Shown here: one piece after another, positions 1-64,000 of the stretch | Layout of the letters: each line of letters begins with the position of its first letter | Numbering within the stretch: position 1 is the stretch's first letter | Origin: Candidatus Latescibacterota bacterium | GTDB taxonomy: Bacteria > Latescibacterota > UBA2968 > UBA8231 | Assembly: GCA_965242865.1 (NCBI GenBank) | Contig: CBDETK010000013.1 | Location: 5,088,001 to 5,152,000, forward strand | Length of the DNA: 64,000 nt | Direction of reading: 5' to 3' | Translations under genes and position numbers: made by a program | The notes under the pieces: generated by a model | The model's database searches: none | What the model saw: only the letters and a program-made list of their open reading frames with translations | What the model was told of the DNA's origin: nothing

Positions 1-1050
1 CCACTCAATCGTATCCCGGCGATAGTCCGTCCAGTACATCTTTCTGTTCTCCAAATCCAGCGCGAGGCCATACGGATTACTATTCGATCCCGTGGAGACG
101 AGGGTGTCGATGACGAGGGTGCCAGCCAAGTTGGCACGCAGAATCTGATCCGCGCCCGCGTCCGTCCAGTATAGGTGGGTCGGTAATACGCTGGGTGTTG
201 GCGATGGGTCCTGCGGGGCCGTTTGGTCCGTTTGGTCGGTTTCGACAGCGGTCTCTTCCCCTAAATGCGATTGGACGCGGAGGCCCCTTGCTATCGCGGC
301 GGCGAGTTGTTGATTGGCCGCGTGCTGGGTGAGGGCGTTTTCCATCACGCCCAGCCATTGCAGGTTCGTCAGGCTCGCCAACGGACTGACATCCGCAATC
401 TCATTGTCTCCTAGCTGGAGCCATTGCAGATTGGTCAGGCGAGCTAACGGACTCACGTCCGTAATTTCGTTGCCCCACAGCGACAGCTTCTGAAGATTGA
501 TAAGGCCCGCCAGCGGACTGACGTCCGCCACCTTGTTCCCCCACAAAGACAGCGTGTGCAGGTTGGTCAAGCTGGCCAGCGGACTCACGTCCGTAATCGC
601 GTTGCTCCGCAGATGTAGCGTGTGCAGTGCCGTCGCGTGTTCGAGGCCGGCCAAGCTCTCAATGTTTTTGTCGCTCGCGTCGAGTTCGGTCAGGGCGGCT
701 AAGTCTGCCGGGGTAAGCGGCCCTGCCGGGCGATTCAGTGCCTCCCGCACGCACCGCTCCAAATTGGCGTCGGCGAACTCAACGGTGGCCGATTGGGTGC
801 TGTCGGCGTCAGCGTCGGTCTGAGTGCTGTCAGCTTCGGCTTCGGTCTGGGTGGTGTCGGGGCTTTCCGGGGCGGCCAGCCCGTCGGGAGCGGTGTAGGT
901 GTCGTCGCCTAAGAATTCGCACAAGGAACAGGTAGCTTTGCCGGCAGGCCGAGAGGCGACCGGCGCGGAGTCCGAGCAGCCCATCCAAGCCCCGACGACG
1001 CCCAAAAGGACGAAGGCAAGCAGGGTTTTGAGAGATTTCAACGAAGACAT
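1..1050 (-). CDS. LRR + YWTD (LDL-receptor class B) repeat lipoprotein, partial (runs off the window start); paralogue of 22066..23775
   Basis: Not in the ORF track. Manual translation from ATG at 1050: MSSLKSLKTLLAFVLLGVVGAWMGC (lipobox), internalin-like LRRs (L..L.L.GN.I.DVSPLA.L.NL), then LYWTD/ALDLENRKMYWTD. SD AAGGAG lies upstream. Confidence 0.9.
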   Translation of the reverse strand, partial: MSSLKSLKTLLAFVLLGVVGAWMGCSDSAPVASRPAGKATCSLCEFLGDDTYTAPDGLAAPESPDTTQTEAEADSTQTDADADSTQSATVEFADANLERCVREALNRPAGPLTPADLAALTELDASDKNIESLAGLEHATALHTLHLRSNAITDVSPLASLTNLHTLSLWGNKVADVSPLAGLINLQKLSLWGNEITDVSPLARLTNLQWLQLGDNEIADVSPLASLTNLQWLGVMENALTQHAANQQLAAAIARGLRVQSHLGEETAVETDQTDQTAPQDPSPTPSVLPTHLYWTDAGADQILRANLAGTLVIDTLVSTGSNSNPYGLALDLENRKMYWTDYRRDTIEW

Positions 1051-1061
1051 TTTTTGCTCCT

Positions 1062-1553
1062 TTATATGGTTGGGGAAGAAATGGTGTGGAGGTTGGAAGA
1101 GGGGCATGACGCACCGAAAGAGGCGGAGCTAGCCCTAGGGCGATACTTGGAGAGCTCGGTACGCGCCCCTTGCTTTGGGTGCGCCTTTACTGGTGTTCTG
1201 GCGGCGTCCGAGTCGAGGGGATTCCGCCCGCGGTCTTTGGCAGACAGGTTGCGGGGGTGGTGCAGTAAACGTGGATCCGCATAAAGGCCGCACGGCAGCG
1301 TACGCTTGGGACCGTGCGGGCAGACCGCCGCGCCGCCCAACAGCCGCGCACGAGCCGTCGGCCGATGCTGAGAAGTAGAGAGTGTGGTGCTTGGTGCTAG
1401 CGGAGAATTTTCGGGGGGGGGGGGGGGTAAGTCGTTGTTTTTCAAGGATTTACGACACATTAAATTTGACGATGAATCCAAGCACCCAACAGGGTTTTGC
1501 CCCACAGCAAGGCCCCGTTCTGATGTGAAATGCTTAACCATGGTCTCGTTCAT
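1062..1553 (-). CDS. Putative poly-C-containing leader ORF upstream of the LRR-YWTD lipoprotein gene (long frame, C15)
   Basis: MNETMVKHF...RKSLKNNDLPPPPP is conserved with the copy starting at 24292. Its stop codon overlaps the SD of the downstream gene. Confidence 0.45.
   Translation of the reverse strand: MNETMVKHFTSERGLAVGQNPVGCLDSSSNLMCRKSLKNNDLPPPPPENSPLAPSTTLSTSQHRPTARARLLGGAAVCPHGPKRTLPCGLYADPRLLHHPRNLSAKDRGRNPLDSDAARTPVKAHPKQGARTELSKYRPRASSASFGASCPSSNLHTISSPTI
1413..1427. repeat. G15 homopolymer (C15 on the minus strand)
   Basis: Counted directly; the paralogous tract at 24154..24166 is G13. Confidence 0.95.
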
Positions 1554-1583
1554 TCGCCAACCGCGACACCAAATTGGCCGCTG

Positions 1584-1684
1584 TAACGGGCAGGCACGGG
1601 GGCCTGCCCCAACGGAATTCTAACGGGCAGGCACGGGGGGCCGCCCCAACGGAATTCTAACGGGCAGGCACGGGGGGCCGCCCC
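1584..1684. repeat. Tandem array of 3 (last partial) 37-bp REP-like palindromic units
   Basis: Unit taacgggcaggcacgggggcctgccccaacggaattc, with stem GGGCAGGC/GCCTGCCC. Confidence 0.9.
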
Positions 1685-1752
1685 TGATTGTAGGTTCTTT
1701 GCCGTCGAGCCATAATTAAAAGCCTAAACACAGAAGCCGCAACCTGATTTTC

Positions 1753-2343
1753 TTAGGCTCCCAAAACCTCTTCGAGCCGCTCTGGATGCCGTCGCCGCAG
1801 CTCCAGCAGCTTGCTCGCGGTGCCCACTGGCGTCAGGAGAGCAGAGCGTGGAATGGGTTGCCGCTCTTGGAGAACGCCTCCTCGCCGCTCTACATCCTCC
1901 ACGGCGAGCGGTTGCCGACCCAGCGCGTAGAAGAGTGCCGGTTCGAGCTGGACGAGGGCCGGCAGGTCGCACGGTTCGGCTCGCCTCATCGGAGTGCCGA
2001 CGAACACGGCGACTTTTCCGCCCGCAATAAACCCCGGTTCGTTGCCTTCCCAAAGGAACTGTACTCCTTCAGGCACGTTCTGCGGCCGGAGGGGCGACAC
2101 CGCGCCGGTTGGACCGAGCGAGAACGGACGAGCCGAGCGAGCGAACGCAACCTCGCAGCCGATTTCTTCAAGGGCCTCTCTAGACAGGGCCTCCTCCAGG
2201 GTCTCGCCTTCCTCAACCCTGCCCCCTATGCAGCCGCAGCCAATCGAGATTTCGCGTCGCTGACGCCGCCATTTGGTCGGCTTCTGGCACTCAAAGAGGA
2301 GTCTATTTTCAACGCGCAAAAGGATTGCAACGCCAAGGATCAT
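1753..2343 (-). CDS. NUDIX hydrolase
   Basis: Nudix box GGRVEEGETLEEALSREALEEIG. Confidence 0.85.
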   Translation of the reverse strand: MILGVAILLRVENRLLFECQKPTKWRRQRREISIGCGCIGGRVEEGETLEEALSREALEEIGCEVAFARSARPFSLGPTGAVSPLRPQNVPEGVQFLWEGNEPGFIAGGKVAVFVGTPMRRAEPCDLPALVQLEPALFYALGRQPLAVEDVERRGGVLQERQPIPRSALLTPVGTASKLLELRRRHPERLEEVLGA

Positions 2344-2909
2344 TCAGAGTCCCCAAGCGGATGCAGATCAATCGGCGTGAAAACCCCATAAAAACCATAT
2401 TTGACGCCCTGCCGATCTCCCTTTTCGGGCGGAAAGTATTCTTCTATCAGGGCCAATAATCGACAGCTAAATTCGGCCGCCTGTCTTTCGGACAGCCGGG
2501 CGCGGTTGTGATTGACGGATTGCTGGAAGGTCGCACCGTATAAGCCTTCGGCGGCCTCGCGGAATGCTTGGTTGAACTGGCCGACGACATCCGCTGGCAC
2601 GGCCTCTGCCGCACGAGGCACTCGGACGCAAATCGCCCCTGCCACTGGCAAACAACGCCATGCTCGGGGGTCTGCTCCATCTTCCTCCATCCGCACGACC
2701 CCGGTTCGCGCCAGCCGTCGCACGTGGTACAGAACCCGAGCATCGGTGACGTCCAACCGCTGCGAAATTTCCGCCACCGACTTCCCGGCACCCAAGATTT
2801 CGAGGATGCGCCACCGAAGCGGATCGGCCAATACGGTCGCACGCTCGCCTTCGACGACGAGCACCGCGTCCTTTGGGGAATGGGCCGAGAAGGTCAATTC
2901 GCGCCACAT
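2340..2909 (-). CDS. Winged helix-turn-helix (ArsR/HTH_20-like) regulator
   Basis: LADPLRWRILEIL..GKSVAEISQRL....ARVLYHVRRLARTGVV. Start placed at ATG 2909, just after the stop of the AKR gene. Confidence 0.8.
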   Translation of the reverse strand: MWRELTFSAHSPKDAVLVVEGERATVLADPLRWRILEILGAGKSVAEISQRLDVTDARVLYHVRRLARTGVVRMEEDGADPRAWRCLPVAGAICVRVPRAAEAVPADVVGQFNQAFREAAEGLYGATFQQSVNHNRARLSERQAAEFSCRLLALIEEYFPPEKGDRQGVKYGFYGVFTPIDLHPLGDSE

Positions 2910-2911
2910 GC

Positions 2912-3784
2912 TCAAGGGCCTGCGATCCCAACGCCAAACCGCTCCGCAAACGCGGCCCATACTTCAGCCGGCACTTCCTGCGTTGCCGCGTCATAAGCGT
3001 CTTGCAGTTGGTCGCGGTTGGCCGGGCCGCTCATGACGATGCCGTCGATGGGCGCGGCGAGGCAGAACTGCATGGCCAAGTGCTTGAGGTCCACATCCTG
3101 CTCTCGGCACCACGCCCACATAGCGTGTGCCCGCGGCTCGGCCGCGCGGTCCGGCTCGACGCCGGTCAAGCGGCCCATGCCAAAGACGCTGGCTAAAATC
3201 AGCCCCGTGCCGTGCCTTTTGGCCAAGGGCATTGTGGTGCGGGCGACGGACTGGTCGAGCAGCGTGTAGTCGAGGAACGTGAGGACGATTTCGGCGTGGC
3301 CGGCTTCAATGGCGGCGCGGTGGAAGTCGTGCTGGCGAACCCCCAAACCAATGTGGCCCACCAAGCCCTCTTCCTTCATCTTTTGCAGCGCGTCAAAGGC
3401 GCGTCCCAAGCCCAAAGGGGCGGCCATATCGGGGGGATCGTGGACGAGCACGGCATCGAGGTAATCAACGCGGAGCGATTGCAGGCTCTGTTCGACGCTC
3501 CAGCGCGTAGCCTCGGCCGAAAAATCCTTGGGACGCATGGGGTGCGGGCCGACCTTGGCCTGCATGTAATAGCTCGATCGCTCAACGCCGGCGAGTGCTT
3601 GGCCCCAGCGGTCCTCGTTGCGGCCAGCATAGCTGTCGAAATAGTCAATGCCCAAGTCGAGGGCCCGTTCAATGGTGGCAATGGTCTCGGCCTCGCCGGA
3701 CGCCCCGACAAAGGCCGCGCCCATGCCGAGGGCCCGGGGCTGCATCCCCGTGCGCCCCATCTTGCGACGCGGTAACTTGCTCAT
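2912..3784 (-). CDS. Aldo/keto reductase
   Basis: RRKMGRTG, ALDLGIDYFDS, SVEQSLQSLRVDYLDAVLVHDP, KEEGLVGHIGLG motifs. Confidence 0.9.
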   Translation of the reverse strand: MSKLPRRKMGRTGMQPRALGMGAAFVGASGEAETIATIERALDLGIDYFDSYAGRNEDRWGQALAGVERSSYYMQAKVGPHPMRPKDFSAEATRWSVEQSLQSLRVDYLDAVLVHDPPDMAAPLGLGRAFDALQKMKEEGLVGHIGLGVRQHDFHRAAIEAGHAEIVLTFLDYTLLDQSVARTTMPLAKRHGTGLILASVFGMGRLTGVEPDRAAEPRAHAMWAWCREQDVDLKHLAMQFCLAAPIDGIVMSGPANRDQLQDAYDAATQEVPAEVWAAFAERFGVGIAGP

Positions 3785-3926
3785 GGCTCTAACCTCCTTT
3801 TATCTCTCATAACTCGCTCCATATTAGCACACGCAACTCGCTCGCTCAAGGGACAGCATGGACAACGGCGAGATCGGCGCGTTATGTTACCTCCCGCTGC
3901 ATCGTCCTTCGCGTTAGGATAACGCT

Positions 3927-5936
3927 ATGCCCCACATCCCCCTATTCGACCGCACCCTATTGCCCGAAGCCCGCGGCGAATTCGTCGTCATCGCCGATAC
4001 TCACTACGCGCTGGCCGAAGGCGTGGGGATGCGCGAATTCCCCTCCCGCGCCCAACAGAGCCGACGGGCGGCCGCGGCATTGCGCCTAGTGGCCGCCTTG
4101 GCGCCGGATTTTGTCGTCCATCTGGGCGACGTGGTGCAGGAATACCCCGGGAGCGCGGGCTTTGAACCGGCCTTGGACCAAGCCCTCGCGCAGATGGCCG
4201 CCTGCGGCGTACAGCCGCGCTGGGTAGCTGGCAACCACGACGTGGGCGACAAACCCGACCCCACCATGCCCACCCATCCGGTCACGACCGAGGGGCTGGA
4301 CGCATACCACCGACGCTTTGGCCCATCTTGGTACAGCTTTGACTATCGAGACCTGCACCTAGTGGTGCTCAACAGCCAAATCCTGAACACCGGCCTGCCG
4401 GCCGAGCAAGAGCAAAGGGCTTGGTTGGAAGCGGACTTGGCCGCGCACACCCATCTACGCAACGCGGTATTCTTGCACCTGCCGCCCTATCTACACAACC
4501 CGGCCGAGCCGCATCAAGGGCACTACGACAACATCGGCGAACCAGCCCGCACTTGGCTGCTAACGTTGCTGACGGCCCAGCGGGTGGCTTGGCTTTTTGC
4601 GGCCCACGTGCATTTTGCCTTTTGCGACCCAGCCGCCGGCTTGGACTATCGCACCGTCCCCTCCCCTTCTTTTACGCGGCCCGGTTTTAGCCACTTGTTC
4701 AGCAGCGCACCCCCGCCGGAGCAGGGCCGCGACGACCAGCCCAAGTTGGGGTTTTACCTGTGCCGCCTGCGCCCCAACCGCCTCGACATCCACCTAATCC
4801 GCACCGCCGGAGCCAAAAATTGGCCGTCGGGATCACGGCGTTTGCTCACTCCGGCAACGGCCGACTTAGGCGGAAGCCCCTTGGGGCTGACCGCGACCCA
4901 TCCACTCGGTTGGGAAGCGCAAGTCCCCACCACCTTTCCCTCCATGGTGCGGCAGCCGGTGCGCAACGACTATCCCCTGCTGGCCTGTCTGGAACTAGGT
5001 GCCCAAGCCCTGCGCTGCCCTTGGACCGACCTGCACTCGTCCGGCGATCGCCTGCGCTTTTTGCGCGGCCAAGGCGTCCAAGTGCAGGCGATCCTTCTCG
5101 ACGACGAGGCCACGCCGCCCGACTCCACGCTGGAACGCCACCGCGACCAAGTGGATACTTGGGAGCTTCAGACGCCGGGCGGGCCGTGGCCGTCCTCGGC
5201 GTGCCTGTACCTGCTCAGGAGCTACCACCGCAATCTGCGGCTGTCCTTAGCGCCGGTGATCCCCGGCCAGCAAACAACCGGCAAGCAGCACCCCCGCACC
5301 CGCGTGGGATACCGGCCCGACGAAGTGGCCCAGCTCGATCGTCGATTGCAGGACGCGGATACGTGGATAGAAGCGGCCCTGTGCCGACTGGACGCAGCGG
5401 CCCCTTGGGAAGACGCCTTGGCGTGGCGTGCGGTACAGGCCCCAACCACGATGGGGCGGCTCGATTTGCTCTTTGAGCTGCCCGGGCAAAGCGACCGCGA
5501 CGATGCCGTGCGAGCCGCGGAGGCCCTCTTTGCAACGGCGTTGCTGCCGCGGGCGCGGCTCTTCGTCGAGCCTTTTATCGATCTGGACCGCACGATGGAT
5601 GTGGGGCAAGGGCTGTTGGACCCCCTGTGCAACCCCCGACCCGCCTTTGGCGTCCTGCGCTGTCTCAATGCGCTGTTGCAGCGCTTTTGCGAGCCTTTTG
5701 CCAAGGCCGCCAGCCTAGCAGGCGAGGGCGCGACCGCACGGCTGCTCAGGGGGCCGACCCGCACGTTGGCCCTGCTGTTGCCGACAGCTGCGGAGGCTGC
5801 CGCGCCATGGGCGTGGAAGGATGTGGGATTAGTACGGCTCTATCGCCTAGCCGACGGGACCGTAGAAGAGCTCGCGGGCGACCGGCTAGCGGAGCTCGCG
5901 CTCGATCAGCCGAGCTTGGCGATCGCGGAACATTAG
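3927..5936 (+). CDS. Calcineurin-like metallophosphoesterase with a large uncharacterised C-terminal region
   Basis: DTH, HLGD, GNHD and AHVH motifs in the N-terminal ~230 aa. Confidence 0.85.
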   Translation: MPHIPLFDRTLLPEARGEFVVIADTHYALAEGVGMREFPSRAQQSRRAAAALRLVAALAPDFVVHLGDVVQEYPGSAGFEPALDQALAQMAACGVQPRWVAGNHDVGDKPDPTMPTHPVTTEGLDAYHRRFGPSWYSFDYRDLHLVVLNSQILNTGLPAEQEQRAWLEADLAAHTHLRNAVFLHLPPYLHNPAEPHQGHYDNIGEPARTWLLTLLTAQRVAWLFAAHVHFAFCDPAAGLDYRTVPSPSFTRPGFSHLFSSAPPPEQGRDDQPKLGFYLCRLRPNRLDIHLIRTAGAKNWPSGSRRLLTPATADLGGSPLGLTATHPLGWEAQVPTTFPSMVRQPVRNDYPLLACLELGAQALRCPWTDLHSSGDRLRFLRGQGVQVQAILLDDEATPPDSTLERHRDQVDTWELQTPGGPWPSSACLYLLRSYHRNLRLSLAPVIPGQQTTGKQHPRTRVGYRPDEVAQLDRRLQDADTWIEAALCRLDAAAPWEDALAWRAVQAPTTMGRLDLLFELPGQSDRDDAVRAAEALFATALLPRARLFVEPFIDLDRTMDVGQGLLDPLCNPRPAFGVLRCLNALLQRFCEPFAKAASLAGEGATARLLRGPTRTLALLLPTAAEAAAPWAWKDVGLVRLYRLADGTVEELAGDRLAELALDQPSLAIAEH

Positions 5937-6622
5937 TCGATGTGCTCCGTGCGGTCCGAGTCGAGCAGGGCGCGCACTTCCTCAATGTTGTCCAGCCCCA
6001 GCCGGACGCGGCGGGTGAGGGCTTCCTCGGCCTCGCGCACCTTGGGCAAGGTTGCCACGACCGCGTCGAACTGGTCGTGCGGAACGACCACCACCCCGTC
6101 GCGGTCTGCGACGACAATTTCCCCCGCATCGACGCAGGTCCCGCCCATGACCACGGGCATACCAGCGGTCCCCGGCCCATTGCGGGTGCAGGAGTTGGGC
6201 GTAATGCCCATGCAGAAGGCCGGCAGGCCGACGGGCAGGATGCCGTCGATGTCGCGCATCAGGCCGTCGGTGACAAAGCCGGCGATGCCGCGATTGCGCC
6301 CCATAGCCAGCATGATGTCGCCGGCGACTGCGGTGCGAGTGAACGCATCCGTAGCGATGAAGATGGCGTCTCCTCGCTGCGCGATTTCGAGCGCGGCAAA
6401 CACGGCGAGGTTGTCGCCCGGCCCGGGATGACAGGTGACGATGGGCGCGACCAGCTTGCAGTTGTCCGGGTCGAGCGGCTTGATGCGGTAGTCGAGCGCC
6501 CCGCGGCCGTTCATGCAGTCGGCAATAAAGCCGGTGGGAACGTTCCGTAGCGCGCGCAGGATGGCTTCTGAGGGCCGCGGAAAGTGGCGGCGAACCGTGA
6601 GCAGCGGAGGGTCTTTGATCAT
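5933..6622 (-). CDS. RraA family / 4-hydroxy-4-methyl-2-oxoglutarate aldolase-like protein
   Basis: PGDNLA, AGDIM, GFVTDGLMRD, GEIVVADRDGVVVVP. Confidence 0.88.
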   Translation of the reverse strand: MIKDPPLLTVRRHFPRPSEAILRALRNVPTGFIADCMNGRGALDYRIKPLDPDNCKLVAPIVTCHPGPGDNLAVFAALEIAQRGDAIFIATDAFTRTAVAGDIMLAMGRNRGIAGFVTDGLMRDIDGILPVGLPAFCMGITPNSCTRNGPGTAGMPVVMGGTCVDAGEIVVADRDGVVVVPHDQFDAVVATLPKVREAEEALTRRVRLGLDNIEEVRALLDSDRTEHID

Positions 6623-6731
6623 GTTGGCTCCAAAGGTGAACGAGGGCGGACTATTGTACAAGGGGCCGAGGGCGGTTGTCAAATCCCGAGGGCTTGCACG
6701 CGATCTCTTCGTCCTGCCTGCACAAGAGACT

Positions 6732-6768
6732 TTTGAGTTTTCTAAAGTCCCACTTTATATTTCTCAAA
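6732..6768 (+). promoter_or_regulatory. Sigma70-like promoter with overlapping dyad, leaderless start of the AAA gene
   Basis: TTGAGT-17 nt-TATATT lies 8 nt before ATG 6770. Dyad TTTGAG..TAAAGT ccc ACTTTA..CTCAAA is centred at 6750. Confidence 0.55.
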
Positions 6769-6769
6769 C

Positions 6770-7945
6770 ATGAAATACATCCCCCGCCTCCTCGAAACCG
6801 AGCTCCTCCAAGCTGTCCGGCACTTTCCCGCGGTGCTCCTGACCGGCCCGCGCCGCGCCGGCAAGACCACCTTGCTGCGCCATTTATTTCCCCGCGCCGA
6901 ATACTATCTAGTCGAAGACCCCGATATTATCGCCCGCCTGCGCTCAGACCCCCGGGCCTTTCTCGACGAGATTCGCCCGCCCGTTATCCTCGACGAAATC
7001 CAGAACGTCCCGGAACTGCTCGGCTATATCCGCACCCGCATCGACGCCCGCCCCGACCGGCTGGGCCAATGGCTCCTCACCGGCTCTCAGGAAGCGCCCC
7101 TCATGCGGGGGGTGACCGAATCCATGGCCGGCCGGGCCGCGATCTTCCAGCTCATGCCCCTGTCCGTGCGGGAGACGGCCGCGACCTCCCTGCTCAAAGG
7201 CGGCTTCCCCGAAGTGTTAGCTCGGCCCTCAGTGGCCCGCACTTGGTTCGCCTCGTACGTCCAGACCTATCTGGAGCGGGATGTGCGCGCCGTCAGTGCC
7301 ATTGGCGACTTAGCCACCTTCCGCCGCTTCGTCGCGCTGGTGGCCAGCCGCTGCGGCCAAATCCTCAACAAGACCGACTTAGCCGCGCCCCTCGGGGTCT
7401 CTGTGCCGACGATTTCGGCTTGGCTGAACATCCTCGAAATCACCGCCCAGATCATCTTGGTCCCGCCCTTCTACCACAACTTTGGCAAACGGCTCGTCAA
7501 ATCGCCCAAAATATACTTCGTCGATTCGGGCTTGGCCTGCCACCTACTGGGCATTGAGACCGCCGCGGCCTTGCGTGCTTCCCCTTTTTATGGTGCGCTT
7601 TTTGAGGGCTTTGTCGCCGCAGAAATCGCCAAGCAGCAGCTCAATACCGCCCGCCGCCGCGAACTGTATTACTTCCGCGACCAGCAGGGGCTTGAGGTCG
7701 ATTTTCTCGTGCCCGCCGGCCCCGCCCGCCTGCTGCTGGTAGAGGCCAAGGCCGGCCATACCGTAGATCCCGGGGCGGCCCGGTCCCTGTTGCGTCTAGA
7801 CAAGGCCATCGACGAGTACGAGGTCGAGCGTCTGGTCGCGCATCAGCCGTTGCCCGATACGCCAAACCTGTCCGCGCTCTGTCCGGGCGTGCGGGCGGTC
7901 TCGGTCGAGGGGTTGCTGGAGCACCTGACGTACCCCCAAGCCTGA
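6770..7945 (+). CDS. AAA_14 ATPase with DUF4143 domain
   Basis: Walker A GPRRAGKT, ILDEIQ, LTGSQ, KSPKIYFVDSGLA, EVDFLV...VEAK. Confidence 0.92.
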   Translation: MKYIPRLLETELLQAVRHFPAVLLTGPRRAGKTTLLRHLFPRAEYYLVEDPDIIARLRSDPRAFLDEIRPPVILDEIQNVPELLGYIRTRIDARPDRLGQWLLTGSQEAPLMRGVTESMAGRAAIFQLMPLSVRETAATSLLKGGFPEVLARPSVARTWFASYVQTYLERDVRAVSAIGDLATFRRFVALVASRCGQILNKTDLAAPLGVSVPTISAWLNILEITAQIILVPPFYHNFGKRLVKSPKIYFVDSGLACHLLGIETAAALRASPFYGALFEGFVAAEIAKQQLNTARRRELYYFRDQQGLEVDFLVPAGPARLLLVEAKAGHTVDPGAARSLLRLDKAIDEYEVERLVAHQPLPDTPNLSALCPGVRAVSVEGLLEHLTYPQA

Positions 7946-8113
7946 AAGCCGCGAGATTCTGCCAGCTTTCACCGGCCATCGCGGCTAGGATCGCTTTTGA
8001 CAATTTTCACTGTATCGGCCACTTTCAGCAAATGCTGAACATACCGAGATCAGAAAAAGCCCTTGTCGATCAAGCCGCGCAAGCACTACGCCAGACGCTG
8101 GAAAAGCCGCCTC

Positions 8114-9493
8114 ATGGACCCCATAGCAGAGTTAGCCGAATTCGACCGCGAGACCGTCGCCCGCGCCAAAGCGGTCGAACAGCGCATCCAAGCTGAGGGC
8201 TTGGCGGCCGGGCATACCATCCGCGACGTGCGCGTCTTCCGGGTGCTGATGCCTTGGGTTGGGACCAAGCGTTGGGATGGTTCGGCCGAGCGTTTTACTT
8301 TTGCCGAGTTCGAGACCGACAAAGGCTTCGTCGGCATTGCCGAGGGCGTCAATGCGGACGCCGAAGCATTAAAGGGCAAAGTCCTCGGCAAAAATCCTTT
8401 TGACCCCCAAATCCGCGCCGATATGGGGCTGGCCTACTGGGACCTAATCGGCAAAATCGCCAACCGACCGCTGGGCCAGTACTTGCACGAACTCTTCGCG
8501 CTGGCGACCCCCTTGGCCGAGCGCGTCCCCATGTCGGCCTATACTTGGTATCGCTTCCCGGACCTCAACGGCGAAAACGCCGTCACCTTTGAGAGTTATC
8601 CTGCCCACGTGCAGGAGATTATCCGCGCCCACGGCTTCCACAACATCAAGCTCTCGATGTGCGATTTTGAGCCGCGTCGCTACGTGGAATTGGTCCGCAA
8701 CATCCGCGCGGCCGTGGGACCGGATGTGGACATCCGCGTCGATCCCCACGCCTCTTGGGGCGAGGCGCAGGCGTTGCGCTTTATGCGCGAGGTTGAGGAC
8801 TGTCATCTGGAGTGGATTGAGGAGCCGGTGGGCGGGCGCTTCGCTCACATTTTTCGCGCCGGCCATCGCCTGCGGCTGTTGAGCACCATCCCGATCTCGT
8901 CGCACGCTTGGCTGCCGCCGCTGGTATCGCAGCCCAGCGCCAAGGGCCGCTACGGCGATGGGGCTCTCGACGCGGCCCTCGATCTAGACGCGCTGCGCCG
9001 CTGGCAGCCGGCCGACATTTCCGCGCCCGACGCCTACGCCGGGCCGCTGGCACTCAAGCGTTACTACGACGCGGCGCGCTTTATGGGCATGGGGATCGGC
9101 ATGCACAGTGCTTATGAGCTGGGGCCAGCCACGGCGATCCGCCTGCACATCGCGGCCTTCGCCTTTCCCTACGAGCTGCCCTATCACATCGTCTGGGGGC
9201 GAGACCGCGCCTTTCCGCCCTTCTCGGCACACGCGCTCGACGCGCATTACAACCAATGGGCTGACGACGTGATCTGCGGCGGCAAGCTGACCTACGATCA
9301 GGGGTTCCTCGCCGTGCCCAAGCAACCGGGGTTGGGCGTTGAACTCGATCCCGACCGCCTGCGCCACTACGCCTTTAGCGAAGAAAAGGCCGCAGCCCAT
9401 ACCCGCCACATCGAACAAATTCGCGCCACTCATCTCGACGCGCTCGGCTGGCGGGTGGAGCGCAACGGCTGGCGACGCTATCGGACGCGCTAG
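8114..9493 (+). CDS. Mandelate racemase/muconate lactonizing enzyme (enolase superfamily), glucarate-dehydratase-like
   Basis: ETDKGFVG.AE, AYWDLIGK, RVDPH, EWIEEP, GMHS, PGLGVELD. Confidence 0.85.
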   Translation: MDPIAELAEFDRETVARAKAVEQRIQAEGLAAGHTIRDVRVFRVLMPWVGTKRWDGSAERFTFAEFETDKGFVGIAEGVNADAEALKGKVLGKNPFDPQIRADMGLAYWDLIGKIANRPLGQYLHELFALATPLAERVPMSAYTWYRFPDLNGENAVTFESYPAHVQEIIRAHGFHNIKLSMCDFEPRRYVELVRNIRAAVGPDVDIRVDPHASWGEAQALRFMREVEDCHLEWIEEPVGGRFAHIFRAGHRLRLLSTIPISSHAWLPPLVSQPSAKGRYGDGALDAALDLDALRRWQPADISAPDAYAGPLALKRYYDAARFMGMGIGMHSAYELGPATAIRLHIAAFAFPYELPYHIVWGRDRAFPPFSAHALDAHYNQWADDVICGGKLTYDQGFLAVPKQPGLGVELDPDRLRHYAFSEEKAAAHTRHIEQIRATHLDALGWRVERNGWRRYRTR

Positions 9494-9555
9494 GCTACTA
9501 CCAAACCAAAAAGGTGCCGGAAATTTTGGCTTAGCGACCAATAATCTGCTGCGAT

Positions 9556-10494
9556 CTACCGCCCTTCCTCATCCATGAACTTCTTTATGTCCCTGCCGTA
9601 GCGCACGAGATTCTCCAGCTTTGCACCTACTATATGGCTCTCACAGCCGATCTTTGGGCCAGCATGATTCGGAGAATAGAAACGCCCATACGGAAAGTAC
9701 GACCGCAGCCAATAGACCCTCCTGTTGTCTTTCTTTAGAGGCACGATGCGTGCGATTAGAGGCCGGACGCTGGAATCAGCATCAGCGATACCCTCTACTT
9801 CTCTTTTTGGGGTTCTCTCGGCACCCCTTTCAAAAACATACGTTCTCGCCTTATCGTACGCTCTATCGCCTTGGGTAACGACCACGTCGGGCTCAAGAAT
9901 TCTCACTTCCTCGCTGAGATAGCCTCCACAATTCTTGTACAGTTGGGCCGGCTCTTGCTTTTTTCCATCGGAGTTGGAGAAACACTTCGCCGTTCGCACA
10001 TGAAAGAAGAGTTCCATTATTATTCTTAAACTCTCCTCATCCTCTGCTGGCTTTAGTTCGATAAAGGGATCGAGGAGACTCCGGACGGTCGTTGTCGTCC
10101 CTCGCCAGTGCGATTTCCGAGGAAGATAGAAAGGCTTGCCCTCCTCTGGCTCTGGCTTTTTTTTCATTGGCTCCGAAGCGGACAGGGAGACAACCACGAT
10201 ACGCGGGATACGGTGGCCTTTGTACTTCTTTTCTGAGTAGTATTGGCTGACTGTAGAGCCCTCAGATTCCTCCGTCCGAGGGGAAAAGAGAAATTTCGTG
10301 TCTCCGTCTCCACCCGAACGTTTACGTTCATAATCGAGCTTACAGGCATTCCGACAGTCATCCTTATTAGGACAACCGAAAGAGTCAAACATCTTTTCGT
10401 AATCGTAGTAGCCCTTGCTGTCTGTCACTCCTTTCACAGACTTGATACTAGCTCCCTCGTAATAGTTTTTGAGTTTGTTCTCCATCTCATTCAT
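9556..10494 (-). CDS. Divergent uracil-DNA glycosylase superfamily-like protein (copy 1)
   Basis: TAKC..N, NCGGYLSEEVRILEPDVVVTQG resembles the UDG core. Lower GC than neighbours; SD AAGGAG. Confidence 0.6.
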   Translation of the reverse strand: MNEMENKLKNYYEGASIKSVKGVTDSKGYYDYEKMFDSFGCPNKDDCRNACKLDYERKRSGGDGDTKFLFSPRTEESEGSTVSQYYSEKKYKGHRIPRIVVVSLSASEPMKKKPEPEEGKPFYLPRKSHWRGTTTTVRSLLDPFIELKPAEDEESLRIIMELFFHVRTAKCFSNSDGKKQEPAQLYKNCGGYLSEEVRILEPDVVVTQGDRAYDKARTYVFERGAERTPKREVEGIADADSSVRPLIARIVPLKKDNRRVYWLRSYFPYGRFYSPNHAGPKIGCESHIVGAKLENLVRYGRDIKKFMDEEGR

Positions 10495-10570
10495 GATTGT
10501 CTCCTTTTGACGTTTAATGGTTTAGAGATTGTACTGCTCGAAATCCCCCAAGGCATCACAAGTATTGTCT

Positions 10571-10598
10571 CGTCATTCCCGCAAAAGCGGGAATCCAG
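10571..10598. repeat. REP-like palindrome (cgtcattcccgc-aaaa-gcgggaatccag)
   Basis: Hairpin ATTCCCGC/GCGGGAAT; related elements at ~29002 and ~37195. Confidence 0.7.
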
Positions 10599-10809
10599 TC
10601 AACGTTTGTAAAACGAACTTGGATGACTGCTGTTAGCCGCCGGATCCTTCGTATAGGCTGTGAACACAGTCCCACCGTTTTAAGAAGCTAGTACTAGGTG
10701 GATCATGGCAATCTGAATCAAGGCTTCGCTCTGGCGCGTCAGGACCTCATACTCTCGGGCATGGCGTCTAAAATTCATCAACCATGCTCAGGTGCGCTCA
10801 ACGACCCAA

Positions 10810-11000
10810 CGCCGTTTGAGTACAGTACCGGTTCGATCGGCTGCCATTGCTCATCGGTTACATCGGTGGCATATTGACCAATCGGCGTACTCATTATATG
10901 AGCCTTTCTGTTCAGATTTTTTAGCGAAACCTGAAGATGGCTTAATGAGTACGCCAACTCAAATACGCGATACATCACAGAGTTTTCAGACAGCTTCTGA
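10810..11000 (-). mobile_element. IS5-family transposase remnant (5' end)
   Basis: QYATDVTDEQWQPIEPVL matches the IS5 N-terminal YxxDLTDxQW motif; terminus-like TCAGAAGCTGTCTGAAAA. Confidence 0.65.
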
Positions 11001-11201
11001 GAAGAAAGAAACCCTAACAGAGACCAAATTTCCCCCCCACGCCTCGATTGACCAGCTGGCCGAACTCAAAGCACACTGGGAACGCCAAGACCGCCAAAAA
11101 AGCCCCAATTCGCACAATTCGCCCCCAACTAAACCCACGCCAGAGACAAAAATCGTTTATGCGCCTTGACCCGTAAGCGATTTTAACGCCCCTAAGACCG
11201 C

Positions 11202-11750
11202 TTACTCCGCGCCCACCGACTCCAAATACTCGACAACCTCCGTACGACCTTTCCGCGCCGCCCGGGCTTTAGCCGTCCAGCCGCTATTGTCCCTCGCGTT
11301 CACGTCCGCCCCCTGACCGACCAAATAACGAACCACCTCAAAACGACCACCACGCGCCGCATTGTGCAGAGCCGTCCTGCCGTATCTGTTCGTAGCGTCC
11401 AAGTCCGCCCCCTGCTCGACCAAATACCGAACCACCTCCAAATGACCGCGCTCCGCCGCCGCAAAAAGAACCGTCCTGCCGTATCTGTTCGTAGCGTCCA
11501 AGTCCGCCCCCTGCTCGACCAAATACCGAACCACCTCCAAATGACCGCGCTCCGCCGCCGCAAAAAGAACCGTACTGCCGGAGCTGCCCCCCGTAGCGTC
11601 CAAGTCCGCCCCCTGCTCGACCAAATACCGAACCACCTCCAAATGACCGCGCTCCGCCGCCGCAAAAAAGCCGACACCCGATCCAATCGAGTGACGACTT
11701 CTTGCGATTTGAGCGAACAAGCCTACCCGCCACGATCCTACCAACCGCAA
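11202..11750 (-). CDS. Ankyrin repeat module, probably an orphan or 5'-truncated
   Basis: Four-plus ankyrin repeats (AAERGHLEVVRYLVEQGADLDA), three identical at DNA level. No signal peptide and no convincing start. Confidence 0.75.
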   Translation of the reverse strand: MRLVGSWRVGLFAQIARSRHSIGSGVGFFAAAERGHLEVVRYLVEQGADLDATGGSSGSTVLFAAAERGHLEVVRYLVEQGADLDATNRYGRTVLFAAAERGHLEVVRYLVEQGADLDATNRYGRTALHNAARGGRFEVVRYLVGQGADVNARDNSGWTAKARAARKGRTEVVEYLESVGAE

Positions 11751-13027
11751 GCACCTAGCACCAGATCGACCGCCTTCGCAGAACCACGCAGATCAAACAC
11801 AAAATCGCCCGCGCCCCGTTTGCCTTCCGAATCTTTTATGCGAACAAAGAGCTGGGAACGAACCAGAAGATTCTGCGCCCATCGGATTTGTTGCACCCGC
11901 ACCTCCGCCAGCTTCCGCGAGTATTTTGACATCGGGTAAAGCGTCTCTCGATCCTTAGAGACCACCCACTTTTTTGAAACCGCTTTGAGTTTATCAAACC
12001 GCCAAATAACATCGCTGGAAGCATCAGACTCATACGCTACCTTCACCCCTTGAGGCAAAATTTGCACCTCAAAGACTTCCCCGCCATCGCAGGTTATTCC
12101 AAGGAGTGCGCCTGAACGGCCACGGACAAAATCCTCTGAAGGCAGCACAGCAAACACGTTCTGCTTGTCATTGACCGGATCTAACTCTTGATCAACCTCC
12201 CACTTGCCAACCCCAGACGAAGGAATTGAAATAAGTTTCTCGCGCTCACCCACCGACGCCAAATACGCCGCCACATCCGTTTCACCCATCCCCGCAGCCC
12301 GGCCCCGAGGCGTCCGGCCGTTGTTGTCCCTAGCCGTGACATCTGCTCCCTGACCCACCAAATACCGCACAACCTCCAAATAACCGCGCTCCGCCGCCCT
12401 GTGCAGAGCCGTGTTGTCGTATCTGTTCTCAGCGTTCACGTCCAACCCCTGCTCCTCCACCAAGTACCGAACCACCTCCAAATGACCGCGCCCCGCCGCA
12501 GAGTGCAGAGCCGTCCAGTCGTCCCGCGTCATAGCGACGTCCAAACCGAGACCCACCAAATACTCCACTACCGCCACTGAGCCGCCCAAGGCCGCCGGGT
12601 GAAGAACCGTCCCGCCCAAGTTGTCCGTAGCGTTGACGTCCAACCCCTGCTCCTCAACCAGATACTCCACTACTTCCAATTTCCCAGACCTAGCGGCCGC
12701 GTGCAAAGCCGTAAAGCCATTGAAGTCCTTAGCGTTCACGTCCGCCCCTTGACCCACCAAATACTTGACCAGATCCAAATTTCCAGACCCAGCAGCCCCA
12801 TACAGAGGCGTCGCGCTTCCACTGCCCTTACTCTCAACTGACATGCCCGACTGTACGAATAGCTTGACGACCGCTAAGTTGCCCGCCGCTGCCGAATCAA
12901 CAAACGCCCATTCAGTGTAGTCAATACCTCGACGATCTAGCTCCGCACGAGCCGCCGCGGTACTCGCTGACGAAGCCGCCGGCAAAGAAAACAATGCCAA
13001 ACCCAACAAGAGCACCAAAAAACGCAT
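11738..13027 (-). CDS. Secreted ankyrin repeat protein with an extra C-terminal domain (VasI/TagO-like)
   Basis: Signal peptide MRFLVLLLGLALFSLPA, ~7 ankyrin repeats, C-terminal WEVDQELDPVND...LGITCDGG domain. Confidence 0.88.
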   Translation of the reverse strand: MRFLVLLLGLALFSLPAASSASTAAARAELDRRGIDYTEWAFVDSAAAGNLAVVKLFVQSGMSVESKGSGSATPLYGAAGSGNLDLVKYLVGQGADVNAKDFNGFTALHAAARSGKLEVVEYLVEEQGLDVNATDNLGGTVLHPAALGGSVAVVEYLVGLGLDVAMTRDDWTALHSAAGRGHLEVVRYLVEEQGLDVNAENRYDNTALHRAAERGYLEVVRYLVGQGADVTARDNNGRTPRGRAAGMGETDVAAYLASVGEREKLISIPSSGVGKWEVDQELDPVNDKQNVFAVLPSEDFVRGRSGALLGITCDGGEVFEVQILPQGVKVAYESDASSDVIWRFDKLKAVSKKWVVSKDRETLYPMSKYSRKLAEVRVQQIRWAQNLLVRSQLFVRIKDSEGKRGAGDFVFDLRGSAKAVDLVLGACGW

Positions 13028-13075
13028 ACCAAATCTCCTCCTCGAATAAGTGAATGTAGGCTTACTCCTCTTGAC

Positions 13076-14281
13076 TTACCCGCCCACAGACTCCAAATAC
13101 GCCGCTACCGCCGTATAACCACGCGCCGCCGCCACGCCCCGAGCCGTCTCGTCGCCGTAGTTCTTCGCGTTCACATCCGCACCCTGACCGACCAAATACC
13201 GAACCACCGCCAAATGACCGCCGCCCGCCGCCCAATGCAACGCTGTCCAGCCGTATTCGCCCGTAGCGTTGACGTCCGCCCCATTCTCGACCAAATACTC
13301 CACTACCGCCAAATGATCTTCCGCCGCCGCAGAGTGCAGAGCCGTTAAGCCGTCGTTCCTCGAAGCGTTCACGTCCATCCCCAGCTCCTCCACCAAATAC
13401 CGAACCACCTCCAGACTACCCGCCCAGAACAGAGCCGTCTCGCCGAAGTTGTCCGTAGCGTTGACGTCCGCCCCCTGCTCAAGCAGATACTGAACCACCC
13501 CCAAATGACCATACTCCGCCGCCCTGTGCAGAGCCGTACCGTGGTCGGTCTTAGCGTTGACGTCCGACCCCAGCCCCACCAAAAAACGAACCACCGCCAA
13601 ATGACCATTACCCGCCGCAGAGTGCAGAGCCGTAGAGCCGTCGTTGTCCGTAGCGTTGACGTCCGCCCCCTGACCGACCAAATACTGAACCACCGACAAA
13701 TGACCATAGTTCGCCGCAAGACTCAGAGCCGTATAGCCGTTGTCGGACGTAGCGTTGACGTCCGACCCCAGCCCCACCAAAAAACGAACCACCGCCAAAT
13801 GACCATTGAGCGCCGCATCAAGAAAAGCCGTGAAGCCGCCGCGGGTCGTAGCTTTAACCGACATACCCCCCTGTACGAACAACCGCACAACCGCCAAGTT
13901 GCCATCCCACGCCGCATCAAGAAAAGCCGCCGCCGTGTACTCGATACCCAGACTATCCAACGCCGCACGAGCCGCCGCCGGCGACCGGAAAACCACGGGC
14001 ACCGGCTCCTCCTCCTCCTCCTCCTCCGCTTCCGGGCTATCTACTGGATCCGCAACGACCTCCTCGGTCACCGTGCTATCCGCCCCCGCTGCGGCCGTGC
14101 TATCCGCGGGTGTCTCTGCCGCGGTACTATCCACGCCCACAATCGCGCTCCCACCCTCCTTGAACAAGTCAAATAGACCACCGCTCGACACCTTGCCCGA
14201 AGGCTCCGAAGGCGACACCGGCATAGACCGATCCCCGCAGCCCAACCACAACCCAACCAAGACCAACAGCAAAAAGCGCAT
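13076..14281 (-). CDS. Ankyrin repeat lipoprotein
   Basis: Lipobox LWLGC, acidic ADST/poly-E linker, ~9 ankyrin repeats. SD GAGGAGG precedes ATG 14281. Confidence 0.9.
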   Translation of the reverse strand: MRFLLLVLVGLWLGCGDRSMPVSPSEPSGKVSSGGLFDLFKEGGSAIVGVDSTAAETPADSTAAAGADSTVTEEVVADPVDSPEAEEEEEEEPVPVVFRSPAAARAALDSLGIEYTAAAFLDAAWDGNLAVVRLFVQGGMSVKATTRGGFTAFLDAALNGHLAVVRFLVGLGSDVNATSDNGYTALSLAANYGHLSVVQYLVGQGADVNATDNDGSTALHSAAGNGHLAVVRFLVGLGSDVNAKTDHGTALHRAAEYGHLGVVQYLLEQGADVNATDNFGETALFWAGSLEVVRYLVEELGMDVNASRNDGLTALHSAAAEDHLAVVEYLVENGADVNATGEYGWTALHWAAGGGHLAVVRYLVGQGADVNAKNYGDETARGVAAARGYTAVAAYLESVGG

Positions 14282-14449
14282 CCTATCCTCCTCAGTGAAT
14301 GATTTATAAGCCAAAACTAAGATTATCCGCACCGCCCCAGAGCCACACAAAAAAACGACGGGCCTCCCCCCGCCGAAACAGAGAAAGACCCGGTTCGCAA
14401 TAAAAAGGTGCTGACGATTTTGGCTTAGTGCCCAATAATCTGCTGCGAT

Positions 14450-15349
14450 CTACCGCCCTTCCTCATCCATGAACTTCTTTATGTCCCTGCCGTAGCGCAC
14501 GAGATTCTCCCGCTTTGCGCCCGCTATACCCCTCTCAGAATCAACAGGTTTCCCTGCATGCTCAGAGTAGAACTTTGTCCTCGGATTCGGAAAATCCGGC
14601 CGCAGCCAATAGACTTTCCAGTCATCTTCCTTTAGGCGCACGATACGTGCGATGGAATTATCGATACCCTCTACTTTTTCAACTATAGTACTCTCGGCAT
14701 TTTCATCAAAAACATGCCTTTTTGCTTGCCAGTGTGCATGATTGCCTTGGGTAACGACCACGTCAGGCTTGAGAATACTCACTTCCTTGCTGAGATACTC
14801 TCCACAATTCTCGTACAATAGGTTGGGCTCTTGCCCTGGTCCACCGACATTGGAGAAACACTTCGCCGTTCGCACATGAACAAACAATTCCCCTATTATT
14901 TTTGTACTCTCGTTACTCCAATCTCCTGCTGGAGCTAGATCAACAAAGGGGTCAAGCAGGCTCCTAATGGTCGTCGTCGTTCCTCGCCAGTGTGGGTTCA
15001 GCGAGAAAGACTTGCCCTCCGCTTGCTCTGGCTTTTTTTCCATTGGCTCCGAAGCGGACAGGGAGACAACCACGATACGCGGGATACGGTGGCCTTTGTA
15101 CTTCTTTTCTGAGTAGTATCGGCTGACTGTAGCTTCCTCCGTCCGAGGGGAAAAGAGAAATTTCGAGTCGTCGCTTAAAGGTTTATAAGCGTTCCTACAG
15201 GCATCCCGACAGTCATCCTTCTTACGACAACCGAAAGAGTCAAACATCTTTTCGTAATCGTAATAGCCCTTGCTGTCTTCCACTTCTTTCACAGAAGTAA
15301 TACCAACTTCCTCGTAATACTTTTTGAGTTTGCTCTCCATCTCATTCAT
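14450..15349 (-). CDS. Divergent uracil-DNA glycosylase superfamily-like protein (copy 2)
   Basis: Paralogue of 9556..10494; NCGEYLSKEVSILKPDVVVTQG. Confidence 0.6.
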   Translation of the reverse strand: MNEMESKLKKYYEEVGITSVKEVEDSKGYYDYEKMFDSFGCRKKDDCRDACRNAYKPLSDDSKFLFSPRTEEATVSRYYSEKKYKGHRIPRIVVVSLSASEPMEKKPEQAEGKSFSLNPHWRGTTTTIRSLLDPFVDLAPAGDWSNESTKIIGELFVHVRTAKCFSNVGGPGQEPNLLYENCGEYLSKEVSILKPDVVVTQGNHAHWQAKRHVFDENAESTIVEKVEGIDNSIARIVRLKEDDWKVYWLRPDFPNPRTKFYSEHAGKPVDSERGIAGAKRENLVRYGRDIKKFMDEEGR

Positions 15350-15480
15350 GATTGTCTCCTTTTGGGAATGTTAAGGGCTTGTCGCGATCGAAATCCCCTA
15401 AGTCATCGCAAAGCCTCCAGCAGTAAACGCCGACAAACTAACAAACTTTTGAAAAAAATCAAGAAAATCTTAAAAAAACT

Positions 15481-17811
15481 TCAATAAACCACTGAAATCA
15501 CGCGCCGGACGCGCTGCTGCTGAGCGTCTCCGTCGAGGTGGAGGTCGAGCAGGTAAAGGCCGGGCGGCACCCGGTGCCCGGCTTGGTCGCGGCCATCCCA
15601 CGTGAAATGCCGAGTACCCGCGGTGACCGCTTGCGTCCGCTCGACGAGCACGCGACCGGCCAAGTCGTAGAGCCGCAGGTGCCAAGGGCGCGGCGCGAGG
15701 AGGTTGATCACGTCGGCGCGGACGGTCAGCACGTCGTTTATGCCGTCGCCGTTGGGCGTCAGCACCTCCGCGTCAAAGACGACGTTGAGCAGGAGATCGC
15801 GGGCGACCGGAAGGCCGACGACATTGGTGCTGCTGGCGACTTGGTCCGTAGCATCCCCGGGATCGACGCGCTGGCGGCTGGCGTCCGCCGTGCGAGCGTC
15901 TTGAATGAAAAGGACGAAGGGCGTGGACTGCTGGAAAACTTGGGCGGCAAAGCGCAACTCCACGAGGTCGGCGTCGCGCAACGGCTGGGGGAAGGTCACC
16001 GCAAAGCCCGCTTCAACCGGCTGGGCTGCAACCGCTAGGGGCGCGTCGTTGACCAAGGCGCGAATAAAGCGCGTCCGCGTCGGCGTCTCCAACACGAGGC
16101 GGTCGAACCCGGAGGCCCTCGTCTGGCGCGGGCGCAAAAAGAAGCGGAACTCGGTTTCTTCGCCCGGCACCACCTCGGTCGGGAAAATTTCGCTGACCGC
16201 ACGCTGAGACAACGGGTCGCTGAAGGCAATGCTGAGCGCGTCGAGTTGTAGGGCCACCGCTGGGTCGGCCGTGACCATCCGCAGCTGGAGTTGGGCGTAG
16301 CGGCGCGGCGAAGGCGATTGGAACGCTTGGCCCGAAAAGGCGTAGAGCTTGCTCCACGCGCTCCAATCGTCGCCGATGACCTCAGCGGTGTCGATCGGCC
16401 CCTTGAAGCTCGGAATCAGCTTGTCGTAGCGCCGCTTGCTGACTTGCTTGCCGTTCTTGTCGTAATAGGTCAGCAGGTTTTCGACTTGGTTGCCGGAGCG
16501 GCTGCGTAGCTCCAGTCGAGTGCCCGGCGGGATGTCGGCCTTCCACGACAGGGCGTTGAGGCTTTTGACGCGCTCAAAGTCCATGATGTGCGAGCGAAAT
16601 TCCAAGCTATGAGGAAAGCCCTCGCCGAACACCTGAAGCTCCTCGGCAAACCCCCGAAAGGCCCAGCGATTGCTCGCGTCCCAACTCTTCCACAACACCC
16701 GAATAAAGCGGGTGGGCACCAGCCCAAACTCGTGGGTGGCCGCTCCGGTCACTTCTTTGACGTGTTGGCTGGCCGTGCCAGCATAGTACTTCTGCCAGAT
16801 CAGGGAGCCATCGGGCGCGACCGAGCCAGCGGAACCGAGCACCTCGTAGAAGTTGAACCCAAAGGAGCGCCGGGTGATGAAGAAGTCGATGACCCGGCCG
16901 CTGCCAGCGGTGATGCCGCCGCCGGGCCGGGCCACGACGCCGCCGACAATTTTGAGCTTGTCGATGAAGTACGTGGCCCCCAAGTCGAGGACGATGTGCG
17001 AAAAGACGTCGCGCTCGGCTTGGATGGTGCGCCGCACAAACCAGCGCGTGGAGAGATCGCCGTCGATGAGCACTTGGGCGTTGCCCAGCGGAATGAGGTC
17101 TTGGGTGACGAACGCGTCGAGGACTACTTCGAGATTGCCACCGCGCGCCAGCATCCACAAGGCCAGATTGTCGCCGAGTGCTTCCACCTCGACCTCGAGG
17201 AGACGGGTGCCGGGTTCGAGGGCGAGCAGGTCCAAGCGCACGTACTGGATCGGCGTGTGGAAGGGCTGGTCGAGTTCGTACGCGATCTCGTGGCGGGTAT
17301 TCTCCTTGAATCGCTCGCGCTGGCGGTAGATGACGGTCTCGGCGATGGGGTTATCTACCTCGTCAACGGCGTGTTCGCCCGTGGAAAGCAGCAGGTCAAA
17401 AAGCGACGGTGCCGGGCCTTGGGGGTCAAAGATCAGCTTGACGCGGCGGGCGGAGACTCCCCGCCCCAAATCGAGCTCAAGGGTCCAGTTCGCAGGCGGA
17501 TCGTCGAGCTGGGGACGCCAGCCGGTGGCGCGGTCGCTGTCCATGACCAGCGGCGCGTCTCGCAGATTGGAACCCGCGCGGCGGATGCCGCCGCCAAAGG
17601 CCGCAGCATTGAGCGCGGCATTGATGTCGCGGCGAACCGCAACGGGCTTGAGCCCGCCCTGTGGCGTTAGCGCGACCGTGCCGGGCAGGGGCCAAGCCTG
17701 CCAGTCGCGGCGGGAGGCAAAGCGAAGCTCGTCGGCATTCGCCGGAGGAAGCCAGCCGAGCAAGGCGCAGACGACCGCACCGCAGCGCGTTACGCACCGT
17801 GAAGAAGCCAT
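15481..17811 (-). CDS. Secreted protein with discoidin-like regions and a C-terminal FlgD-Ig / T9SS-type sorting domain
   Basis: Signal peptide; TPNGDGIND; LYDLAGR...WDGRDQAG..VPPGLY. Confidence 0.82.
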   Translation of the reverse strand: MASSRCVTRCGAVVCALLGWLPPANADELRFASRRDWQAWPLPGTVALTPQGGLKPVAVRRDINAALNAAAFGGGIRRAGSNLRDAPLVMDSDRATGWRPQLDDPPANWTLELDLGRGVSARRVKLIFDPQGPAPSLFDLLLSTGEHAVDEVDNPIAETVIYRQRERFKENTRHEIAYELDQPFHTPIQYVRLDLLALEPGTRLLEVEVEALGDNLALWMLARGGNLEVVLDAFVTQDLIPLGNAQVLIDGDLSTRWFVRRTIQAERDVFSHIVLDLGATYFIDKLKIVGGVVARPGGGITAGSGRVIDFFITRRSFGFNFYEVLGSAGSVAPDGSLIWQKYYAGTASQHVKEVTGAATHEFGLVPTRFIRVLWKSWDASNRWAFRGFAEELQVFGEGFPHSLEFRSHIMDFERVKSLNALSWKADIPPGTRLELRSRSGNQVENLLTYYDKNGKQVSKRRYDKLIPSFKGPIDTAEVIGDDWSAWSKLYAFSGQAFQSPSPRRYAQLQLRMVTADPAVALQLDALSIAFSDPLSQRAVSEIFPTEVVPGEETEFRFFLRPRQTRASGFDRLVLETPTRTRFIRALVNDAPLAVAAQPVEAGFAVTFPQPLRDADLVELRFAAQVFQQSTPFVLFIQDARTADASRQRVDPGDATDQVASSTNVVGLPVARDLLLNVVFDAEVLTPNGDGINDVLTVRADVINLLAPRPWHLRLYDLAGRVLVERTQAVTAGTRHFTWDGRDQAGHRVPPGLYLLDLHLDGDAQQQRVRRVISVVY

Positions 17812-17814
17812 TTG

Positions 17815-18573
17815 CTACTTCTGCAAGACGCGGCCCGCGCCGTTGCGGTCCCAAATCCCCACCGCGCCGTTGCGCTTGCCATCGGCGCCCAAGAAGACGA
17901 GGTGGGTTCCATTTGAGGCGTTGACATGCAGGCCGCCGTTGCCGCGGGCACCGGCCCCCGCGTAGATCAGGTTGTCGCCGGTGTGGCTGTTGATCAACAG
18001 GCCGCCGTTTTGCAATGAATCGGCGCCGGCGAGAAAGATGTTGACGCCCTCGGCGTTGTTGGCCATCAGCAAGCCGCTGCCCGCGTCTTCCCCCGCGACG
18101 ACCAGCAAGCCGCCGGCCGCGCTCCGCAGCTCCAAGTGGCCGCTGCCAGCCGCGCTCGCGCCCAAGTACGCCAACTGTTCGCCGGCCGCATTATACACCT
18201 GCACCGCGCCTCCCTCGCTGCTTGCAATCGAGACCAGCGGCGCACCCGTAGCCGTGTTGACCGCGAGCAAGCCGTGGCCGGCTGCGTCGGTACTGAGGCT
18301 AACCCCGCCCTGTCCATGGCCGGTCCCCACCCACAACGCGCCGTTTTGGCGTTCATCGGCCGTAGCCACGAGCACGGGTTGGCCTTCGTCGTTGAGGATT
18401 TCGAGGGCGCGGGCGCGGACTACGTCGGCCCCGGACGCCGTGCTCATCAAGGCGGTACTCAGCGACGCGCTCAGCAAGACCGCAATGTCGGTTAGGGCCA
18501 GCGCGGCCAGCAGGGCCAAGAGGCGGCGGCCAATGTAGCGTTCCAAAGAAGCGTACGGTTGAAAGGCGGGCAT
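17815..18573 (-). CDS. Membrane-anchored hypothetical protein with ~23-aa Gly-rich beta repeats
   Basis: Hydrophobic N-terminal segment; repeated G.L.(V/I)N..G..L(V/I)..GA...G.G. Confidence 0.7.
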   Translation of the reverse strand: MPAFQPYASLERYIGRRLLALLAALALTDIAVLLSASLSTALMSTASGADVVRARALEILNDEGQPVLVATADERQNGALWVGTGHGQGGVSLSTDAAGHGLLAVNTATGAPLVSIASSEGGAVQVYNAAGEQLAYLGASAAGSGHLELRSAAGGLLVVAGEDAGSGLLMANNAEGVNIFLAGADSLQNGGLLINSHTGDNLIYAGAGARGNGGLHVNASNGTHLVFLGADGKRNGAVGIWDRNGAGRVLQK

Positions 18574-18752
18574 AAGGGTCCTCTCAGTAAAAGCGGTTTT
18601 CGTCCACCGCATGGGCGTTGGCTATCGCTCAGTACGTCCCGTTGCGCCCGGGATCAAGGGCGTCCCGCCCTCGAAGCGGCTGGTGTCGTGTAGGGCTATC
18701 GTATGAGCATAATTTTGCGCGTCAGCAACTGCACAGGATCGGCGTCGCCCGT

Positions 18753-20450
18753 TCAGAAGTCGATTCGCCAGATCCCTGTGGCTTGTTTGGCCATCCAAAC
18801 TTGGTGTGCGTGGAGTTTCTCCACGGTCCAAGTATCAAAGTCTTCTGCCAGCTTGCGCGTTATTGCGAAGTCGCTCCCTTGGTAGGCCGAGTGCTTTTCG
18901 GCATATCCCGAATTGCCCAAATCGCGATTGGCGGCGGTCGTCAAGAGCGTCATGTTCCCTAGACGATACGTAGCAGCCTCCCGCTGTTGCTCGTCGAACT
19001 GGCCCCAGCCGTCATGCGGATTTTCCGGCAACACGTGCTCAATGTCGTATTTCGCGCTCTCGGCTTCAAAGCGCTGTCCCGACAACTGCGCTTCGAGCGC
19101 GAACAGTATAAAGCGCACGACTCTATTGTTGCGGGAGTTGGTCGTCCGCAGTTCCTTTTCGACAAACGCCGCCCTAAATTCCGCGTCCTCGGGATAGACC
19201 GGCCGCAGCTTTGCAATCGCCGCTTGCACACTGTCGATTGTGCCGGCCGATAGCTCACAGGCAATCCGGTTATATACCACCTCCTGCTCGTTGCTTTGGC
19301 GGCCACCAATCACGTTGTATCGAAACGATACCACCGCGATAGCACGCAAGAACCGTCCAAAGCCGGCGCGGTCGCGTTCCCCAAATCGCTCAAATGCCGC
19401 CAGCAATAACGCCAAGGGCTGACGCACGTTGAACATCTGCAACTGGTCCAGATTTGTGCGCTCCTCTGCGGTCCAAGAGCCGTCCTCTGGCCGACGCAAC
19501 GCCGAATACACCCGCGCGGATTGGTCCATATCGCGGACCAACTGAAACACCCTAGACCGATCGCTTATTGTACGGCGCAGGGTTTTGAACAAGTCTGTCT
19601 TGCGCACCAGCCGGTTGCGGCTGTTCCAGAAAACCCGCAAAAACTCGGGAAAGCGCTCACTGCCCAGCAGCCCGACGATACCATCCCAGCGATCTTCCAA
19701 AGAGTTGATCTCTGATTCATGTGGATTGCCACGCGAGACGACCGAGAACAAGTGATTCTTCAGCAGATCCGTGGCAGACAAGCGCACACCGCGTGCGTTC
19801 AGGGTCTCAAACACCTTGAAGGCATTCAGTTCGTCGGTCACGGTGATGGTCGTAAAAAGCAGCTTATCTACCGCGCCATCGACAAAGCGCGCCACCGCCT
19901 CACCGTCGTCACCGGATCGTTCCTCAATGCGAGCCTTAAACCAGAGAAACGCCCGGCGCAGGAGCTGTTCCGATGCGTTCAACCCTCGTTGCGGCAGACG
20001 CTCCAAAGGGACTAGGTAATGCTGGTAAAAGCGATCGTTGTGCCGATTTAGCTCCAGTTTGGAGCGCGGCACTAGGCTCACCGGGTCCAAATAGCCGATG
20101 TAATTGCTGCGCAACTGCTCGGCGCGTCGGCGTTGTGGGTCCGCCGGGTCGTCCGACGCGGCCAAGTCCGTCAGACGCGCCACCGCGGCCAGCATCAACA
20201 GGCTCAACGTGGTCATGCGTTGCTGGCCGTCGATGATGTTGAACGCCCGGTTGTCCGCCGATTGCAATACCAGATAGCCCATGTAATGAGCGGGTTCTGG
20301 GTCGTCGCCGAACAGCGCGACCAAGTCCTGCCACAGGTCGTCCCACTCGTCGGCCCCCCAAGAATAGTCGCGTTGGAACTGGGGGACGCGATAACTCAGC
20401 CCATTGCCCATGAGTTGGCGAAACGTGCTGTTGGTGGCATTGAAATTCAT
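18753..20450 (-). CDS. DUF262 + DUF1524 protein (GmrSD-like modification-dependent restriction endonuclease)
   Basis: VPQFQRDYSW, IIDGQQRMTT, FETLNARG, DIEHVLPE, RLGNMTLL...N. Confidence 0.9.
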   Translation of the reverse strand: MNFNATNSTFRQLMGNGLSYRVPQFQRDYSWGADEWDDLWQDLVALFGDDPEPAHYMGYLVLQSADNRAFNIIDGQQRMTTLSLLMLAAVARLTDLAASDDPADPQRRRAEQLRSNYIGYLDPVSLVPRSKLELNRHNDRFYQHYLVPLERLPQRGLNASEQLLRRAFLWFKARIEERSGDDGEAVARFVDGAVDKLLFTTITVTDELNAFKVFETLNARGVRLSATDLLKNHLFSVVSRGNPHESEINSLEDRWDGIVGLLGSERFPEFLRVFWNSRNRLVRKTDLFKTLRRTISDRSRVFQLVRDMDQSARVYSALRRPEDGSWTAEERTNLDQLQMFNVRQPLALLLAAFERFGERDRAGFGRFLRAIAVVSFRYNVIGGRQSNEQEVVYNRIACELSAGTIDSVQAAIAKLRPVYPEDAEFRAAFVEKELRTTNSRNNRVVRFILFALEAQLSGQRFEAESAKYDIEHVLPENPHDGWGQFDEQQREAATYRLGNMTLLTTAANRDLGNSGYAEKHSAYQGSDFAITRKLAEDFDTWTVEKLHAHQVWMAKQATGIWRIDF

Positions 20451-20518
20451 CGGCGTCCTCTTTTGGGCCGATAGAGCACTTGCTATTTTCAGCCCAAACT
20501 TACGCAAGGAGGAGGCCA

Positions 20519-21727
20519 ATGGCCAAAATCAAGGAAGTCCGCTGCATCCGCACCCGCCAAAACGGCACCTGGGTCATCGTCAAAATCATCACTGACCAGC
20601 CCGGTCTCTACGGCATTGGCTCGGCCAGCGAGCACAACCACGCGGCCACGGTCGTCACAGCCCTCGAAGAGAGCTTGGGGCCGCTGCTGATTGGCCGCGA
20701 GGCCAGCCGCATCGAAGATATATGGCAGTGCCTCTACACCAGCGGCTACTGGCGCAGCGGCTCCATTCTCAACGCCGCGCTGGGCGGGATCGACATGGCC
20801 CTGTGGGACATCAAGGGCAAGGAGGCCGGAATGCCCGTGTACGATCTGCTCGGCGGGGCCTGCCGTGCGGCCGTGCCCTGCTACGCCCACGCCGGCGGCA
20901 GCGACCACGCGGCCCTCGCCGAGGACGTCCAACGCTACATCGACGAGGGCTGGCCGGTGATCCGCTGCCAACTCGGGGGCTATGGCGGCGGCGGGTTCGT
21001 GGAAAACGCCCCCAAGCCGCGCAACCCGTGGTCGGCGGCCCCGGCCTTTGACGACGAAGCCTATCTCGAAGCCATCCCGGCCATGTTCGACTATCTCCGC
21101 AAGCACCTCGGATTTGGCCCCAAGCTGACCCACGACGTCCACGAGCACCTCAAGCCCCAAGTCGCGGTGGCTCTGGCCAAGCGGCTGGAACCCTACCGCC
21201 TTTTCTTTTTGGAAGACGCGCTCGCGCCCGAGCAAATCGGCTGGTTCCGGCTCATGCGCCAGCAATGCACCACGCCGCAGGCCATGGGCGAGCTATTCGT
21301 CAATGTCCACGAATACTTGCCGCTGATCAGCGAACGCCTCATCGATTACGTCCGTGTGCGGGTGGCCAAAGGCGGCGGCATCACCCCGTGCCGCAAAATC
21401 GCCGCGCTCTGCGAGTTCTACGGCGTCCAGACGGCTTGGCAGGAGGGCGGGGACAACGATCCGGTCAACCAAGCGGCCGCCATGCACTTAGACATGGCGA
21501 GCTACAGCTTTGGCATTCAAGAGGAAAACGGGTTCGGGCCAGCCGAGTTGGAGGCGTTTCCCGGACACGCGACTATGGAAGGGGGCTACATGTATCCCAA
21601 CGACCAGCCCGGCTTGGGAATCGACATCGACGAGGACAAGGCCAAGAAGCTGTTGGTGGGCGATCAGGTGCGCGCTTTTTACGCGGCCGAAGACCGCCGC
21701 GCCGACGGCAGCGTGGTGCGGCCCTAG
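20519..21727 (+). CDS. D-mannonate dehydratase (RspA/ManD)-like enolase superfamily protein
   Basis: KIITDQPGLYGIG, DMALWDIKGK, HDVHE, FLED, MGE, PGLGID; strong SD. Confidence 0.9.
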   Translation: MAKIKEVRCIRTRQNGTWVIVKIITDQPGLYGIGSASEHNHAATVVTALEESLGPLLIGREASRIEDIWQCLYTSGYWRSGSILNAALGGIDMALWDIKGKEAGMPVYDLLGGACRAAVPCYAHAGGSDHAALAEDVQRYIDEGWPVIRCQLGGYGGGGFVENAPKPRNPWSAAPAFDDEAYLEAIPAMFDYLRKHLGFGPKLTHDVHEHLKPQVAVALAKRLEPYRLFFLEDALAPEQIGWFRLMRQQCTTPQAMGELFVNVHEYLPLISERLIDYVRVRVAKGGGITPCRKIAALCEFYGVQTAWQEGGDNDPVNQAAAMHLDMASYSFGIQEENGFGPAELEAFPGHATMEGGYMYPNDQPGLGIDIDEDKAKKLLVGDQVRAFYAAEDRRADGSVVRP

Positions 21728-21787
21728 GGATTGGGCCGGGCCGATGCTCTAAAAAAAGCGACACGGGCGAATAATCACTCGCCCTCT

Positions 21788-21856
21788 ATCGGGCTGCATT
21801 CCATGCCCCTGCACCAGTCGATTGAAGGCGGCCATGGCAACGCGGAGATGGGCGAT
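21788..21856 (-). mobile_element. Short remnant of the IS982-family transposase 3' region
   Basis: The reverse complement closely matches ~50342..50410 (cgcccatctccgc...gccatggccgccttcaa...tggtgcag...gcatgga). Confidence 0.7.
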
Positions 21857-21913
21857 GCAGCATCTGCCGCGTCGCCTCAACGCCATGCAAGCCGGGCCGG
21901 TGAACCTCCACGA

Positions 21914-22025
21914 CTACCAAATACCCAGCGCGATGTACTGTGGCGTCGTCAACCCCTCGGTGATGAGGTCTTGGGCGTCTGAGCCATCCCCATCCAAGTT
22001 GGCCCACTGAATTTTACCCGGGCCC
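21914..22025 (-). pseudogene. Orphan YWTD C-terminal fragment (frameshifted)
   Basis: GKIQWANLDG / SDAQDLITEGLTTPQYIALGIW*; the fragment and its 3' flank are homologous to ~48900..49060. Confidence 0.75.
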
Positions 22026-22065
22026 CCGGGGACGGTAGGCGCGGCCAGCGGCCAAGCGCGGCTAG

Positions 22066-23775
22066 CTACCAAACACCTAGCACGATGTGCAGTGGACGCA
22101 ACAACCCCGTAGCTAATTCTTTGGAGTCTGAGCCATCAAAGTTGACGCTCCCAACGTTATTCGCGCCAAAGTCCGCCCAGTATATCTTTTCGTTCTCTAC
22201 ATCCAGCGCGATGCCCCATGCCGTCGTCACCCCCGTAAAGACGTCTTGGACGTCTGATCCATTGTCCAAGTTGGCAGACCGAATTCTACTGCCCGTGCTC
22301 ATGGTCCAGGAAACCCAGTATATCTTTCTGTTCACCAAATCCAGCGCGAGGCCCGATGCATTATTCACGTCCGTACCCGTAAGGAAGTCGGTGGGGTTTT
22401 CGCCATTCAGGTCGGCAGACTGAATCTTATGCTCGGCCCAGTCCGTCCAGTACATCTTTTCGCTCTTTACATCCAGCGCGATGCTCTGTGGCGCAGTATT
22501 CAAACCCGTCGTGGTCAAGAGTTTTCGGCGGTCTGAGCCATCCAAGTTGACAATCCCGATAGAATCCGCGGCCGTCCAGTATATCTTTCTGTTCACCGCA
22601 TCCAGCGCGATGCCCCGTGGCGAACCGAATCCCGAGGCGAGGGTTTGCGTGTTTGAGCCATCCAAGTCGGCCCACCGAAGCGAACCCCCTAGGACCGAGT
22701 CCGTCCAGTATATCTTTCTGTTCACCGCATCCACCGCGATGCCCGCTGGCTTACTGCCTTGGGGCACCCAGCCGTATAAGTGAGTGTAAACTTGTTCGGG
22801 TTCGGGGATGAAGGATTGGGGGGTTGAGCCATTCAAGTTCATACGCCAAATCCGAGACTCTCTTGTTGTTTCATCTATACCTGTTCTTATGTCAGCGTCT
22901 ATAAAATATAGGGCGGACTCTGGTTCCGGTTCCTCTGGTAGTTCTGGATAGACTTGTACGGTTTCGACGCGGGGGTATTTTTCTAGTACCGCTTCGACGC
23001 GGAGGCCGCTTGTTATCGCGGCGGCGAGTTGTTGGTTGGCCGCGTGCTGGCTGAGGGCGTTTTCCATCACGCCCAGCCATTGCAGGTTCGTCAGGCTCGC
23101 CAAGGGACTCACGTCGGTAATCGCGTTGTCTCCTAGCTGGATCCATTGCAGGTTCGTTAGGCGAGCTAACGGACTCACGTCCGTAATTTCGTTGCCCCAC
23201 ATATCCAGCTTGCGCAAGCTGATCAGGCTGGCCAGCGGACTCGCATCCGCAACCTTGTTCCCCCACAGCGACAGCGTGTGCAGATTGGTTAGGCTCGCCA
23301 ACGGCTGCACGTCGGTAATCGCGTTGCCCCGCAGATACAGCGTTGTCAGTGCTGTTGCGTGTTCGAGGCCGGCCACGCTCTCAATGTTTTTATAGCTCGC
23401 GTCGAGTTCGGTCAGGGCCGCCAAGTCCGCCGGGGTCAGCGGCCCTTGCGGACGGTCCAACGCCTCCCTTACCGCCCGCTCCAGATTGGCGTCGGCGAAC
23501 TCCACGACCGCCGATTGGGTGCTGTCAGCGTCAGCGTCGGCGGTCTCGGTGCTATCGGCGTCGGCGTCGGTTTGGGTGGTATCAGGGCTTTCGGGGGCGG
23601 CCAACCCGTCGGTAGCGGTGTAGGCGTCGTCGCCCAAGAATTCGCATAAGGAACAGGTGGCTTTGCCCGCTGGCCGAGAAGCGACCGGCGCGGAGTCCGA
23701 GCAGCCCATCCAAGCCCCGACGATGCCCAAAAGGACGAACGCAAATAGGGTTTTGAGAGATTTCAACGAAAGCAT
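22066..23775 (-). CDS. LRR + YWTD beta-propeller lipoprotein
   Basis: Lipobox AWMGC, internalin-like LRRs, ~6 YWTD-type repeats (GIALD..NRKIYWTD). Confidence 0.92.
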   Translation of the reverse strand: MLSLKSLKTLFAFVLLGIVGAWMGCSDSAPVASRPAGKATCSLCEFLGDDAYTATDGLAAPESPDTTQTDADADSTETADADADSTQSAVVEFADANLERAVREALDRPQGPLTPADLAALTELDASYKNIESVAGLEHATALTTLYLRGNAITDVQPLASLTNLHTLSLWGNKVADASPLASLISLRKLDMWGNEITDVSPLARLTNLQWIQLGDNAITDVSPLASLTNLQWLGVMENALSQHAANQQLAAAITSGLRVEAVLEKYPRVETVQVYPELPEEPEPESALYFIDADIRTGIDETTRESRIWRMNLNGSTPQSFIPEPEQVYTHLYGWVPQGSKPAGIAVDAVNRKIYWTDSVLGGSLRWADLDGSNTQTLASGFGSPRGIALDAVNRKIYWTAADSIGIVNLDGSDRRKLLTTTGLNTAPQSIALDVKSEKMYWTDWAEHKIQSADLNGENPTDFLTGTDVNNASGLALDLVNRKIYWVSWTMSTGSRIRSANLDNGSDVQDVFTGVTTAWGIALDVENEKIYWADFGANNVGSVNFDGSDSKELATGLLRPLHIVLGVW

Positions 23776-24124
23776 GGTTTGCTCCTTTGCATGGGTTGGA
23801 AGAAGGACTGAGTACACGACCCCCTACTTTGCGAACGCCTTTTCTGCTGTTCTCGATGAATCCGAGCTGGAGGGCGTCTCGCCTTCGACGAGGACAGGAT
23901 GCCCGCGCTCTTTGGAAGGCGAGTGGTGGGTCGTATCGTGAGGAAGAAGGGAATGGCGCGGCCGGGCTCGCCCTAGGGCGGTACTTTGGATAGGCCCCAG
24001 CCTACGTACACGGCGTACAGACGAAGGCCGACCGGCCGTGTGCGGTTTGGGGCCGTGCGGCCAGACCGCCGCGACGCCCAACAGCCGCGCACGATCCGTC
24101 GGCCTATGCTGAGAAGTAGAGAGT

Positions 24125-24292
24125 TTAGTGCTTGGTGCTAGCGGAGAATTTTCGGGGGGGGGGGGGTAAGTCGTTGTTTTTCAAGGACTTACGACGCATT
24201 AAGTCCGACGATGAATCCAAGCACCCAACAGGGTTTTGCCCCACAGCAAGGCCCCTGCCTGATATGAAATGCTTAACCATCGTCTCGTTCAT
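24125..24292 (-). CDS. Poly-C leader ORF, copy 2 (short frame, C13)
   Basis: MNETMVKHFISGRGLAVGQNPVGCLDSSSDLMRRKSLKNNDLPPPPRKFSASTKH*; frameshifted after the tract relative to copy 1. Confidence 0.45.
   Translation of the reverse strand: MNETMVKHFISGRGLAVGQNPVGCLDSSSDLMRRKSLKNNDLPPPPRKFSASTKH
24154..24166. repeat. G13 homopolymer
   Basis: Counted directly. Confidence 0.95.
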
Positions 24293-24323
24293 TTGCCAAC
24301 CGATCGTGCCAAATTTGCCGCTG

Positions 24324-24459
24324 TAACGGGCAGGCACGGGGGCCTGCCCCAACGAAATTCTAACGGGCAGGCACGGGGGGCCGCCCCAACGAAATTCTAA
24401 CGGGCAGGCACGGGGGCCTGCCCCAACAATTCTAACGGGCAGGCACGGGGGGCCGCCCC
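24324..24459. repeat. Tandem array of 4 REP-like 35-37-bp palindromic units (last partial)
   Basis: Same unit as 1584..1684. Confidence 0.9.
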
Positions 24460-24597
24460 TGATTTAGGTCATTTGCCGTCATTAAATAAAAGCCTAAACG
24501 CAGAAGCCGCAACCTGCTTACTTCTACGGCAATCCTTAGAAACTGTCTGAGGCAACAAAGCCCAAAGCCTGCCCGCAACTTCTTAGAATCATCGATC

Positions 24598-27279
24598 CTA
24601 GCGAATCAGAGCCATCCGCCTCACCTCGGTAAAGTCCGACCCAGCGGCGAGTCGATACAAATAGACGCCGCTAGCGACCGGCCGCCCCTCGTCGTCGCGG
24701 CCATTCCAAGCGGTGCGATAGTGGCCGGCCGTCAGCGTCTCGCCGCGGTACAGGGCGCGGACGCGGCGGCCCAGCGCGTCGTACACCACTAAATGCACGG
24801 GGGCGGTCCGCGCCACGTCGAAGGCGATGGTCGTGCTAGCGTTGAACGGATTGGGCCAGTTGCCGTGCAACCGAAATGCCTCGGGGACGCCAGCGGCCTG
24901 CTCGGCAATCGCCGTCTGAATGTAATTCGGAGCACCCGGCGTGGGAGTATGTACGGTCTGAAAATCGCCCGTACCGTCGGGGACGCGGGCAAAGCTGGTT
25001 CCCTCGTCGGCCTGTCCCTTATCCCAATCAATACTGGCGATTAAGGTTCCGTCTGCCGTCCAAATGCCCAGCTCTTCGTCGCGCCCGAGGGCAAAGCCGG
25101 GCCACCCGTCTTTGTCTAGCTCAATCTGTAGAAACGCACCCGCCTCAACGACCGCACCGGCCGGAAAGGCCGTGCGCTTGCTGGCGTCCGTCAGATCGTC
25201 GGCCATCACAAAGTCCGCCAGCTCGATCCGCTCATCCGAGGCATTGTACAGTTCAAACCAATCGAGCGGGTCGCCTTGGGCGGCAACCTCGTTGATGATC
25301 AGGGCGATTTCTGCCTCGGCTTCGTCGGCTCCGGCTGCTGGCGGAGCGTCTCCGCCAAACAAGGTGCCGTAAAACCGGCCCGCAATCCTTGCGCCCGGTT
25401 CGGTGCTGGCCTCGTCAAACTCAATCCCTCCCTTGCCGATCAGGTCAAACTGCTCTGGGGGACTATCGGGGGATGGCAGCCACACGCGGTAGCCGCTGAC
25501 CGCATCCATGTCAATGGGCAAGTTGGCGCCGCTCACCATGCGGTCAATCGGCAGCTCCGCCGCGAGGATGTCGATGGTAGCGTCCGGCCCGAGGCTGATG
25601 ATGGAGATGGACGCCCTCTTTTCAGCGGCGCGTCCTTCGCCCTCTGCTCCCGTCGCGTCCTCAAACTCGCCTTGGTCAATGGCATCGTCGCCGTTGGCGT
25701 CAATGGTCAGAATCTCTGCCCACGATGGCAGGTCTTCAACGCCGAGCGCGAGGGCCGCATCGTAGTCGGCGCGGTCGAAAACGCCATTGCCGTTGCTGTC
25801 GAGCGCGCCGAGGGTTTCATCCCAGCTTTCTACTTGCTCGGCCTCGCCTTCCTCAAAGCCGGCCGTGGCCCCCGACCGCTCAAAGCGCTGCTTTTTTCCA
25901 CCCAACTCGTACTCGGCAAACGCGACCGTGCCTTCGGCCAGCGGATTCTCGCTGGCACGCGACCCCCAAGTCGTCTCAAAGCGCAGCTCAAAAGAGCCTG
26001 CTTCCGCCCAGCAGATGTCGGCCGAGGCCAAGGGCCAAGGCCAAGCGGGCGGTTCGGGATCGAGATCGGCCAAAATCACCGCCCGCCGCGTGCGAATGAA
26101 CCGGCGCACCCGGTCTGCGTCGCCGGCGGCGCCATCCCGCCTTTCGTCCAGTATGTGCTGCTCGACAATCGCCGCCATCTCGTCGGCGAGGCCGAGCAAT
26201 TCTTCCTCGTTCCAGACCGCCTCGAGCAGCTCCTTGAGGCGGCTCACATAAGCCGCTCGCATCGCGTCGTCGCGGTACAAACGGTGGGCAATGGCCCCGT
26301 GCGCCATGACCGCCGCCGGCGATTCAAAATCGTCAAAGGGGTTGTCGCTCGACCCGAAAACGTCATCCGCGCCCCAAGGCACGAACACAAACGGCGCGCC
26401 CGGCTGGCGGTAGATGTAGAAGTTGTTGCGGTTGCTGGCGTATCCATCCCAGTGCCCGACGAGCACTTCAACCGCCCAGAAGGTGAGGAAGCGGTCGAGA
26501 TCAACGGCCGCGGCGAGCGCGTCTAAGCCGGCCGGAGAGGGGTCTTGCAGCGCGGCGACGACCGCGTCGATGTCCGACCAGTCGGCGGCGTCCTCGTTGG
26601 TTTTCTTTTCAAAGGTGCCGCGCCATCCGGGGCGAAAATCGCTCAGGGTTCCCTCGTACAAATTGCCGCTTGGATCGGAAAAATTGCGCGCCAAAAAGGC
26701 CGTTTTCATGCTCTCGACGTGGACGTACAAGCCCAAGTTTTTGCCGTTTACTGCAACGGTGGCAAAGTTGCAGCGCGGCGCGGGCAGGCCAGCGGCCGCG
26801 AAGACGCGGTACGCCATGCACGTATTGATCATCGACGGGTCTTGCTGGACGTTGTTCAGGGTCAGGCGCTTCATCGCCCCGCCGAGCAGTTGGCCATCGA
26901 CGAACTTGTCGAAGCGGACCTTGAGCGCGGGTTTTTCCGTACTCAGCGACCCGAGGAACCCTTTCTTGCGGACGCCGACTTGGGCGTGGGTTTCGCCATC
27001 TACCGTTACCGTCGCTTCAAACCAAGAGAACACATCGTCCGGGGGGCTGTCGAGGCAGTCGGTGCCCCCGAGAATATCTACAAGGGTCCGCGTCTGGGCG
27101 CGCAGCCGGTCCCAATCCTCGGGCGTCATCTCAACGGCCACCTCGAGCACGCGGTCGAGGGCGAAATAAGGGTCGCTGGGATGGGGAGCATCCTCAACTC
27201 CCAACGCTGGGCGGACGACCCAGAAAAACGCCGCAAGCGCGATCCCTGCGGCTCTGAATAAGTACTGGTGATTTTTCAT
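24598..27279 (-). CDS. CotH kinase family protein with EF-hand pair, lamin-tail domain and FlgD/T9SS-type C-terminal domain
   Basis: VGVRKKG, PAPRCNFA, LGLY..VE, HWDGY...NNFYIY, DSNGNGVFD/DANGDDAID, INEV...DWFELYN, NWPNPFN...GVYLYRL. Confidence 0.9.
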   Translation of the reverse strand: MKNHQYLFRAAGIALAAFFWVVRPALGVEDAPHPSDPYFALDRVLEVAVEMTPEDWDRLRAQTRTLVDILGGTDCLDSPPDDVFSWFEATVTVDGETHAQVGVRKKGFLGSLSTEKPALKVRFDKFVDGQLLGGAMKRLTLNNVQQDPSMINTCMAYRVFAAAGLPAPRCNFATVAVNGKNLGLYVHVESMKTAFLARNFSDPSGNLYEGTLSDFRPGWRGTFEKKTNEDAADWSDIDAVVAALQDPSPAGLDALAAAVDLDRFLTFWAVEVLVGHWDGYASNRNNFYIYRQPGAPFVFVPWGADDVFGSSDNPFDDFESPAAVMAHGAIAHRLYRDDAMRAAYVSRLKELLEAVWNEEELLGLADEMAAIVEQHILDERRDGAAGDADRVRRFIRTRRAVILADLDPEPPAWPWPLASADICWAEAGSFELRFETTWGSRASENPLAEGTVAFAEYELGGKKQRFERSGATAGFEEGEAEQVESWDETLGALDSNGNGVFDRADYDAALALGVEDLPSWAEILTIDANGDDAIDQGEFEDATGAEGEGRAAEKRASISIISLGPDATIDILAAELPIDRMVSGANLPIDMDAVSGYRVWLPSPDSPPEQFDLIGKGGIEFDEASTEPGARIAGRFYGTLFGGDAPPAAGADEAEAEIALIINEVAAQGDPLDWFELYNASDERIELADFVMADDLTDASKRTAFPAGAVVEAGAFLQIELDKDGWPGFALGRDEELGIWTADGTLIASIDWDKGQADEGTSFARVPDGTGDFQTVHTPTPGAPNYIQTAIAEQAAGVPEAFRLHGNWPNPFNASTTIAFDVARTAPVHLVVYDALGRRVRALYRGETLTAGHYRTAWNGRDDEGRPVASGVYLYRLAAGSDFTEVRRMALIR

Positions 27280-27419
27280 GCGTCCTTTTCCTTTGCTTAG
27301 ACGGGTGGGAATGGCGGCTGCCCAAAGATAGGGCCGCTAGCGGTTTTCGGTAACGGCACCACCGACCACATGCTTTAACACCGCCGCCCAGAACCTTTTG
27401 CAGCTTAAGGAGGCTACGT

Positions 27420-27456
27420 GCTTGTAAATTGATGATAGTATCATTAACCTACAAGC
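27420..27456 (+). promoter_or_regulatory. Sigma70-like promoter with overlapping dyad, leaderless start of the AAA gene
   Basis: TTGTAA-17 nt-TAACCT lies 6 nt before ATG 27457. Dyad GCTTGTA..ATGATA g TATCAT..TACAAGC. Confidence 0.55.
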
Positions 27457-28713
27457 ATGAATTACAGAAATCGCCACTTAGAGGCCAAAATTCTTCGCTA
27501 TAAAGAGATTTTTCCCGTCCTGCTGGTGACCGGGGCGCGCCAAGTCGGCAAGAGCACCCTACTGAGCCATCTGTGCGGTGCGGTCATGCCCCATATTACC
27601 TTTGATCCGGTCATTGACGTGGGCAACGCCCGTCAAGACCCGGAATTCTTCATCGCCCAGCACCCGCCCCCCATCATATTGGACGAGATTCAGTACGCGC
27701 CCGAGCTGCTGGCGGTTATCAAACGCCGCGTCGATCGCGACGACGCGCCCGGACAGTATTTTCTGACCGGCTCTCAGAACTTAGCCCTGCTCCGCGATGC
27801 GAGCGAAAGTCTGGCCGGCCGAGTCGTCGTCCTCGATCTAGGGCCTTTGACCCTGAGCGAACGCCAAGGGTGCGGCTCGGGTGCTGGCCCCGGATGGTTA
27901 GAGCTTCTGCTAGAGGCCGGAGGCACTCTGCCGGACTTGCACCACCAAGCGCGTGTGCCAGCGGTCGCCCCGCTGCGGACCGCATTCGAGGTGCTGTGGA
28001 GAGGCGGCTACCCCCGGACGCTGGACCAATCGCCGGACGTCATTGCCGACATCATGCAATCCTACGTGCGGACCTATGTCGAGCGCGATGTACGCAGCCT
28101 AGCCAGCGTACAGGATCAGCAGCAGTTCACGCGCTTGCTCAGTCTGTGCGCTGCGTTGACGGCGCAGGAGATAAATCGCAGTCAGTTTGGCCGCGAAATC
28201 GGCGTTACTCCGCAGACGGCCGCACGCTGGCTGCACATCCTCAAGGCGACCTACCAATGGCTGGAGCTGCCGCCCTACCACGGCAGCGCGATCAAACGGA
28301 TCAGCGGCAAACCCAAAGGCTACCTGACCGACACCGGGCTAGCCGCTTTCCTACAGCGAATTTCCTCGCCCGCGGCCCTGTCTGGCCATCCCCTGCTCGG
28401 GGCGCTTTTTGAGACGCACGTAGTGCTGGATATCCACCGCACCTTCCACTGCTTGACCATGCCTCCCCAAGTCTATCACTGGCGCACCCTCGCGGGTGCA
28501 GAGGTTGATTTGCTGCTGGAGCGCGATGGAATTTTCTGGCCGGTGGAAATCAAGAGCGGCACGCGCATCACGAGCGCCGATGCACGGGGCATCCGCGCCT
28601 TCCGAGAAACCTATCCGGCCCTGCGCCACGGCCCGGGAATTATCGTCGCCCCGGTAGAAGAGGTCTTCCAACTACGCGACGAGGTCCTCGTCATCCCGTA
28701 CGATCTGCTGTAA
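27457..28713 (+). CDS. AAA_14 ATPase with DUF4143 domain
   Basis: GARQVGKST, ILDEIQY, LTGSQ, PKGYLTDTGLA, EVDLLLE..VEIK. Confidence 0.92.
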   Translation: MNYRNRHLEAKILRYKEIFPVLLVTGARQVGKSTLLSHLCGAVMPHITFDPVIDVGNARQDPEFFIAQHPPPIILDEIQYAPELLAVIKRRVDRDDAPGQYFLTGSQNLALLRDASESLAGRVVVLDLGPLTLSERQGCGSGAGPGWLELLLEAGGTLPDLHHQARVPAVAPLRTAFEVLWRGGYPRTLDQSPDVIADIMQSYVRTYVERDVRSLASVQDQQQFTRLLSLCAALTAQEINRSQFGREIGVTPQTAARWLHILKATYQWLELPPYHGSAIKRISGKPKGYLTDTGLAAFLQRISSPAALSGHPLLGALFETHVVLDIHRTFHCLTMPPQVYHWRTLAGAEVDLLLERDGIFWPVEIKSGTRITSADARGIRAFRETYPALRHGPGIIVAPVEEVFQLRDEVLVIPYDLL

Positions 28714-28862
28714 CGGTGCTTCTCGGCTGCCTGTTGACTGTGAAAGCAGATCGTATCCCAAGGTATTTCTTGAGCCGCCAGATTATTCCTGACGTTTAGC
28801 AAGTCATTTTCAGCCCGGCTGATCCACTGCCGCACTAGGATTTTTTGCGGCGATTCGCTCAT
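28714..28862 (-). pseudogene. HEPN domain protein, N-terminal fragment
   Basis: WISRAENDL....ICFHSQQAAEK, then homology ends at the stop of the convergent AAA gene. Confidence 0.75.
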
Positions 28863-28892
28863 ATAGCAATCCTAAATGACTTGAAAGTATAG
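28862..28892. mobile_element. Isolated IS630-type terminal repeat
   Basis: tatagcaatcctaaatgacttgaaa resembles the ends of the IS at 32603..33744. Confidence 0.6.
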
Positions 28893-29083
28893 AATGTTCA
28901 TCGGCCCTGCTTTTTGCATACAGTCGTCATTGCCCAGCGAGGAACCCCTTGGGTCGAACACCACGCCCCACCAGGAGACAAAAGGGCTTGACGAGAAACA
29001 CGGATACTCCCGCAAACGCGGGAATCCAGTCTTGAAGGATGTAGGATTGCTATATTGCGGCCTTGGTCGAAGCATTCCCTTTT

Positions 29084-29990
29084 TTATAGAATCAGCAGCA
29101 TCTTGCGGGTGGCCTGCCGACCCTCGGCGTCTAGCCGCGCAATATACACCCCACTGCTGACGACTTGGCCGTGAGCATCGCGCCCATCCCAAGCCGTCTG
29201 ATAGGTTCCCGCCGGCCGCATGCCTTCTACCAAAGTAGCTACCAACTGGCCGTGGGTGTTGAACACTTGCAGCGACACCGCCGATAGCTGCTGGAGAGTA
29301 AAGCCGATGTGCGTGGCGTGATTGAAGGGGTTGGGATAATTCTGCGCGAGATGGAACGAGCGCGGCGCACCGGACATGGACGAGGATGCAATCGCCGTAG
29401 GCAGATCGGGACGATGCCACCGGTACAGGCCCTCGTATGAGGGAATCCACAGATCCCCCCGACTGTCGAAAACCGGGGCACGAGCGACTAGGAACTCCTC
29501 CCAAGAGAACCCGGTCCAAGTGGTCCCCTCCAACATACCAAAGTAGCCCCCTACCACGATCCACAGTCGACCCGCGGCGTCTTCCGTCATCTCAAAAACA
29601 TTCCAGAATAAAGCATTCCAGAATATCCCGGCCTTATGGTAGTACTTCCAAGTCGAACCGTCCTTGACACACAATATCCAACAATCCAACCAGACGCGAC
29701 CTTGGCTGTCCGGGAAGATCATCTGGACGTGGGATCGATACTTCGGATCAAAATCGAACGGAGCGGACGGATCTTTGGAGCGATGGGATGGGTAGCCCCC
29801 CATCTACCACCATTGGCGTACTAAGCAGCCGCTGCTGCGAGCCATCCGGCGTATATAGGGTCACCTGCCGCGTTTCTTGCCCCGAAAGCCCAAGAGGCAA
29901 TAGCAGTAATAGCAACAGATAGCCGCTCGCCGGACCAGCGAGCTTGGGACGTAACCGAATAGGAGCTGAGGAAGGGCGTACACCGAGCAT
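29084..29990 (-). pseudogene. Two-component-regulator-propeller + FlgD/T9SS-domain protein, internally deleted or frameshifted
   Basis: Signal-peptide segment in one frame (29748..29990); DSQGRVW/DAAGRLW repeats and QNYPNPFN...WDGRD...SGVY in another (29084..29803). Confidence 0.7.
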
Positions 29991-30103
29991 AACACGACCT
30001 CCATCAAAGGGGGGATGGAAGACATACGTTTGTCTAAACATGCAACAAAATATAACGAATGATCGGCTCGGAGTACACTTTCACCTGAACTCAGTGGTCC
30101 CCT

Positions 30104-30565
30104 TCAGCGGTCTCGATCTAAGCGAGACAACCGCTCCCAATCCTCTCGGAACGTCCCTTCCTGAACCGCTCGGGTTAGGTCGGTATTGGTCGCCGCCACG
30201 ACCCGCACATCTATCGGGATCGAGGCCCTGCCGCCGACGCGGGTCAGGCTATTCTGCTCCAAGACATGGAGCAACACCCGTTGCGATTTCACCGGCAAAT
30301 TGCCGATCTCATCGAGGAACCCGCCCACCGCAAAGGAAGACACCGCCCCCGGAGCCAATCCCGCCAACGTCGTCGCATCCACGCCTGCGGATGTCCACCC
30401 CAAAAGCTGGGCCACCCCTTCGTAGAGTTGGTACTCATAGCCGGTCAGTGCCGAGGGGTTGGACATGGGCTTGGACACCGACACGTTCACCCGACCCGCC
30501 GCCGAATACACCGACACCTCCGGCGCATCTGACGCCCCGGTTTGCACTGGCGCATCCGCATCGCG
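30104..30565 (-). pseudogene. Chimeric fragment: fibronectin-III-like piece fused to a sigma54-activator AAA+ piece
   Basis: TGYEYQ...LAGLAPG, followed by FLDEIGNLP..Q..LL.VLE....RVGG...IDVRVVAATN.DL...V..G.FRED. Confidence 0.7.
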
Positions 30566-30866
30566 TTGGATCGGTGGAGTGTGCATCGTGCGGCGGTGGC
30601 GACCCGGCAAAAAAGATACGCGGATCGACCCACCATCGAAGGGTTACCCGCCTATGCACCCGAATTGAACCCGGTCGAACAGGTCTGGAATCATACCAAG
30701 TATGGGGACTTGGCCAACTTCATCCCCGATCCCATCGAGCACCTAGCCGACGGGGTCATGCCGTCGATGACCGCCCAGCATCACGATAACCACCTGATCC
30801 GAGGCTTCTTCAAGTACGCTCAACTACCCCTGTAACGTATTCCTTTATTTTTGCAGAACTCAATAA
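30566..30866 (+). mobile_element. IS630-family 3' fragment
   Basis: LPAYAPELNPVEQVW; near-identical to 55477..55777. Confidence 0.85.
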
Positions 30867-30954
30867 GCGCATACCGGACATTCTTTGATTTTCACATAAT
30901 TGGTTAATTGTCCGATTTTGGATATATTCTTTGGTGGAAAGCGAGGAACCATCT

Positions 30955-31125
30955 TTGGGAAAGTTGGAATGCTTTCAATTGGCAGGCTTGGAATTATGGT
31001 TCAATTCCTCAGATCACGAACCACCTCACTTTCACGCTCGCAAACCGGACAAATGGGAAATACGCGTCTTTTTTGGTGCATGTAAAACCGGAAATCTGGT
31101 TTTTACTGTGAAGTTTCCCCCTTCA
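30955..31125 (+). pseudogene. DUF4160 domain protein, truncated
   Basis: LWFNSSDHEPPHFHAR motif; TTG start after a GAGGA SD. Confidence 0.7.
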
Positions 31126-31160
31126 AGATTTTCGGCCGCGCAGACGACAACGCTCAGCTT

Positions 31161-31739
31161 TTGCCGCAAATGCTTTATGAGGCACAACTCAGGAGCAGCC
31201 TACACATTCTCGTGCATTCGACTAAGGAAGTGCCCAAGCGCGTACTAACGGCTTGGATCCTTGGATGTCCCGAGGAACTCGTTGCCGCGGCACAGGTCGT
31301 AGGCGAGGAACTCTTTGTCATGGCCTGTGATCATACCTTGTTCAGAGTAGGTTTTGCAGAAATGCCCGCACTCAAGCGCATTCCACCCCAACAGCGTTCT
31401 TCATTTACCATCTCCAGTGAAGGCAGTTACATGCATTGGCCTGAGGTTGATGTACATATTGACTTAGAGGCTGTTCGCTGCCTAAAAGACGACATAAGGC
31501 GCGAGAAAAAGGATTGGGAAAAGCTGATGTACGACCTCCGATTCGGAGAGGCCGTTGCCGCATTGCGCAAGCAGTGCGGGATTAAGCAAGCCGAGATACG
31601 AGGGCTTTCTGAACGCCAAGTGCGAAGAATCGAAAAGGGGGAACGGACCAAGGTGGATACGCTAGCGATTTTGGCAAGAAGCCACGGATTGTCCCTTAAA
31701 GAGTATCTCGACGAAATTGCCAACATCCTCTCTCCCTAG
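31161..31739 (+). CDS. DUF2442 + XRE-type HTH protein, probably 5'-truncated
   Basis: FTISSEGSYMHWPEVDVHIDL; FGEAVAALRK...GLSERQVRRIEKG. Confidence 0.75.
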   Translation: MPQMLYEAQLRSSLHILVHSTKEVPKRVLTAWILGCPEELVAAAQVVGEELFVMACDHTLFRVGFAEMPALKRIPPQQRSSFTISSEGSYMHWPEVDVHIDLEAVRCLKDDIRREKKDWEKLMYDLRFGEAVAALRKQCGIKQAEIRGLSERQVRRIEKGERTKVDTLAILARSHGLSLKEYLDEIANILSP

Positions 31740-31747
31740 GCGTCCGT

Positions 31748-32257
31748 TCACTTTTTCCGCTCCTTGTAGCGGCGGCCCCGGTCTTTAGCGCGGCGGTCGC
31801 GCACTAATTCCATCACCGGGACGCCGTAGCCGCAACTAGTGCCGGTCTGCTCAACTTCGACTTCGATTACTTGGCGCTTGGTCCGCAGGTGTTCGGCCTC
31901 TGCTTGCAGCAGCAATGCGGCGTGGGGCGATTCTTCGAGCGGGGTGGCCGTGGCTTTGCCGTAGAGGCGGACGATGCCGGCGTCCGCTCCGGCAAATGAG
32001 CAGACCATGACGGTAATCGGGCCGCCATCTTTCGCGTGCCGCGCTGTTTCGTTGCCGCTGCCCAAGTAGTCGAGAAAGGCCACTCGGTTGGGATCAATCA
32101 CGTGTAGCGGCACGCCGCCCTTGGGCGATAAGTTGACTGGACCAATGCCGTCGGGACCAGCGGCGAGAGCCGGGGCGGCCGAGGCGACGAAAAACAACGG
32201 CGCGTTGCGGATCAGCGCCGCTTGATCGTCGGTGATGGAGGGATAGTAAGTGGCCAT
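31748..32257 (-). CDS. Pyridoxamine 5'-phosphate oxidase family FMN-binding protein
   Basis: FFVASA, VNLSPKG, DYLGSGNETARH, TSCGYGVP. Confidence 0.88.
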   Translation of the reverse strand: MATYYPSITDDQAALIRNAPLFFVASAAPALAAGPDGIGPVNLSPKGGVPLHVIDPNRVAFLDYLGSGNETARHAKDGGPITVMVCSFAGADAGIVRLYGKATATPLEESPHAALLLQAEAEHLRTKRQVIEVEVEQTGTSCGYGVPVMELVRDRRAKDRGRRYKERKK

Positions 32258-32324
32258 AGGGCTTGTGTCCTTTTAGAGGAATTATATACTTGACAATAGG
32301 AGAACTTCTTACAAGGAGAAAAAC

Positions 32325-32585
32325 ATGAAAAGTATGAGCCGACAGCAAGAAGTAGATGAAAACTACGAGGCTTTCAAGGCTATGCTGCCCGAGTTAATGC
32401 GAACCCATCCAAATAAATTTGCGCTCATGCACAATAAGGAAGTAGTCGCTTGCTTTGATACAAGCAGAGATGCGATTGCTGCGGAAAACAATTTGATAGA
32501 TGGGCATTTCTCGGTACAACAGATTACCGGCCGTTCCATTGATTTAGGATATTTCTCTCATGTCGGTGTTTTCTGGACAGTTTAA
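32325..32585 (+). CDS. Small hypothetical protein (DUF5678-like)
   Basis: NYEAFKAMLPELM..H.NKFALMH..EVV..FD; SD AAGGAG. Confidence 0.65.
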   Translation: MKSMSRQQEVDENYEAFKAMLPELMRTHPNKFALMHNKEVVACFDTSRDAIAAENNLIDGHFSVQQITGRSIDLGYFSHVGVFWTV

Positions 32586-32602
32586 TTGGAATGAGGGCCT
32601 AA

Positions 32603-33744
32603 TATAGCAATTCTAAATTATTCAAGAGATGTTATATATTGCTGTAACTTAGGGAACTGGAAGTATTTTTTCTGTCGAATTCCCTCGACAAATAGGTCTT
32701 TGATCGGTTCAAAGTTTGTAGTCCACAAGGCATGGGTACGCACAAAAGTCTTCCCTTTTAACCAAATATCTTCAACGGGATTTTCTTGTGGTGTATAAGG
32801 GGCCAATCGCATACAGCATACCTTCCATTGCTCCGGTGGTCGGTTCGCTTGTATGGTTTCGAGAAAGGTGCACATGGCCTGTTGACGATGATAGGAAGCC
32901 CCATCCCAAAAAATCAACAACCGTTGACCGGGACGACGCTGTTGTATAGAGCGTATAAAGTCCACCGTATGCTGCGCGTTGGCCTTGGGATAGCTTTGCA
33001 TCAGGAAGGTCCCCTTGACGACATCCAAAGCCCCATAATAGGTCTGGCGTTGACGGGCGTTGTCCATGCACACCCTAAGCCGTTGGTCGGACCGGCCCCC
33101 AGCATACCCACAGGCATCCCCCCAGTGTAGATGCGACTCGTCGACAAAAAAGGCACTCAAACGCCCCGCTTGGAGATCTGGCATATACGCGGCTAGTTTT
33201 TTTTATCTCAGCGCGCCGTGCGATCCCTTGGCGCGGGTCGGCTTGAGGCGAACGGCGGGCGTGGGGCTTCTTCCGACGATAGCCCGCCTGCGAGAGCAGA
33301 TCATAGTAACGCTGTGAGGAGCGATACACCACGCCAAACTGCGTTTGGATATAGGAGGCCAACGACGCCACCGAGGGCTGTGATGGGGTGGCTAACCAGC
33401 GGGTGATTTGCGCTCGCTGAGCAGCCGACAAATAGGACGGCGAGCCTTTATAGCCTAAGCGCAAGCATTCGACCCCCTCAGATAGATACCGCTTCTTCCA
33501 CGTACGGATGAACCCCGACGGAACGCCGAGCACCGCTTGAATCATACCTTGTTTGACCCCCAACAGAGTCATCTGAACCGCGACTGCACGTTTGAGTTCA
33601 CGGGCGTCGGGGTTGCTGGCGATAAAATCGGATAAAGAACGATCGGAAACCAGCTGAAAACACTCCTGAAAAAGGGACGATAGAAAACGAAACGACAACA
33701 TAAAAAGAAAACCTTAACCTTTCAAGGCATTTCGGATTGCTATA
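32603..33744 (-). mobile_element. IS630-family element, two-ORF transposase (33075..33701 HTH; 32618..33184 DDE)
   Basis: Imperfect inverted repeats TATAGCAATTCTAAAT / TATAGCAATCCGAAAT; VDESH, WDGASYH, APYTPQENPVEDIW; A8 slippery run at 33197..33204. Confidence 0.9.
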
Positions 33745-35606
33745 TCAGCGTTGGCGACGTGGTGGGCAACCCCGGTTCCTTCCTTGCCGCAGACGAGTAT
33801 CAAGTCCAGATGTATCGGCGTCTTGGCCTGTTTCAGCGGAGTGGAAACGGACATTTCGGCCTTGATCGGATACGCCTGTTTGCACGCGAACCCGGCGTGT
33901 CGGATCGCCCGGTGGACACAGGTCCACCCTTCGTGCCGAGCATGGTGATAGGAGAACACGAGCAGCCCGGTATGCTTGAGGACGCGGTGGCATTCGGCGA
34001 ACACGGATGTCAGTTTGTCGGCGAAGCGAATAGGACTCGTATCTTGAACTTCGTCTGGTCGTCTCGTGGTTTTAGCTTTGGAATAGTCCAAAAGCTGGTT
34101 TAGCCAGTAAAAGAAAAAGTCGGCGAGCTGGGAGTAGTGAACGTTTTCGAAGAATGGGGGATCGGTTACGACGACGTCCACACTGCGATCTGGAATAGTG
34201 GTGCGACTGGAATCGCCTTGAGTGAGGTAAACCGCGTCGTTGCCGTTCAAGGCGAACTCATCGGATACCAAAACGGCGAGAGGCCGATTAATTCCTCCAA
34301 CTTTGGTGCTTTTTCCCTGTGCCGCGTAGAGCTCGGTTGGATTCGCCTTGTAGGCAAGCGCATGTAGGACGCGAGAGCGGAACAAGGTGGAAAACGATCC
34401 AGACGACTTATTTGTACCCCAGACGTTTGCTTCAATGGGCATCATTTCGGGCTTGAGGATATGGTGTGAAAATATGTGCCGCACGGCCCCGGTTCCCTCC
34501 CCCTTGAAAGATGCAAACAGGTTATTGAACTCAAGTACACCCGAGAACAGGCAGGCAAAGAGGAGCCTATGCTCGGCGTGATCGATCTGACGAATGGCCT
34601 CTTGCAGGTGGTGGATGCAAAGGAGCTGCCGATCGGAAAACAGATCGTGCCAGAAGCGGTAGTTGTGCTTCAAAATCTGGTTTGTATTGTAACCCGGCGC
34701 GATTTCAATTTGCGGAAAGGAGGAGCGGATGCCAGTAAACTCTCGGGCGATGCGTTCGGCAAGGGAGTCGTCGAAAGCATTCATCGCAGCGTATTGCTTT
34801 TGCCCATCGGTAGTGAGGATCATCTTGGCATACCGGCGACAAGCAAGAGGACCCCGCATTGCTTTCATCCGCTCGACAAGGCGGAATGTATGGCCGCACG
34901 TATCGCATTTGACTTTTGCCCCTTTGATGTTGCCTTGCTGTGGGTTGTACCGCGTGTTACAGTCCGAACACTTCACGGAATCGGCGTCGTAGCGCGTCGC
35001 GTTGACGGCGTCGCAACTAGGGCAGAGTGCGCGGGCACTGGCGTCTTTGCGCGGTACGGCGTTCTTTGAGAAAATGCGAGACTTGAAGAGATCGATCTGT
35101 TTACTGCACTGTGGACACGACACAACCTTGACGAGAAAGTAGTACAGTACGGTGGCCCTGCGACCTTCTTCGGTACGCGTTTCAAAGTAGTTCAATAGTT
35201 TGGGAGCGACCGTGCGCTCAAGGCGGTGATATGTAGCGACGACTGCGGACGGATCGTACTGAGTGAAGGCCGCACGGCATGCGAGATATGCGACTGGATT
35301 GATATCTTGGCCCAAAGCGGTACAACCAAGTTTGATTGCTTCTCCTATGGTGACGCCGCTCCCCATGAAAGGGTCAAAAACTACGGTTTCAGCAAAATCG
35401 TTCTTCCCATAAAAACGCTTCCAGAAGTCCTCTCCCTCGTCGAGACACGCCCCCAGCAAAATACCCCGAAAAACAGAGCCTAACCTACGCGCCCACCATT
35501 TGTGGATGTAGTAAACCGGGCGATGGACTTCTTTTCTCCAAGATTCGGCTTCTGCGATTGCAGAGAGACGGGCATAGGGAAATTCGGTCTCTATGAGTCG
35601 AGGCAT
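33745..35606 (-). CDS. Adenine-specific DNA methyltransferase with Zn ribbons (COG1743/DUF1156-like), 3' end cut by IS630
   Basis: IHKWWARRLGSVFR, FDPFMGSG, CxxC pairs, VTDPPF. The last residues (IAIRNALKG) are read from the IS end. Confidence 0.88.
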
Positions 35607-35642
35607 CTTGCTACTAAGAAGTGTGCGCCGTCATGCGAGATA

Positions 35643-36980
35643 CTACAGCGCTTGCACCGCCTCGCGGACGCCCTGTACCAGCGCGTCGATGTGGTGGGGC
35701 TTGGTCGCCAGCGACACGTTGCCGCCCGTTCGCGTGTACAGCCCTCTGTTGAGCAGAGCGAAGAATAGCCAGCGGTGTAGCTGGGCGTCGTCTTGGGCTG
35801 CTTCGCGGAAATTGCGCGGCGGCTGGTCGAGGAAGTACAGGCGGAATATGGACCCGGCCACTACGACCTGCACGGCAACCCCAACCTCGCCAAACGCGGC
35901 TTGCAACCCCGCGGCCGCTCGCCGCGCCAGCCCTTCCAGCTGCTCGTAGGCCGCTGGAGTTAGCGCGTGGAGGGTCTGCAAGCCCGCGACTAGGGCGATG
36001 GGGTTGGCGTTGAAGGTGCCGGACTGTTGAATGGGCGGCCCGTCGGCTGGGTCGTATAGGTCCATGGCGTCGGCGCGGCCGCCGAAGGCCGCCCCGGGCG
36101 TCCCACCGGCGATTACCTTGCCCAAACAAACCAGATCGGGCTGCACCTGATAGGCGGTGTGCGCCCCGCCCGGGCCAAAGCGGAAACTGACGATTTCGTC
36201 GAAAATTAGCAGGGCCCCGGCGCGGGTGGTCGCGTCGCGCAGGCTCGGCAAAAAACCGGCCTCTGGCAGGGCCAGCCCGGCGGCCGTGGAAAGCGGGTCC
36301 ACGATCACGGCGGCCAGCTCTTGGGCGCAGGCGCCGATGATTTCGGCGCAGGCAGCCGCGTCGTTGAACGGCAGCACGACCACCTCGTCGAGGGTGTGGG
36401 CCATCAGCCCGGCCGAGGAGGCCACGCCCTGCGGTTTATGGGCTGGCCCCAACTCCGGCCCCAGCGGCGGCAGGTAACTCACCAATGCGCTGTCGTCTAT
36501 CCCGTGATAGGCCCCTTCAAACTTGGCGATTTTGGTGCGCCCGGTGTGCGCCCGCGCCACGCGCAAGGCGTTGAGGACAGCCTCGGTGCCCGAGGAGCAA
36601 AAGCGCACTTTCTCCAGCGCGGGCATGCGCGTCTGGAGTGCTTCGGCCATTTCCACTTCAAGGGCGAGGGGCCGCGAAAACCCCGTGCCCAAGGCGATTT
36701 GTTCGCGCAGGGCCGCGACGAGGGCGGGATGGGCGTGGCCCAAGGGCAGGGCCGTGTTGTTGTTGACAAAGTCGAGCAAGCGGTGGCCGTCGAGGTCGAA
36801 GAGATAGGCCCCCTCGCCGCGGTCGGCATAGAGGGGAAAGGGATCAATGTGGACGCCCGTGCGCGTGTTGCCGCCCGGCAGCGATTGCTTGGCTCGCGCA
36901 AACATCGCGGCCGAGCGGGGGTTGCGCGCCGCGTACGCTGCGATTTCCGCGTCGAGCAACGCCTTGATTTCTCGTGCCAT
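35643..36980 (-). CDS. Class III aminotransferase (glutamate-1-semialdehyde aminomutase-like)
   Basis: GAYLFDLDG, FCSSGTEA, KFEGAYHG, LIFDEI, LGKVIAGG, SGTFNANP. Confidence 0.9.
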   Translation of the reverse strand: MAREIKALLDAEIAAYAARNPRSAAMFARAKQSLPGGNTRTGVHIDPFPLYADRGEGAYLFDLDGHRLLDFVNNNTALPLGHAHPALVAALREQIALGTGFSRPLALEVEMAEALQTRMPALEKVRFCSSGTEAVLNALRVARAHTGRTKIAKFEGAYHGIDDSALVSYLPPLGPELGPAHKPQGVASSAGLMAHTLDEVVVLPFNDAAACAEIIGACAQELAAVIVDPLSTAAGLALPEAGFLPSLRDATTRAGALLIFDEIVSFRFGPGGAHTAYQVQPDLVCLGKVIAGGTPGAAFGGRADAMDLYDPADGPPIQQSGTFNANPIALVAGLQTLHALTPAAYEQLEGLARRAAAGLQAAFGEVGVAVQVVVAGSIFRLYFLDQPPRNFREAAQDDAQLHRWLFFALLNRGLYTRTGGNVSLATKPHHIDALVQGVREAVQAL

Positions 36981-37050
36981 GATTCATCCTTGCTGCGAAG
37001 GGACTGCGGATTTTGCTAGGGGAGTGGGAGAGATGCGGGAGGGCGAGAGG

Positions 37051-37128
37051 TGGTCGGGGTGGTCGGATTTGAACCGACGACATCCTGCTCCCAAAGCAGG
37101 TGCGCTGACCGGACTGCGCCACACCCCG
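37051..37128 (-). tRNA. tRNA-Pro(TGG)
   Basis: Cloverleaf CGGGGTG...CCTGC-TTTGGGA-GCAGG...GGTTCAAATCC...CACCCCGACCA with encoded CCA. Confidence 0.97.
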
Positions 37129-37160
37129 ACTGCTTAGAGAAGATAGAGATAGCGATGGTT

Positions 37161-37281
37161 GATGGCAACGGCTCAGGGGCGGTGGCGTTAGTCGGCTGGA
37201 TTCCCGCCCCGTGTCGGAGCACGGGGTGACGGTCTGGTGCGGGAATGACGGGAGACGATGGCAACGGCTCAGGGGCGGTGG
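37161..37281. repeat. REP-like hairpin flanked by 25-bp direct repeats
   Basis: gatggcaacggctcaggggcggtgg at 37161 and 37257, enclosing ggattcccgc...gcgggaatgac. Confidence 0.8.
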
Positions 37282-38084
37282 GCGTTGATCGCGTCGCGCA
37301 GCGCGCGGGTCGCCTGTCGGGCCGAGGCCGCGAAATCATTGCCTTGAGAGGCGTAGAGGATGCCGCGCGAGGAGTTGATGAGGATGCCCGCGCCCCGGGC
37401 GTCGCAGCCGTTTTTGACCGCACGCTCCACAGAGCCGCCTTGTGCGCCGACCCCGGGTATCAGCAAGGGCATGTCCGGCGCTAGGGAGCGCAAGCGGGCC
37501 AAGGGCTCGGGCTGGGTCGCGCCGGCGACTAGGCCGATGTTGTTGGCGGCGTTCCACTCGTGGGCCTTGGCAACGACGCGCTCGTACAGAGGCTGGTCGC
37601 CCATGAGTTGCTTTTCAAAGTCGGCGGCGCCGGGATTGGACGTCAGGCAGACGAGAAAGGTGGTGCGATCGGGGTACGCGGTGAAGGGCGCGACGCAATC
37701 TGCGCCCATGTAGGGAGTCACGGTCAGCGCGTCGCAGCCGAGGACCTCGTAAAAGGTGCGGGCGTATTGCGCGGCCACATTGCCGATGTCGCCGACCTTG
37801 GCGTCGATGATCACCGGGATGTCCGCGGGGATGCGGTCGAGGGTGTGCTTGAGCGTGGCAAAGCCGTCGGCGCCGAGGGCGTTGTAGAAAGCAAAGTTGG
37901 GCTTGTAGCAGCAGACGAGGTCGCAGGTGGCGTCGATGATTTGCTCGTTGAAGTAGAGGACGGGATCGGCTTTGGTGCGGACGCTGGCGGGCAGCTGGGC
38001 GGGGTCGGTATCCAGCCCGACGCAGACCAGCGAGTTATTCCGGCGAATCGCTTGGTTCCATTTCGTGGTAAAACTCGAGCTCAT
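37269..38084 (-). CDS. pyrF: Orotidine-5'-phosphate decarboxylase
   Basis: LVCVGLD, YKPNFAFY, DAKVGDIGN, LTSNPG, GAT, LIPGVGAQGG, NSSRGI. Confidence 0.95.
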   Translation of the reverse strand: MSSSFTTKWNQAIRRNNSLVCVGLDTDPAQLPASVRTKADPVLYFNEQIIDATCDLVCCYKPNFAFYNALGADGFATLKHTLDRIPADIPVIIDAKVGDIGNVAAQYARTFYEVLGCDALTVTPYMGADCVAPFTAYPDRTTFLVCLTSNPGAADFEKQLMGDQPLYERVVAKAHEWNAANNIGLVAGATQPEPLARLRSLAPDMPLLIPGVGAQGGSVERAVKNGCDARGAGILINSSRGILYASQGNDFAASARQATRALRDAINAHRP

Positions 38085-39201
38085 GCTCCATGCCTTCTGA
38101 TGTGAAAATAGAATCTGATGTGAAAATAGAATCGGTATAGGTGGAATCAAAGACCGCTGGTGCGGGGCCGAGCAGGAACGTCACCCGGGCTTGGCGCAAG
38201 AAGTCGCCGGCCTCGTCGGCTTGCAGCACCTGCGCGGCGTCAAAATCGTCGAGGATGGCGTCGCCCGAGTAGCGGCCGGCCGTGCCCGTGGCCTTGACGA
38301 TGAACGGCTTGGCGTCCTCCCCGCCGAGCCGTTCGCTGGTGTAAGCGCGGTTGAGGTCGTCGTCGTACCCGGCGACTCCGTAGTCTGTGGCGAGGCCGCG
38401 GTCCACGGTAGCCACCCCGTGAATCAGATGCCCGGCTGCGCTGAACACCTGCGGCGCGATGCTCGGTTGCAGCCCAATCCCGCGGACGTCGATGAGCAAG
38501 CCCGTGTAGGGCGCGTCGGGCACGAAAAACACGAGCTCGTCAGCGGCGAGGGAATCGGCGGGGGCGGGGGCTGTGGCGAGGGAATCGGCGGGAACTGATG
38601 CTTGGTCGGCGGCGAGGGAATCGATGAGGGCCGGGGCTTGGTCTGTGGCGAGAGAATCGGCGGCGGCTGGTGCTGCGTCGGCGGCGAGGGAATCGGCGGT
38701 GACTGGTGCTGCGGCCGCCACGATAGAGTCGGCGGCCGCCGGGGCTGCGAGGAAGGTGTGCGATCGGGGATCTACAGGCTCGACTTGGGGCAACACCGCG
38801 GCCGCGAAATCGCCGAGCAGAAGCAGCCGCACGGCGATCCGATACCGCCCTTGGTCCTCGCTTTGCGAGCCAATGGCCACGCGGGCGAACTCTTGAAAAT
38901 CGCGATTGAGGCCGGCGTCTTGCAGCAGGGTATCGGCGCTGAGGCGCACTTGGCCGATGAGTTCGCGCATGGTGCGGAACGCCTCGTCGCGGGCTTGGCG
39001 CAACCCGTGGAGTCGCTGCTGCACCGGGTTGGTGACCGCGGCCGGCGCGACGCCGTCGCCATACGCAAAGAGCGCGTGTTGCGTCCAGTCGATATAGCCT
39101 TCGGCTCGCGGCGAGCCCAGCGGCTCAATGGCGTAGCGGTCGGGCTGTTGGGCGGGAAGCCGTGCGGCAATCAACACGAGCACGGCGATTGGCAGAACCA
39201 T
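38035..39201 (-). CDS. Exported LPP20-like hypothetical protein with an ADSL-repeat linker
   Basis: Signal peptide; GYIDWT...G.G..P and YTGLLIDVRG..L.P domains separated by six xDS[LI] repeats. Confidence 0.75.
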   Translation of the reverse strand: MVLPIAVLVLIAARLPAQQPDRYAIEPLGSPRAEGYIDWTQHALFAYGDGVAPAAVTNPVQQRLHGLRQARDEAFRTMRELIGQVRLSADTLLQDAGLNRDFQEFARVAIGSQSEDQGRYRIAVRLLLLGDFAAAVLPQVEPVDPRSHTFLAAPAAADSIVAAAAPVTADSLAADAAPAAADSLATDQAPALIDSLAADQASVPADSLATAPAPADSLAADELVFFVPDAPYTGLLIDVRGIGLQPSIAPQVFSAAGHLIHGVATVDRGLATDYGVAGYDDDLNRAYTSERLGGEDAKPFIVKATGTAGRYSGDAILDDFDAAQVLQADEAGDFLRQARVTFLLGPAPAVFDSTYTDSIFTSDSIFTSEGMEHELEFYHEMEPSDSPE

Positions 39202-39251
39202 GTAGTGCTCCAACGAAAGAAAAATCACCCGGAGCCGCTGGGCTCCGGGTG

Positions 39252-39627
39252 TGGGAGGAGTGAGTCTATAAGCCGAGTTCTGTCCACGCACCTGAGGTGC
39301 GTTGTGCGGGCATTCATCTGGGGCGGCGGTTGCCCGGCCGCCTCGGTGCGGCCTACCCGGGAATCGAATGAGGCGGACCACCTCTTTCCCCTACTTGGCC
39401 TTGCTCCGAATGAGGTTTGCCTTGCCACCTGCGTCGCCGCAGGCGCGGTGAGCTCTTACCTCGCCTTTTCACCCTTACCCAGCAAACTGGGCGGTGTGTT
39501 TTCTGTGGCACTGTCTGTGGGGTCGCCCCCCCTGGGAGTTACCCAGCATCCTGTCCTGTGGAGCTCGGACTTTCCTCACCCGCGACCGCGAGGGGCCGCG
39601 AGCGCGTCCGCCCAACGTACTCCTCCC
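39252..39627 (-). ncRNA. rnpB: RNase P RNA, type A
   Basis: GAGGAAAGTCCGAGCTC, AGTGCCACAGAAA, GGGTGAAAAGG..GGTAAGAG, GGAGCAAGGCC, ACAGAACTCGGCTTA; the ends pair (GGGAGGAG/CTCCTCCC). Confidence 0.96.
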
Positions 39628-39639
39628 AAAATTGAGAAA

Positions 39640-40350
39640 TCAAGCCGACTGCTCGTCCCAGACCATGATGGTGCCGCAACTCTCGCAAAAGATGACGCGA
39701 TTGCCGAGGCGCACCTCGTTGCGAATTTGGGCGGGCATCTGATGGAAGCAAGCCCCGCAAGCCCCTTTGCGCACGGCCGCGACGCGAATCCCGCGCCGCC
39801 CCTTCTTGCGCTCGTACGTCCGCAGCAATTTGTCGTCAATGCCTTGGGCGACTGCCTGCCGGCTCGCCGCGACTTGGTCGATTTGCTCCTGCATGGTGCC
39901 GAGCTGACCTTCGAGCTCGTCAATGCGCTCCTGCTCGGCCGCGCGGCCCTCCTCAAAAGCGCTGCGCTCGTCGTCGAGCTGCTCCTGAATTTGCTCTAGG
40001 GCCTCCAGAGCTTTGATCAATTGCGTCTCGTGCTCGGCCAGGTCCTTTTTGCAGACTTCGATTTCGAGCTGGAGGGAGTCGTATTCTTTGTTGGTGGTCA
40101 CTACGGAAAAGCGCTCCTCGCGCTCGCGCAGGGCGGCCTTGCCGCTTTCGATCTCGCGCTCGCAGTGCCGCTGTTGCTTTTCGAGCTCGGCGCTCTGGGC
40201 CTCTAGACCGGCTAAGGCTGACCGCGCTTTTGCTATCCTGCGGCGACGCAGCTCAATCTCAGCGGGATATTTCTCTTTGGCCTCTTCGAGCTCAAAGAGC
40301 TTTTTATCGACCTCTTGGAGCTTTAATAGTTGCAGCAAACCCTCTTTCAT
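39640..40350 (-). CDS. Coiled-coil C4 zinc-ribbon protein (DUF164/CT398-like)
   Basis: LLKLQEVD, NKEYDSLQLEIE, CGAC...CESCG. Confidence 0.9.
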   Translation of the reverse strand: MKEGLLQLLKLQEVDKKLFELEEAKEKYPAEIELRRRRIAKARSALAGLEAQSAELEKQQRHCEREIESGKAALREREERFSVVTTNKEYDSLQLEIEVCKKDLAEHETQLIKALEALEQIQEQLDDERSAFEEGRAAEQERIDELEGQLGTMQEQIDQVAASRQAVAQGIDDKLLRTYERKKGRRGIRVAAVRKGACGACFHQMPAQIRNEVRLGNRVIFCESCGTIMVWDEQSA

Positions 40351-40380
40351 GCGGCCTCTCGTTTTTTGTGGCAGCGGTCA

Positions 40381-40410
40381 AACAAAAAGAGTGCATCTGA
40401 GATGCACTCT
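40381..40410 (-). terminator. Intrinsic terminator-like hairpin upstream of the zinc-ribbon gene
   Basis: AGAGTGCATC-TCA-GATGCACTCT followed by TTTTGTT on the minus strand. Confidence 0.7.
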
Positions 40411-40549
40411 AAGGATTGTAGCGTTAAGCGGTGGCTGGCGAACAAACACCCTGAAAAAAACTAGTAGGTTGCGTCATCAGCCGATTGTGGTTTGTGGTGC
40501 TTGGGTGCGGTAGGAATTGCATTTAATTACGGGCATTTGGCTACGGCAG

Positions 40550-41497
40550 TCAAGAGAACAGCCCCCGCGCCGCCTGCGCGACGTGCCCGGGAGTCAGGCC
40601 GTATTTTTGCAGCAAGTCCTCGTTGGGTGCGGATTCGCCGAAGGTGTCGCGGATGCCGACGCGCCGCATGGGCGTGGGGCAGCGCTCCCCGAGCACTTCG
40701 GCGACCGCGCCGCCCAAGCCGCCGATGATGGTGTGATCTTCGGCCGTCACAATGCGGCCGGTCTGCTCGGCCACGGCGACAATGGCGTCGGCGTCGAGGG
40801 GCTTGAGGGTCGGGACGTGCAAGACCAGCGCGGCGATCCCCTCGCGGGCCAATTCGTCGGCCGCGACGAGGCAGCGCGGAGTTTGGGCCCCGGTGGATAT
40901 GAGGGCGACATCCGCGCCCTCGCGCACGACCAAGGCGCGGCCCAGCTCAAACTCGTAGTCCGCTAAAAAGATGACCGGCTCTGGGTCGCGCGTCAGGCGC
41001 ACGTACACCGGGCCGGGCAGGTCGTTGGCCACCAGCATACAGGCGCGGACTTCCACGGCATCGGCCGGGGCCAAGACGGTCATATTCGGCATGGCTCGCA
41101 TGACCGAGAGGTCCGCGACTTCTTGGTGGGTTTTGCCCGTTTTGCCGGTCAGCAGGCCCGAGTAGGCCCCGCAGAGCTTGACCGGCAAGTTGGGCTGGGC
41201 CACGACGACGCGGAGCTGATCGAGGTCGCGGTTGACGATGAAGCAGGCGAAGCTGCTCAGCCACGGCACGAGCCCGCAGGTGGCCATGCCGGCCGCGACG
41301 CCCATCATGTTTTGCTCGGCAATGCCCATTTCGAGGAAGCGGTCGGGCCGCTCGCGGGAGACTGTGTCGGCCTTGGTCGAGTTGGCCAAGTCGCCGTCGA
41401 GCACATACACGCGGTCGTCGCGGTCGATGAGTTCGATGAGCGCGTCGCCAAAAGCATCGCGCTGGGCGCGCAGCTCGCCGGTGGGGGACAGGTTCAC
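40550..41497 (-). CDS. Transketolase, C-terminal (pyrimidine-binding) subunit
   Basis: DGDLANST, MGIAEQNM, THQ, GPVYVRL, TLKPLD, EDH..IGGLG. Confidence 0.93.
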   Translation of the reverse strand: MNLSPTGELRAQRDAFGDALIELIDRDDRVYVLDGDLANSTKADTVSRERPDRFLEMGIAEQNMMGVAAGMATCGLVPWLSSFACFIVNRDLDQLRVVVAQPNLPVKLCGAYSGLLTGKTGKTHQEVADLSVMRAMPNMTVLAPADAVEVRACMLVANDLPGPVYVRLTRDPEPVIFLADYEFELGRALVVREGADVALISTGAQTPRCLVAADELAREGIAALVLHVPTLKPLDADAIVAVAEQTGRIVTAEDHTIIGGLGGAVAEVLGERCPTPMRRVGIRDTFGESAPNEDLLQKYGLTPGHVAQAARGLFS

Positions 41498-42360
41498 AGG
41501 GCGGCCTCCTGCGCGGCGAGTTCCTCCTGCGCTCGTTTGAGGTCTGGGGCGGTCACGGGTTTGGAGTGCCAGTTGAAGTCGTTTTCCATGTAGGATATTC
41601 CCTTGCCCTTGACCGTGCGGGCGACGATGATGGTGGGTTGGCCGCGATGCGCTTTGGCCGCGGCAAAGGCCGAGAAAATCGCGGGAAAGTCGTGGCCGTC
41701 GGTCTCAATGGCGTTCCAGCCAAAGGCGCGCCAGCGGCCGAGGGGGTTTTCCTGCGCGGCCAAGCGGTCGAGCGCGCCGTAGCCCTTTGCGGTGGCCCAG
41801 CCGTATTGCTGGAGGCCGTTCCAGTCGAGGATGGCGGTGAGATTGTCGAGGCCGTAGCGCACGGCGACAAAGGCCGCCTCCCAGATTTGCCCCTCCTGCG
41901 AGTCGCCGTCGCCGACCATCACCCAGGTGCGAAAGTCCTGCCCCTTCAAACGAGCGGCGAGGGCCATGCCGAGGCCGGGCGACAGCCCTTGGCCCAGCGA
42001 GCCGGTGGACATGTCGAGGCCGGGGAGGACGCTCATGTCCGGGTGGCCTTGGAGGCGGGAGTCAATCGCGTCAAAGGTGGCGAGCTCTGCAATGGGCAGA
42101 AAGCCGCGCAGGGCCAACGCCGCGTACAGGCCGATGGACGAGTGCCCCTTGGACAGGATGAAGCGGTCGCGGCCTTGGGCGCGGGGCCGGGCTGGGTCGA
42201 TGTTCAGCTCGGCGAAGTACAAGGCGATGAGCAACTCGGCCGCGGACATAGGGCCGCCCAAGTGCCCCGCCCCGGCGTGGTGTACCGACTCGACGACGAG
42301 GCGACGCAGTTGGATGGCATAGCGTTTTAGCTCGGCGTGCCGCGCTGGCGTCAGGTTCAT
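41494..42360 (-). CDS. Transketolase, N-terminal (TPP-binding) subunit
   Basis: GHLGG, DRFILSKGH, LQGHP, STGSLGQG, GDGDSQEGQIWEA, TVKGKG. Confidence 0.93.
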   Translation of the reverse strand: MNLTPARHAELKRYAIQLRRLVVESVHHAGAGHLGGPMSAAELLIALYFAELNIDPARPRAQGRDRFILSKGHSSIGLYAALALRGFLPIAELATFDAIDSRLQGHPDMSVLPGLDMSTGSLGQGLSPGLGMALAARLKGQDFRTWVMVGDGDSQEGQIWEAAFVAVRYGLDNLTAILDWNGLQQYGWATAKGYGALDRLAAQENPLGRWRAFGWNAIETDGHDFPAIFSAFAAAKAHRGQPTIIVARTVKGKGISYMENDFNWHSKPVTAPDLKRAQEELAAQEAAL

Positions 42361-42412
42361 AGAAAATCTCCTTTTTGCGAACCGCTGCCGTAAGGTAGAA
42401 ATCGGCGCGGCC

Positions 42413-43414
42413 TTAGTCCAGCCACGGCGGCGTCACGCCAAAGGCCCGGCCGCACTCGGCTAGACGCTCAACGTCCTCTAAGCCGATGGGGACGCCGTCG
42501 CGGGTGTACGCTTCTTCGTTGCGGTGTTCAGGGGTGCCGGGCAGGGTGACTTCGTCGTACCCGCGCAGGGGAATCATCTGCTCGCTGGCTAGGCGCACGA
42601 GTTCATCGACGCCGTGGCGCACCTGCGGAGCGGGCGCGAAAAGGCCCAAGTCGAGCACGAGGATTAAGCTGCCCATGCGCGCGGCCGGCCACTGCGCGGC
42701 GATCGCTTGGGCGCGGTCGCTCCCTTGGCCGACAAAGGCCCCGCCGAGCAGGGTGGCGATGGCGGTGTAGCCCATGGACTTAAAAAAAGCCGCTGGGATT
42801 ACCTCTTCTATGGCTTCGATCGGCTCGCCGCGCTGGTAGTCGGCGAGGATGCAGGTGGCCACGTCGAGGACCACCGGCGGCCCTTCGCGCCCGGGCAGGC
42901 CAAAGCACAAGGGCGGGTTGCCGTAGTGAGCGGCGCGCTCGCCGTCGTTGCTGGGGTAGTACTGAGGGGAGGCCGCTTGTACCGAAAAACCAACGCAGTT
43001 TTCCGCCATGGCGCGGCGCACGTAGTGCCCGGCCGAGCCGTAGTGGCCAATGTGGCAGGCCGCGCCAATGGCGAGCCCTTTTTCCTTGGCCTTGGCGATG
43101 GCCCGGTCTGCGGCCAGCATGGTCGGCGCGTACCCGAGGCTGCCGTCGCCATCGACCAACACGTGGGTGTCGCTTTCGCGCAGGACGCGGATGTCTGGGG
43201 TGGGGTTGGCCTTTTTGTCGCGGAGCGTCCGGCAATACCCGTACAGGGCGCGGGTGCCGTGCGAGCGCACGCCGCGCAAGTCCGAATTGGTCAGTAGGTC
43301 GGCCAACTGGGCGGCGTGGGTGGCAGACAGGCCGGCCGCCCGTAGGCAGGCCGTGCCAAAGGCTCTGAGGTCGGCGGCGGCAATGCGTTTGAATTCTGCG
43401 GGGGGGCGATTCAT
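42413..43414 (-). CDS. Ldh_2 family oxidoreductase (type 2 malate/L-lactate/sulfolactate dehydrogenase-like)
   Basis: DLRGVRSHG, VDGDGSLG, HYGSAGHY, GNPP, LDVAT, LPG. Confidence 0.88.
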   Translation of the reverse strand: MNRPPAEFKRIAAADLRAFGTACLRAAGLSATHAAQLADLLTNSDLRGVRSHGTRALYGYCRTLRDKKANPTPDIRVLRESDTHVLVDGDGSLGYAPTMLAADRAIAKAKEKGLAIGAACHIGHYGSAGHYVRRAMAENCVGFSVQAASPQYYPSNDGERAAHYGNPPLCFGLPGREGPPVVLDVATCILADYQRGEPIEAIEEVIPAAFFKSMGYTAIATLLGGAFVGQGSDRAQAIAAQWPAARMGSLILVLDLGLFAPAPQVRHGVDELVRLASEQMIPLRGYDEVTLPGTPEHRNEEAYTRDGVPIGLEDVERLAECGRAFGVTPPWLD

Positions 43415-43443
43415 AAAAGTCTCCTGTGGGCGTTAGAGCAAAA

Positions 43444-44739
43444 TTAGGGCTGTTGTTGCAGGGCGTCGAGCAGGTGCTGGACCTTGGGGCGCAGGGCCCC
43501 GGCGGCCGCGCTGAGTGCTAGGCTGCGGTGCAACGCCTGTTCGGCGGTCGCGCGGTCCCCCTTGCTGAACAGGCCCAAGCCGAGCAGATACCAGCCCTCG
43601 GCGTCGTCTGGGCGCACCGCTGTTGCGCGGCGGCAGTGGGCGACGGCCTCGTCGTAGCGCCCGAGCTGGCCGGCGATGTGGCCGGCCTTGAGCAAGGAGG
43701 GAAAATGCGCGGGGTCTTGGGCGAGGGCGACCTGTGCGTAGCGGAGTGCCGCTTCGGGCTGTTGCAGCTTCATCAGGTCGCTGGACAAGCGGTTGAGCAG
43801 GGCGAGGTCCCCGGGGCGCAGGGCGACGGCCCGGTCGAATTTGTTCTCGGCTTGGGCAAAGTACCCGTGCCGGACGAAAAACAGGCCGAGGTTGTAGTGA
43901 TGGGCCGCTTCTTCGGGCGCGTTGAGGATGGCGGCGCGCAGCCGCTTGACCTCCTTGCCGCTGAGCGCTCGGAGGTGCTCAAAATTTTTCAGGGCCTGCT
44001 GGGCCAAGGAGTCGCGCCCGGCTTGGCGGGCGAGGGTGGCGAGGCGATAGAACGCGTCGGCAAAGCCGATGTCGAGCCCCGTGGCGCGCTGCAAGGCCGC
44101 TAGGGCCTCGGCTGGCCGATTTTCAGCCGCCAGACTTTGGCCGAGGTAGTAGTAGAGCGTGGCGTCGTCGGGAAAGAGGCGCAGGGCTTCGCGTAGCTCG
44201 CGGGTGGCCTCGGCATAGCGTCCGGTGGCCAAGTAAAGCTCGCCCAAGCGCCGGCGCACTGGCGAGTTGTCGGAGTGGAGCTGGACGGCGCGCTGGAGAT
44301 AGGGCGCGGCGCGATCGTACTGGCCCAACTTGGTGTAAATCCCGCCGAGGTTTACAAAGCCCATGGCGTAGTCGGGCTGGAGGCGGACGGTTGTTTCGAG
44401 GGCTTCGATGGCGAGGGCATAGCGGCCCTGCGCTGCGTGGGACGAGGCCAGCACGTTGTGGAGGGCTGCATTCGTGGAGTCGAGGGCTAGCCCGGCGCGG
44501 GCAGCGGCCGCCGCTTCTTCAAAGCGGGTCGCTGCAAAGTGAGCGCGGGCGCGGGCGAGGTGACTGGCCGGCGCGGGTGCCGGCGTTGGCTCGGACGCGC
44601 AGGCGGCGAGCGCGCAGGCCGCGCCGATGAGTCGCCCCCTAAGTACGCGCCCCTTGCTTTGCGTCCGGGATCGACGAGGGCAAGATGCCCTCGATCCTTG
44701 CAAGGCGGAGGCTGGTGTCGGGTAGTAAAGTCGCCCCAT
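43444..44739 (-). CDS. TPR repeat (lipo)protein; start uncertain
   Basis: LAAC lipobox-like segment followed by multiple TPRs. The N-terminal part of the longer ORF overlaps the upstream gene and was discounted. Confidence 0.8.
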   Translation of the reverse strand: MGRLYYPTPASALQGSRASCPRRSRTQSKGRVLRGRLIGAACALAACASEPTPAPAPASHLARARAHFAATRFEEAAAAARAGLALDSTNAALHNVLASSHAAQGRYALAIEALETTVRLQPDYAMGFVNLGGIYTKLGQYDRAAPYLQRAVQLHSDNSPVRRRLGELYLATGRYAEATRELREALRLFPDDATLYYYLGQSLAAENRPAEALAALQRATGLDIGFADAFYRLATLARQAGRDSLAQQALKNFEHLRALSGKEVKRLRAAILNAPEEAAHHYNLGLFFVRHGYFAQAENKFDRAVALRPGDLALLNRLSSDLMKLQQPEAALRYAQVALAQDPAHFPSLLKAGHIAGQLGRYDEAVAHCRRATAVRPDDAEGWYLLGLGLFSKGDRATAEQALHRSLALSAAAGALRPKVQHLLDALQQQP

Positions 44740-44743
44740 CAGC

Positions 44744-46999
44744 TCAGGGCTGCTCGACAAAGCGGTGGAAGCGGTCGATTTCCAAGTCGGCATGCACTTG
44801 CTGCGCGCCGGAGGGCCAGCGGATTTCGAGGGTGTCAACGCGGGTGCGCGCCCCCAAGCCGAGGGCTGGTGCCAAGCTGTTGGACGACCCAAAGCCCGGA
44901 CCGCTGCTGACTTCGGCGACCCCGAGCAAATCTTGGGCGCGCCACCGCAACTGCGCGCCAATGGCTTGCGGACCCAAATCCACCCCGAGGAAGTGGTTGG
45001 GGTGGCCCTCGTTGCGGTACAGGCTGTTGGCCCACAGGTCGCCGGGGTAGTGGCCGCCGACCGCTGTATAGAGGTCGAGGTCGCCGTCGAGGTCGTAGTC
45101 GGCAAACCCCGCGCCGTGCCCCTTGCCCGGATTGCCCACGCCGGCCGCGACCGTGACGTCGGCAAAGCGGTCGCCGCGGTTGTGGAACAGCGCGTTAGGC
45201 TCAAAGCGCGTCATTAAGGGGCCGCCGTTGGTCAGGTAGAGGTCGATCTGGCCGTCGTAATCTACGTCGCCATAGCCCGCGCCCATTGAGCCAAAGGAGC
45301 GGGCCAGCCCCTGCTGCTGGGCGATGTCGCGGAAGGTGGCCCCGTCGTTGCGGTACAAATAGGCCCGGGTCGGCCGCAAGGCCAGCCCGGTGACCTGCGA
45401 CTGCACGATGTCTTCGTAGAAGTTCATGGCCGAGACGAACAGGTCGCGGTCGCCGTCGCCATCGCTGTCGATAAAAAACCCCACGTAGCTGCCCTCGCCC
45501 GGTTTGCCCACGCCGGCCGCGGCCGTGACGTCGCGGAAGGTGGCCCCGTCGTTGCGGTAGAGGCGGTTGGGGGCGGCCACGTCAATGGCGTAGAGGTCGC
45601 TGTCGCCATCGTGGTCGTAGTCGCCGCAGGTCACGCCGAGGGTTTTGCCGCGATAGGCCACGCCGGCGCGTGCGCCGCGGTCGGCAAAAGTGCCGTCGCC
45701 TTGGTTGTGGTACAGGCGATTGGGCCGCCCGCTGCCGGTGATGCCCGAGGCCACGTACAGGTCCGGCAGACCGTCGTTGTCGTAGTCGGTCCAGACGGCC
45801 ATGAAGCTGTCGTCGGCGCCGGCGACTCCGGCTTGGGGCGCGACCTCGGCAAAGGTCCCGTCGCCTCGATTGCGGTAGAGCGAATTGGGCGCGCGGCCCT
45901 CCCAAGCCTCGCGGGTGGCAAAGAGGTCCGGGTAGCCATCGCCGTCGTAGTCTGCGGCAATGGCCGCCCAGCCGCCGCGCGGGTCTGCGAGATCCGCGGC
46001 GGCCGACACATCGGCAAAGCGGCCCTCGCCGTCGTTGCGGTAGAGCGCGTGTGGGGCTTGGATGCCCGCGGCAAACAGGTCGGGGTCGCCGTCGCGGTCG
46101 TAGTCGAGCCACGCCACGCCGCGCCCCCGGTCGCGCTTGCCCACGCCGGTTGTTGCGGCCACATCGGTAAAGCGCACGGGCGACGCCTCGGCCAGCGGTG
46201 CCAAGCCAATCTGATAGGCCGGTTCGAGATCGCCCGGGTACGCGCCGTAAGCCTCGATGTAGGCCAGTCGCAGATTCCACTGGCGCACGGTGCGCTGGGG
46301 CGAGGCTGGCGGCAGGACATCGATGGCGCGCTTGTACGCGGCCACGGCCTCGGGATATTGGCGCAAGTGGTGGTGGGCCGCGCCCAACAGGAAGGATAGG
46401 TACACGTCGGTTGGCCGCTCGGCGAGCAAGCGGTCGAAGCGGTCGGCCGCGCCGGCAAAATCGCCCAAGCGCAAGAGCGAGGCCGCCTTGCCCGCCCGCG
46501 CTCGGTAGTGCTTGGGATCGACCGCGAGGATGGCTTCGTACTGGGCGAGGGCCCCCGCGGCGTCGGGTTGGTCTTGGGTCATCAGGAGGTCCGCGTACGC
46601 CATGCAGGCGACCGCGTTGCCCGGGAAGGCCGCCACGAGGGCGTCAAAAAGGGCGCGGGCCTCGGCTGGACGCCCGAGTTTGTCGAGGGTTTGGGCCAAC
46701 TGCAACCGGGCCTCCATGCGCTCGGGCGCGAGCTGTTGGGCGCGGGCGAGCGGCGCCAGGGCGCGTTGGTAGCGCCGTTGCCGCAGGTAGATTTCCCCCA
46801 GCGCGAGCGCGGCCTCGTAGTGCAGGGTATCGCGCCGGACGAGTGCTTCGAGGACGTGGGCGGCTGAGTCCAACCGGCCGGCCGCTCGGTGTTGGAGGGC
46901 CTGTTCGTAGCGTTGCGCGCTCTGCGCGGGAAGGGGCGGCTCAGAGGCACAGCCCACCAAGGCAGCGAGCGCGAGACCTAGGCTTGGCAGTGGATACAT
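44744..46999 (-). CDS. TPR + FG-GAP/VCBS + ASPIC/UnbV (CRTAC1-like) lipoprotein
   Basis: LVGC lipobox, TPRs, repeated DYD.DG..DL / LYRN.G.G.F.DV, C-terminal IGA...GLG....DTLEIRWPSG. Confidence 0.9.
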   Translation of the reverse strand: MYPLPSLGLALAALVGCASEPPLPAQSAQRYEQALQHRAAGRLDSAAHVLEALVRRDTLHYEAALALGEIYLRQRRYQRALAPLARAQQLAPERMEARLQLAQTLDKLGRPAEARALFDALVAAFPGNAVACMAYADLLMTQDQPDAAGALAQYEAILAVDPKHYRARAGKAASLLRLGDFAGAADRFDRLLAERPTDVYLSFLLGAAHHHLRQYPEAVAAYKRAIDVLPPASPQRTVRQWNLRLAYIEAYGAYPGDLEPAYQIGLAPLAEASPVRFTDVAATTGVGKRDRGRGVAWLDYDRDGDPDLFAAGIQAPHALYRNDGEGRFADVSAAADLADPRGGWAAIAADYDGDGYPDLFATREAWEGRAPNSLYRNRGDGTFAEVAPQAGVAGADDSFMAVWTDYDNDGLPDLYVASGITGSGRPNRLYHNQGDGTFADRGARAGVAYRGKTLGVTCGDYDHDGDSDLYAIDVAAPNRLYRNDGATFRDVTAAAGVGKPGEGSYVGFFIDSDGDGDRDLFVSAMNFYEDIVQSQVTGLALRPTRAYLYRNDGATFRDIAQQQGLARSFGSMGAGYGDVDYDGQIDLYLTNGGPLMTRFEPNALFHNRGDRFADVTVAAGVGNPGKGHGAGFADYDLDGDLDLYTAVGGHYPGDLWANSLYRNEGHPNHFLGVDLGPQAIGAQLRWRAQDLLGVAEVSSGPGFGSSNSLAPALGLGARTRVDTLEIRWPSGAQQVHADLEIDRFHRFVEQP

Positions 47000-47111
47000 G
47001 TTGCAGCGCATAGTGTACGAATTGAGCGGGGCGTTGGCGAGAGGCGGTTGATTCACCGCGTGTTGTGCGCTATACTGTTGCCGAATGAAAAACTCTGCGG
47101 AGGTACGCGCG

Positions 47112-47564
47112 ATGAAACAATGGACGTGGCTGGCCCTCGCCAGCCTTTTGACGGTCTGGAGCTGCGGCTCGGAGGAAGCCGTTCAATCGACGCCCGATTA
47201 CGCCGAGGCTTGGGTCGGCGAATACGAAGGCACCGGGGATTTTGCCCTGTCCAACGGCGTCAGCGGGCAGGATCGCCCGGTTTCACTGAGCATTGTGCGG
47301 GTTTCCCCCAAGCAGATCACCGTGGTTGCCCGATTGGTCTATGGCGAGGGCCGCAACGATTTCACCCAAACAATCGACATTCTCCAGCCCGACGATCCCG
47401 AGCAAATTACCTTGGAGGCGCGCTACCTCAATGCCAAGACGGTCTATGCCCTCACCAAAGAAGGCGACGCGATCACCGGCTCCATCGCCAAGAGTTCGCT
47501 GCGGCTCGGAGGAACTTGGGGCCAAGATCAGATCATGACCGCGCTGGCGGTCGTCCGGCAGTAG
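47112..47564 (+). CDS. Hypothetical lipoprotein
   Basis: MKQWTWLALASLLTVWSC lipobox; SD GGAGG. Confidence 0.75.
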   Translation: MKQWTWLALASLLTVWSCGSEEAVQSTPDYAEAWVGEYEGTGDFALSNGVSGQDRPVSLSIVRVSPKQITVVARLVYGEGRNDFTQTIDILQPDDPEQITLEARYLNAKTVYALTKEGDAITGSIAKSSLRLGGTWGQDQIMTALAVVRQ

Positions 47565-47593
47565 TGCTCTCCGCCCCCCCCCACCGCAAATAA

Positions 47594-48820
47594 GTGTCGC
47601 GTCGTCTCTTTTACATCGGAGCCGCCGCGCTGGCGCTGGCCCTCGGCTTGGGCGGCTCGCACTGGTACGCGCAATACCGGGCCACGGCCGCGCAAAAAGC
47701 CGTTGAGCAAGGCGACCGCTTGCGCGCCCAAGGCCAGATGGACGAAGCAGCCGGCCACTACGAGCAGGCCGTTGAGCTCGCGCCAGACCTCGCCCAAGCC
47801 CATAGCAATCTAGGCGTGACCCAAGCGGCACTAGAACGCTTTGACGCCGCGATCCCCCACTTTGAACAGGCACTGACGCTGGCCCCAGCGCACTTTGAGG
47901 CGCGGATTGGCTTGGCGGTTTCGCTCGACGGGTTGGGCCGTTTTTTAGCGGCCGAGAAAAGCTATAAGCAGGCCCTCGCGCTGCGGCCCGACTTTGGAGC
48001 GGTGTACTACAACCTCGGCTATCTCTACCAGCAACAGGGCCTGTACGCCGAGGCCGCTGCTCAGTACGAAGAAGCCGTGCGCTTGGAGCCGACCTTTCTG
48101 CAAGCCCGGGCCAATTTGGGCTGGGTCTATCACCGGCAGCACCGCCCGGGCGAGGCCATTGCCGAGTATCAGCGCGCCCTCGCAGACCACCCGGACGAAG
48201 GGCTGGTACACGCGCGCTTGGGCGAGAGCTACATGGCCTTGAGCCAATACGAGGAAGCGCGGGCGGCCTATCGGCGAGCGATGGAACTCGGCGTTGAGAA
48301 GGCCAGCGCGTTTTACGACCTCGGCGTTATCAGCGAGCAGGAAGGCCAGCTCGAAGCGGCGCGGAGTTACTTTCATCAAGCCCTGCTCAAGGACGCGGCC
48401 CACGCCGGTTCCTATCACCGCTTAGGCGCGGTGACGGCCAAGCTGGGACACGAGGAACAGGCCGCTACTTATTACTTGGAGGCCATAAAGCGCGACCCCG
48501 GCCACGCGGGCGCTCACTACAGCTTGGCCCAGCTTTACCTCAAGCAGGGCCGCAGCAACGAGGGCCGCGAGCTGATGGGGGTCTTTGCCAAGCTCAAGGA
48601 ATACGAGGGCCGGCTCGCCAGCCTCAAACGGGCTGTGAGTCGGTCGCCGCGCTCCCCGGAGGCCGCGTACAACGTGGGGCTGCTTCACTTAGAGTTTGGG
48701 TACGTCAACAAGGCGGCCGCGGCCTTTGAGCAGCTCCTCAAACTCCACCCCGAATTCTCGGCCGCGCAGGAGCGGCTCGCCGAAATCGAGCGGGTGCGGG
48801 CCGCGCATCGCGCAGGTTGA
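47594..48820 (+). CDS. TPR repeat protein with N-terminal membrane anchor
   Basis: About 10 TPRs (AHSNLG, YYNLG, ARANLG, FYDLG...). Confidence 0.9.
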   Translation: MSRRLFYIGAAALALALGLGGSHWYAQYRATAAQKAVEQGDRLRAQGQMDEAAGHYEQAVELAPDLAQAHSNLGVTQAALERFDAAIPHFEQALTLAPAHFEARIGLAVSLDGLGRFLAAEKSYKQALALRPDFGAVYYNLGYLYQQQGLYAEAAAQYEEAVRLEPTFLQARANLGWVYHRQHRPGEAIAEYQRALADHPDEGLVHARLGESYMALSQYEEARAAYRRAMELGVEKASAFYDLGVISEQEGQLEAARSYFHQALLKDAAHAGSYHRLGAVTAKLGHEEQAATYYLEAIKRDPGHAGAHYSLAQLYLKQGRSNEGRELMGVFAKLKEYEGRLASLKRAVSRSPRSPEAAYNVGLLHLEFGYVNKAAAAFEQLLKLHPEFSAAQERLAEIERVRAAHRAG

Positions 48821-48948
48821 GCGGTCTGCTCCGCAAATCCTACCTTGGGGCGTGTTGAACAAGCCGTAGAGCTGGTCGCCGTCCTTCCCGCTCGGCTCCT
48901 CAGCCCGTCGTCTCAACCCATGCAAGCCGGGCAGGTGAATCTCCACGC

Positions 48949-49583
48949 CTACCGAATACCCAGCGCGATGCCCTCTGGATTAGTCAATCCTGTGACGCGG
49001 TCTTGGACGTTTGAGTTTAAGCCATCCATATCGGCCCACTGAATTTTACCCGTGCCCCGGTCCGCCCAGTACATCTTTCTGTTCACCAAATCCAGCGCGA
49101 TACCCGATGGATCACCCAATCCTGTGACGAGGTATTCGGGGTTTTGGCCATCCAGATCGGCCCGCCGAATCTTATTCGTGGCATAGTTCGTCCAGTACAT
49201 CTTTTCGCCATCCAGCGCGATGCCGATGCCCGATGGACCAATCGTTCCTAGAGCGCGGCGGTCTTGGACGTTTGAGTTTAAGTCATCCATATCGGCCCAC
49301 TGAATCTTATCACTGCCCCAGTTCGTCCAGTACATCTTTCTGTTCACCAAATCCAGCGCGATGCCCTCTGGATCACCCAATGCCGTGACGCGTTGGCCAT
49401 CTAGGTCGGCCCTCCGAATCTTATCATTGCTCCAGTCTGTCCAGTACATCTTTCTGTTCACCAAATCCAGCGCGATGCCCTCTGGCGCCGGCGTCGATCC
49501 CGTGGGGAGGTCCTCGACGTTTGAGTTTAAGCCATCCATATCGGCCCGCTGAATCTTATCCGTGGTCCAGTCCGTCCAGTATA
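48949..49583 (-). pseudogene. YWTD beta-propeller module, 5' end removed at the IS982 boundary
   Basis: Repeated GIALDLVNRKMYWTD; the reading frame (IYWTD) abuts the IS inverted repeat at 49584. Confidence 0.85.
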
Positions 49584-50473
49584 TAACTAATGGTGCTAGT
49601 ATGTTGACCGTGGTCCCGGTAGTTCCTACGCTGAGGGTATCTCACCTTTCAGCCCCGGAGCGTCCTGATGACCACGGCCGAGTTTATAATAGCCCTATTC
49701 TACCGTATTGACAATCAGATGCTTGATGTGCGCAAACATCCGCAAGCGTCCTTATATCCGAGTGAGGTCGTCACCTTAGGGGTGTTGTATGCGCTCAAAG
49801 GCGGGGGTAAACGGGCATTTTACCACGGGCTGGTGCGGGACTGGCAGGCTTGGTTCCCGCGCCTACCATCGCGCACCCGCTTGTTTCGCTTATTCGCCGC
49901 TCATGCCGAGTGGACCGACCGCTTCCGCGCCGCGCCGACGACCTTGGGAGTGGTCGACAGCTATGGCATTGAGTTGCGCCATCCGGTGCGTCAAGGCCGG
50001 GCGCAGCACGCCATTGGGAAGAAAGGGCTCTCCAATCACCGTTGGATCGTCGGCGGTAAGCTATGGATGATCGTCAATCAGTGGGGGCGGATCGTTGATT
50101 GGGATTGGAATACAGCATAAGTCCACGATACGGTCTTTCATCCGATGATCCGACGCTTCCAACAGCAGATGATCCTCTTCAGCGACCCAGGCTTTCATGC
50201 CCAAGCCGGTAATCCGGCCAACCTGAAAGTCTGTCCTCGCAACACGTGGAACGAGCGGATGCTCATTGAGACCGTCTTTTCTATGCTCACCCGAACCCGC
50301 CGCTTTAAGCAGCAGACCCATCGAGCGTGGGCGTATTTCACCGCCCATCTCCGCTTCGCCATGGCCGCCTTCAACCTGCTGGTGCAGTGGCATGGATTCC
50401 AACCCGATGAAAACGGATTCGTCCCATTGTCTATTGCCGAGTTCGGATTGTAAAACACTAGCACCATTAGTTA
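49584..50473 (+). mobile_element. IS982-family element; transposase 49668..50453 has an internal stop at 50118..50120
   Basis: Perfect 17-bp inverted repeats TAACTAATGGTGCTAGT; LYPSEVVTLG, VVDSYGIEL, TA*VHD, RMLIETVFS. Confidence 0.88.
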
Positions 50474-50519
50474 GTAACTTCGCCAAGTCGTCGCCCGATA
50501 GGTCGCGGGGCAGTCTCAT
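50474..50519 (-). pseudogene. HicA-like toxin, N-terminal fragment cut by IS982
   Basis: MRLPRDLSGDDLAKLL, overlapping the stop of the HicB-like gene (ATGA). Confidence 0.7.
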
Positions 50520-50728
50520 ACGGCAATGGCTTCTTCCTTGACGAGATGCAGCCGGATGACTTGGGGCGCACAGCCCTCGTCGAAATGGCAGAGTACGGCG
50601 TCTTTCGCCATGGCCTTCAGCTCGGCCCAATCCCGGCCCTGCGTAAAAATGCTATGGCCCAACGCCTTGGCGTCATAGCCGCCTTCGGTCGCCTCGGTTA
50701 CTGCAAAAATAATTTCGCTTGATTTCAT
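50516..50728 (-). CDS. HicB-like antitoxin (short form)
   Basis: EIIF.V.E..EGGY.A.ALG.SIFTQG.....L....DAV.CHF. Confidence 0.8.
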   Translation of the reverse strand: MKSSEIIFAVTEATEGGYDAKALGHSIFTQGRDWAELKAMAKDAVLCHFDEGCAPQVIRLHLVKEEAIAV

Positions 50729-50819
50729 TATGGGGTCTCCAGTTGGTGAGTTTGGCTCAAGCCTGAACTTGATTTAGGGGTTCGCCTAAAAACCCTGAAC
50801 GAAGGCTGTATCCCGGTCG

Positions 50820-52694
50820 TCACGGGGTGCGGGCGTGTAGGAAGACCATGAGCGAAGAGAGATCGGCGGGTGAGACCCCGGAAATGCGCGACGCCTGTCC
50901 TAAGGTCTGCGGGCGAATCGCCGCCAGCTTTTGGCGCGCTTCGGTCGAAATGTTCAGGCCGGGAGCGGCGAAGTCGAAATCGGCCGGCAGGCGCAGGGCT
51001 TCGAGGCGCTTGAGCTTTTGCGCCTGGGCTTCTTGGCGCTTGATGTACCCGGCGTATTTGATCTCGGCTTCGACGTGTTCGGCCACGCCCGGGGCGAGCG
51101 GCTCGGCGGGCGGCGCAAATTCGCAGAGGTGGGCGTAGTTGAGCTGGGGGCGGCGCAGCAACTCGGCCAGCGAGGTTGATTCGGCGATGGGAGCAGTGCC
51201 CTGCCGCGCCAAGACCTCTCGCACCTTTTCGGTCGGTTTGACGCGCTCGTGCTGCAAGCGGGTGCGCTCGGCTTCGACCTGTTGCTGCTTGGTCTGGAAC
51301 CGACGCCACAGGTCGTCGCCGATCAACCCCAGCGCCCGGCCCTTGGCCATCAGCCGATCGTCGGCGTTGTCCTCGCGCAAGAGCAGGCGGTGCTCGGCGC
51401 GCGAGGTAAAGATGCGGTACGGCTCGAGCGTACCTTTGGTCACCAAGTCGTCAATGAGTACGCCGATGTAAGCATCCGCGCGCGTGAGGACCAGCGGGTC
51501 GTCGCCACGCGCCTTGAGCACGGCGTTGATGCCAGCCATAATCCCTTGGGCCGCGGCCTCTTCGTAGCCGGTGGTGCCATTGATCTGACCGGCAAAGAAG
51601 AGGTTGACCACGCGCTTGGTCTCTAGGTGCGGGTAGAGTTGGGTCGGCGGGGCGTAATCGTATTCGACCGCGTAGGCCGGGCGCATGATCTCGGCCCGTT
51701 CGAGCCCGGGCAGGGAGCGCACGATCTGGGGTTGCAGGGCCTCCGGCAGGCTCATCGACAGGCCGTTGAGATAAAACTCGAGGGTGCGACGCCCCTCGGG
51801 CTCGACGAACACTTGGTGCCGCTCCTTGTCGGCAAAGCGCGCAATTTTGTCCTCTATGGAAGGGCAGTAGCGCGGGCCAATGCCTTCGATGCGCCCGCTG
51901 TACATGGCCGATTGCGCCAAGTTGGCTTGGACGATCTCGTGGGTGTGGGCATTGGTGTACGTGATCCAGCAGGGCATTTGCGGCTGGGCGATCTTTTGCA
52001 CCGCGTAGGAAAAGGGGCGCGGGGGGGCATCCCCGGGCTGTTCGTCAAACGCGGCAAAGTCGAGCGTGCGGCCGTTGACGCGAGGAGGGGTGCCCGTTTT
52101 GAGCCGGCCGGTCTCAAAACCGAGCGCGACCAAGCCTTCGGCGGCCTTTTCAGCGGCGGTCTCGCCGGCGCGGCCCGCGCTGTAAGAAAAATCGCCGACG
52201 TGGATCTTGCCGCGCAGAAAGGTGCCGGTCGTGAGAATGACGGTGCGCCCGCGGTAGGCAATGCCGCCCTTGACGCCAACGCCTTGGACAGCTCCATCCT
52301 CGATCAGCAAGCTCTCCATCAGACCTTGGCGGATGTCGAGATGTGCTTGCTGTTCGCAGGTGTACTTCAGCTCAAATTGGTAATCCTTTTTGTCGGCTTG
52401 CGCCCGCGAGGCGCGCACGGCCGGCCCGCGCGAAGTGTTGAGGCGGCGGAATTGAATGCCGGTGCGGTCGATATTGACGGCCATCTGGCCGCCAAGCGCG
52501 TCAATTTCCTTGACGATGTGCCCCTTGCCGATTCCGCCGATAGCCGGGTTGCAGGACAGCTGGCCAATTGTGTCCAAGTTCATGGTCAAAAGCAGGGTCT
52601 CGGCCCCCATGCGCGCTGCGGCGAGCGCGGCCTCCGTGCCGGCGTGGCCCCCGCCGACGACGATGACTTGGTACGCTTTCTCGTAGCAAATCAC
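50820..52694 (-). CDS. mnmG: tRNA uridine-5-carboxymethylaminomethyl(34) synthesis enzyme MnmG (GidA)
   Basis: [50 protein letters not shown]; GTG start overlapping the upstream stop. Confidence 0.97.
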
Positions 52695-52972
52695 GATTGT
52701 TTGTACTCGGTGAGGACGCGGTCGCCTTCCTCTTGGGTTTCGCGCAAGATCGTTTGTAGCACGGCTTCGGGGTCGCCGGGGCGCTCTTGCTTGGCGGACC
52801 AGTGCCACTGGTCCAAGTAGGCGTCAGTGCCCACGAGCCCCTCCTGCATGGCGATGCGGTCGATTGCGAGTTGGAAGCGAGCGGGCAGGGCATGCGCGCT
52901 CGGCCGGCGGCCGACAAAGAGCTTGATTTGCGCGGGAATGTCGCGCCAGTAGAGGACTTGGTATTGAATCAC
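52691..52972 (-). CDS. 'Virulence factor' family small protein (PF13769-like, often beside split methionine-synthase genes)
   Basis: YWRDIPAQ...[20 protein letters not shown]. Confidence 0.8.
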
Positions 52973-53958
52973 GAGACGAGTGCTTGGCGAAAGGCGCGGA
53001 TGTGGGCGGGCGTGGTGCCGCAGCAGCCGCCGATGATCTGGACGCCGGCCGCGGCCAAGGCTGGGATGTGCGCGGCCATTTCTTCGGGGCTTTGCGAGTA
53101 GATCGTGCGGAGGGCGCTGTTGAGCCGCGGCATGCCGGCGTTGGGATAGGTCATCAGCTTCTTGTCGAGGCCGCGCTCCTGCATGGCGGCCTTAAACTGG
53201 GCCACGCCGTGGAGGGCATACGGCATGCCGGTGTGCTCGTTGCGCCGGGTTTCGGCGCCGCAGTTGACCCCGACGAGGTGGATGTGGTCGAGCAGGTTGT
53301 CGCCCCCGGAGTATTGGCCCGAGGCGAGTGTGTCCAACAGGTCGGCGGCCGAGTGCCCCCAATCGGTGCGATAGACGATCTGCTTGCTTTTGCGGTCTCG
53401 CGTGTATTTGAGCGCGAGGTTGACGGCAATGGGCCGGCCGGTCTGGCGGGCGATGTCGCAGACCATGGCCGCTTCGACCGCGGAAAACTGGGTCTCAACC
53501 GAAAAAAAATCGACCCCGCCTTCGCAGAGTGCGTCGATGATGCGCTGATGCGCGGCGCGGACCTTGTCGTTGGCAATGCCGAAATCCGTGCTGCCCGCGT
53601 CGGCTTCAATGGCCCCGGGGGAGGGGCCGATGGAACCGGCGATGAAGACATCTCGCTCGCCTTGTTCCCGGGCGCGTTGGGCGAGCTCGGCCCCGCGCCG
53701 GGCCAGCGCACCGGCTTGAGCCGGGTCTTTGCCAGCCATGGCCAAGTGCAGCTCCGAGGCGACAAAGGTGTTGGTGCCAATGCAGTCGGCCCCCGCGGCA
53801 ATGTAGTCGGCGTGAATGGCGACGACGGCCTCTGGGTGGCTTTCGTTGGCGAGGGTGGAGTTGGTCAGTTCGACTTGGCGGGCGAAAAGCTCGGAGCCAA
53901 AGCCGCCGTCGTACAAGAGCGGACGCGGGTCGTTGAGGCGCTGGAGGAAAGGGGACAC
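52969..53958 (-). CDS. Homocysteine S-methyltransferase family protein (stand-alone MetH/BHMT-like domain)
   Basis: YDGGFGSEL, H.DYIAAGAD.I.TNTF, AGSIGP, VGVNC, PNAGMP, IIGGCCGTTPAHI. Confidence 0.9.
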   Translation of the reverse strand: MSPFLQRLNDPRPLLYDGGFGSELFARQVELTNSTLANESHPEAVVAIHADYIAAGADCIGTNTFVASELHLAMAGKDPAQAGALARRGAELAQRAREQGERDVFIAGSIGPSPGAIEADAGSTDFGIANDKVRAAHQRIIDALCEGGVDFFSVETQFSAVEAAMVCDIARQTGRPIAVNLALKYTRDRKSKQIVYRTDWGHSAADLLDTLASGQYSGGDNLLDHIHLVGVNCGAETRRNEHTGMPYALHGVAQFKAAMQERGLDKKLMTYPNAGMPRLNSALRTIYSQSPEEMAAHIPALAAAGVQIIGGCCGTTPAHIRAFRQALVS

Positions 53959-53974
53959 AGGGCTGGTCTCCGTT

Positions 53975-54880
53975 CTAGGACAGGGTGTCGGCGCGGGAGC
54001 CGCTGAACAGCCATTCGAGCAAGCGTGGGCCAAAGTCGGGGGCTAGGTGCGGTACGTGCGCCCCTTGCTCGATGGTCCACAGCTCAATGGTGGCGTGGTT
54101 GCGGCAACCCGTGCGGTAGCGGGTGCGGATCGTCTCGGGGCCGTCGAGATCTTGGTCGAGGTCGAGCGGGGGCAAGGTTTCTGGCTCGGTGAGGTTGCAG
54201 CGGGCGAGCGCGGCCCAGCGCAGCGCGACCTCTTCCGCGCCAGCGTACTCCTGCTCGCCGGTGCTCCCGTCGTAGGCTATGACCCGGTCGGCCGTGCCGT
54301 GGATTTGCAGCACCGAGACCGGGGATGCAAGGGCACAACGCGAGGGGTCGCTAAAGGAGGTGCCGGCGAGGCTGGCAATGGCGACGAGCTTGGGGATGCC
54401 TTCGCAGGCGAGCCGGTACGACATAAAGCCGCCGTTGGAGTGCCCGAGGACGAAGACGCGCTCTACGGCGATATGCGTGGCGGCCTCTTTGAGCAGCCCG
54501 GCAAGGTACTGCACGTCATCGACTTGGGTGTTGTGGAGGTCGCAGCAAAAGTCCGTGGCGTTCCAGAAGCGATGGCCATCGGGATCATGTGTGCCATTGG
54601 CCATAATGAGGGCAAAGCGATCGGCGTTCACCCGCTTTGAGAGGCCAAAATAGCGGTCGTGCTCGGCCAAATGGCTGGTGAAGCCGTGCAGGCTGAGGAC
54701 GAGCGGAATGGGCGTTTTGGGGTCGTGCTCGGCTGGGAGGACTAGGAGGGCCGGGCGTTCGCCGCCCAACGTGTGGACGAGGTTATTTTGGCTCAAATTG
54801 TCGATCAAATCGTTCAGGGGCATTTCGCCGCAAGCGACGAGTATCAGAGACGACAGAGTAGCAAAAATGATTTTTTTCAT
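53975..54880 (-). CDS. PHB depolymerase / LpqC-family esterase lipoprotein
   Basis: LVAC lipobox, PLVLSLHG, FWNA, DDVQYL, GHSNGGFM, QIHGTAD. Confidence 0.88.
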   Translation of the reverse strand: MKKIIFATLSSLILVACGEMPLNDLIDNLSQNNLVHTLGGERPALLVLPAEHDPKTPIPLVLSLHGFTSHLAEHDRYFGLSKRVNADRFALIMANGTHDPDGHRFWNATDFCCDLHNTQVDDVQYLAGLLKEAATHIAVERVFVLGHSNGGFMSYRLACEGIPKLVAIASLAGTSFSDPSRCALASPVSVLQIHGTADRVIAYDGSTGEQEYAGAEEVALRWAALARCNLTEPETLPPLDLDQDLDGPETIRTRYRTGCRNHATIELWTIEQGAHVPHLAPDFGPRLLEWLFSGSRADTLS

Positions 54881-54965
54881 TTTGGCCCTCCTTTTCGTTT
54901 TCGAGCTACAAATTGACGAAGACAAAGGCCCACACGTAGGCGGCGAGTTCGCCCGAAGATCGGTT

Positions 54966-55777
54966 TATTGACCTCTGCATTTTTAATGGAATAGTTTATC
55001 TTCATTTATATGCGACCTATATATGCGACCTAAAGGTAGTGCCGATCGGCTAGCATATCGCCATCCATGGGCGGCTCCGTTGCTTGATGCCGGTCGAGGC
55101 GTCAACGAAGTAGCTCGTCTGGTTCAAGCCGCTCCCTCCTCGGTGTCTCGCTGGAAGGCGATTGGTGGAGTGGCCGCGGAGTAAAAAAAGCCCGGCAAAA
55201 AGGGATGACCATCGTCTGGATCGATCCGAGCGGCTTCAGGCTGCAACCGACCCGTCGTAGGACGTGGGCATTGTCGGGGCACACGCCGGTACACAAGGCG
55301 TGGGGGTGCCCCGATCGCTTGTCGGTCCAAGCCGCCGTTACCTTGCCGCCAAAACGCCAGCGGTTGGGCGTTTATTTTCGGTTGTATGAGCAGAATATCC
55401 ATACGCAGGATGTGGTATCCTTTGTCGGTCATATGATGGGCATGATACGCCGATACGCCGTACGATCGGGCTCATTTTGGATCGGTGGAGTGTGCATCGT
55501 GCGGCGGTGGCGACCCGGCAAAAAAGATACGCGGATTGACCCACCATCGAAAGGTTACCCGCCTATGCACCCGAATTGAACCCGGTCGAACAGGTCTGGA
55601 ATCATACCAAGTATGGGGACTTGGCCAACTTCATCCCCGATCCCATCGAGCACCTAGCCGACGGGGTCATGCCGTCGATGACCGCCCAGCATCACGATAA
55701 CCACCTGATCCGAGGCTTCTTCAAGTACGCTCAACTACCCCTGTAACGTATTCCTTTATTTTTGCAGAACTCAATAA
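54966..55777 (+). mobile_element. IS630-family element, internally deleted and frameshifted
   Basis: Imperfect inverted repeats TATTGACCTCTGCA..GGAATA / TATTGAGTTCTGCA..GGAATA; EVARLV..APSSVSRWK, RRRTWA, PELNPVE. Confidence 0.85.
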
Positions 55778-55897
55778 ACCACTTTTTGTTTATCGGCATA
55801 CACCCTTCCCAAGCCGTCCCAAATGACGCCTCTATGCAAAAAAGACGGAGTCGATGAACATTCCATGCTTGCAAGTCATTTAGGACGGCTATACCAA

Positions 55898-58800
55898 TCA
55901 CAAATACCCCAACAACACCGTAAAATAAGATTTCCACCGCCCCCGATCGCGCACCTCGTCAATCCCATAGGCCACATCCACCTGCACCCGCGTCGGCACG
56001 CTGTAATAAGAAATCAAGTCAAAGCGCAACTGGCCCCCTACATCCCGCAGCGGGCCGGCGCGTCCATACCGCGCATTCCATTCGCCGATGTTTCGGTCCC
56101 AAGCCTTGCCCATGCTGGCGTACACCGCGCCATACACTTTGTCGAAATACAACTGGGCCACGCGCTTGCCCACATTCGGCAGCACGGGAAAGCGGAGCGT
56201 CGCCGTGCCCATCAACGCCTTGCGTCCCTCAATGCTGTAAAAAGTATAGCCCTTCATAAAGTTGAGCCCGCCGAGGCGGTAGTCGAAGAAATTGCCGACC
56301 CGGGTCGTGTCGTTCACCGCGTCGCTGTCGATCCAGCCCCCGTACAGCCGCAGGCCCAAGCGGGTATTGCCGGGCATGCCGATGTGCTCTTTCCAATCAA
56401 CTGTAAACTGATTGTAGAACAGCTTGAGGTACTCCTCGTCGATAAAGGACGCCTGCTCGTTAAAGCCGTCGATGAAGTAGTTGAACATCCGGTCGTAGCG
56501 CAGGTAAAGCTGGCGGCCCACCGGGCTTATATCGCGGTCCCGCCGCCGCGCAATCATTTCCATCCGATAGGTCAGCCCCAGCCCAAAGCCATTGAGATAG
56601 GTATAGCCAAAGGGCCGCTGGGCGGTGCGCTCAAACCCAACCTCGCCGTCGCCTTGGCACACGAGGCAGTCGCTCTCGACGCTGGCATTGTAGCGGTCGT
56701 ACGTGGCCGAGGCCGTCAGATCTCCATGGCGGCCCAATTTGCCGCGCACCCCCGCGCTGAACTGACTCAAGCTGTAGTTGACCGCGTTGACAATGATCGT
56801 CCGCGCATCCACGCTATCGCCGCGGGCATCGCGCCGACTCTGGTTGGACACCTCCAAAAAGAACGTGGGACGGAATCCCTTGAACTCGTATAGGGCGAAC
56901 AAATCGCGGTCGGCGTTGGCCGGCGCAATGGCCGCCCCGGCAAAGACGCTCTGGCGATTGAGCACATCGCCGGAGGCGAGGTACGCGCCCACCTTGAAAC
57001 GCCCCTCGTCGAACAACAGCCGCGGCAGGATCCCGGTCTTGAGAAAGTCAATGCCGTAATTTTGGGGCGCGCTCGGCAACGCGGGCGCGGGCGTATCGCG
57101 CCAATCCCGCGTCGCGTCGTCGGAAAACCACGCCTCCTCGGTCGCAACCAGCATCCCCTCCTCCTGCAACCGGCGAATCTCAAAGCCAGCCGCCGTATAA
57201 GCCGCAAAGACGAGCTCGCCCTCCGGACCGACCGCTGGGCTGAACGCGCCGCCAATGGTGTTGGTTAGCTGCCGTAGCGACCGCGTTGCCAAGTGGAGGG
57301 CATAGATATTGAAAATGCCGCTGAAATCCGACGCAAAGACGAGCTCTGTGCCGTCCGCGCTCCACGTGGGGTCGCGGTCCGTACCGGGCGTTGCAATCCC
57401 AACTCGTAGAGGTCCGTCCGCGTCCCATTCCATCACGGCGATGTCGCGCTGGCCCGCGCGCCCGATGGCAAACGCCAGCCTGCGTCCGTCGGGCGAAAAG
57501 CGCGGGGTGTAGAGTTGGGTGCCGTCGGCGAACTGGGTTAGATAGCGCAGGCCGGTGCCGTCGGCCCGCATCACGGCCAAGTTGTTGCTCGTGCCCTTGT
57601 TTTGCACAAAGGCGATCCACTCGCCGTCGGGCGAATAGGTCGGGTACAGGGCGCGCAGCCCGCGCGTCAGCCGCTTGATGCGCGGCGTCTCCGGGGCCGA
57701 GCCGCTGACCATGGCCGGGACCAACCACAGCATCCCGCGCCAAAAGCTAGGGCCGGCGGCCGCGGAATCCCACTCGTAGATATCCGCCTGCCGCGACCCG
57801 TATTTGTCGGCCCGGTCAATGCGCGAAAAGAGCAGCTTGCGCCCGTCCGGCGACCAATCCACGGTCGACGCCGCGGCCGGAAAGGCCGCGACTTCCTCCT
57901 CGCCGGTCGTTAGGTCGCGCACGACCAAGCCGTGGGGGCCATGGTGCCGCTTGCCCGTTGACAGGTACGCCAGCTTCTCGCCGTTGGGGGCCAGCCGTGG
58001 CCGCAGGTTGGAAAAGCCAACATCCGCGAGCGGTTCGCCCTCGCGCCGCGGCCCCAACGCCGCTACCTGCGCCCAATAGCCCTGCCGCAGCGACTCGATC
58101 CACTCGTCGTACAGCGCGTCCGCGCTCTTGCCCAAGACCTTTTTGCACGCCGCATCAATCGCGAGGGTGTGCCACTGAGCCGCGGCTCGGTACAGCGCGG
58201 CGATCTTTTCTTCGCCGTAGGTCTCGGCGATGTAGCGCACCAAGCCAAAGCCGTGATCGTACACGTATTCATTGCCAAAGCCCTGCTTGCCAAAGACGCC
58301 CATCTGCTCAAAGGATAGCTGCTCGTCGGCCAGCACCAAGGAGCGGAGCACCATGTCGCGGTTGGCATCCCAGCGGTCGTGCCCGGTCGTTGCAGTCCCG
58401 TACTGGGCCGCGCCCTCGGCCAGCCACATGGGCACCACCGTCCCCATCACGGGGTAGGAGGCAATCGCGTCTGGATAGCCGGTGAGAATGTCCTTGCGGT
58501 TTTTCTCCCGCTGGTAGCCAAAGTACTGCAAGTAAAGAGCGGGGACGCGCTGGACGCCTTTGCGGGCCGCGCCCAGCGAAACGATGTGGGCAAATTCGTG
58601 GGTTATGACGTTGCGCAGCCAATCCGAGCTGCCGCGCAAGTCAAAGTCGTGGTCGAGCGACGTGGTCCAAATCTCAATGGTGTCTTGATAAAAAAAAGCC
58701 GCGCCATTGGCGTAATCGTCGTGGTCCTTGAGCACGATCCGCACCCGCCCGCCGGGCGCGTACCCATACAGCTCGGTAATGGGCGCGTACGCGGCTTCGG

Positions 58801-58957
58801 CAATGCGCGCCGCCCGCGCCGCGGCCCCGGCCAACCCCTCGTGGTAGAAAACTCGGAAGTGCTCGGTCTCCACCACCAGCCACGCCAGTTCCGGGTGGTT
58901 TTGGCCCAGCGACGCGCTCGCCCAGCCGAGCACCAGCCACAACGCCCACCCCCTCAC
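55898..58957 (-). CDS. Peptidase MA-like + PD40/TolB-like propeller + outer-membrane beta-barrel protein
   Basis: Signal peptide from GTG 58957; ITHEFAHI...WLAEG.A zinc motif; WSPDG repeats; barrel-like C-terminus. Confidence 0.88.
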   Translation of the reverse strand: MRGWALWLVLGWASASLGQNHPELAWLVVETEHFRVFYHEGLAGAAARAARIAEAAYAPITELYGYAPGGRVRIVLKDHDDYANGAAFFYQDTIEIWTTSLDHDFDLRGSSDWLRNVITHEFAHIVSLGAARKGVQRVPALYLQYFGYQREKNRKDILTGYPDAIASYPVMGTVVPMWLAEGAAQYGTATTGHDRWDANRDMVLRSLVLADEQLSFEQMGVFGKQGFGNEYVYDHGFGLVRYIAETYGEEKIAALYRAAAQWHTLAIDAACKKVLGKSADALYDEWIESLRQGYWAQVAALGPRREGEPLADVGFSNLRPRLAPNGEKLAYLSTGKRHHGPHGLVVRDLTTGEEEVAAFPAAASTVDWSPDGRKLLFSRIDRADKYGSRQADIYEWDSAAAGPSFWRGMLWLVPAMVSGSAPETPRIKRLTRGLRALYPTYSPDGEWIAFVQNKGTSNNLAVMRADGTGLRYLTQFADGTQLYTPRFSPDGRRLAFAIGRAGQRDIAVMEWDADGPLRVGIATPGTDRDPTWSADGTELVFASDFSGIFNIYALHLATRSLRQLTNTIGGAFSPAVGPEGELVFAAYTAAGFEIRRLQEEGMLVATEEAWFSDDATRDWRDTPAPALPSAPQNYGIDFLKTGILPRLLFDEGRFKVGAYLASGDVLNRQSVFAGAAIAPANADRDLFALYEFKGFRPTFFLEVSNQSRRDARGDSVDARTIIVNAVNYSLSQFSAGVRGKLGRHGDLTASATYDRYNASVESDCLVCQGDGEVGFERTAQRPFGYTYLNGFGLGLTYRMEMIARRRDRDISPVGRQLYLRYDRMFNYFIDGFNEQASFIDEEYLKLFYNQFTVDWKEHIGMPGNTRLGLRLYGGWIDSDAVNDTTRVGNFFDYRLGGLNFMKGYTFYSIEGRKALMGTATLRFPVLPNVGKRVAQLYFDKVYGAVYASMGKAWDRNIGEWNARYGRAGPLRDVGGQLRFDLISYYSVPTRVQVDVAYGIDEVRDRGRWKSYFTVLLGYL

Positions 58958-61686
58958 TGACTCACCGCCATTTTGACCACGGCTTCTGCGCGCCGCCCAT
59001 CGTCGCCGTGCGCGATCAACCGGCACAGGTACAGGCCGCTGGCATAGCCTTCTACCGACCAAGCGATTTCGCGCTCGCCGGCTGCCAACCCGTCGCGGCG
59101 AAGCCGGCCGACGCGCTTGCCCAACGCATCGACCACCGCCAATTCGACGCGCCCGGCCGCACTCAGCGCAAAGCGCAATCGCGCCTCCTCCCCGGGGCCG
59201 ACTGGATTGGGATAGCAATAGACTCGGGTTAGCAGCACCTCCTCGGACCGCACAACGGGTCGGCCTGCGACCAGCGCGGTCCGCGACCCGGCCGCATCGG
59301 CCCCGGCCTGCGGCCAATGGACCGGGCCGCCCGCGTACTGGGCCGCCACCCTTTGCAGATCCCACGCATACAGGGCCTCGCCATCCAAGGCCGCTAGCAC
59401 CCAGCGGCCCGTGCCGTCTAAGTCCCATATCACGGGCGACGCCGTCGGAGGCACGGCCATCAGCAGGGGAAAGCCCGGCAAGAGCCGCCCATCGTCTTCC
59501 ATCCCGAAAATTCCGCTGTGACCGGCCACGAATATCTCCTGCTTGCCGTCGGCATCTACGTCGCCAAGCACCGGCTCAAACCCGAGCTCGCCGACCTCAG
59601 CAACACGCGGCAGGGCCGCGGGAAAGTTGGCTTGGCGCAATCCGTCCGCTCGCAGGGCGTGTATCACCCCACCGCGCGCCAGCAAAACCACCTCCAACAG
59701 ACCATCGCCGTCCAAATCGCCCAACACCGGCGGCGCGACGAGCGAATCGCCCAACTTGACGACATTCGCTCCGATCGTCACCTGTCCTCCGGCCGTGGCA
59801 AAGACCTGCTCGGCTTGGCTGTCGCCGTCCAAATCGCCCGTTGCCGAGGGCACCACCAGCGACCTTTGCTCCTTTAACTCGCCGCTCGTAGCATCTAGCG
59901 CGTAGGTCTGTTCCGCGCCAGCCAGCAGTAGCAGCGAGGCCCCCGTGCCCGCTGCGGCCTCCGCGGCCAACGGCCCCTCGTCCAACATGCGCTCCCACCG
60001 CGGCTGGTCCGCGCCGGCCTCCCATGCGCTGACCTCGGCACCGCGCCGCAAAAAAATCACGCCATCCCCAGCCGCCAGCAGCCGCGCCTCTGGCACGCGC
60101 CACGACGCCACCCCGCTGCCGGTCGCATAGCCGACGCCTCCCCCGACCTCAAAGAGCAACTCATCCACTCCGTCGCCATCCAAATCGGCCGCTTGTAGCC
60201 GGCCGTCGCCCGGCAAATCCCGCGGCCAGCCCGGACGCCCGCGCCCAAAGCGTATCGCCACCTGCATGGTATCGCCGGGCGCGGAAAGCACTTCTATTTC
60301 AATGCCGGTCTCCCACTCCCGATTGCTGCGCGAATCGGGCCGAGTCGCCGGGCCGAACCGCGTCTGTCCGCCGACGAAAAATGGGTCGTCGGCCTCCCCA
60401 TTGACTTGCCGCTCCCACGCACGGCGCGGATTGCCAATGTCGCGGTACCCGTCGGCCTCTTCCAAGGCAATGCCCGGCCAGTGCGGCTGATTGTTCACAG
60501 CACTGGGGTCCGCAGCGCGCGCCATCACGCCCTCGTCTATGTGCCATATCAGCACCCCGGATCCCGGGACGAAGGCGTCGTATTCCTCCACCGCCACCCA
60601 CACGCTCTCGTCTAGGGCGACTTGGTCGGGGTCGATCCACACCTTCCCCTCGTCCTCCGCGACGCCGGGTTGCCCGCGCTGCTGCCTGTTTTCCAGCAAG
60701 AAGTATTCGTGCGCGTCAATGGGGATGCGCACGGCCTTGGGGAAGTCGCCGCTGCGGTCGGTCGCTAGCAGCGTTAGGACCGTGTCGCGCCGCACCACCA
60801 CCGGCTCCAGCCACCCGAGCTGCGCCTTGCTCCAAGCCATGGGGTGCGGCGGTGCAAAGCCAACTACCCACGCGAGACTGTCGGTCCGCACGTAGCCCAA
60901 AGCGTTGTTCCCCACGTCCATCAGGCTCCAACCGCCCAAGGCCGGCAGGCCATCGGCGAAATTGGACAATCCGGGCAACCCCAACTGGTGGCCGAAGAAC
61001 TTGGCCAGCAAGCCATTGAGCCCGGCCCGGCCGTTGAGGCTGGGCGACTCCGGCAAGATCCACGCCTGCGCGATCTCCGCTCCGCCCACGATCAACGGAC
61101 CGCCGTTAAAGCGCACAAAATCGCTTTCGGACAAAAAGACCGAGCGGATGTCGTTCAGTTGACCGTTCTCGTAGCCTACGCCGGCGTGGAACACGAGGAA
61201 GCTGTTGAATTCGTCCAAGCGCGGGCCAGCGGGATCGGCCAGCACGGCGCGGAGGGCATCGCGCAACAACTCGATCCACTTCGCGCCGATCTCCTCGGTC
61301 GTGCGTCCGTTGCCGTAGTGGAGCATGGGTTGGTCGAGCGCGTACGCCTGCCGCATGGCGCGGGGGAAGACCTCGGCCGAAATCGCCACCTGACCGGCGG
61401 AAACGACCTCGTAGTAGCGAGCCAGTGCGGTCAGATGCCGCTCGAAGTAAGCGCGGTCGTGCGGCGGCAGGTCGTAGGGAAGCGCGTACTCCGCAGCCGC
61501 TTCCTCGGCCGAGCGCAAGTCAAAGGCCCCGACGCCCGTCGTCGTCGGCTCGTCGGGATTCTCGCGCGGAAAATCCACGCGCAAGGCCAAAACTCGCCAT
61601 TCGGCCTCGGCCCCGGTGGGAGCCGACGCGAGCAGGGTGCAGCAGAAGCCTAAGAGGAGCTCGACGCGACAACAAAAGCGTCCGAT
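58954..61686 (-). CDS. M6-family metalloprotease-like protein (degenerate zinc motif) with FG-GAP repeats and T9SS-type C-terminal domain
   Basis: LALRVDF, FHAG.G, GHQLGLP, WSLMD.G, EYFLLENRQ, G.LIWHIDE, DLDGDG, YCYPNP...SGLY. The frame stays open upstream through a signal peptide to ATC 61686. Confidence 0.85.
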   Translation of the reverse strand: MGRFCCRVELLLGFCCTLLASAPTGAEAEWRVLALRVDFPRENPDEPTTTGVGAFDLRSAEEAAAEYALPYDLPPHDRAYFERHLTALARYYEVVSAGQVAISAEVFPRAMRQAYALDQPMLHYGNGRTTEEIGAKWIELLRDALRAVLADPAGPRLDEFNSFLVFHAGVGYENGQLNDIRSVFLSESDFVRFNGGPLIVGGAEIAQAWILPESPSLNGRAGLNGLLAKFFGHQLGLPGLSNFADGLPALGGWSLMDVGNNALGYVRTDSLAWVVGFAPPHPMAWSKAQLGWLEPVVVRRDTVLTLLATDRSGDFPKAVRIPIDAHEYFLLENRQQRGQPGVAEDEGKVWIDPDQVALDESVWVAVEEYDAFVPGSGVLIWHIDEGVMARAADPSAVNNQPHWPGIALEEADGYRDIGNPRRAWERQVNGEADDPFFVGGQTRFGPATRPDSRSNREWETGIEIEVLSAPGDTMQVAIRFGRGRPGWPRDLPGDGRLQAADLDGDGVDELLFEVGGGVGYATGSGVASWRVPEARLLAAGDGVIFLRRGAEVSAWEAGADQPRWERMLDEGPLAAEAAAGTGASLLLLAGAEQTYALDATSGELKEQRSLVVPSATGDLDGDSQAEQVFATAGGQVTIGANVVKLGDSLVAPPVLGDLDGDGLLEVVLLARGGVIHALRADGLRQANFPAALPRVAEVGELGFEPVLGDVDADGKQEIFVAGHSGIFGMEDDGRLLPGFPLLMAVPPTASPVIWDLDGTGRWVLAALDGEALYAWDLQRVAAQYAGGPVHWPQAGADAAGSRTALVAGRPVVRSEEVLLTRVYCYPNPVGPGEEARLRFALSAAGRVELAVVDALGKRVGRLRRDGLAAGEREIAWSVEGYASGLYLCRLIAHGDDGRRAEAVVKMAVSQ

Positions 61687-61696
61687 TGGAACCCCC

Positions 61697-62752
61697 TCAG
61701 AAAGTGATGTTCATGGAAATTGGCGTATTGTCGCCCACCACAGCCGTGTCGCCTAGGCCGATTATATACGCCACATCAAACTGGAAGCGATTGTATTTTA
61801 GACCGACGCCAAAGGCACTGGTACTGGCCTCGCCGTCGTAATCGTATGAAAGCCCGGCGCGCAACGCGATAAACGCCTCGTCCTCGTGCGCGGAAAGCCC
61901 GTATTTGTATTCGCCGCCCACTTGCAGGTCGATCTCCTTGAACTCGTTGTTCAAGCCCTCGTCGGCCCAGGCCTTGGCCAAGTTGCCGACAAAAGACCCA
62001 TCGGCAATCAGAGGTTTGTACAGATCAAAAGAGAGCATCAGATCGTTGTATTGGGTGTCCATGACCTCGTAGGCCATCCCGACGACGATGTGCTGGGGCA
62101 GCGGATCGGCCTGTGCCGCGTCGATGTAGGCGATCTTGGGGCCTAGGTTGCGCAGGGCCGCGCCCAAGCTAAAGCTGGGGACGGGCCGCCATAAAAAGCC
62201 CAAATCCGCGGCAAAACTGCTGCCCGTGCCATCGCCCTGCTCAATGCCGGCCCCTTGATTGGCCAAGCGGCTGTAGATGAACTTCAAGCCAATGCCAGCG
62301 GACATGGTAGCACTGATCTGCGCCCCGTAAGCCGCCGACAGCGCCATGTCGTAACTGCGGAACGTACCTAGCACGTCGCCGCGCTCGCCCGTGCGCGTCT
62401 GCTCGCCGAGGTTGAAGAACGTGATGTTGAGACCTAGGTTGCCCCAGCCTTCCACGGGCATAGAATAGGCCAGAAACTCGTAGGACAGGTCGTCGGCCAG
62501 CTTGGGCAACCACGCGGTGTGGGAAAAGTGGAGCTTTTTCTTCTTTTGCCCGACGAGCGCGGCCGGATTGAAGTACGTCGCCGTGGCGTCGTCGGCCACC
62601 GCCACGTACGATTCGCCCATGGCAATGGCGCGGGAACCCGGATTGATCAACAAAAGAAGCGGGGCACTGCGGCTTTCGGGCGTGGCCCAAGCCCCATCGG
62701 GCACTGCGCCCGCGCAAAGGCCGGCCAGCAGCAGGGTCGTCAGTTTCCTCAT
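61697..62752 (-). CDS. porV: T9SS outer-membrane shuttle PorV family protein
   Basis: LLINPGSRAIAMGE..VAVADDA.A.YFNPA, HT.WLP.L..DL.Y, N.GPKI.Y......PLP; downstream of porU. Confidence 0.85.
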   Translation of the reverse strand: MRKLTTLLLAGLCAGAVPDGAWATPESRSAPLLLLINPGSRAIAMGESYVAVADDATATYFNPAALVGQKKKKLHFSHTAWLPKLADDLSYEFLAYSMPVEGWGNLGLNITFFNLGEQTRTGERGDVLGTFRSYDMALSAAYGAQISATMSAGIGLKFIYSRLANQGAGIEQGDGTGSSFAADLGFLWRPVPSFSLGAALRNLGPKIAYIDAAQADPLPQHIVVGMAYEVMDTQYNDLMLSFDLYKPLIADGSFVGNLAKAWADEGLNNEFKEIDLQVGGEYKYGLSAHEDEAFIALRAGLSYDYDGEASTSAFGVGLKYNRFQFDVAYIIGLGDTAVVGDNTPISMNITF

Positions 62753-62848
62753 AGCAGAGTCCTCCTCAGCTAAAAATAAGATATGAAAACGATGCCTCCT
62801 AAGTACTAAGGCGATCTCACTGCTGCAAAAGCACTCCTCTCGCCATGC

Positions 62849-64000
62849 TCACTGGGCGACCTGCAAAACGGCGCGACGCGCCACCGCAGTGCCGCTTTCC
62901 CGCTCGGCTTCTATCCGGCAAATATACGCGCCATTGGCCAAGCCCGCCGGTGGCGTCCAAGGCACTTGGTTGTACCCGGCGCGCGTCGGTCCGTCCAGCT
63001 GGTCGATCAGCCTACCAGCCAGCGAAAAGACCGTTATCTGCACGGCGCGCATGTCGCCTGCTAGCTCGTACGTGAAGTAGCCGCTGTCGCGCATGGGATT
63101 CGGGTAAAATAGGACCTTGGCCAAGCCGGCATCTTCTGGGGCGTCCCCAACCGACACCGACACCGTCGCCCGCGACGAATTGTTGAAGTTGTCCCAGGCC
63201 TTCAGGCGGATTTCGTGTTGGCCGGTTTCCAGCTCGGGCAGAGGAAATTCAACCACGCCCTGCCGGTAGTCGCCGCCCTGTACGCTGAACAGGTCCGTCA
63301 AGGTGAAGAGCTCGCCGTCAATGGTCAGCTCGATTTCGTGGCCGGTCTCGCCAGTGATGTTGATGCCGCTGGGGTCTGCAATCGAGGCCCGCAATACCGT
63401 CTGCCGCGGAATGGTGCGGCCGTTGGCCCCCTCAAAGCGCAGGGAAATGTCCGGCCCTTCCACATCCGTTTCTACGCCTTGGGCCGTGCCCGCCAGCACC
63501 AACCCTTCAACCGCGCCGAGGGCGGCCGGGCTGTCATCGCTCCAGACGTACGCGCTGATGCGGCCGTTGTTCCCGCCGTAGGTGATGTCTTTAGGGACCC
63601 GAAACGCGGCCTTGAACCGGCCCTCAGCCACTGAAAAGCGGCCGCGAAAGATGGGAGCCCCGGTCTGCTGGTAGGTAAAACCTTCCAAATCGCTCTCTTC
63701 GCTTGAATCAAAGGCTTGCAACCACACTTGGCCTGTATAGGCGGTGGCCGGCGCACCAGCCGCGTCGAGAACTTGGCCGGCGACGACCACTTCGCCGAGG
63801 GCGCGGAGCGAATCGGGCACTGCGAGCTGCACCTGAAAGCGCGGCAGGGCCAAGCGCGTGGCCGGGTCGCCAAAGAGCGAGTAGCGCTGGACGTTGCGGA
63901 ACGTTTTGGGGCCGGTGGGAGAATACTTAGGCAGCAGCACTTGCTTGGCCTCGGCGAGGGCCAGCCCAATCGGCACGTGCTGCCGCCCGGTGTGGTATAG
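62849..64000 (-). CDS. porU: T9SS sortase PorU family (C25 gingipain-like), C-terminal part, partial
   Basis: Y.LFGDPA.RL, F.VPKDI.Y....GRIS.Y, D..GP.I, D.SGIN..G..GH, KAWD..NNS, YPNP. Confidence 0.85.
   Translation of the reverse strand, partial: LYHTGRQHVPIGLALAEAKQVLLPKYSPTGPKTFRNVQRYSLFGDPATRLALPRFQVQLAVPDSLRALGEVVVAGQVLDAAGAPATAYTGQVWLQAFDSSEESDLEGFTYQQTGAPIFRGRFSVAEGRFKAAFRVPKDITYGGNNGRISAYVWSDDSPAALGAVEGLVLAGTAQGVETDVEGPDISLRFEGANGRTIPRQTVLRASIADPSGINITGETGHEIELTIDGELFTLTDLFSVQGGDYRQGVVEFPLPELETGQHEIRLKAWDNFNNSSRATVSVSVGDAPEDAGLAKVLFYPNPMRDSGYFTYELAGDMRAVQITVFSLAGRLIDQLDGPTRAGYNQVPWTPPAGLANGAYICRIEAERESGTAVARRAVLQVAQ

Follow-up and report, generated by a model that had tools for sequence, protein, structure and literature searches.

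A poly-C leader open reading frame as a candidate phase-variation switch upstream of LRR-YWTD lipoprotein genes and other exported-protein genes in a sponge-associated Latescibacterota bacterium

Two leader copies and the lipoprotein genes behind them

The window, by which we mean the whole stretch of 64,000 nucleotides analyzed here, contains two genes for eukaryote-like LRR-YWTD lipoproteins, each of which is preceded by an open reading frame (ORF) containing a long run of cytosines (Table 1). The leader ORF of copy 1 begins MNETMVKHF...RKSLKNNDLPPPPP and is composed of 42 codons upstream of the tract, five proline codons and 116 codons downstream of it. Its stop codon, TAA at 1064-1062, adjoins the ribosome-binding site of the lipoprotein gene, whose product starts with the signal peptide MSSLKSLKTLLAFVLLGVVGAWMGC. 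As the start of the leader we assumed the ATG at 1553-1551, ahead of which no clear ribosome-binding site is found. The original prediction had described this copy as a C15 tract within a 163-aa ORF, with 11 nt between the TAA and the lipoprotein ATG, and we obtained the same anatomy when we re-derived it from the sequence.

For copy 2, the leader as assembled runs from ATG 24292 to a stop at 24127-24125. We could thereby confirm the earlier claim that this copy bears a C13 tract followed by an early stop at 24125, and that a tract length divisible by three would extend the ORF to 23824. The TAG closing the extended frame at 23826-23824 falls in frame via a 1-nt insertion relative to the closest relatives of copy 2. 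An in-frame GTG at 23817 had been proposed as the start of the copy-2 lipoprotein; we consider the ATG at 23775 likelier, as it stands behind the conserved AAGGAGCAAACCATG, which is common to all 26 scored paralogs. With this start, the would-be leader of copy 2 ends 51 nt short of the lipoprotein gene. The assignment of copy 1 as ON and copy 2 as OFF was also part of the original prediction; it depends on the homopolymer lengths of one assembly, which could be off by one or two bases.

The upstream regions of the two copies align over about 480 nt at about 93% identity, including the 37-nt hairpin units in front of the leader. This block is followed by a diverged stretch and then by renewed conservation at the ribosome-binding site and the signal peptide. 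In a Pfam search, the full-length copy-2 protein matched LRR_4 (2.9e-28) and Ldl_recept_b (9.9e-26), and the leader peptide matched no Pfam family. No Rfam family was found at the leader locus either, the sole Rfam matches in the window being RNase P and one tRNA.

Table 1. Features of the two leader and lipoprotein gene copies (positions in the window)
Feature	Position	Strand	Remark
LRR-YWTD lipoprotein gene, copy 1	1..1050	-	ATG 1050-1048; truncated by the window edge
Ribosome-binding site AAGGAG, lipoprotein gene copy 1	1057..1062	-	
Leader ORF, copy 1	1062..1553	-	163 codons; long frame with C15
TAG at +13 past the tract, copy 1	1397..1399	-	closes one of the two short (putative OFF) frames
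Poly-C tract, copy 1	1413..1427	-	C15 (G15 on the + strand)
Cassette core directly 5' of the tract, copy 1	1428..1454	-	reads RKSLKNNDL
2.7 tandem copies of a 37-nt unit with an 8-bp GC hairpin	1584..1684	-	5' of the leader start, copy 1
5' block of the repeated leader element	1685..1746	-	conserved
LRR-YWTD lipoprotein gene, copy 2	22066..23775	-	569 aa from ATG 23775
Ribosome-binding site AAGGAG, lipoprotein gene copy 2	23787-23782	-	
Rest of the leader frame, copy 2	23824..24153	-	open for a tract length divisible by 3; TAG 23826-23824
Leader ORF as assembled, copy 2	24125..24292	-	out of the long frame; ends 26 nt past the tract
Poly-C tract, copy 2	24154..24166	-	C13
3.7 tandem copies of the 37-nt hairpin unit	24324..24459	-	copy 2

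Cassette copies and their reading frames

A BLAST search with the 480-nt leader element against the 6.0 Mb genome to which the window belongs (G000) found about 30 copies at 80-92% identity, and when only the 100 nt around the tract were used as the query, the number of loci rose to 42. About 12 of these 42 have only the tract and a core of about 27 nt (..RKSLKNNxL; KSLKNNxL + Cn) in common with the others, and the core reading RKSLKNNxL is present at all of the roughly 42 loci. LRR-YWTD lipoprotein paralogs with a leader number about 27-30 in this genome. The original prediction had considered two copies, a scope that proved far too narrow in view of the about 30 leader copies and about 12 core-only loci. 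We scored 29 loci of the family, 26 of which have the sequence AAGGAGCAAA(A/C)(A/C)ATG together with a shared lipoprotein signal peptide 250-400 nt past the tract.

Uninterrupted tracts are mostly C13-C20 and reach C22 at most, lengths expected of a hypermutable tract. The overall range is 5 to 22, and the short tracts are interrupted ones, as found in several copies. The long homopolymers of this genome are closely associated with the cassette: 29 of its 36 G/C runs of at least 11 nt have the cassette motif upstream, and 19 of the 22 genomic clusters of the 37-nt hairpin unit are located no more than 600 nt from a cassette tract. Two G/C runs, at C8:93509 and C8:93595, were observed without the cassette core.

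The three reading frames behind the tract differ strongly in the LRR family. Summed over the region from the tract to the ribosome-binding site in 26 copies, we counted 21 stop codons in frame 0, 79 in frame 1 and 82 in frame 2. Frame 0 is free of stops in 20 of the 26 copies, and another frame is stop-free in three further copies, in which the tract is interrupted or a 1-nt indel has occurred. Frame 1 encounters a stop at +13 in 22 of the 26 scored paralogs, and frame 2 does so at +26 in most. The repeat is therefore placed, in silico, such that the downstream start could be reached in one frame, whereas the two others stop early. In 20 of the 26 LRR copies, the long frame stays open for about 250-390 nt and closes between -14 and +10 nt from the lipoprotein ATG. 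Its end lies at +10 in 16 copies, where it is a TGA inside conserved signal-peptide codons, at +1 in a single copy, and at -14 in three, including copy 1. The remaining six do not fit this geometry: three extend 194-242 nt into the gene, two end at -51, one of which is copy 2, and one is short and broken.

The spacers preserve the frame in spite of their different lengths. The distance between the end of the tract and the ATG is 263, 329, 353, 362, 365, 380, 383 or 401 nt in the 20 fitting copies, and all eight values equal 2 modulo 3. In the alignment, +1 and -1 indels within the spacers compensate each other. Moreover, the middle segment of the spacer occurs as three non-homologous types (A, B and C), each of which is open in the long frame.

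The core followed by C7 or more was detected in 14 of 30 congeners, in none of 45 genomes from other genera of the family and in two of the 31 genomes examined from a second family of this class; the reversed control pattern had no match in 168 genomes. The core differs between species by TTG to TTA, with TTA in most congeners, and by AAC to AAT, both of which are synonymous when read as KSLKNN. From one congener (G004), 20 loci were fetched and 19 parsed. The long frame is open for 130-355 nt at 15 of these 19 loci, and its stop is located between -1 and +16 nt relative to the start that follows; there are five ATGA overlaps, one TAATG overlap and nine stops that coincide with the ribosome-binding site or adjoin it. 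These G004 cassettes stand before at least six unrelated genes. All three loci of another species (G043) end in ATGA, starting from different tract phases. At locus L163 of a sister species (G046), the frame ends at ATG+10 as in G000, and the G014 and G019 loci have their stop between, or just ahead of, the ribosome-binding site and the ATG. Two additional loci in G000 have the stop on the ribosome-binding site in one case and at ATG+8 in the other.

Some loci deviate. An in-frame TAA precedes the core by two codons at locus L037 of G023, which also has a TATAAT upstream of the core, and two of the three frames reach the downstream start at loci L031 and L035. The orthologous flanks of 10 congener loci that we examined contain no tract of at least 7 nt, the nearest species being only 85% identical.

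A stop codon no more than about 10 nt away from the next start is used as a criterion for translational coupling, and such a spacing is seen in 20 of 26 LRR copies (-14 to +10), 15 of 19 G004 loci (-1 to +16) and all three G043 loci. An evolutionarily conserved co-location of start and stop codons within 10 nt has been described as a signature of translational coupling (PMC3711429). The co-location is kept here across G000, G004, G014, G019, G043 and G046 despite non-homologous spacers and different genes. To be open in one frame and to end on the start of the next gene appear to be the only conserved properties of the leader. A switch operating through a leader ORF is thus well supported as an architecture by the open frame, the frame-keeping spacers and the stop-on-start arrangement in several species. 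In this respect the original prediction, according to which control acts through a separate ORF rather than within the structural gene, gains strong support, except for its scale of two copies: judged from the genome sequences, the cassette is genus-wide and not a pair.

A second class of loci fuses the cassette directly to the protein. In 12 distant G000 loci, MLDNLRKSLKNNKL-Pn starts from an ATG that is often preceded by GGAG, and in about 10 genes of this genome MLDNLRKSLKNNKL-Pn runs in one of the three frames directly into a signal peptide or membrane anchor. Three of these ORFs are intact as assembled (500, 481 and 745 aa) and code for an arylsulfotransferase-like protein and for fn3-GSDH-cytochrome c proteins. 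Since no alternative start is plausible for the direct-fusion proteins, ribosomes have to read through the tract to make them. This class is, by its predicted anatomy, the classical intragenic form of such a switch. A similar arrangement is found in another family of the class (G118), where ATG TCT ATA AAA AAC AAC AAC TTA + Cn, that is, a MSIKNNNL-Pn start, opens an ORF into a signal peptide. Furthermore, the bases flanking the tract are conserved across gene families even when they are read in different frames, which hints that they also have a role at the DNA or RNA level.

The proposed switch and its alternatives

The stretch is partly present in 13 sequencing runs from six studies, some of which are labelled sponge metagenome, and none of the listed runs is registered as RNA. 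We compared four public runs as contigs, which comprise 60-200 nt in the repeat and break at 1713-1717 in all four runs. Tract variants of +1, +2, -1 and -2 occurred in the contigs of three of the four runs, within flanks common to about 30 paralogs, so that they can be ascribed to the family but not to a single locus. Tract lengths also differ between paralogs with 92-96% identical flanks, and the tract DNA thus does change. By assembly lengths, in which an error of one or two bases is possible, the long frame is in phase at three of about 22 uninterrupted LRR loci (C13:891677, C13:1175608 and copy 1), at three of 16 G004 loci and at three of 10 direct-fusion loci.

We looked for signs of translation in the substitution pattern of the leaders. 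Among the G000 leaders, the fractions of variable columns by codon position were 0.31, 0.42 and 0.43, giving no third-position excess among paralogs. The diversity values of 0.137, 0.167 and 0.173 for the G004 and G043 leaders likewise gave no indication of coding-type constraint, and the synonymous/non-synonymous counts (977/1886 in the long frame versus 625/2144 and 1101/1946) provided no clear signal. As the leader peptide has no amino-acid constraint, the case for its translation comes entirely from stop avoidance and frame keeping, and it would be the act of translating rather than the peptide that matters. Dinucleotide-preserving shuffles of the spacer lacked a stop with a probability of 0.22-0.27, or 0.56 for the short type, and the open frame of a single copy is accordingly not significant on its own. 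The case therefore depends on the consistency across spacer variants and species, which are not fully independent. By a rough estimate, the pattern across gene families is far beyond chance, paralogs and related species not being independent of each other.

The ribosome-binding site that belongs to the lipoprotein gene itself is strong. The possibility that it is hidden in an RNA structure was not supported: the pairing probability of the GGAG was 0.90 in the real sequence versus 0.87 with a shuffled upstream region, the fold of the 181 nt around it gave a z of -0.42, and the alifold consensus contained only a weak hairpin of the ribosome-binding site and ATG (-2.9 kcal/mol). As the pairing is no higher than in the shuffled control, we found no structural reason why coupling should be needed.

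The RNA of the leader has an uneven composition. In the first 40 nt past the tract, C accounts for 34% versus 10.5% for G, and in the last 50 nt before the ribosome-binding site for 40% versus 11%; upstream, G exceeds C. The genome also encodes Rho, identified by a PF07497 match of 119 bits in an open frame of 468 codons; the best matches of this Rho protein in other organisms are at 68% or less and come from many different phyla. Rho polarity in the OFF state, beside the loss of coupling, is plausible from this composition, from the poly(C) nature of the tract and from the presence of rho. Attenuation by Rho depending on an upstream ORF (uORF) is an established mechanism (PMC12360218). Furthermore, the tract encodes prolines in every frame. 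Runs of proline codons are likely to cause ribosome pausing and to depend on EF-P.

Taking these observations together, we consider it probable that the poly-C tract is a slipped-strand switch acting through a translated leader ORF that ends on the downstream start. The leader would consist of about 40 codons, the proline run and another 45-130 codons, and replication slippage adding or removing one C would set whether ribosomes reach the start of the next gene. In the ON state, a ribosome terminating on the leader would re-initiate at the ribosome-binding site and ATG, and the RNA covered by ribosomes would be protected. In the OFF state, ribosomes would drop off 13-26 nt past the tract and leave about 300 nt of C-rich RNA naked, so that the downstream gene would be uncoupled and probably also shut by Rho polarity. 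As each LRR-YWTD paralog and many other exported-protein genes have their own copy of the tract, they could be switched independently. In this scheme, we infer the translation of the leader, a high mutation rate of the tract in vivo, and the division of the effect between coupling and Rho.

The frame could also be changed without any change in the DNA. RNA polymerase might slip on the tract, or tRNA-Pro might shift on CCC-C, which would yield mixed frames at every locus and a graded output that is tuned, for example via EF-P or tRNA modification, rather than inherited; the leader-coupling anatomy would be the same and the source of the frame change would differ. Slippage does occur on long homopolymers and on CCC-C, and tracts of C13-C22 far exceed the 7-10 needed by classical switches. 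The share of loci in the long frame, three of 16 in G004 and three of about 22 in the LRR family of G000, is below one third, which is odd if DNA phase alone set expression, and the two open frames of L031 and L035 would also suit mixed decoding. However, early stops are conserved in both short frames of the LRR family and of the G004 and G043 loci, the usual signature of a switch by DNA phase, and the tract DNA itself varies among paralogs with nearly identical flanks. Moreover, transcriptional slippage is best documented for runs of A or T. On balance, slippage by the polymerase or the ribosome seems unlikely to us as the source of the frame change.

The tract could instead be a spacer in a promoter or 5'-UTR, as in Bordetella fim or Neisseria opc, with the open frame being incidental. 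In favor of such a function, different gene families and species retain the core at the nucleotide level, conservation continues past the tract in whichever frame the sequence is read, the LRR leader has no clear ribosome-binding site, and L037 has both its TATAAT and an in-frame stop just ahead of the core. A scan of positions 950-1900 of the window for promoter and terminator consensus sequences produced no match and no sigma-70-like site, a weak test, because the promoter consensus of this organism may differ. The spacing from TTGAAA to GAAAAT would be 12+n, that is, 25-32 nt, and the TTG is TTA in most congeners. A promoter spacer would also leave unexplained the frame-preserving indels, the early stops in two frames and the stop-on-start arrangement before unrelated genes, as well as the direct fusions, which need a start codon upstream of the tract. 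We therefore regard this function as highly improbable. It is even harder to believe that the element is an inert dispersed repeat carried along by a duplicating gene family, with no regulatory role for tract or frame, and we give this view very little credence. The 80-92% identity of about 30 copies, the breaks of short-read assemblies at the edge of the element, the 10 orthologous congener positions without it and the interrupted tracts in several copies would all be expected of an inert repeat. Against it, several species have the core and tract ahead of unrelated genes, and the intervening spacers, although not homologous, nevertheless end on the start codon; in addition, 29 of the 36 long G/C runs of the genome belong to the cassette.

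Returning to the slipped-strand switch, all parts can be joined into a single, more speculative picture, which we offer tentatively and think somewhat doubtful as a whole. The cassette might be a portable plug-in switch used throughout the genus before dozens of unrelated genes for exported proteins. In phase, it would hand ribosomes over from stop to start, and out of phase it would present bare, C-rich RNA led by poly(C) to Rho, with a proline run sensitive to EF-P. A sponge symbiont could in this way switch about 27 lipoproteins one by one.

Relation to known phase-variable systems

If the proposed switch is true, it would represent a transferable, general way to render any gene phase-variable with its protein left untouched, in which slipped-strand mutation is connected with translational coupling and, probably, with Rho polarity. 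Eukaryote-like LRR-YWTD surface lipoproteins are thought to mediate host recognition, and an uncultured sponge associate would individually switch a large family of them. This would amount to a variable repertoire for host interaction similar to those of opa and vlp, in a mutualist and not a pathogen. Such a switch would also be a warning for annotation, as "hypothetical" proline-rich ORFs of this kind would be regulatory.

Phase variation by repeat tracts is textbook knowledge for pathogens, with the tract located in the gene or in the promoter. Among the full texts outside subscription journals that we searched, none connected phase variation based on repeat tracts to translational coupling or to a uORF, and the phrase "phase variation" was absent from the sponge-microbiome papers examined. 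In Neisseria, the CTCTT repeats of opa and the poly-G of pilC are intragenic switches in the signal-peptide region of surface-protein families. The cassette resembles them in having a hypermutable repeat in a 5' coding region, many paralogs each with a tract, and a conserved 5' end and signal peptide, and the direct-fusion class of about 10 G000 genes is of the opa/pilC type. In the LRR family and at most congener loci, by contrast, the tract lies in a separate ORF of 45-130 codons that stops on the start codon, and a single cassette serves unrelated gene families. The vlp genes of Mycoplasma hyorhinis encode a lipoprotein family in which a poly-A tract in a conserved promoter region acts on transcription initiation. 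They share with the present family the variable surface lipoproteins, a highly conserved upstream region and signal peptide, and a homopolymer switch for each gene. For the present family, by contrast, the evidence favors a frame that is translated, and our scan detected no promoter near the tract.

In the lex2A/lex2B locus of Haemophilus influenzae, a GCAA repeat is reported to form part of a small ORF that precedes the transferase gene. A repeat in an upstream ORF would there too govern the following gene, at a single locus and not as a portable cassette. PMC6479036 refers to lex2A as a phase-variable glucosyltransferase gene.

The closest described relatives of the leader switch are the uORF attenuators and the Rho-linked phase variation by DNA inversion. 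The Rho attenuators that depend on a uORF include tnaC, speFL, mgtL, corL and cruR (PMC12360218). As proposed for the poly-C leader, the position of the ribosome on the uORF determines both the exposure of C-rich RNA to Rho and the expression of the downstream gene. The same source cites work on proline codons in MgtL (PMC12360218), which the leader resembles in always containing a proline run. These attenuators sense a metabolite or an ion, whereas the input of the present switch would be a heritable change of one base, and the leaders here are much longer. Phase variation linked to Rho via invertible DNA has been described for fim of E. coli and flgB of C. difficile (PMC12360218). Like the proposed switch, these systems generate stochastic, heritable ON and OFF states, and a Rho site ahead of genes for surface structures becomes exposed when they are OFF. 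They are driven by the inversion of DNA by a recombinase, whereas the same outcome would be achieved here by a repeat tract in a translated leader.

Hairpin units and strain differences around the leader

In both copies of the LRR-YWTD lipoprotein gene, an array of tandem 37-nt units is placed between a conserved 5' block and the start of the leader, and 19 of the 22 genomic clusters of this unit lie no more than 600 nt from a cassette tract. Candidate roles of the units are sites for a regulator, protection of the RNA 5' end or insulation from the upstream gene.

In all four public sequencing runs, the contigs break off at the edge of the repeated leader element (window 1713-1717). Over the adjoining 1284 nt (window 1717-3000), runs X1 and X2 are identical to the window, and the strain in runs X4 and X5 diverges by about 2.3-2.5% (29 and 32 differences).

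Tract phases and related modules

Two loci from other genomes, L031 (G014) and L035 (G013), have two frames out of three open after the tract, and each of these open frames ends in the region of the downstream start (ATGA, or at a distance of 3-19 nt). This suggests that, at these loci, two tract phases out of three may be ON. At L036 (G007:C1:897718-900748), a decayed second cassette core without a tract lies downstream of a C21 tract, and the sequence after this core has homology to the leader of the LRR family in the window's own genome, G000 (..STSQHRPTD..).

ORFs that start with MSIKNNNL-Pn (or ..LIKNKVL-Pn) and continue into signal peptides are also present in a second family of the class (L160 and L161 in G118; L162 in G122). 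Their occurrence there argues that the N-terminal module of K-N-N-x-L and a proline run predates the genus.

Further homopolymer tracts and repeats

G000 contains further long poly-C tracts, C10-C19, behind two distinct conserved motifs, ..GAGGGTAAATCT-Cn and ..GGCGAGGAnGGCAATcCT-Cn, which points to at least two additional putative homopolymer switch families besides the cassette.

Features in the window and elsewhere in G000
Feature	Location	Strand	Details
Tandem 37-nt units, copy 1	window 1584-1684		2.7 copies; 8-bp GC hairpin per unit
Tandem 37-nt units, copy 2	window 24324-24459		3.7 copies; 8-bp GC hairpin per unit
Long tandem arrays	window 11296-11668 and 13167-13916		99-nt period (33 codons)
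tRNA	window 37054-37128	-	
RNase P RNA, bacterial class A	window 39253-39623	-	285 bits
C9 run	window 47574-47582 (G000:C13:5135574)	+	without cassette core
C9 run and G12 run	G000:C8:93509-93517 and 93595-93606		77 nt between; without cassette core
Poly-C tracts with non-cassette motifs	G000:C13:1277969, 3492055, 3870535, 3875003; also 286111, 1273848, 2462705		

The long tandem arrays of the window probably encode additional eukaryote-like repeat proteins; their period corresponds to the usual length of an ankyrin repeat.

Follow-up and report, generated by a model that had tools for sequence, protein, structure and literature searches.

A mosaic, mobile pair of Fe-S UDG-like genes as a candidate base-excising phage defense

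In the window analyzed here, a stretch of 64,000 nucleotides from a Candidatus Latescibacterota bacterium, two related genes, designated paralogues A and B, form a mosaic and mobile Fe-S UDG-like pair that we propose, from sequence comparisons, as a candidate base-excising phage defense diversified by cassettes, with a probability of roughly 45%. Such a pair may represent a new kind of DNA-base-targeting phage defense in sponge-associated bacteria. The two ORFs are 66% identical at the amino acid level with 21 gapped positions (BLASTP E value of 5e-136) and lie in a duplicated unit (ca. 9508-10509 versus 14402-15364), in which the repeat family D7 (9508-9643 versus 14402-14537) is 90% identical. 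Their GC contents of 0.494 (A) and 0.481 (B) are 12 to 13 points lower than the 0.614 of the window. The features concerned are as follows.

9508..9555, minus strand: 3' flank of A, common to A and B; the duplicated unit extends past the stop codon
9556..10494, minus strand: paralogue A, ORF of 312 aa, Fe-S UDG-superfamily protein of the SLS/R clade, motif-B region ...YWLRSYFP...
10495..10509, minus strand: ribosome-binding region of A, AAAAGGAGACAATC ahead of the ATG, with its counterpart at B 15350-15364
11202..14350, minus strand: ankyrin-repeat ORFs between the copies (11202-11750, 11738-13027, and 13076-14350; Pfam Ank, E values down to 3.7e-86)
14356..14392, minus strand: terminator-like hairpin followed by a T run, 3' of B, from a consensus scan only
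14402..14449, minus strand: 3' flank of B, common to B and A
14450..15349, minus strand: paralogue B, ORF of 299 aa, SLS/R clade, motif-B region ...YWLRPDFP..., used for the structure model
15350..15364, minus strand: ribosome-binding region of B, common to both copies (alignment, exact-match scan)
18753..20519, minus strand: gene for a type IV restriction enzyme of the GmrSD type, at a distance of 3.4 kb from B (GmrSD_N, 2.9e-35; GmrSD_C, 1.4e-29; PADLOC HEC-06, E value of 3.1e-224)

The hairpin and T run downstream of B make it look like a separate transcription unit, the number of terminator-like hairpins in the consensus scan being not above that in shuffles. Paralogue A adjoins an MR_MLE gene, and the single copies in two relatives (loci L022 and L037) are placed likewise.

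UDG families 1 to 6 have a common alpha/beta fold with a central parallel sheet. The AF2 model of B (pLDDT, 84.2; pTM, 0.87) gave 34 Foldseek matches at an E value of ≤0.001, all of the UDG superfamily among the matches listed, and VIA structure matches were also to UDG families; an entry titled Brig was absent among the Foldseek and VIA matches listed. The UDG-like fold put forward in the original prediction was thus recovered by structure prediction, and both genes are predicted to encode stand-alone proteins of ca. 300 aa with this alpha/beta fold. At the sequence level, the Pfam UDG model (PF03167) scored 17.3 bits for A (E value of 0.0054) and 15.2 bits for B, both below the gathering cutoff of 24.3 bits, and a precomputed match to it was found in 4 of the 120 homologues listed. 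Distant relatives matched the same model at an E value of ≤0.01 in 28 of the 30 cases scanned, and in 17 cases the gathering score was exceeded. Along similar lines, the A1 profile retrieved PDB entry 4zbx at an E value of 0.0022 and the wider-family profile A2 retrieved it at 7.9e-9; a PDB sequence search with one protein returned no match at an E value of ≤10. The NCBIfam models of family-4 UDG (TIGR00758 and NF040953) gave 11.6 to 16.7 bits, versus cutoffs of 125.3 and 250, and neither paralogue matched PHROGs.

The N-terminal cysteines had been described as C-x4-C-x3-C, which the protein sequences correct to C-x5-C-x3-C. Four cysteines (C21, C27, C127, and C145) were invariant across the 60 sequences of both clades in alignment A2, C127 and C145 aligning with the KC...C pair of StoUDG/4zbx. 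In family-4 UDGs, four cysteines ligate a [4Fe-4S] cluster; the four invariant residues here form a putative Fe-S site, two of them aligning with those ligands.

Three pocket positions appear to have been rebuilt and then held fixed in the clade, with the His-Trp pair, the Fe-S cysteines, and the TQG strand unchanged. The clade, a small derived one, comprises 136 word-index matches and is nested in a wider uncharacterized UDG-like family. Among 64 members (44 to 87% identical to B), S96, S98, P102, T124, R129, H158, R160, K163, C164, and T200-Q201-G202 were invariant and H120 and W121 were at least 90% conserved, the His-Trp pair being invariant in the 60 sequences of alignment A2, which spans both clades. 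The motif-A consensus of the clade is SLS[AV][PS]xP, and the wider family has SLD[PS]G, HxN[SA]AKC, and YHP at the same columns. Where the wider family has its motif-A Asp and base-reading Asn, the clade has Ser98 and Arg160, respectively, each kept in 127 of 127 sequences; the motif-B His position is occupied by Phe in 98 of the 127, is still His in 24, and differs from both in 5. The loss of the canonical motif-A and motif-B residues noticed earlier (S-L-S-A-S-E-P; SYFP in A and PDFP in B) therefore stands in the motif table and alignments. N82 of StoUDG, which contacts the Watson-Crick face of the base according to PMC11078745, falls in the Asn column. The motif-B column aligns to TYHPAA of 4zbx, and TmUDG was aligned to motif A within a negative-score stretch. 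In the tree, all 127 sequences with S98 and R160 (out of 167 kept, 71 of 238 having been dropped beforehand as too short) formed one group with no other state inside, at a low clade-node support of 0.29.

The DNA alignment and exact-match scan showed an exact block of 79 nucleotides (10243..10165 = 15119..15041) spanning the YYSEKKYKGHRIPRIVVVSLSASEPM block and a second one, also of 79 nucleotides (9616..9538 = 14510..14432), covering the C terminus and 18 nucleotides past the stop. Further exact blocks measure 37, 32, 31, and 31 nucleotides, and the ribosome-binding region of both copies is included in an exact block of 31 nucleotides (10509..10479 = 15364..15334). The segments in between had 31 to 52% amino acid identity, with indels. 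The alternation of identical blocks with divergent, indel-bearing segments stated in the original prediction was confirmed by the ORFs, the alignment, the exact-match scan, and permutation; the segments that it called wholly different are indeed different but still alignable. Of 200 codons for the same degenerate amino acid, 27 differed silently between A and B; the longest run without a silent difference was 66 codons (permutation P value of 0.0002), and the number of runs was 37 (permutation P value of 0.0025). Silent sites were identical in some blocks, with pS reaching 0.65 in block C2. This clustering of silent differences points to a mosaic produced by gene conversion or recombination rather than to uniformly fast evolution, and the same mosaic was visible against single-contig genomes.

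Hypervariable loops under rapid diversification, as proposed at the outset, are not proven by this pattern, since the signature is mainly one of recombination or gene conversion, and the variable segments are not all loops, block V5 being modeled by AF2 as confident helices. The per-block dN/dS check between A and B gave 0.66 overall, 0.31 for the conserved blocks, and 0.83 for the variable blocks when pooled. Values were close to 1 in V3, V4, and V5 and reached 2.09 in V1, from 11.5 nonsynonymous versus 1.5 synonymous changes; none of the A/B blocks was convincingly above 1. With ratios near 1 in the variable blocks, positive selection is not demonstrated. Six variable segments are swapped as cassettes between alleles, between both copies in this genome, and between species, via homologous recombination across the near-identical conserved blocks; this reshuffling extends over the whole family. 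The two copies here would be divergent alleles partly homogenized by gene conversion. A diversity-generating retroelement or other targeted mutagenesis was considered and set aside, given that the variable blocks carry indels and are common to other alleles as whole cassettes.

The gene is accessory and moves horizontally, being low in GC, patchy, often decayed, and sometimes flanked by insertion sequences. Within the phylum, 24 of 168 genomes had a match at an E value of ≤1e-10 and 15 of 168 a full-length intact copy; within the genus, the former figure was 8 of 30, not counting the genome of the window. Split or fragmentary copies were found in genomes G130, G074, G136, G086, and G078, and the clade occurs in MAGs of Latescibacterota, Poribacteria, and Gemmatimonadota. 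At 5 of 17 loci, transposase genes were located no more than four ORFs away, and the insertion sequences near the loci were varied (IS110, IS1, IS1595, IS4/5-like, and ISAZ013). Beside copy A, there are a multicopy palindromic repeat and an IS-like remnant (ca. 10700-10980), which from its motifs may be IS5-like; it had no Pfam match and no BLASTP match to the DUF4096 ORF of locus L031. A search of 2.9 million viral contigs retrieved no relative, JGI metagenome contigs contained one locus, and a sponge-metagenome run holds near-identical pieces. A search for fused forms among proteins of 525 to 2,000 aa retrieved only P0121 (532 aa, the gene of locus L027), whose C-terminal extension of 235 aa had no Pfam match better than an E value of 0.055 and no Atlas match above 0.84; the C-terminal 112 aa of P0126 had no match.

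No partner gene was conserved next to clade members at 17 other loci (118 neighboring ORFs; Pfam E value of ≤1e-5). The GmrSD-like nuclease cited in the original prediction as lying 3.4 kb away is real (Pfam GmrSD_N and GmrSD_C), but none of those 118 ORFs matched it, and a conserved pairing was discarded because the gene was not seen beside the family at the other loci compared. Neither of the two ORFs lying upstream of the CHU_C gene in L022, a syntenic relative, had a GmrSD match at an E value of ≤1e-4. A functional tie to the ankyrin genes, whose region has 99-nucleotide periodic repeats, was likewise dropped, no ankyrin family being among the Pfam matches of the same 118 ORFs. PADLOC families (E value of ≤1e-10) matched 19 of the 118 neighboring ORFs versus 8 of 124 control ORFs from 16 random sites in the same genomes, a mild enrichment (Fisher P value of 0.024), many of the control matches and some of the test matches being to generic ATPase or kinase domains. 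Per locus, the figures were 11 of 17 versus 7 of 16 (P value of 0.30), and the loci are not independent, synteny being apparent among L028, L036, and L038 and also between L027 and L031. The defense matches nearby include full type II restriction-modification pairs, HEC-01A/B, PD-T7-4, and PDC-S24. Neither paralogue itself matched any PADLOC-DB 2.0 family at an E value of ≤0.1.

For a phage defense of this kind, the protein is predicted to bind DNA and flip out a base, and Trp121, Arg160, and Ser98 would line the pocket in which a noncanonical base, probably of a phage-type modified sort, is recognized. By analogy with Brig1, Brig2, and Brig3, the base would most likely be excised, leaving abasic sites. 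Exchange of cassettes would vary the DNA-facing surface, driven by changing phage DNA modifications or by phage-encoded DNA-mimic inhibitors. A bolder version of this proposal, which we consider unlikely, is a recombination-driven repertoire built on a constant Fe-S UDG core that has a new Ser/Arg/Trp pocket and bears some six interchangeable cassettes on the side facing the DNA. Shuffling of the cassettes between alleles, within and across sponge-associated bacteria, would redirect the enzyme to hypermodified phage bases or let it evade inhibitors that mimic DNA. If true, it would be a combinatorial specificity system like hsdS shuffling, but for a glycosylase, and it might use non-UDG chemistry, without an acidic motif-A residue or a motif-B His.

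Since the sole acidic residue of motif A is lost and the motif-B His is replaced by Phe in 98 of 127 sequences, the protein could bind DNA without cutting it. A catalytically dead binder, which would have lost hydrolysis but preserved its fold, its Fe-S cluster, and the ability to flip bases or scan DNA, would fit the fixed Ser for Asp and Arg for Asn, the motif-B replacements, and family-4 model scores far below their cutoffs; we regard it as somewhat unlikely. UDG families 2, 3, and 5 are active without an acidic motif-A residue, Brig1 is active though its Asn is changed to Glu, and the strict invariance of Ser96, Ser98, Pro102, Arg160, His158, and the His-Trp pair argues for a defined pocket under purifying selection. 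The roles open to a dead binder include a sensor or reader of unusual DNA, a blocker, and a decoy for phage UDG inhibitors.

The neighboring transposases, low GC, patchy distribution, fragmentary copies, and the remnant and palindromic repeat next to A could also mark a cargo or maintenance function of mobile elements, e.g., an anti-restriction or repair helper traveling with insertion sequences or islands. This is decidedly unlikely, as no single element type recurs, the viral contigs searched yielded no relative, and an integrase or conjugation gene was not seen among the 118 neighboring ORFs. A housekeeping base-excision repair glycosylase of unusual lesion specificity, duplicated by chance, would account for the UDG fold and for Fe-S cysteines as in the repair enzymes of families 4 to 6, but it is highly improbable for a gene found in so few genomes of the phylum and genus, with several decayed copies, a GC content well under that of the window, and cassettes that cross species. 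Finally, the mosaic could be an assembly artifact, with strain variants chimerically joined across conserved blocks, given that exact blocks of up to 79 nucleotides are short enough to mislead short-read assemblers and that metagenome contigs are the source of many homologues. We find this barely credible: the window lies within a contig of at least 5.15 Mb in a 13-contig assembly, variable parts of both copies (9587-9904 and 14481-14768) recur without difference in contigs that another study produced (run X4), and the mosaic recurs against single-contig genomes.

A role of the clade as a defense glycosylase is plausible on the comparisons made here. UDG-fold phage-defense effectors have reportedly been recognized only lately, Brig1 in 2024 and Brig2 and Brig3 in preprints. 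The clade would add an Fe-S member in which Ser, Arg, and Phe take the place of Asp, Asn, and His in the pocket, predicting a new substrate or chemistry, and it would clearly exemplify recombination of the cassette type in a gene resembling those of DNA glycosylases, with natural chimeras for mapping specificity. It would also be a candidate defense gene in three phyla recovered as MAGs and, if inactive, an example of a UDG scaffold made into a DNA reader.

The clade was likened to Brig1, Brig2, and Brig3 by description only, without sequence comparison. In Brig1, the base-reading residue is also changed (Glu147), according to PMC11078745, and Brig2 homologues are described as associated with mobile genetic elements and AT-rich regions, resembling the low GC and the possible mobile-element association of the clade. 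The accessible parts of the three sources (PMC11078745; 10.1101/2025.10.29.685425; 10.64898/2026.02.25.707755) do not describe an Fe-S site, cassette mosaicism, or a Ser/Arg pocket for Brig1 to Brig3. The wider UDG-like family (SLD[PS]G / FAHxN[SA]AKC / NCR / YHP[ST]; ca. 245 to 270 aa; phmmer E values of 1e-11 to 1e-5), one member of which (P0241) is fused to DUF4268, shares with the clade the N-terminal YY...GI...F-C-x5-C, the His-Trp pair, the four cysteines, and the TQG strand, but its three pocket positions still hold Asp, Asn, and His, and it is shorter, without the insertions. UdgX of Mycobacterium smegmatis, an Fe-S UDG with an inserted His109 loop, forms a covalent link with DNA; a similar covalent chemistry via Ser98 would be speculation by analogy. 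The family-4 UDGs of Sulfolobus tokodaii (4zby/4zbx), Thermus thermophilus (1ui0/1ui1), and Thermotoga maritima (1l9g/1vk2) have an alignable KC...C-x-YL...P-x-[IV]-[IV]-V-T-x-G core, and the four conserved cysteines of the clade appear to occupy their Fe-S ligand positions. Motif A of family 4 is of the G-E-x-P-G type with a catalytic Glu (GEGPG in the T. maritima sequence), whereas that of the clade is SLSxxxP, with Arg for the base-reading Asn82 and, in both window copies, Phe for the motif-B His (HPS/HPA type). The clade proteins exceed the family-4 enzymes by ca. 100 residues, owing to variable segments that are inserted and to an N-terminal extension that is conserved, and unlike those enzymes, they are encoded by an accessory and mobile gene rather than a core one.

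Both ORFs on which the original prediction was based are present on the minus strand, and they are the only copies in the 6.0-Mb genome of the window. They are given here with the two longest blocks of identical DNA that they share.

9556..10494, minus strand, paralogue A, ORF of 312 aa
14450..15349, minus strand, paralogue B, ORF of 299 aa
10243..10165 = 15119..15041, exact block of 79 nt, spanning the YYSEKKYKGHRIPRIVVVSLSASEPM block
9616..9538 = 14510..14432, exact block of 79 nt, last codons plus 18 nt past the stop

A and B were 66% identical over their full length (BLASTP, E 5e-136, 21 gapped positions). The nucleotide alignment, flanks included, displayed the mosaic described earlier, with further exact blocks of 37, 32, 31, and 31 nt. 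The divergent segments, previously taken to be wholly different, are alignable instead (31 to 52% identity), and the spacing of the N-terminal cysteine motif is actually C-x5-C-x3-C, not C-x4-C-x3-C. Each duplicated unit (ca. 9508-10509 and 14402-15364, by repeat finder) comprises the gene, its ribosome-binding site, and ca. 48 nt of 3' flank. The GC contents of A (0.494) and B (0.481) lie well under the values for the window (0.614) and for neighboring genes (0.56 to 0.65).

The analysis of silent sites covered the 200 codons at which A and B share a degenerate amino acid. Silent differences affected 27 of them and were clustered, with a longest silent-free run of 66 codons (permutation p=0.0002) and 37 runs in all (p=0.0025). 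The proportion of synonymous differences was 0 in alignment columns 61 to 115 and 296 to 312 and up to 0.5 to 0.68 in columns 121 to 145, where the protein is nearly unchanged. The mosaic exceeds uneven protein constraint and, given this clustering and the range of synonymous proportions by segment, carries the hallmark of two old alleles that have exchanged sequence through gene conversion or recombination.

The protein was then cut into conserved and variable blocks (V1 to V6), and identity was tabulated block by block. V6 of A was 100% identical in the homologue P0018 and 90 to 93% identical in eleven further alleles whose V5 was just 26 to 36% identical to that of A, while V5 of A recurred (97%) in P0023 alone, whose V6 had 55% identity to that of A. 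In nucleotides, the copy at locus L022 (another species of the same genus) was 93% identical to A in columns 181 to 200 (B versus A, 78%) and much nearer to B in columns 201 to 260 (87 to 92% versus 68 to 77%). These data show cassette recombination among the genes of the clade, the small derived group that holds A and B. The indels of clade proteins sit in variable blocks; insertions relative to B near residues 51 to 60, 101 to 110, and 231 to 240 were present in 76 to 79% of the members, and entropy at insertion-bearing regions was 1.6 to 2.2 bits versus 0.4 to 0.7 in core blocks.

The dN/dS ratio between A and B (Nei-Gojobori) was 0.66 overall, 0.83 for the pooled variable blocks, and 0.31 for the conserved blocks. 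V3, V4, and V5 each gave values of about 1, and V1 gave 2.09 (11.5 nonsynonymous versus 1.5 synonymous changes). Among A, B, and the copies at L022 and L023, the ratio for the N-terminal 40 codons was >1 in 5 of 6 pairs, resting on 0 to 3 synonymous changes. Positive selection is not demonstrated; the values are compatible with relaxed or diversifying selection and demonstrate neither.

An exhaustive search of 1.84 billion representatives retrieved 250 proteins at an E value of ≤0.001, 29 at 1e-10, and 17 at 1e-30, the distant matches being about 245 to 270 aa long. Scans of 30 distant relatives gave 28 matches to Pfam UDG (E ≤0.01), 17 of them at or above the gathering score. A word-index search gave 136 matches (E ≤0.001) among 804 candidates, almost all from metagenome assemblies, the three named ones being hypothetical proteins of Gemmatimonadetes MAGs; the JGI metagenome collection held one locus. 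The tree was built after removal of 71 of 238 sequences that were too incomplete. In it, all 127 sequences carrying both S98 and R160 (numbering of B) formed one group with no other state within it, at a low node support of 0.29. Matches at E ≤1e-10 were found in 24 of 168 genomes of the phylum, that of the window counted, a number that takes in partial matches possibly of the wider family (uncharacterized UDG-like relatives). Within the genus, 8 of 30 genomes matched, the window's own aside, and split or fragmentary copies occurred in genomes G130, G074, G136, G086, and G078. With one genome per species, 17 loci were obtained; by record title, 14 of the loci lie in Latescibacterota or Latescibacteria MAGs, two in Poribacteria, and one in a Gemmatimonadaceae MAG. 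The clade gene behaves as an accessory, mobile gene.

Among proteins of 525 to 2000 aa, a longer fused form was found in P0121 alone (532 aa; L027, 9992-11590), in which the UDG-like domain is followed by a 235-aa C-terminal domain that matched no Pfam family (best E value, 0.055). Its gene follows those of a WYL-WCX regulator and a three-module AAA ATPase and precedes M48 peptidase and NucS-like genes. In the wider family, P0241 joins DUF4268 (E 1.8e-15) to a UDG-like domain that keeps the canonical Asp, Asn, and His, and this fusion offers a lead to the function of that family.

No recurrent partner gene was found among the 118 ORFs, four on each side, that surround the clade gene at the 17 loci. 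Defense-type neighbors included putAbiC (two loci), an AccI restriction enzyme with a methylase (two loci), a type IIG enzyme with an HNH gene, AAA_21, PIN, and WYL with AAA ATPases. PADLOC (E ≤1e-10) matched 19 of the 118 ORFs, spread over 11 of the 17 loci. As a control, 16 sites drawn at random from eight of these genomes and treated identically yielded matches for 8 of 124 ORFs, which fell at 7 of the sites. The difference gave a Fisher p value of 0.024 per ORF and was not significant per locus (p=0.30). The loci are not statistically independent of one another, and a number of the matches are to generic domains; we read the result as suggestive of mild enrichment.

Between A and B, the window has three genes with ankyrin repeats and a short remnant that resembles an IS. 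At the syntenic site in L022, L023, and L037, a single copy lies between a T9SS-type CHU_C gene and an enolase-superfamily gene, and the ankyrin genes are absent. The copy in L037 (10001-10889) is decayed, with a frameshift near residue 158, and the same single-contig genome has a second decayed copy, L038 (10001-10426), cut off after residue 151. The ankyrin ORFs (11202-14350) have a 99-nt repeat periodicity and a strong negative GC skew, and the two long ones have hydrophobic N-terminal leaders. Many joints in run contigs skip or repeat units there, so repeat number differs between samples. Ankyrin-type eukaryote-like repeat proteins have been reported for sponge symbionts. At ca. 10700-10980, a short ORF (10778..10978) and a downstream frame have motifs reminiscent of both termini of an IS4/IS5-type transposase. 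The space separating A from the ankyrin genes may therefore contain what is left of an IS after a deletion, for which nothing was found in Pfam or by BLASTP against a DUF4096 ORF. A perfect 20-nt palindrome, ATTCCCGCAAAAGCGGGAAT (10575-10594), ca. 90 nt upstream of A, has a one-mismatch copy at 29006-29025. Its bin had a summed contig depth of ca. 75,000 in run X2, versus ca. 90 to 1,300 elsewhere, and was similarly extreme in X4, X5, and X6, with many contigs ending there. The element resembles a REP- or MITE-like repeat of very high abundance in the community. Three further genes of the window were as follows.

18753-20519, GmrSD-type enzyme (PADLOC HEC-06, E 3.1e-224)
6770-7945, AAA_14 plus DUF4143 ATPase gene 1 (PADLOC candidate system PDC-S01, E 1.1e-100)
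27457-28713, AAA_14 plus DUF4143 ATPase gene 2 (Pfam scan only)

The GmrSD gene is probably an independent insertion, as Pfam gave no GmrSD match in the pair of ORFs that lie upstream of CHU_C in the syntenic L022. The position of ATPase gene 1 is a variable slot, since L022 has an AbiEii-like gene there. Another eukaryote-like repeat protein (22066-23817) combines leucine-rich and LDL-receptor class B repeats. Two large secreted proteins, one with CotH kinase, Lamin-tail, and FlgD-Ig domains (24598-27279) and one with F5/8 type C and CHU_C sorting domains (15481-17811), point to cargo of type IX secretion in the lineage.

Pfam UDG matches were below threshold (17.3 bits for A and 15.2 for B; cut-off, 24.3), family-4 UDG matches in NCBIfam were weak, and A and B had no match in PADLOC or PHROGs. 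The AlphaFold2 model of B, from a 64-sequence alignment, reached a pLDDT of 84.2 and a pTM of 0.87, and Foldseek gave 34 PDB matches (E ≤0.001), those listed all being UDG-superfamily enzymes, in line with the fold first proposed. Against the sequence of StoUDG, the family-4 UDG of Sulfolobus tokodaii (4zby/4zbx), the clade profile gave an E value of 0.0022, and a profile including the wider family gave 7.9e-9. Four cysteines were invariant in 60 sequences of both groups, the third and fourth aligning to the KC...C pair of StoUDG, and a His-Trp pair and the TQG strand were likewise invariant. Model and alignments together show a predicted UDG-fold protein with conserved Fe-S-type cysteines. 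The replacement of canonical motif-A and motif-B residues had been recognized correctly. A and B have Ser, Arg, and Phe where the motif alignment gives Asp, Asn, and His for the wider family. The motif-A Asp has become an invariant Ser (S98), and the motif-B His position is Phe in both A and B; across the 127 clade sequences it is Phe in 98, with 24 retaining His and 5 having some other residue. As aligned, the derived clade carries three fixed substitutions in the putative pocket.

We tentatively favor a defense-type glycosylase, with a probability of roughly 0.45. Ser96, Ser98, Pro102, His158, and Arg160 are strictly invariant and the His-Trp pair is conserved; judging from sequence, this pattern points to a functional pocket, not to a decaying one. 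An inactive binder or sensor of DNA, although rather unlikely, stays a serious rival because the sole acidic motif-A residue has been lost, and usually the motif-B His as well.

A mobile-element function is doubtful: transposase families at 5 of the 17 loci speak for it, and the finding of no relative in 2.9 million viral contigs speaks against it. Housekeeping repair, for a gene with a full-length intact copy in 15 of 168 genomes of the phylum, is improbable. An artefact behind the mosaic is hardly credible: contigs of X4, from another study, reproduced variable parts of A and B with zero differences. In X6, a run labeled as a sponge metagenome, pieces nearly identical to B (14473-14879, 3 differences) were found along with a variant of A. 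The B allele in X5 was divergent, its 666-nt record showing 49 differences and 8 gaps.

The clade is named in none of the curated libraries (Pfam, NCBIfam, PADLOC, and PHROGs). The available parts of the literature on Brig1 and phage glycosylases, on Fe-S UDGs and defense islands, and on sponge Latescibacteria describe no Fe-S UDG-like family with the clade motifs or cassette mosaicism, though the homologue tables of the Brig2 and Brig3 preprints might list wider-family relatives. The motifs of the wider family are SLD[PS]G (following strand 1), FAHxN[SA]AKC (in strand 2), NCR, TQG, and YHP[ST]; those of the clade are SLS[AV][PS]xP, FVHxRT[AG]KC, NCG, VTQG, and Y[FH]P. The alignment of SLDPG to GEGPG of the Thermotoga enzyme is tentative, lying in a negative-score stretch. 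N82 of StoUDG, which according to the Brig1 paper (PMC11078745) touches the flipped base on its Watson-Crick face, falls in the column where the wider family has Asn; in the clade, this position is an invariant Arg (R160).
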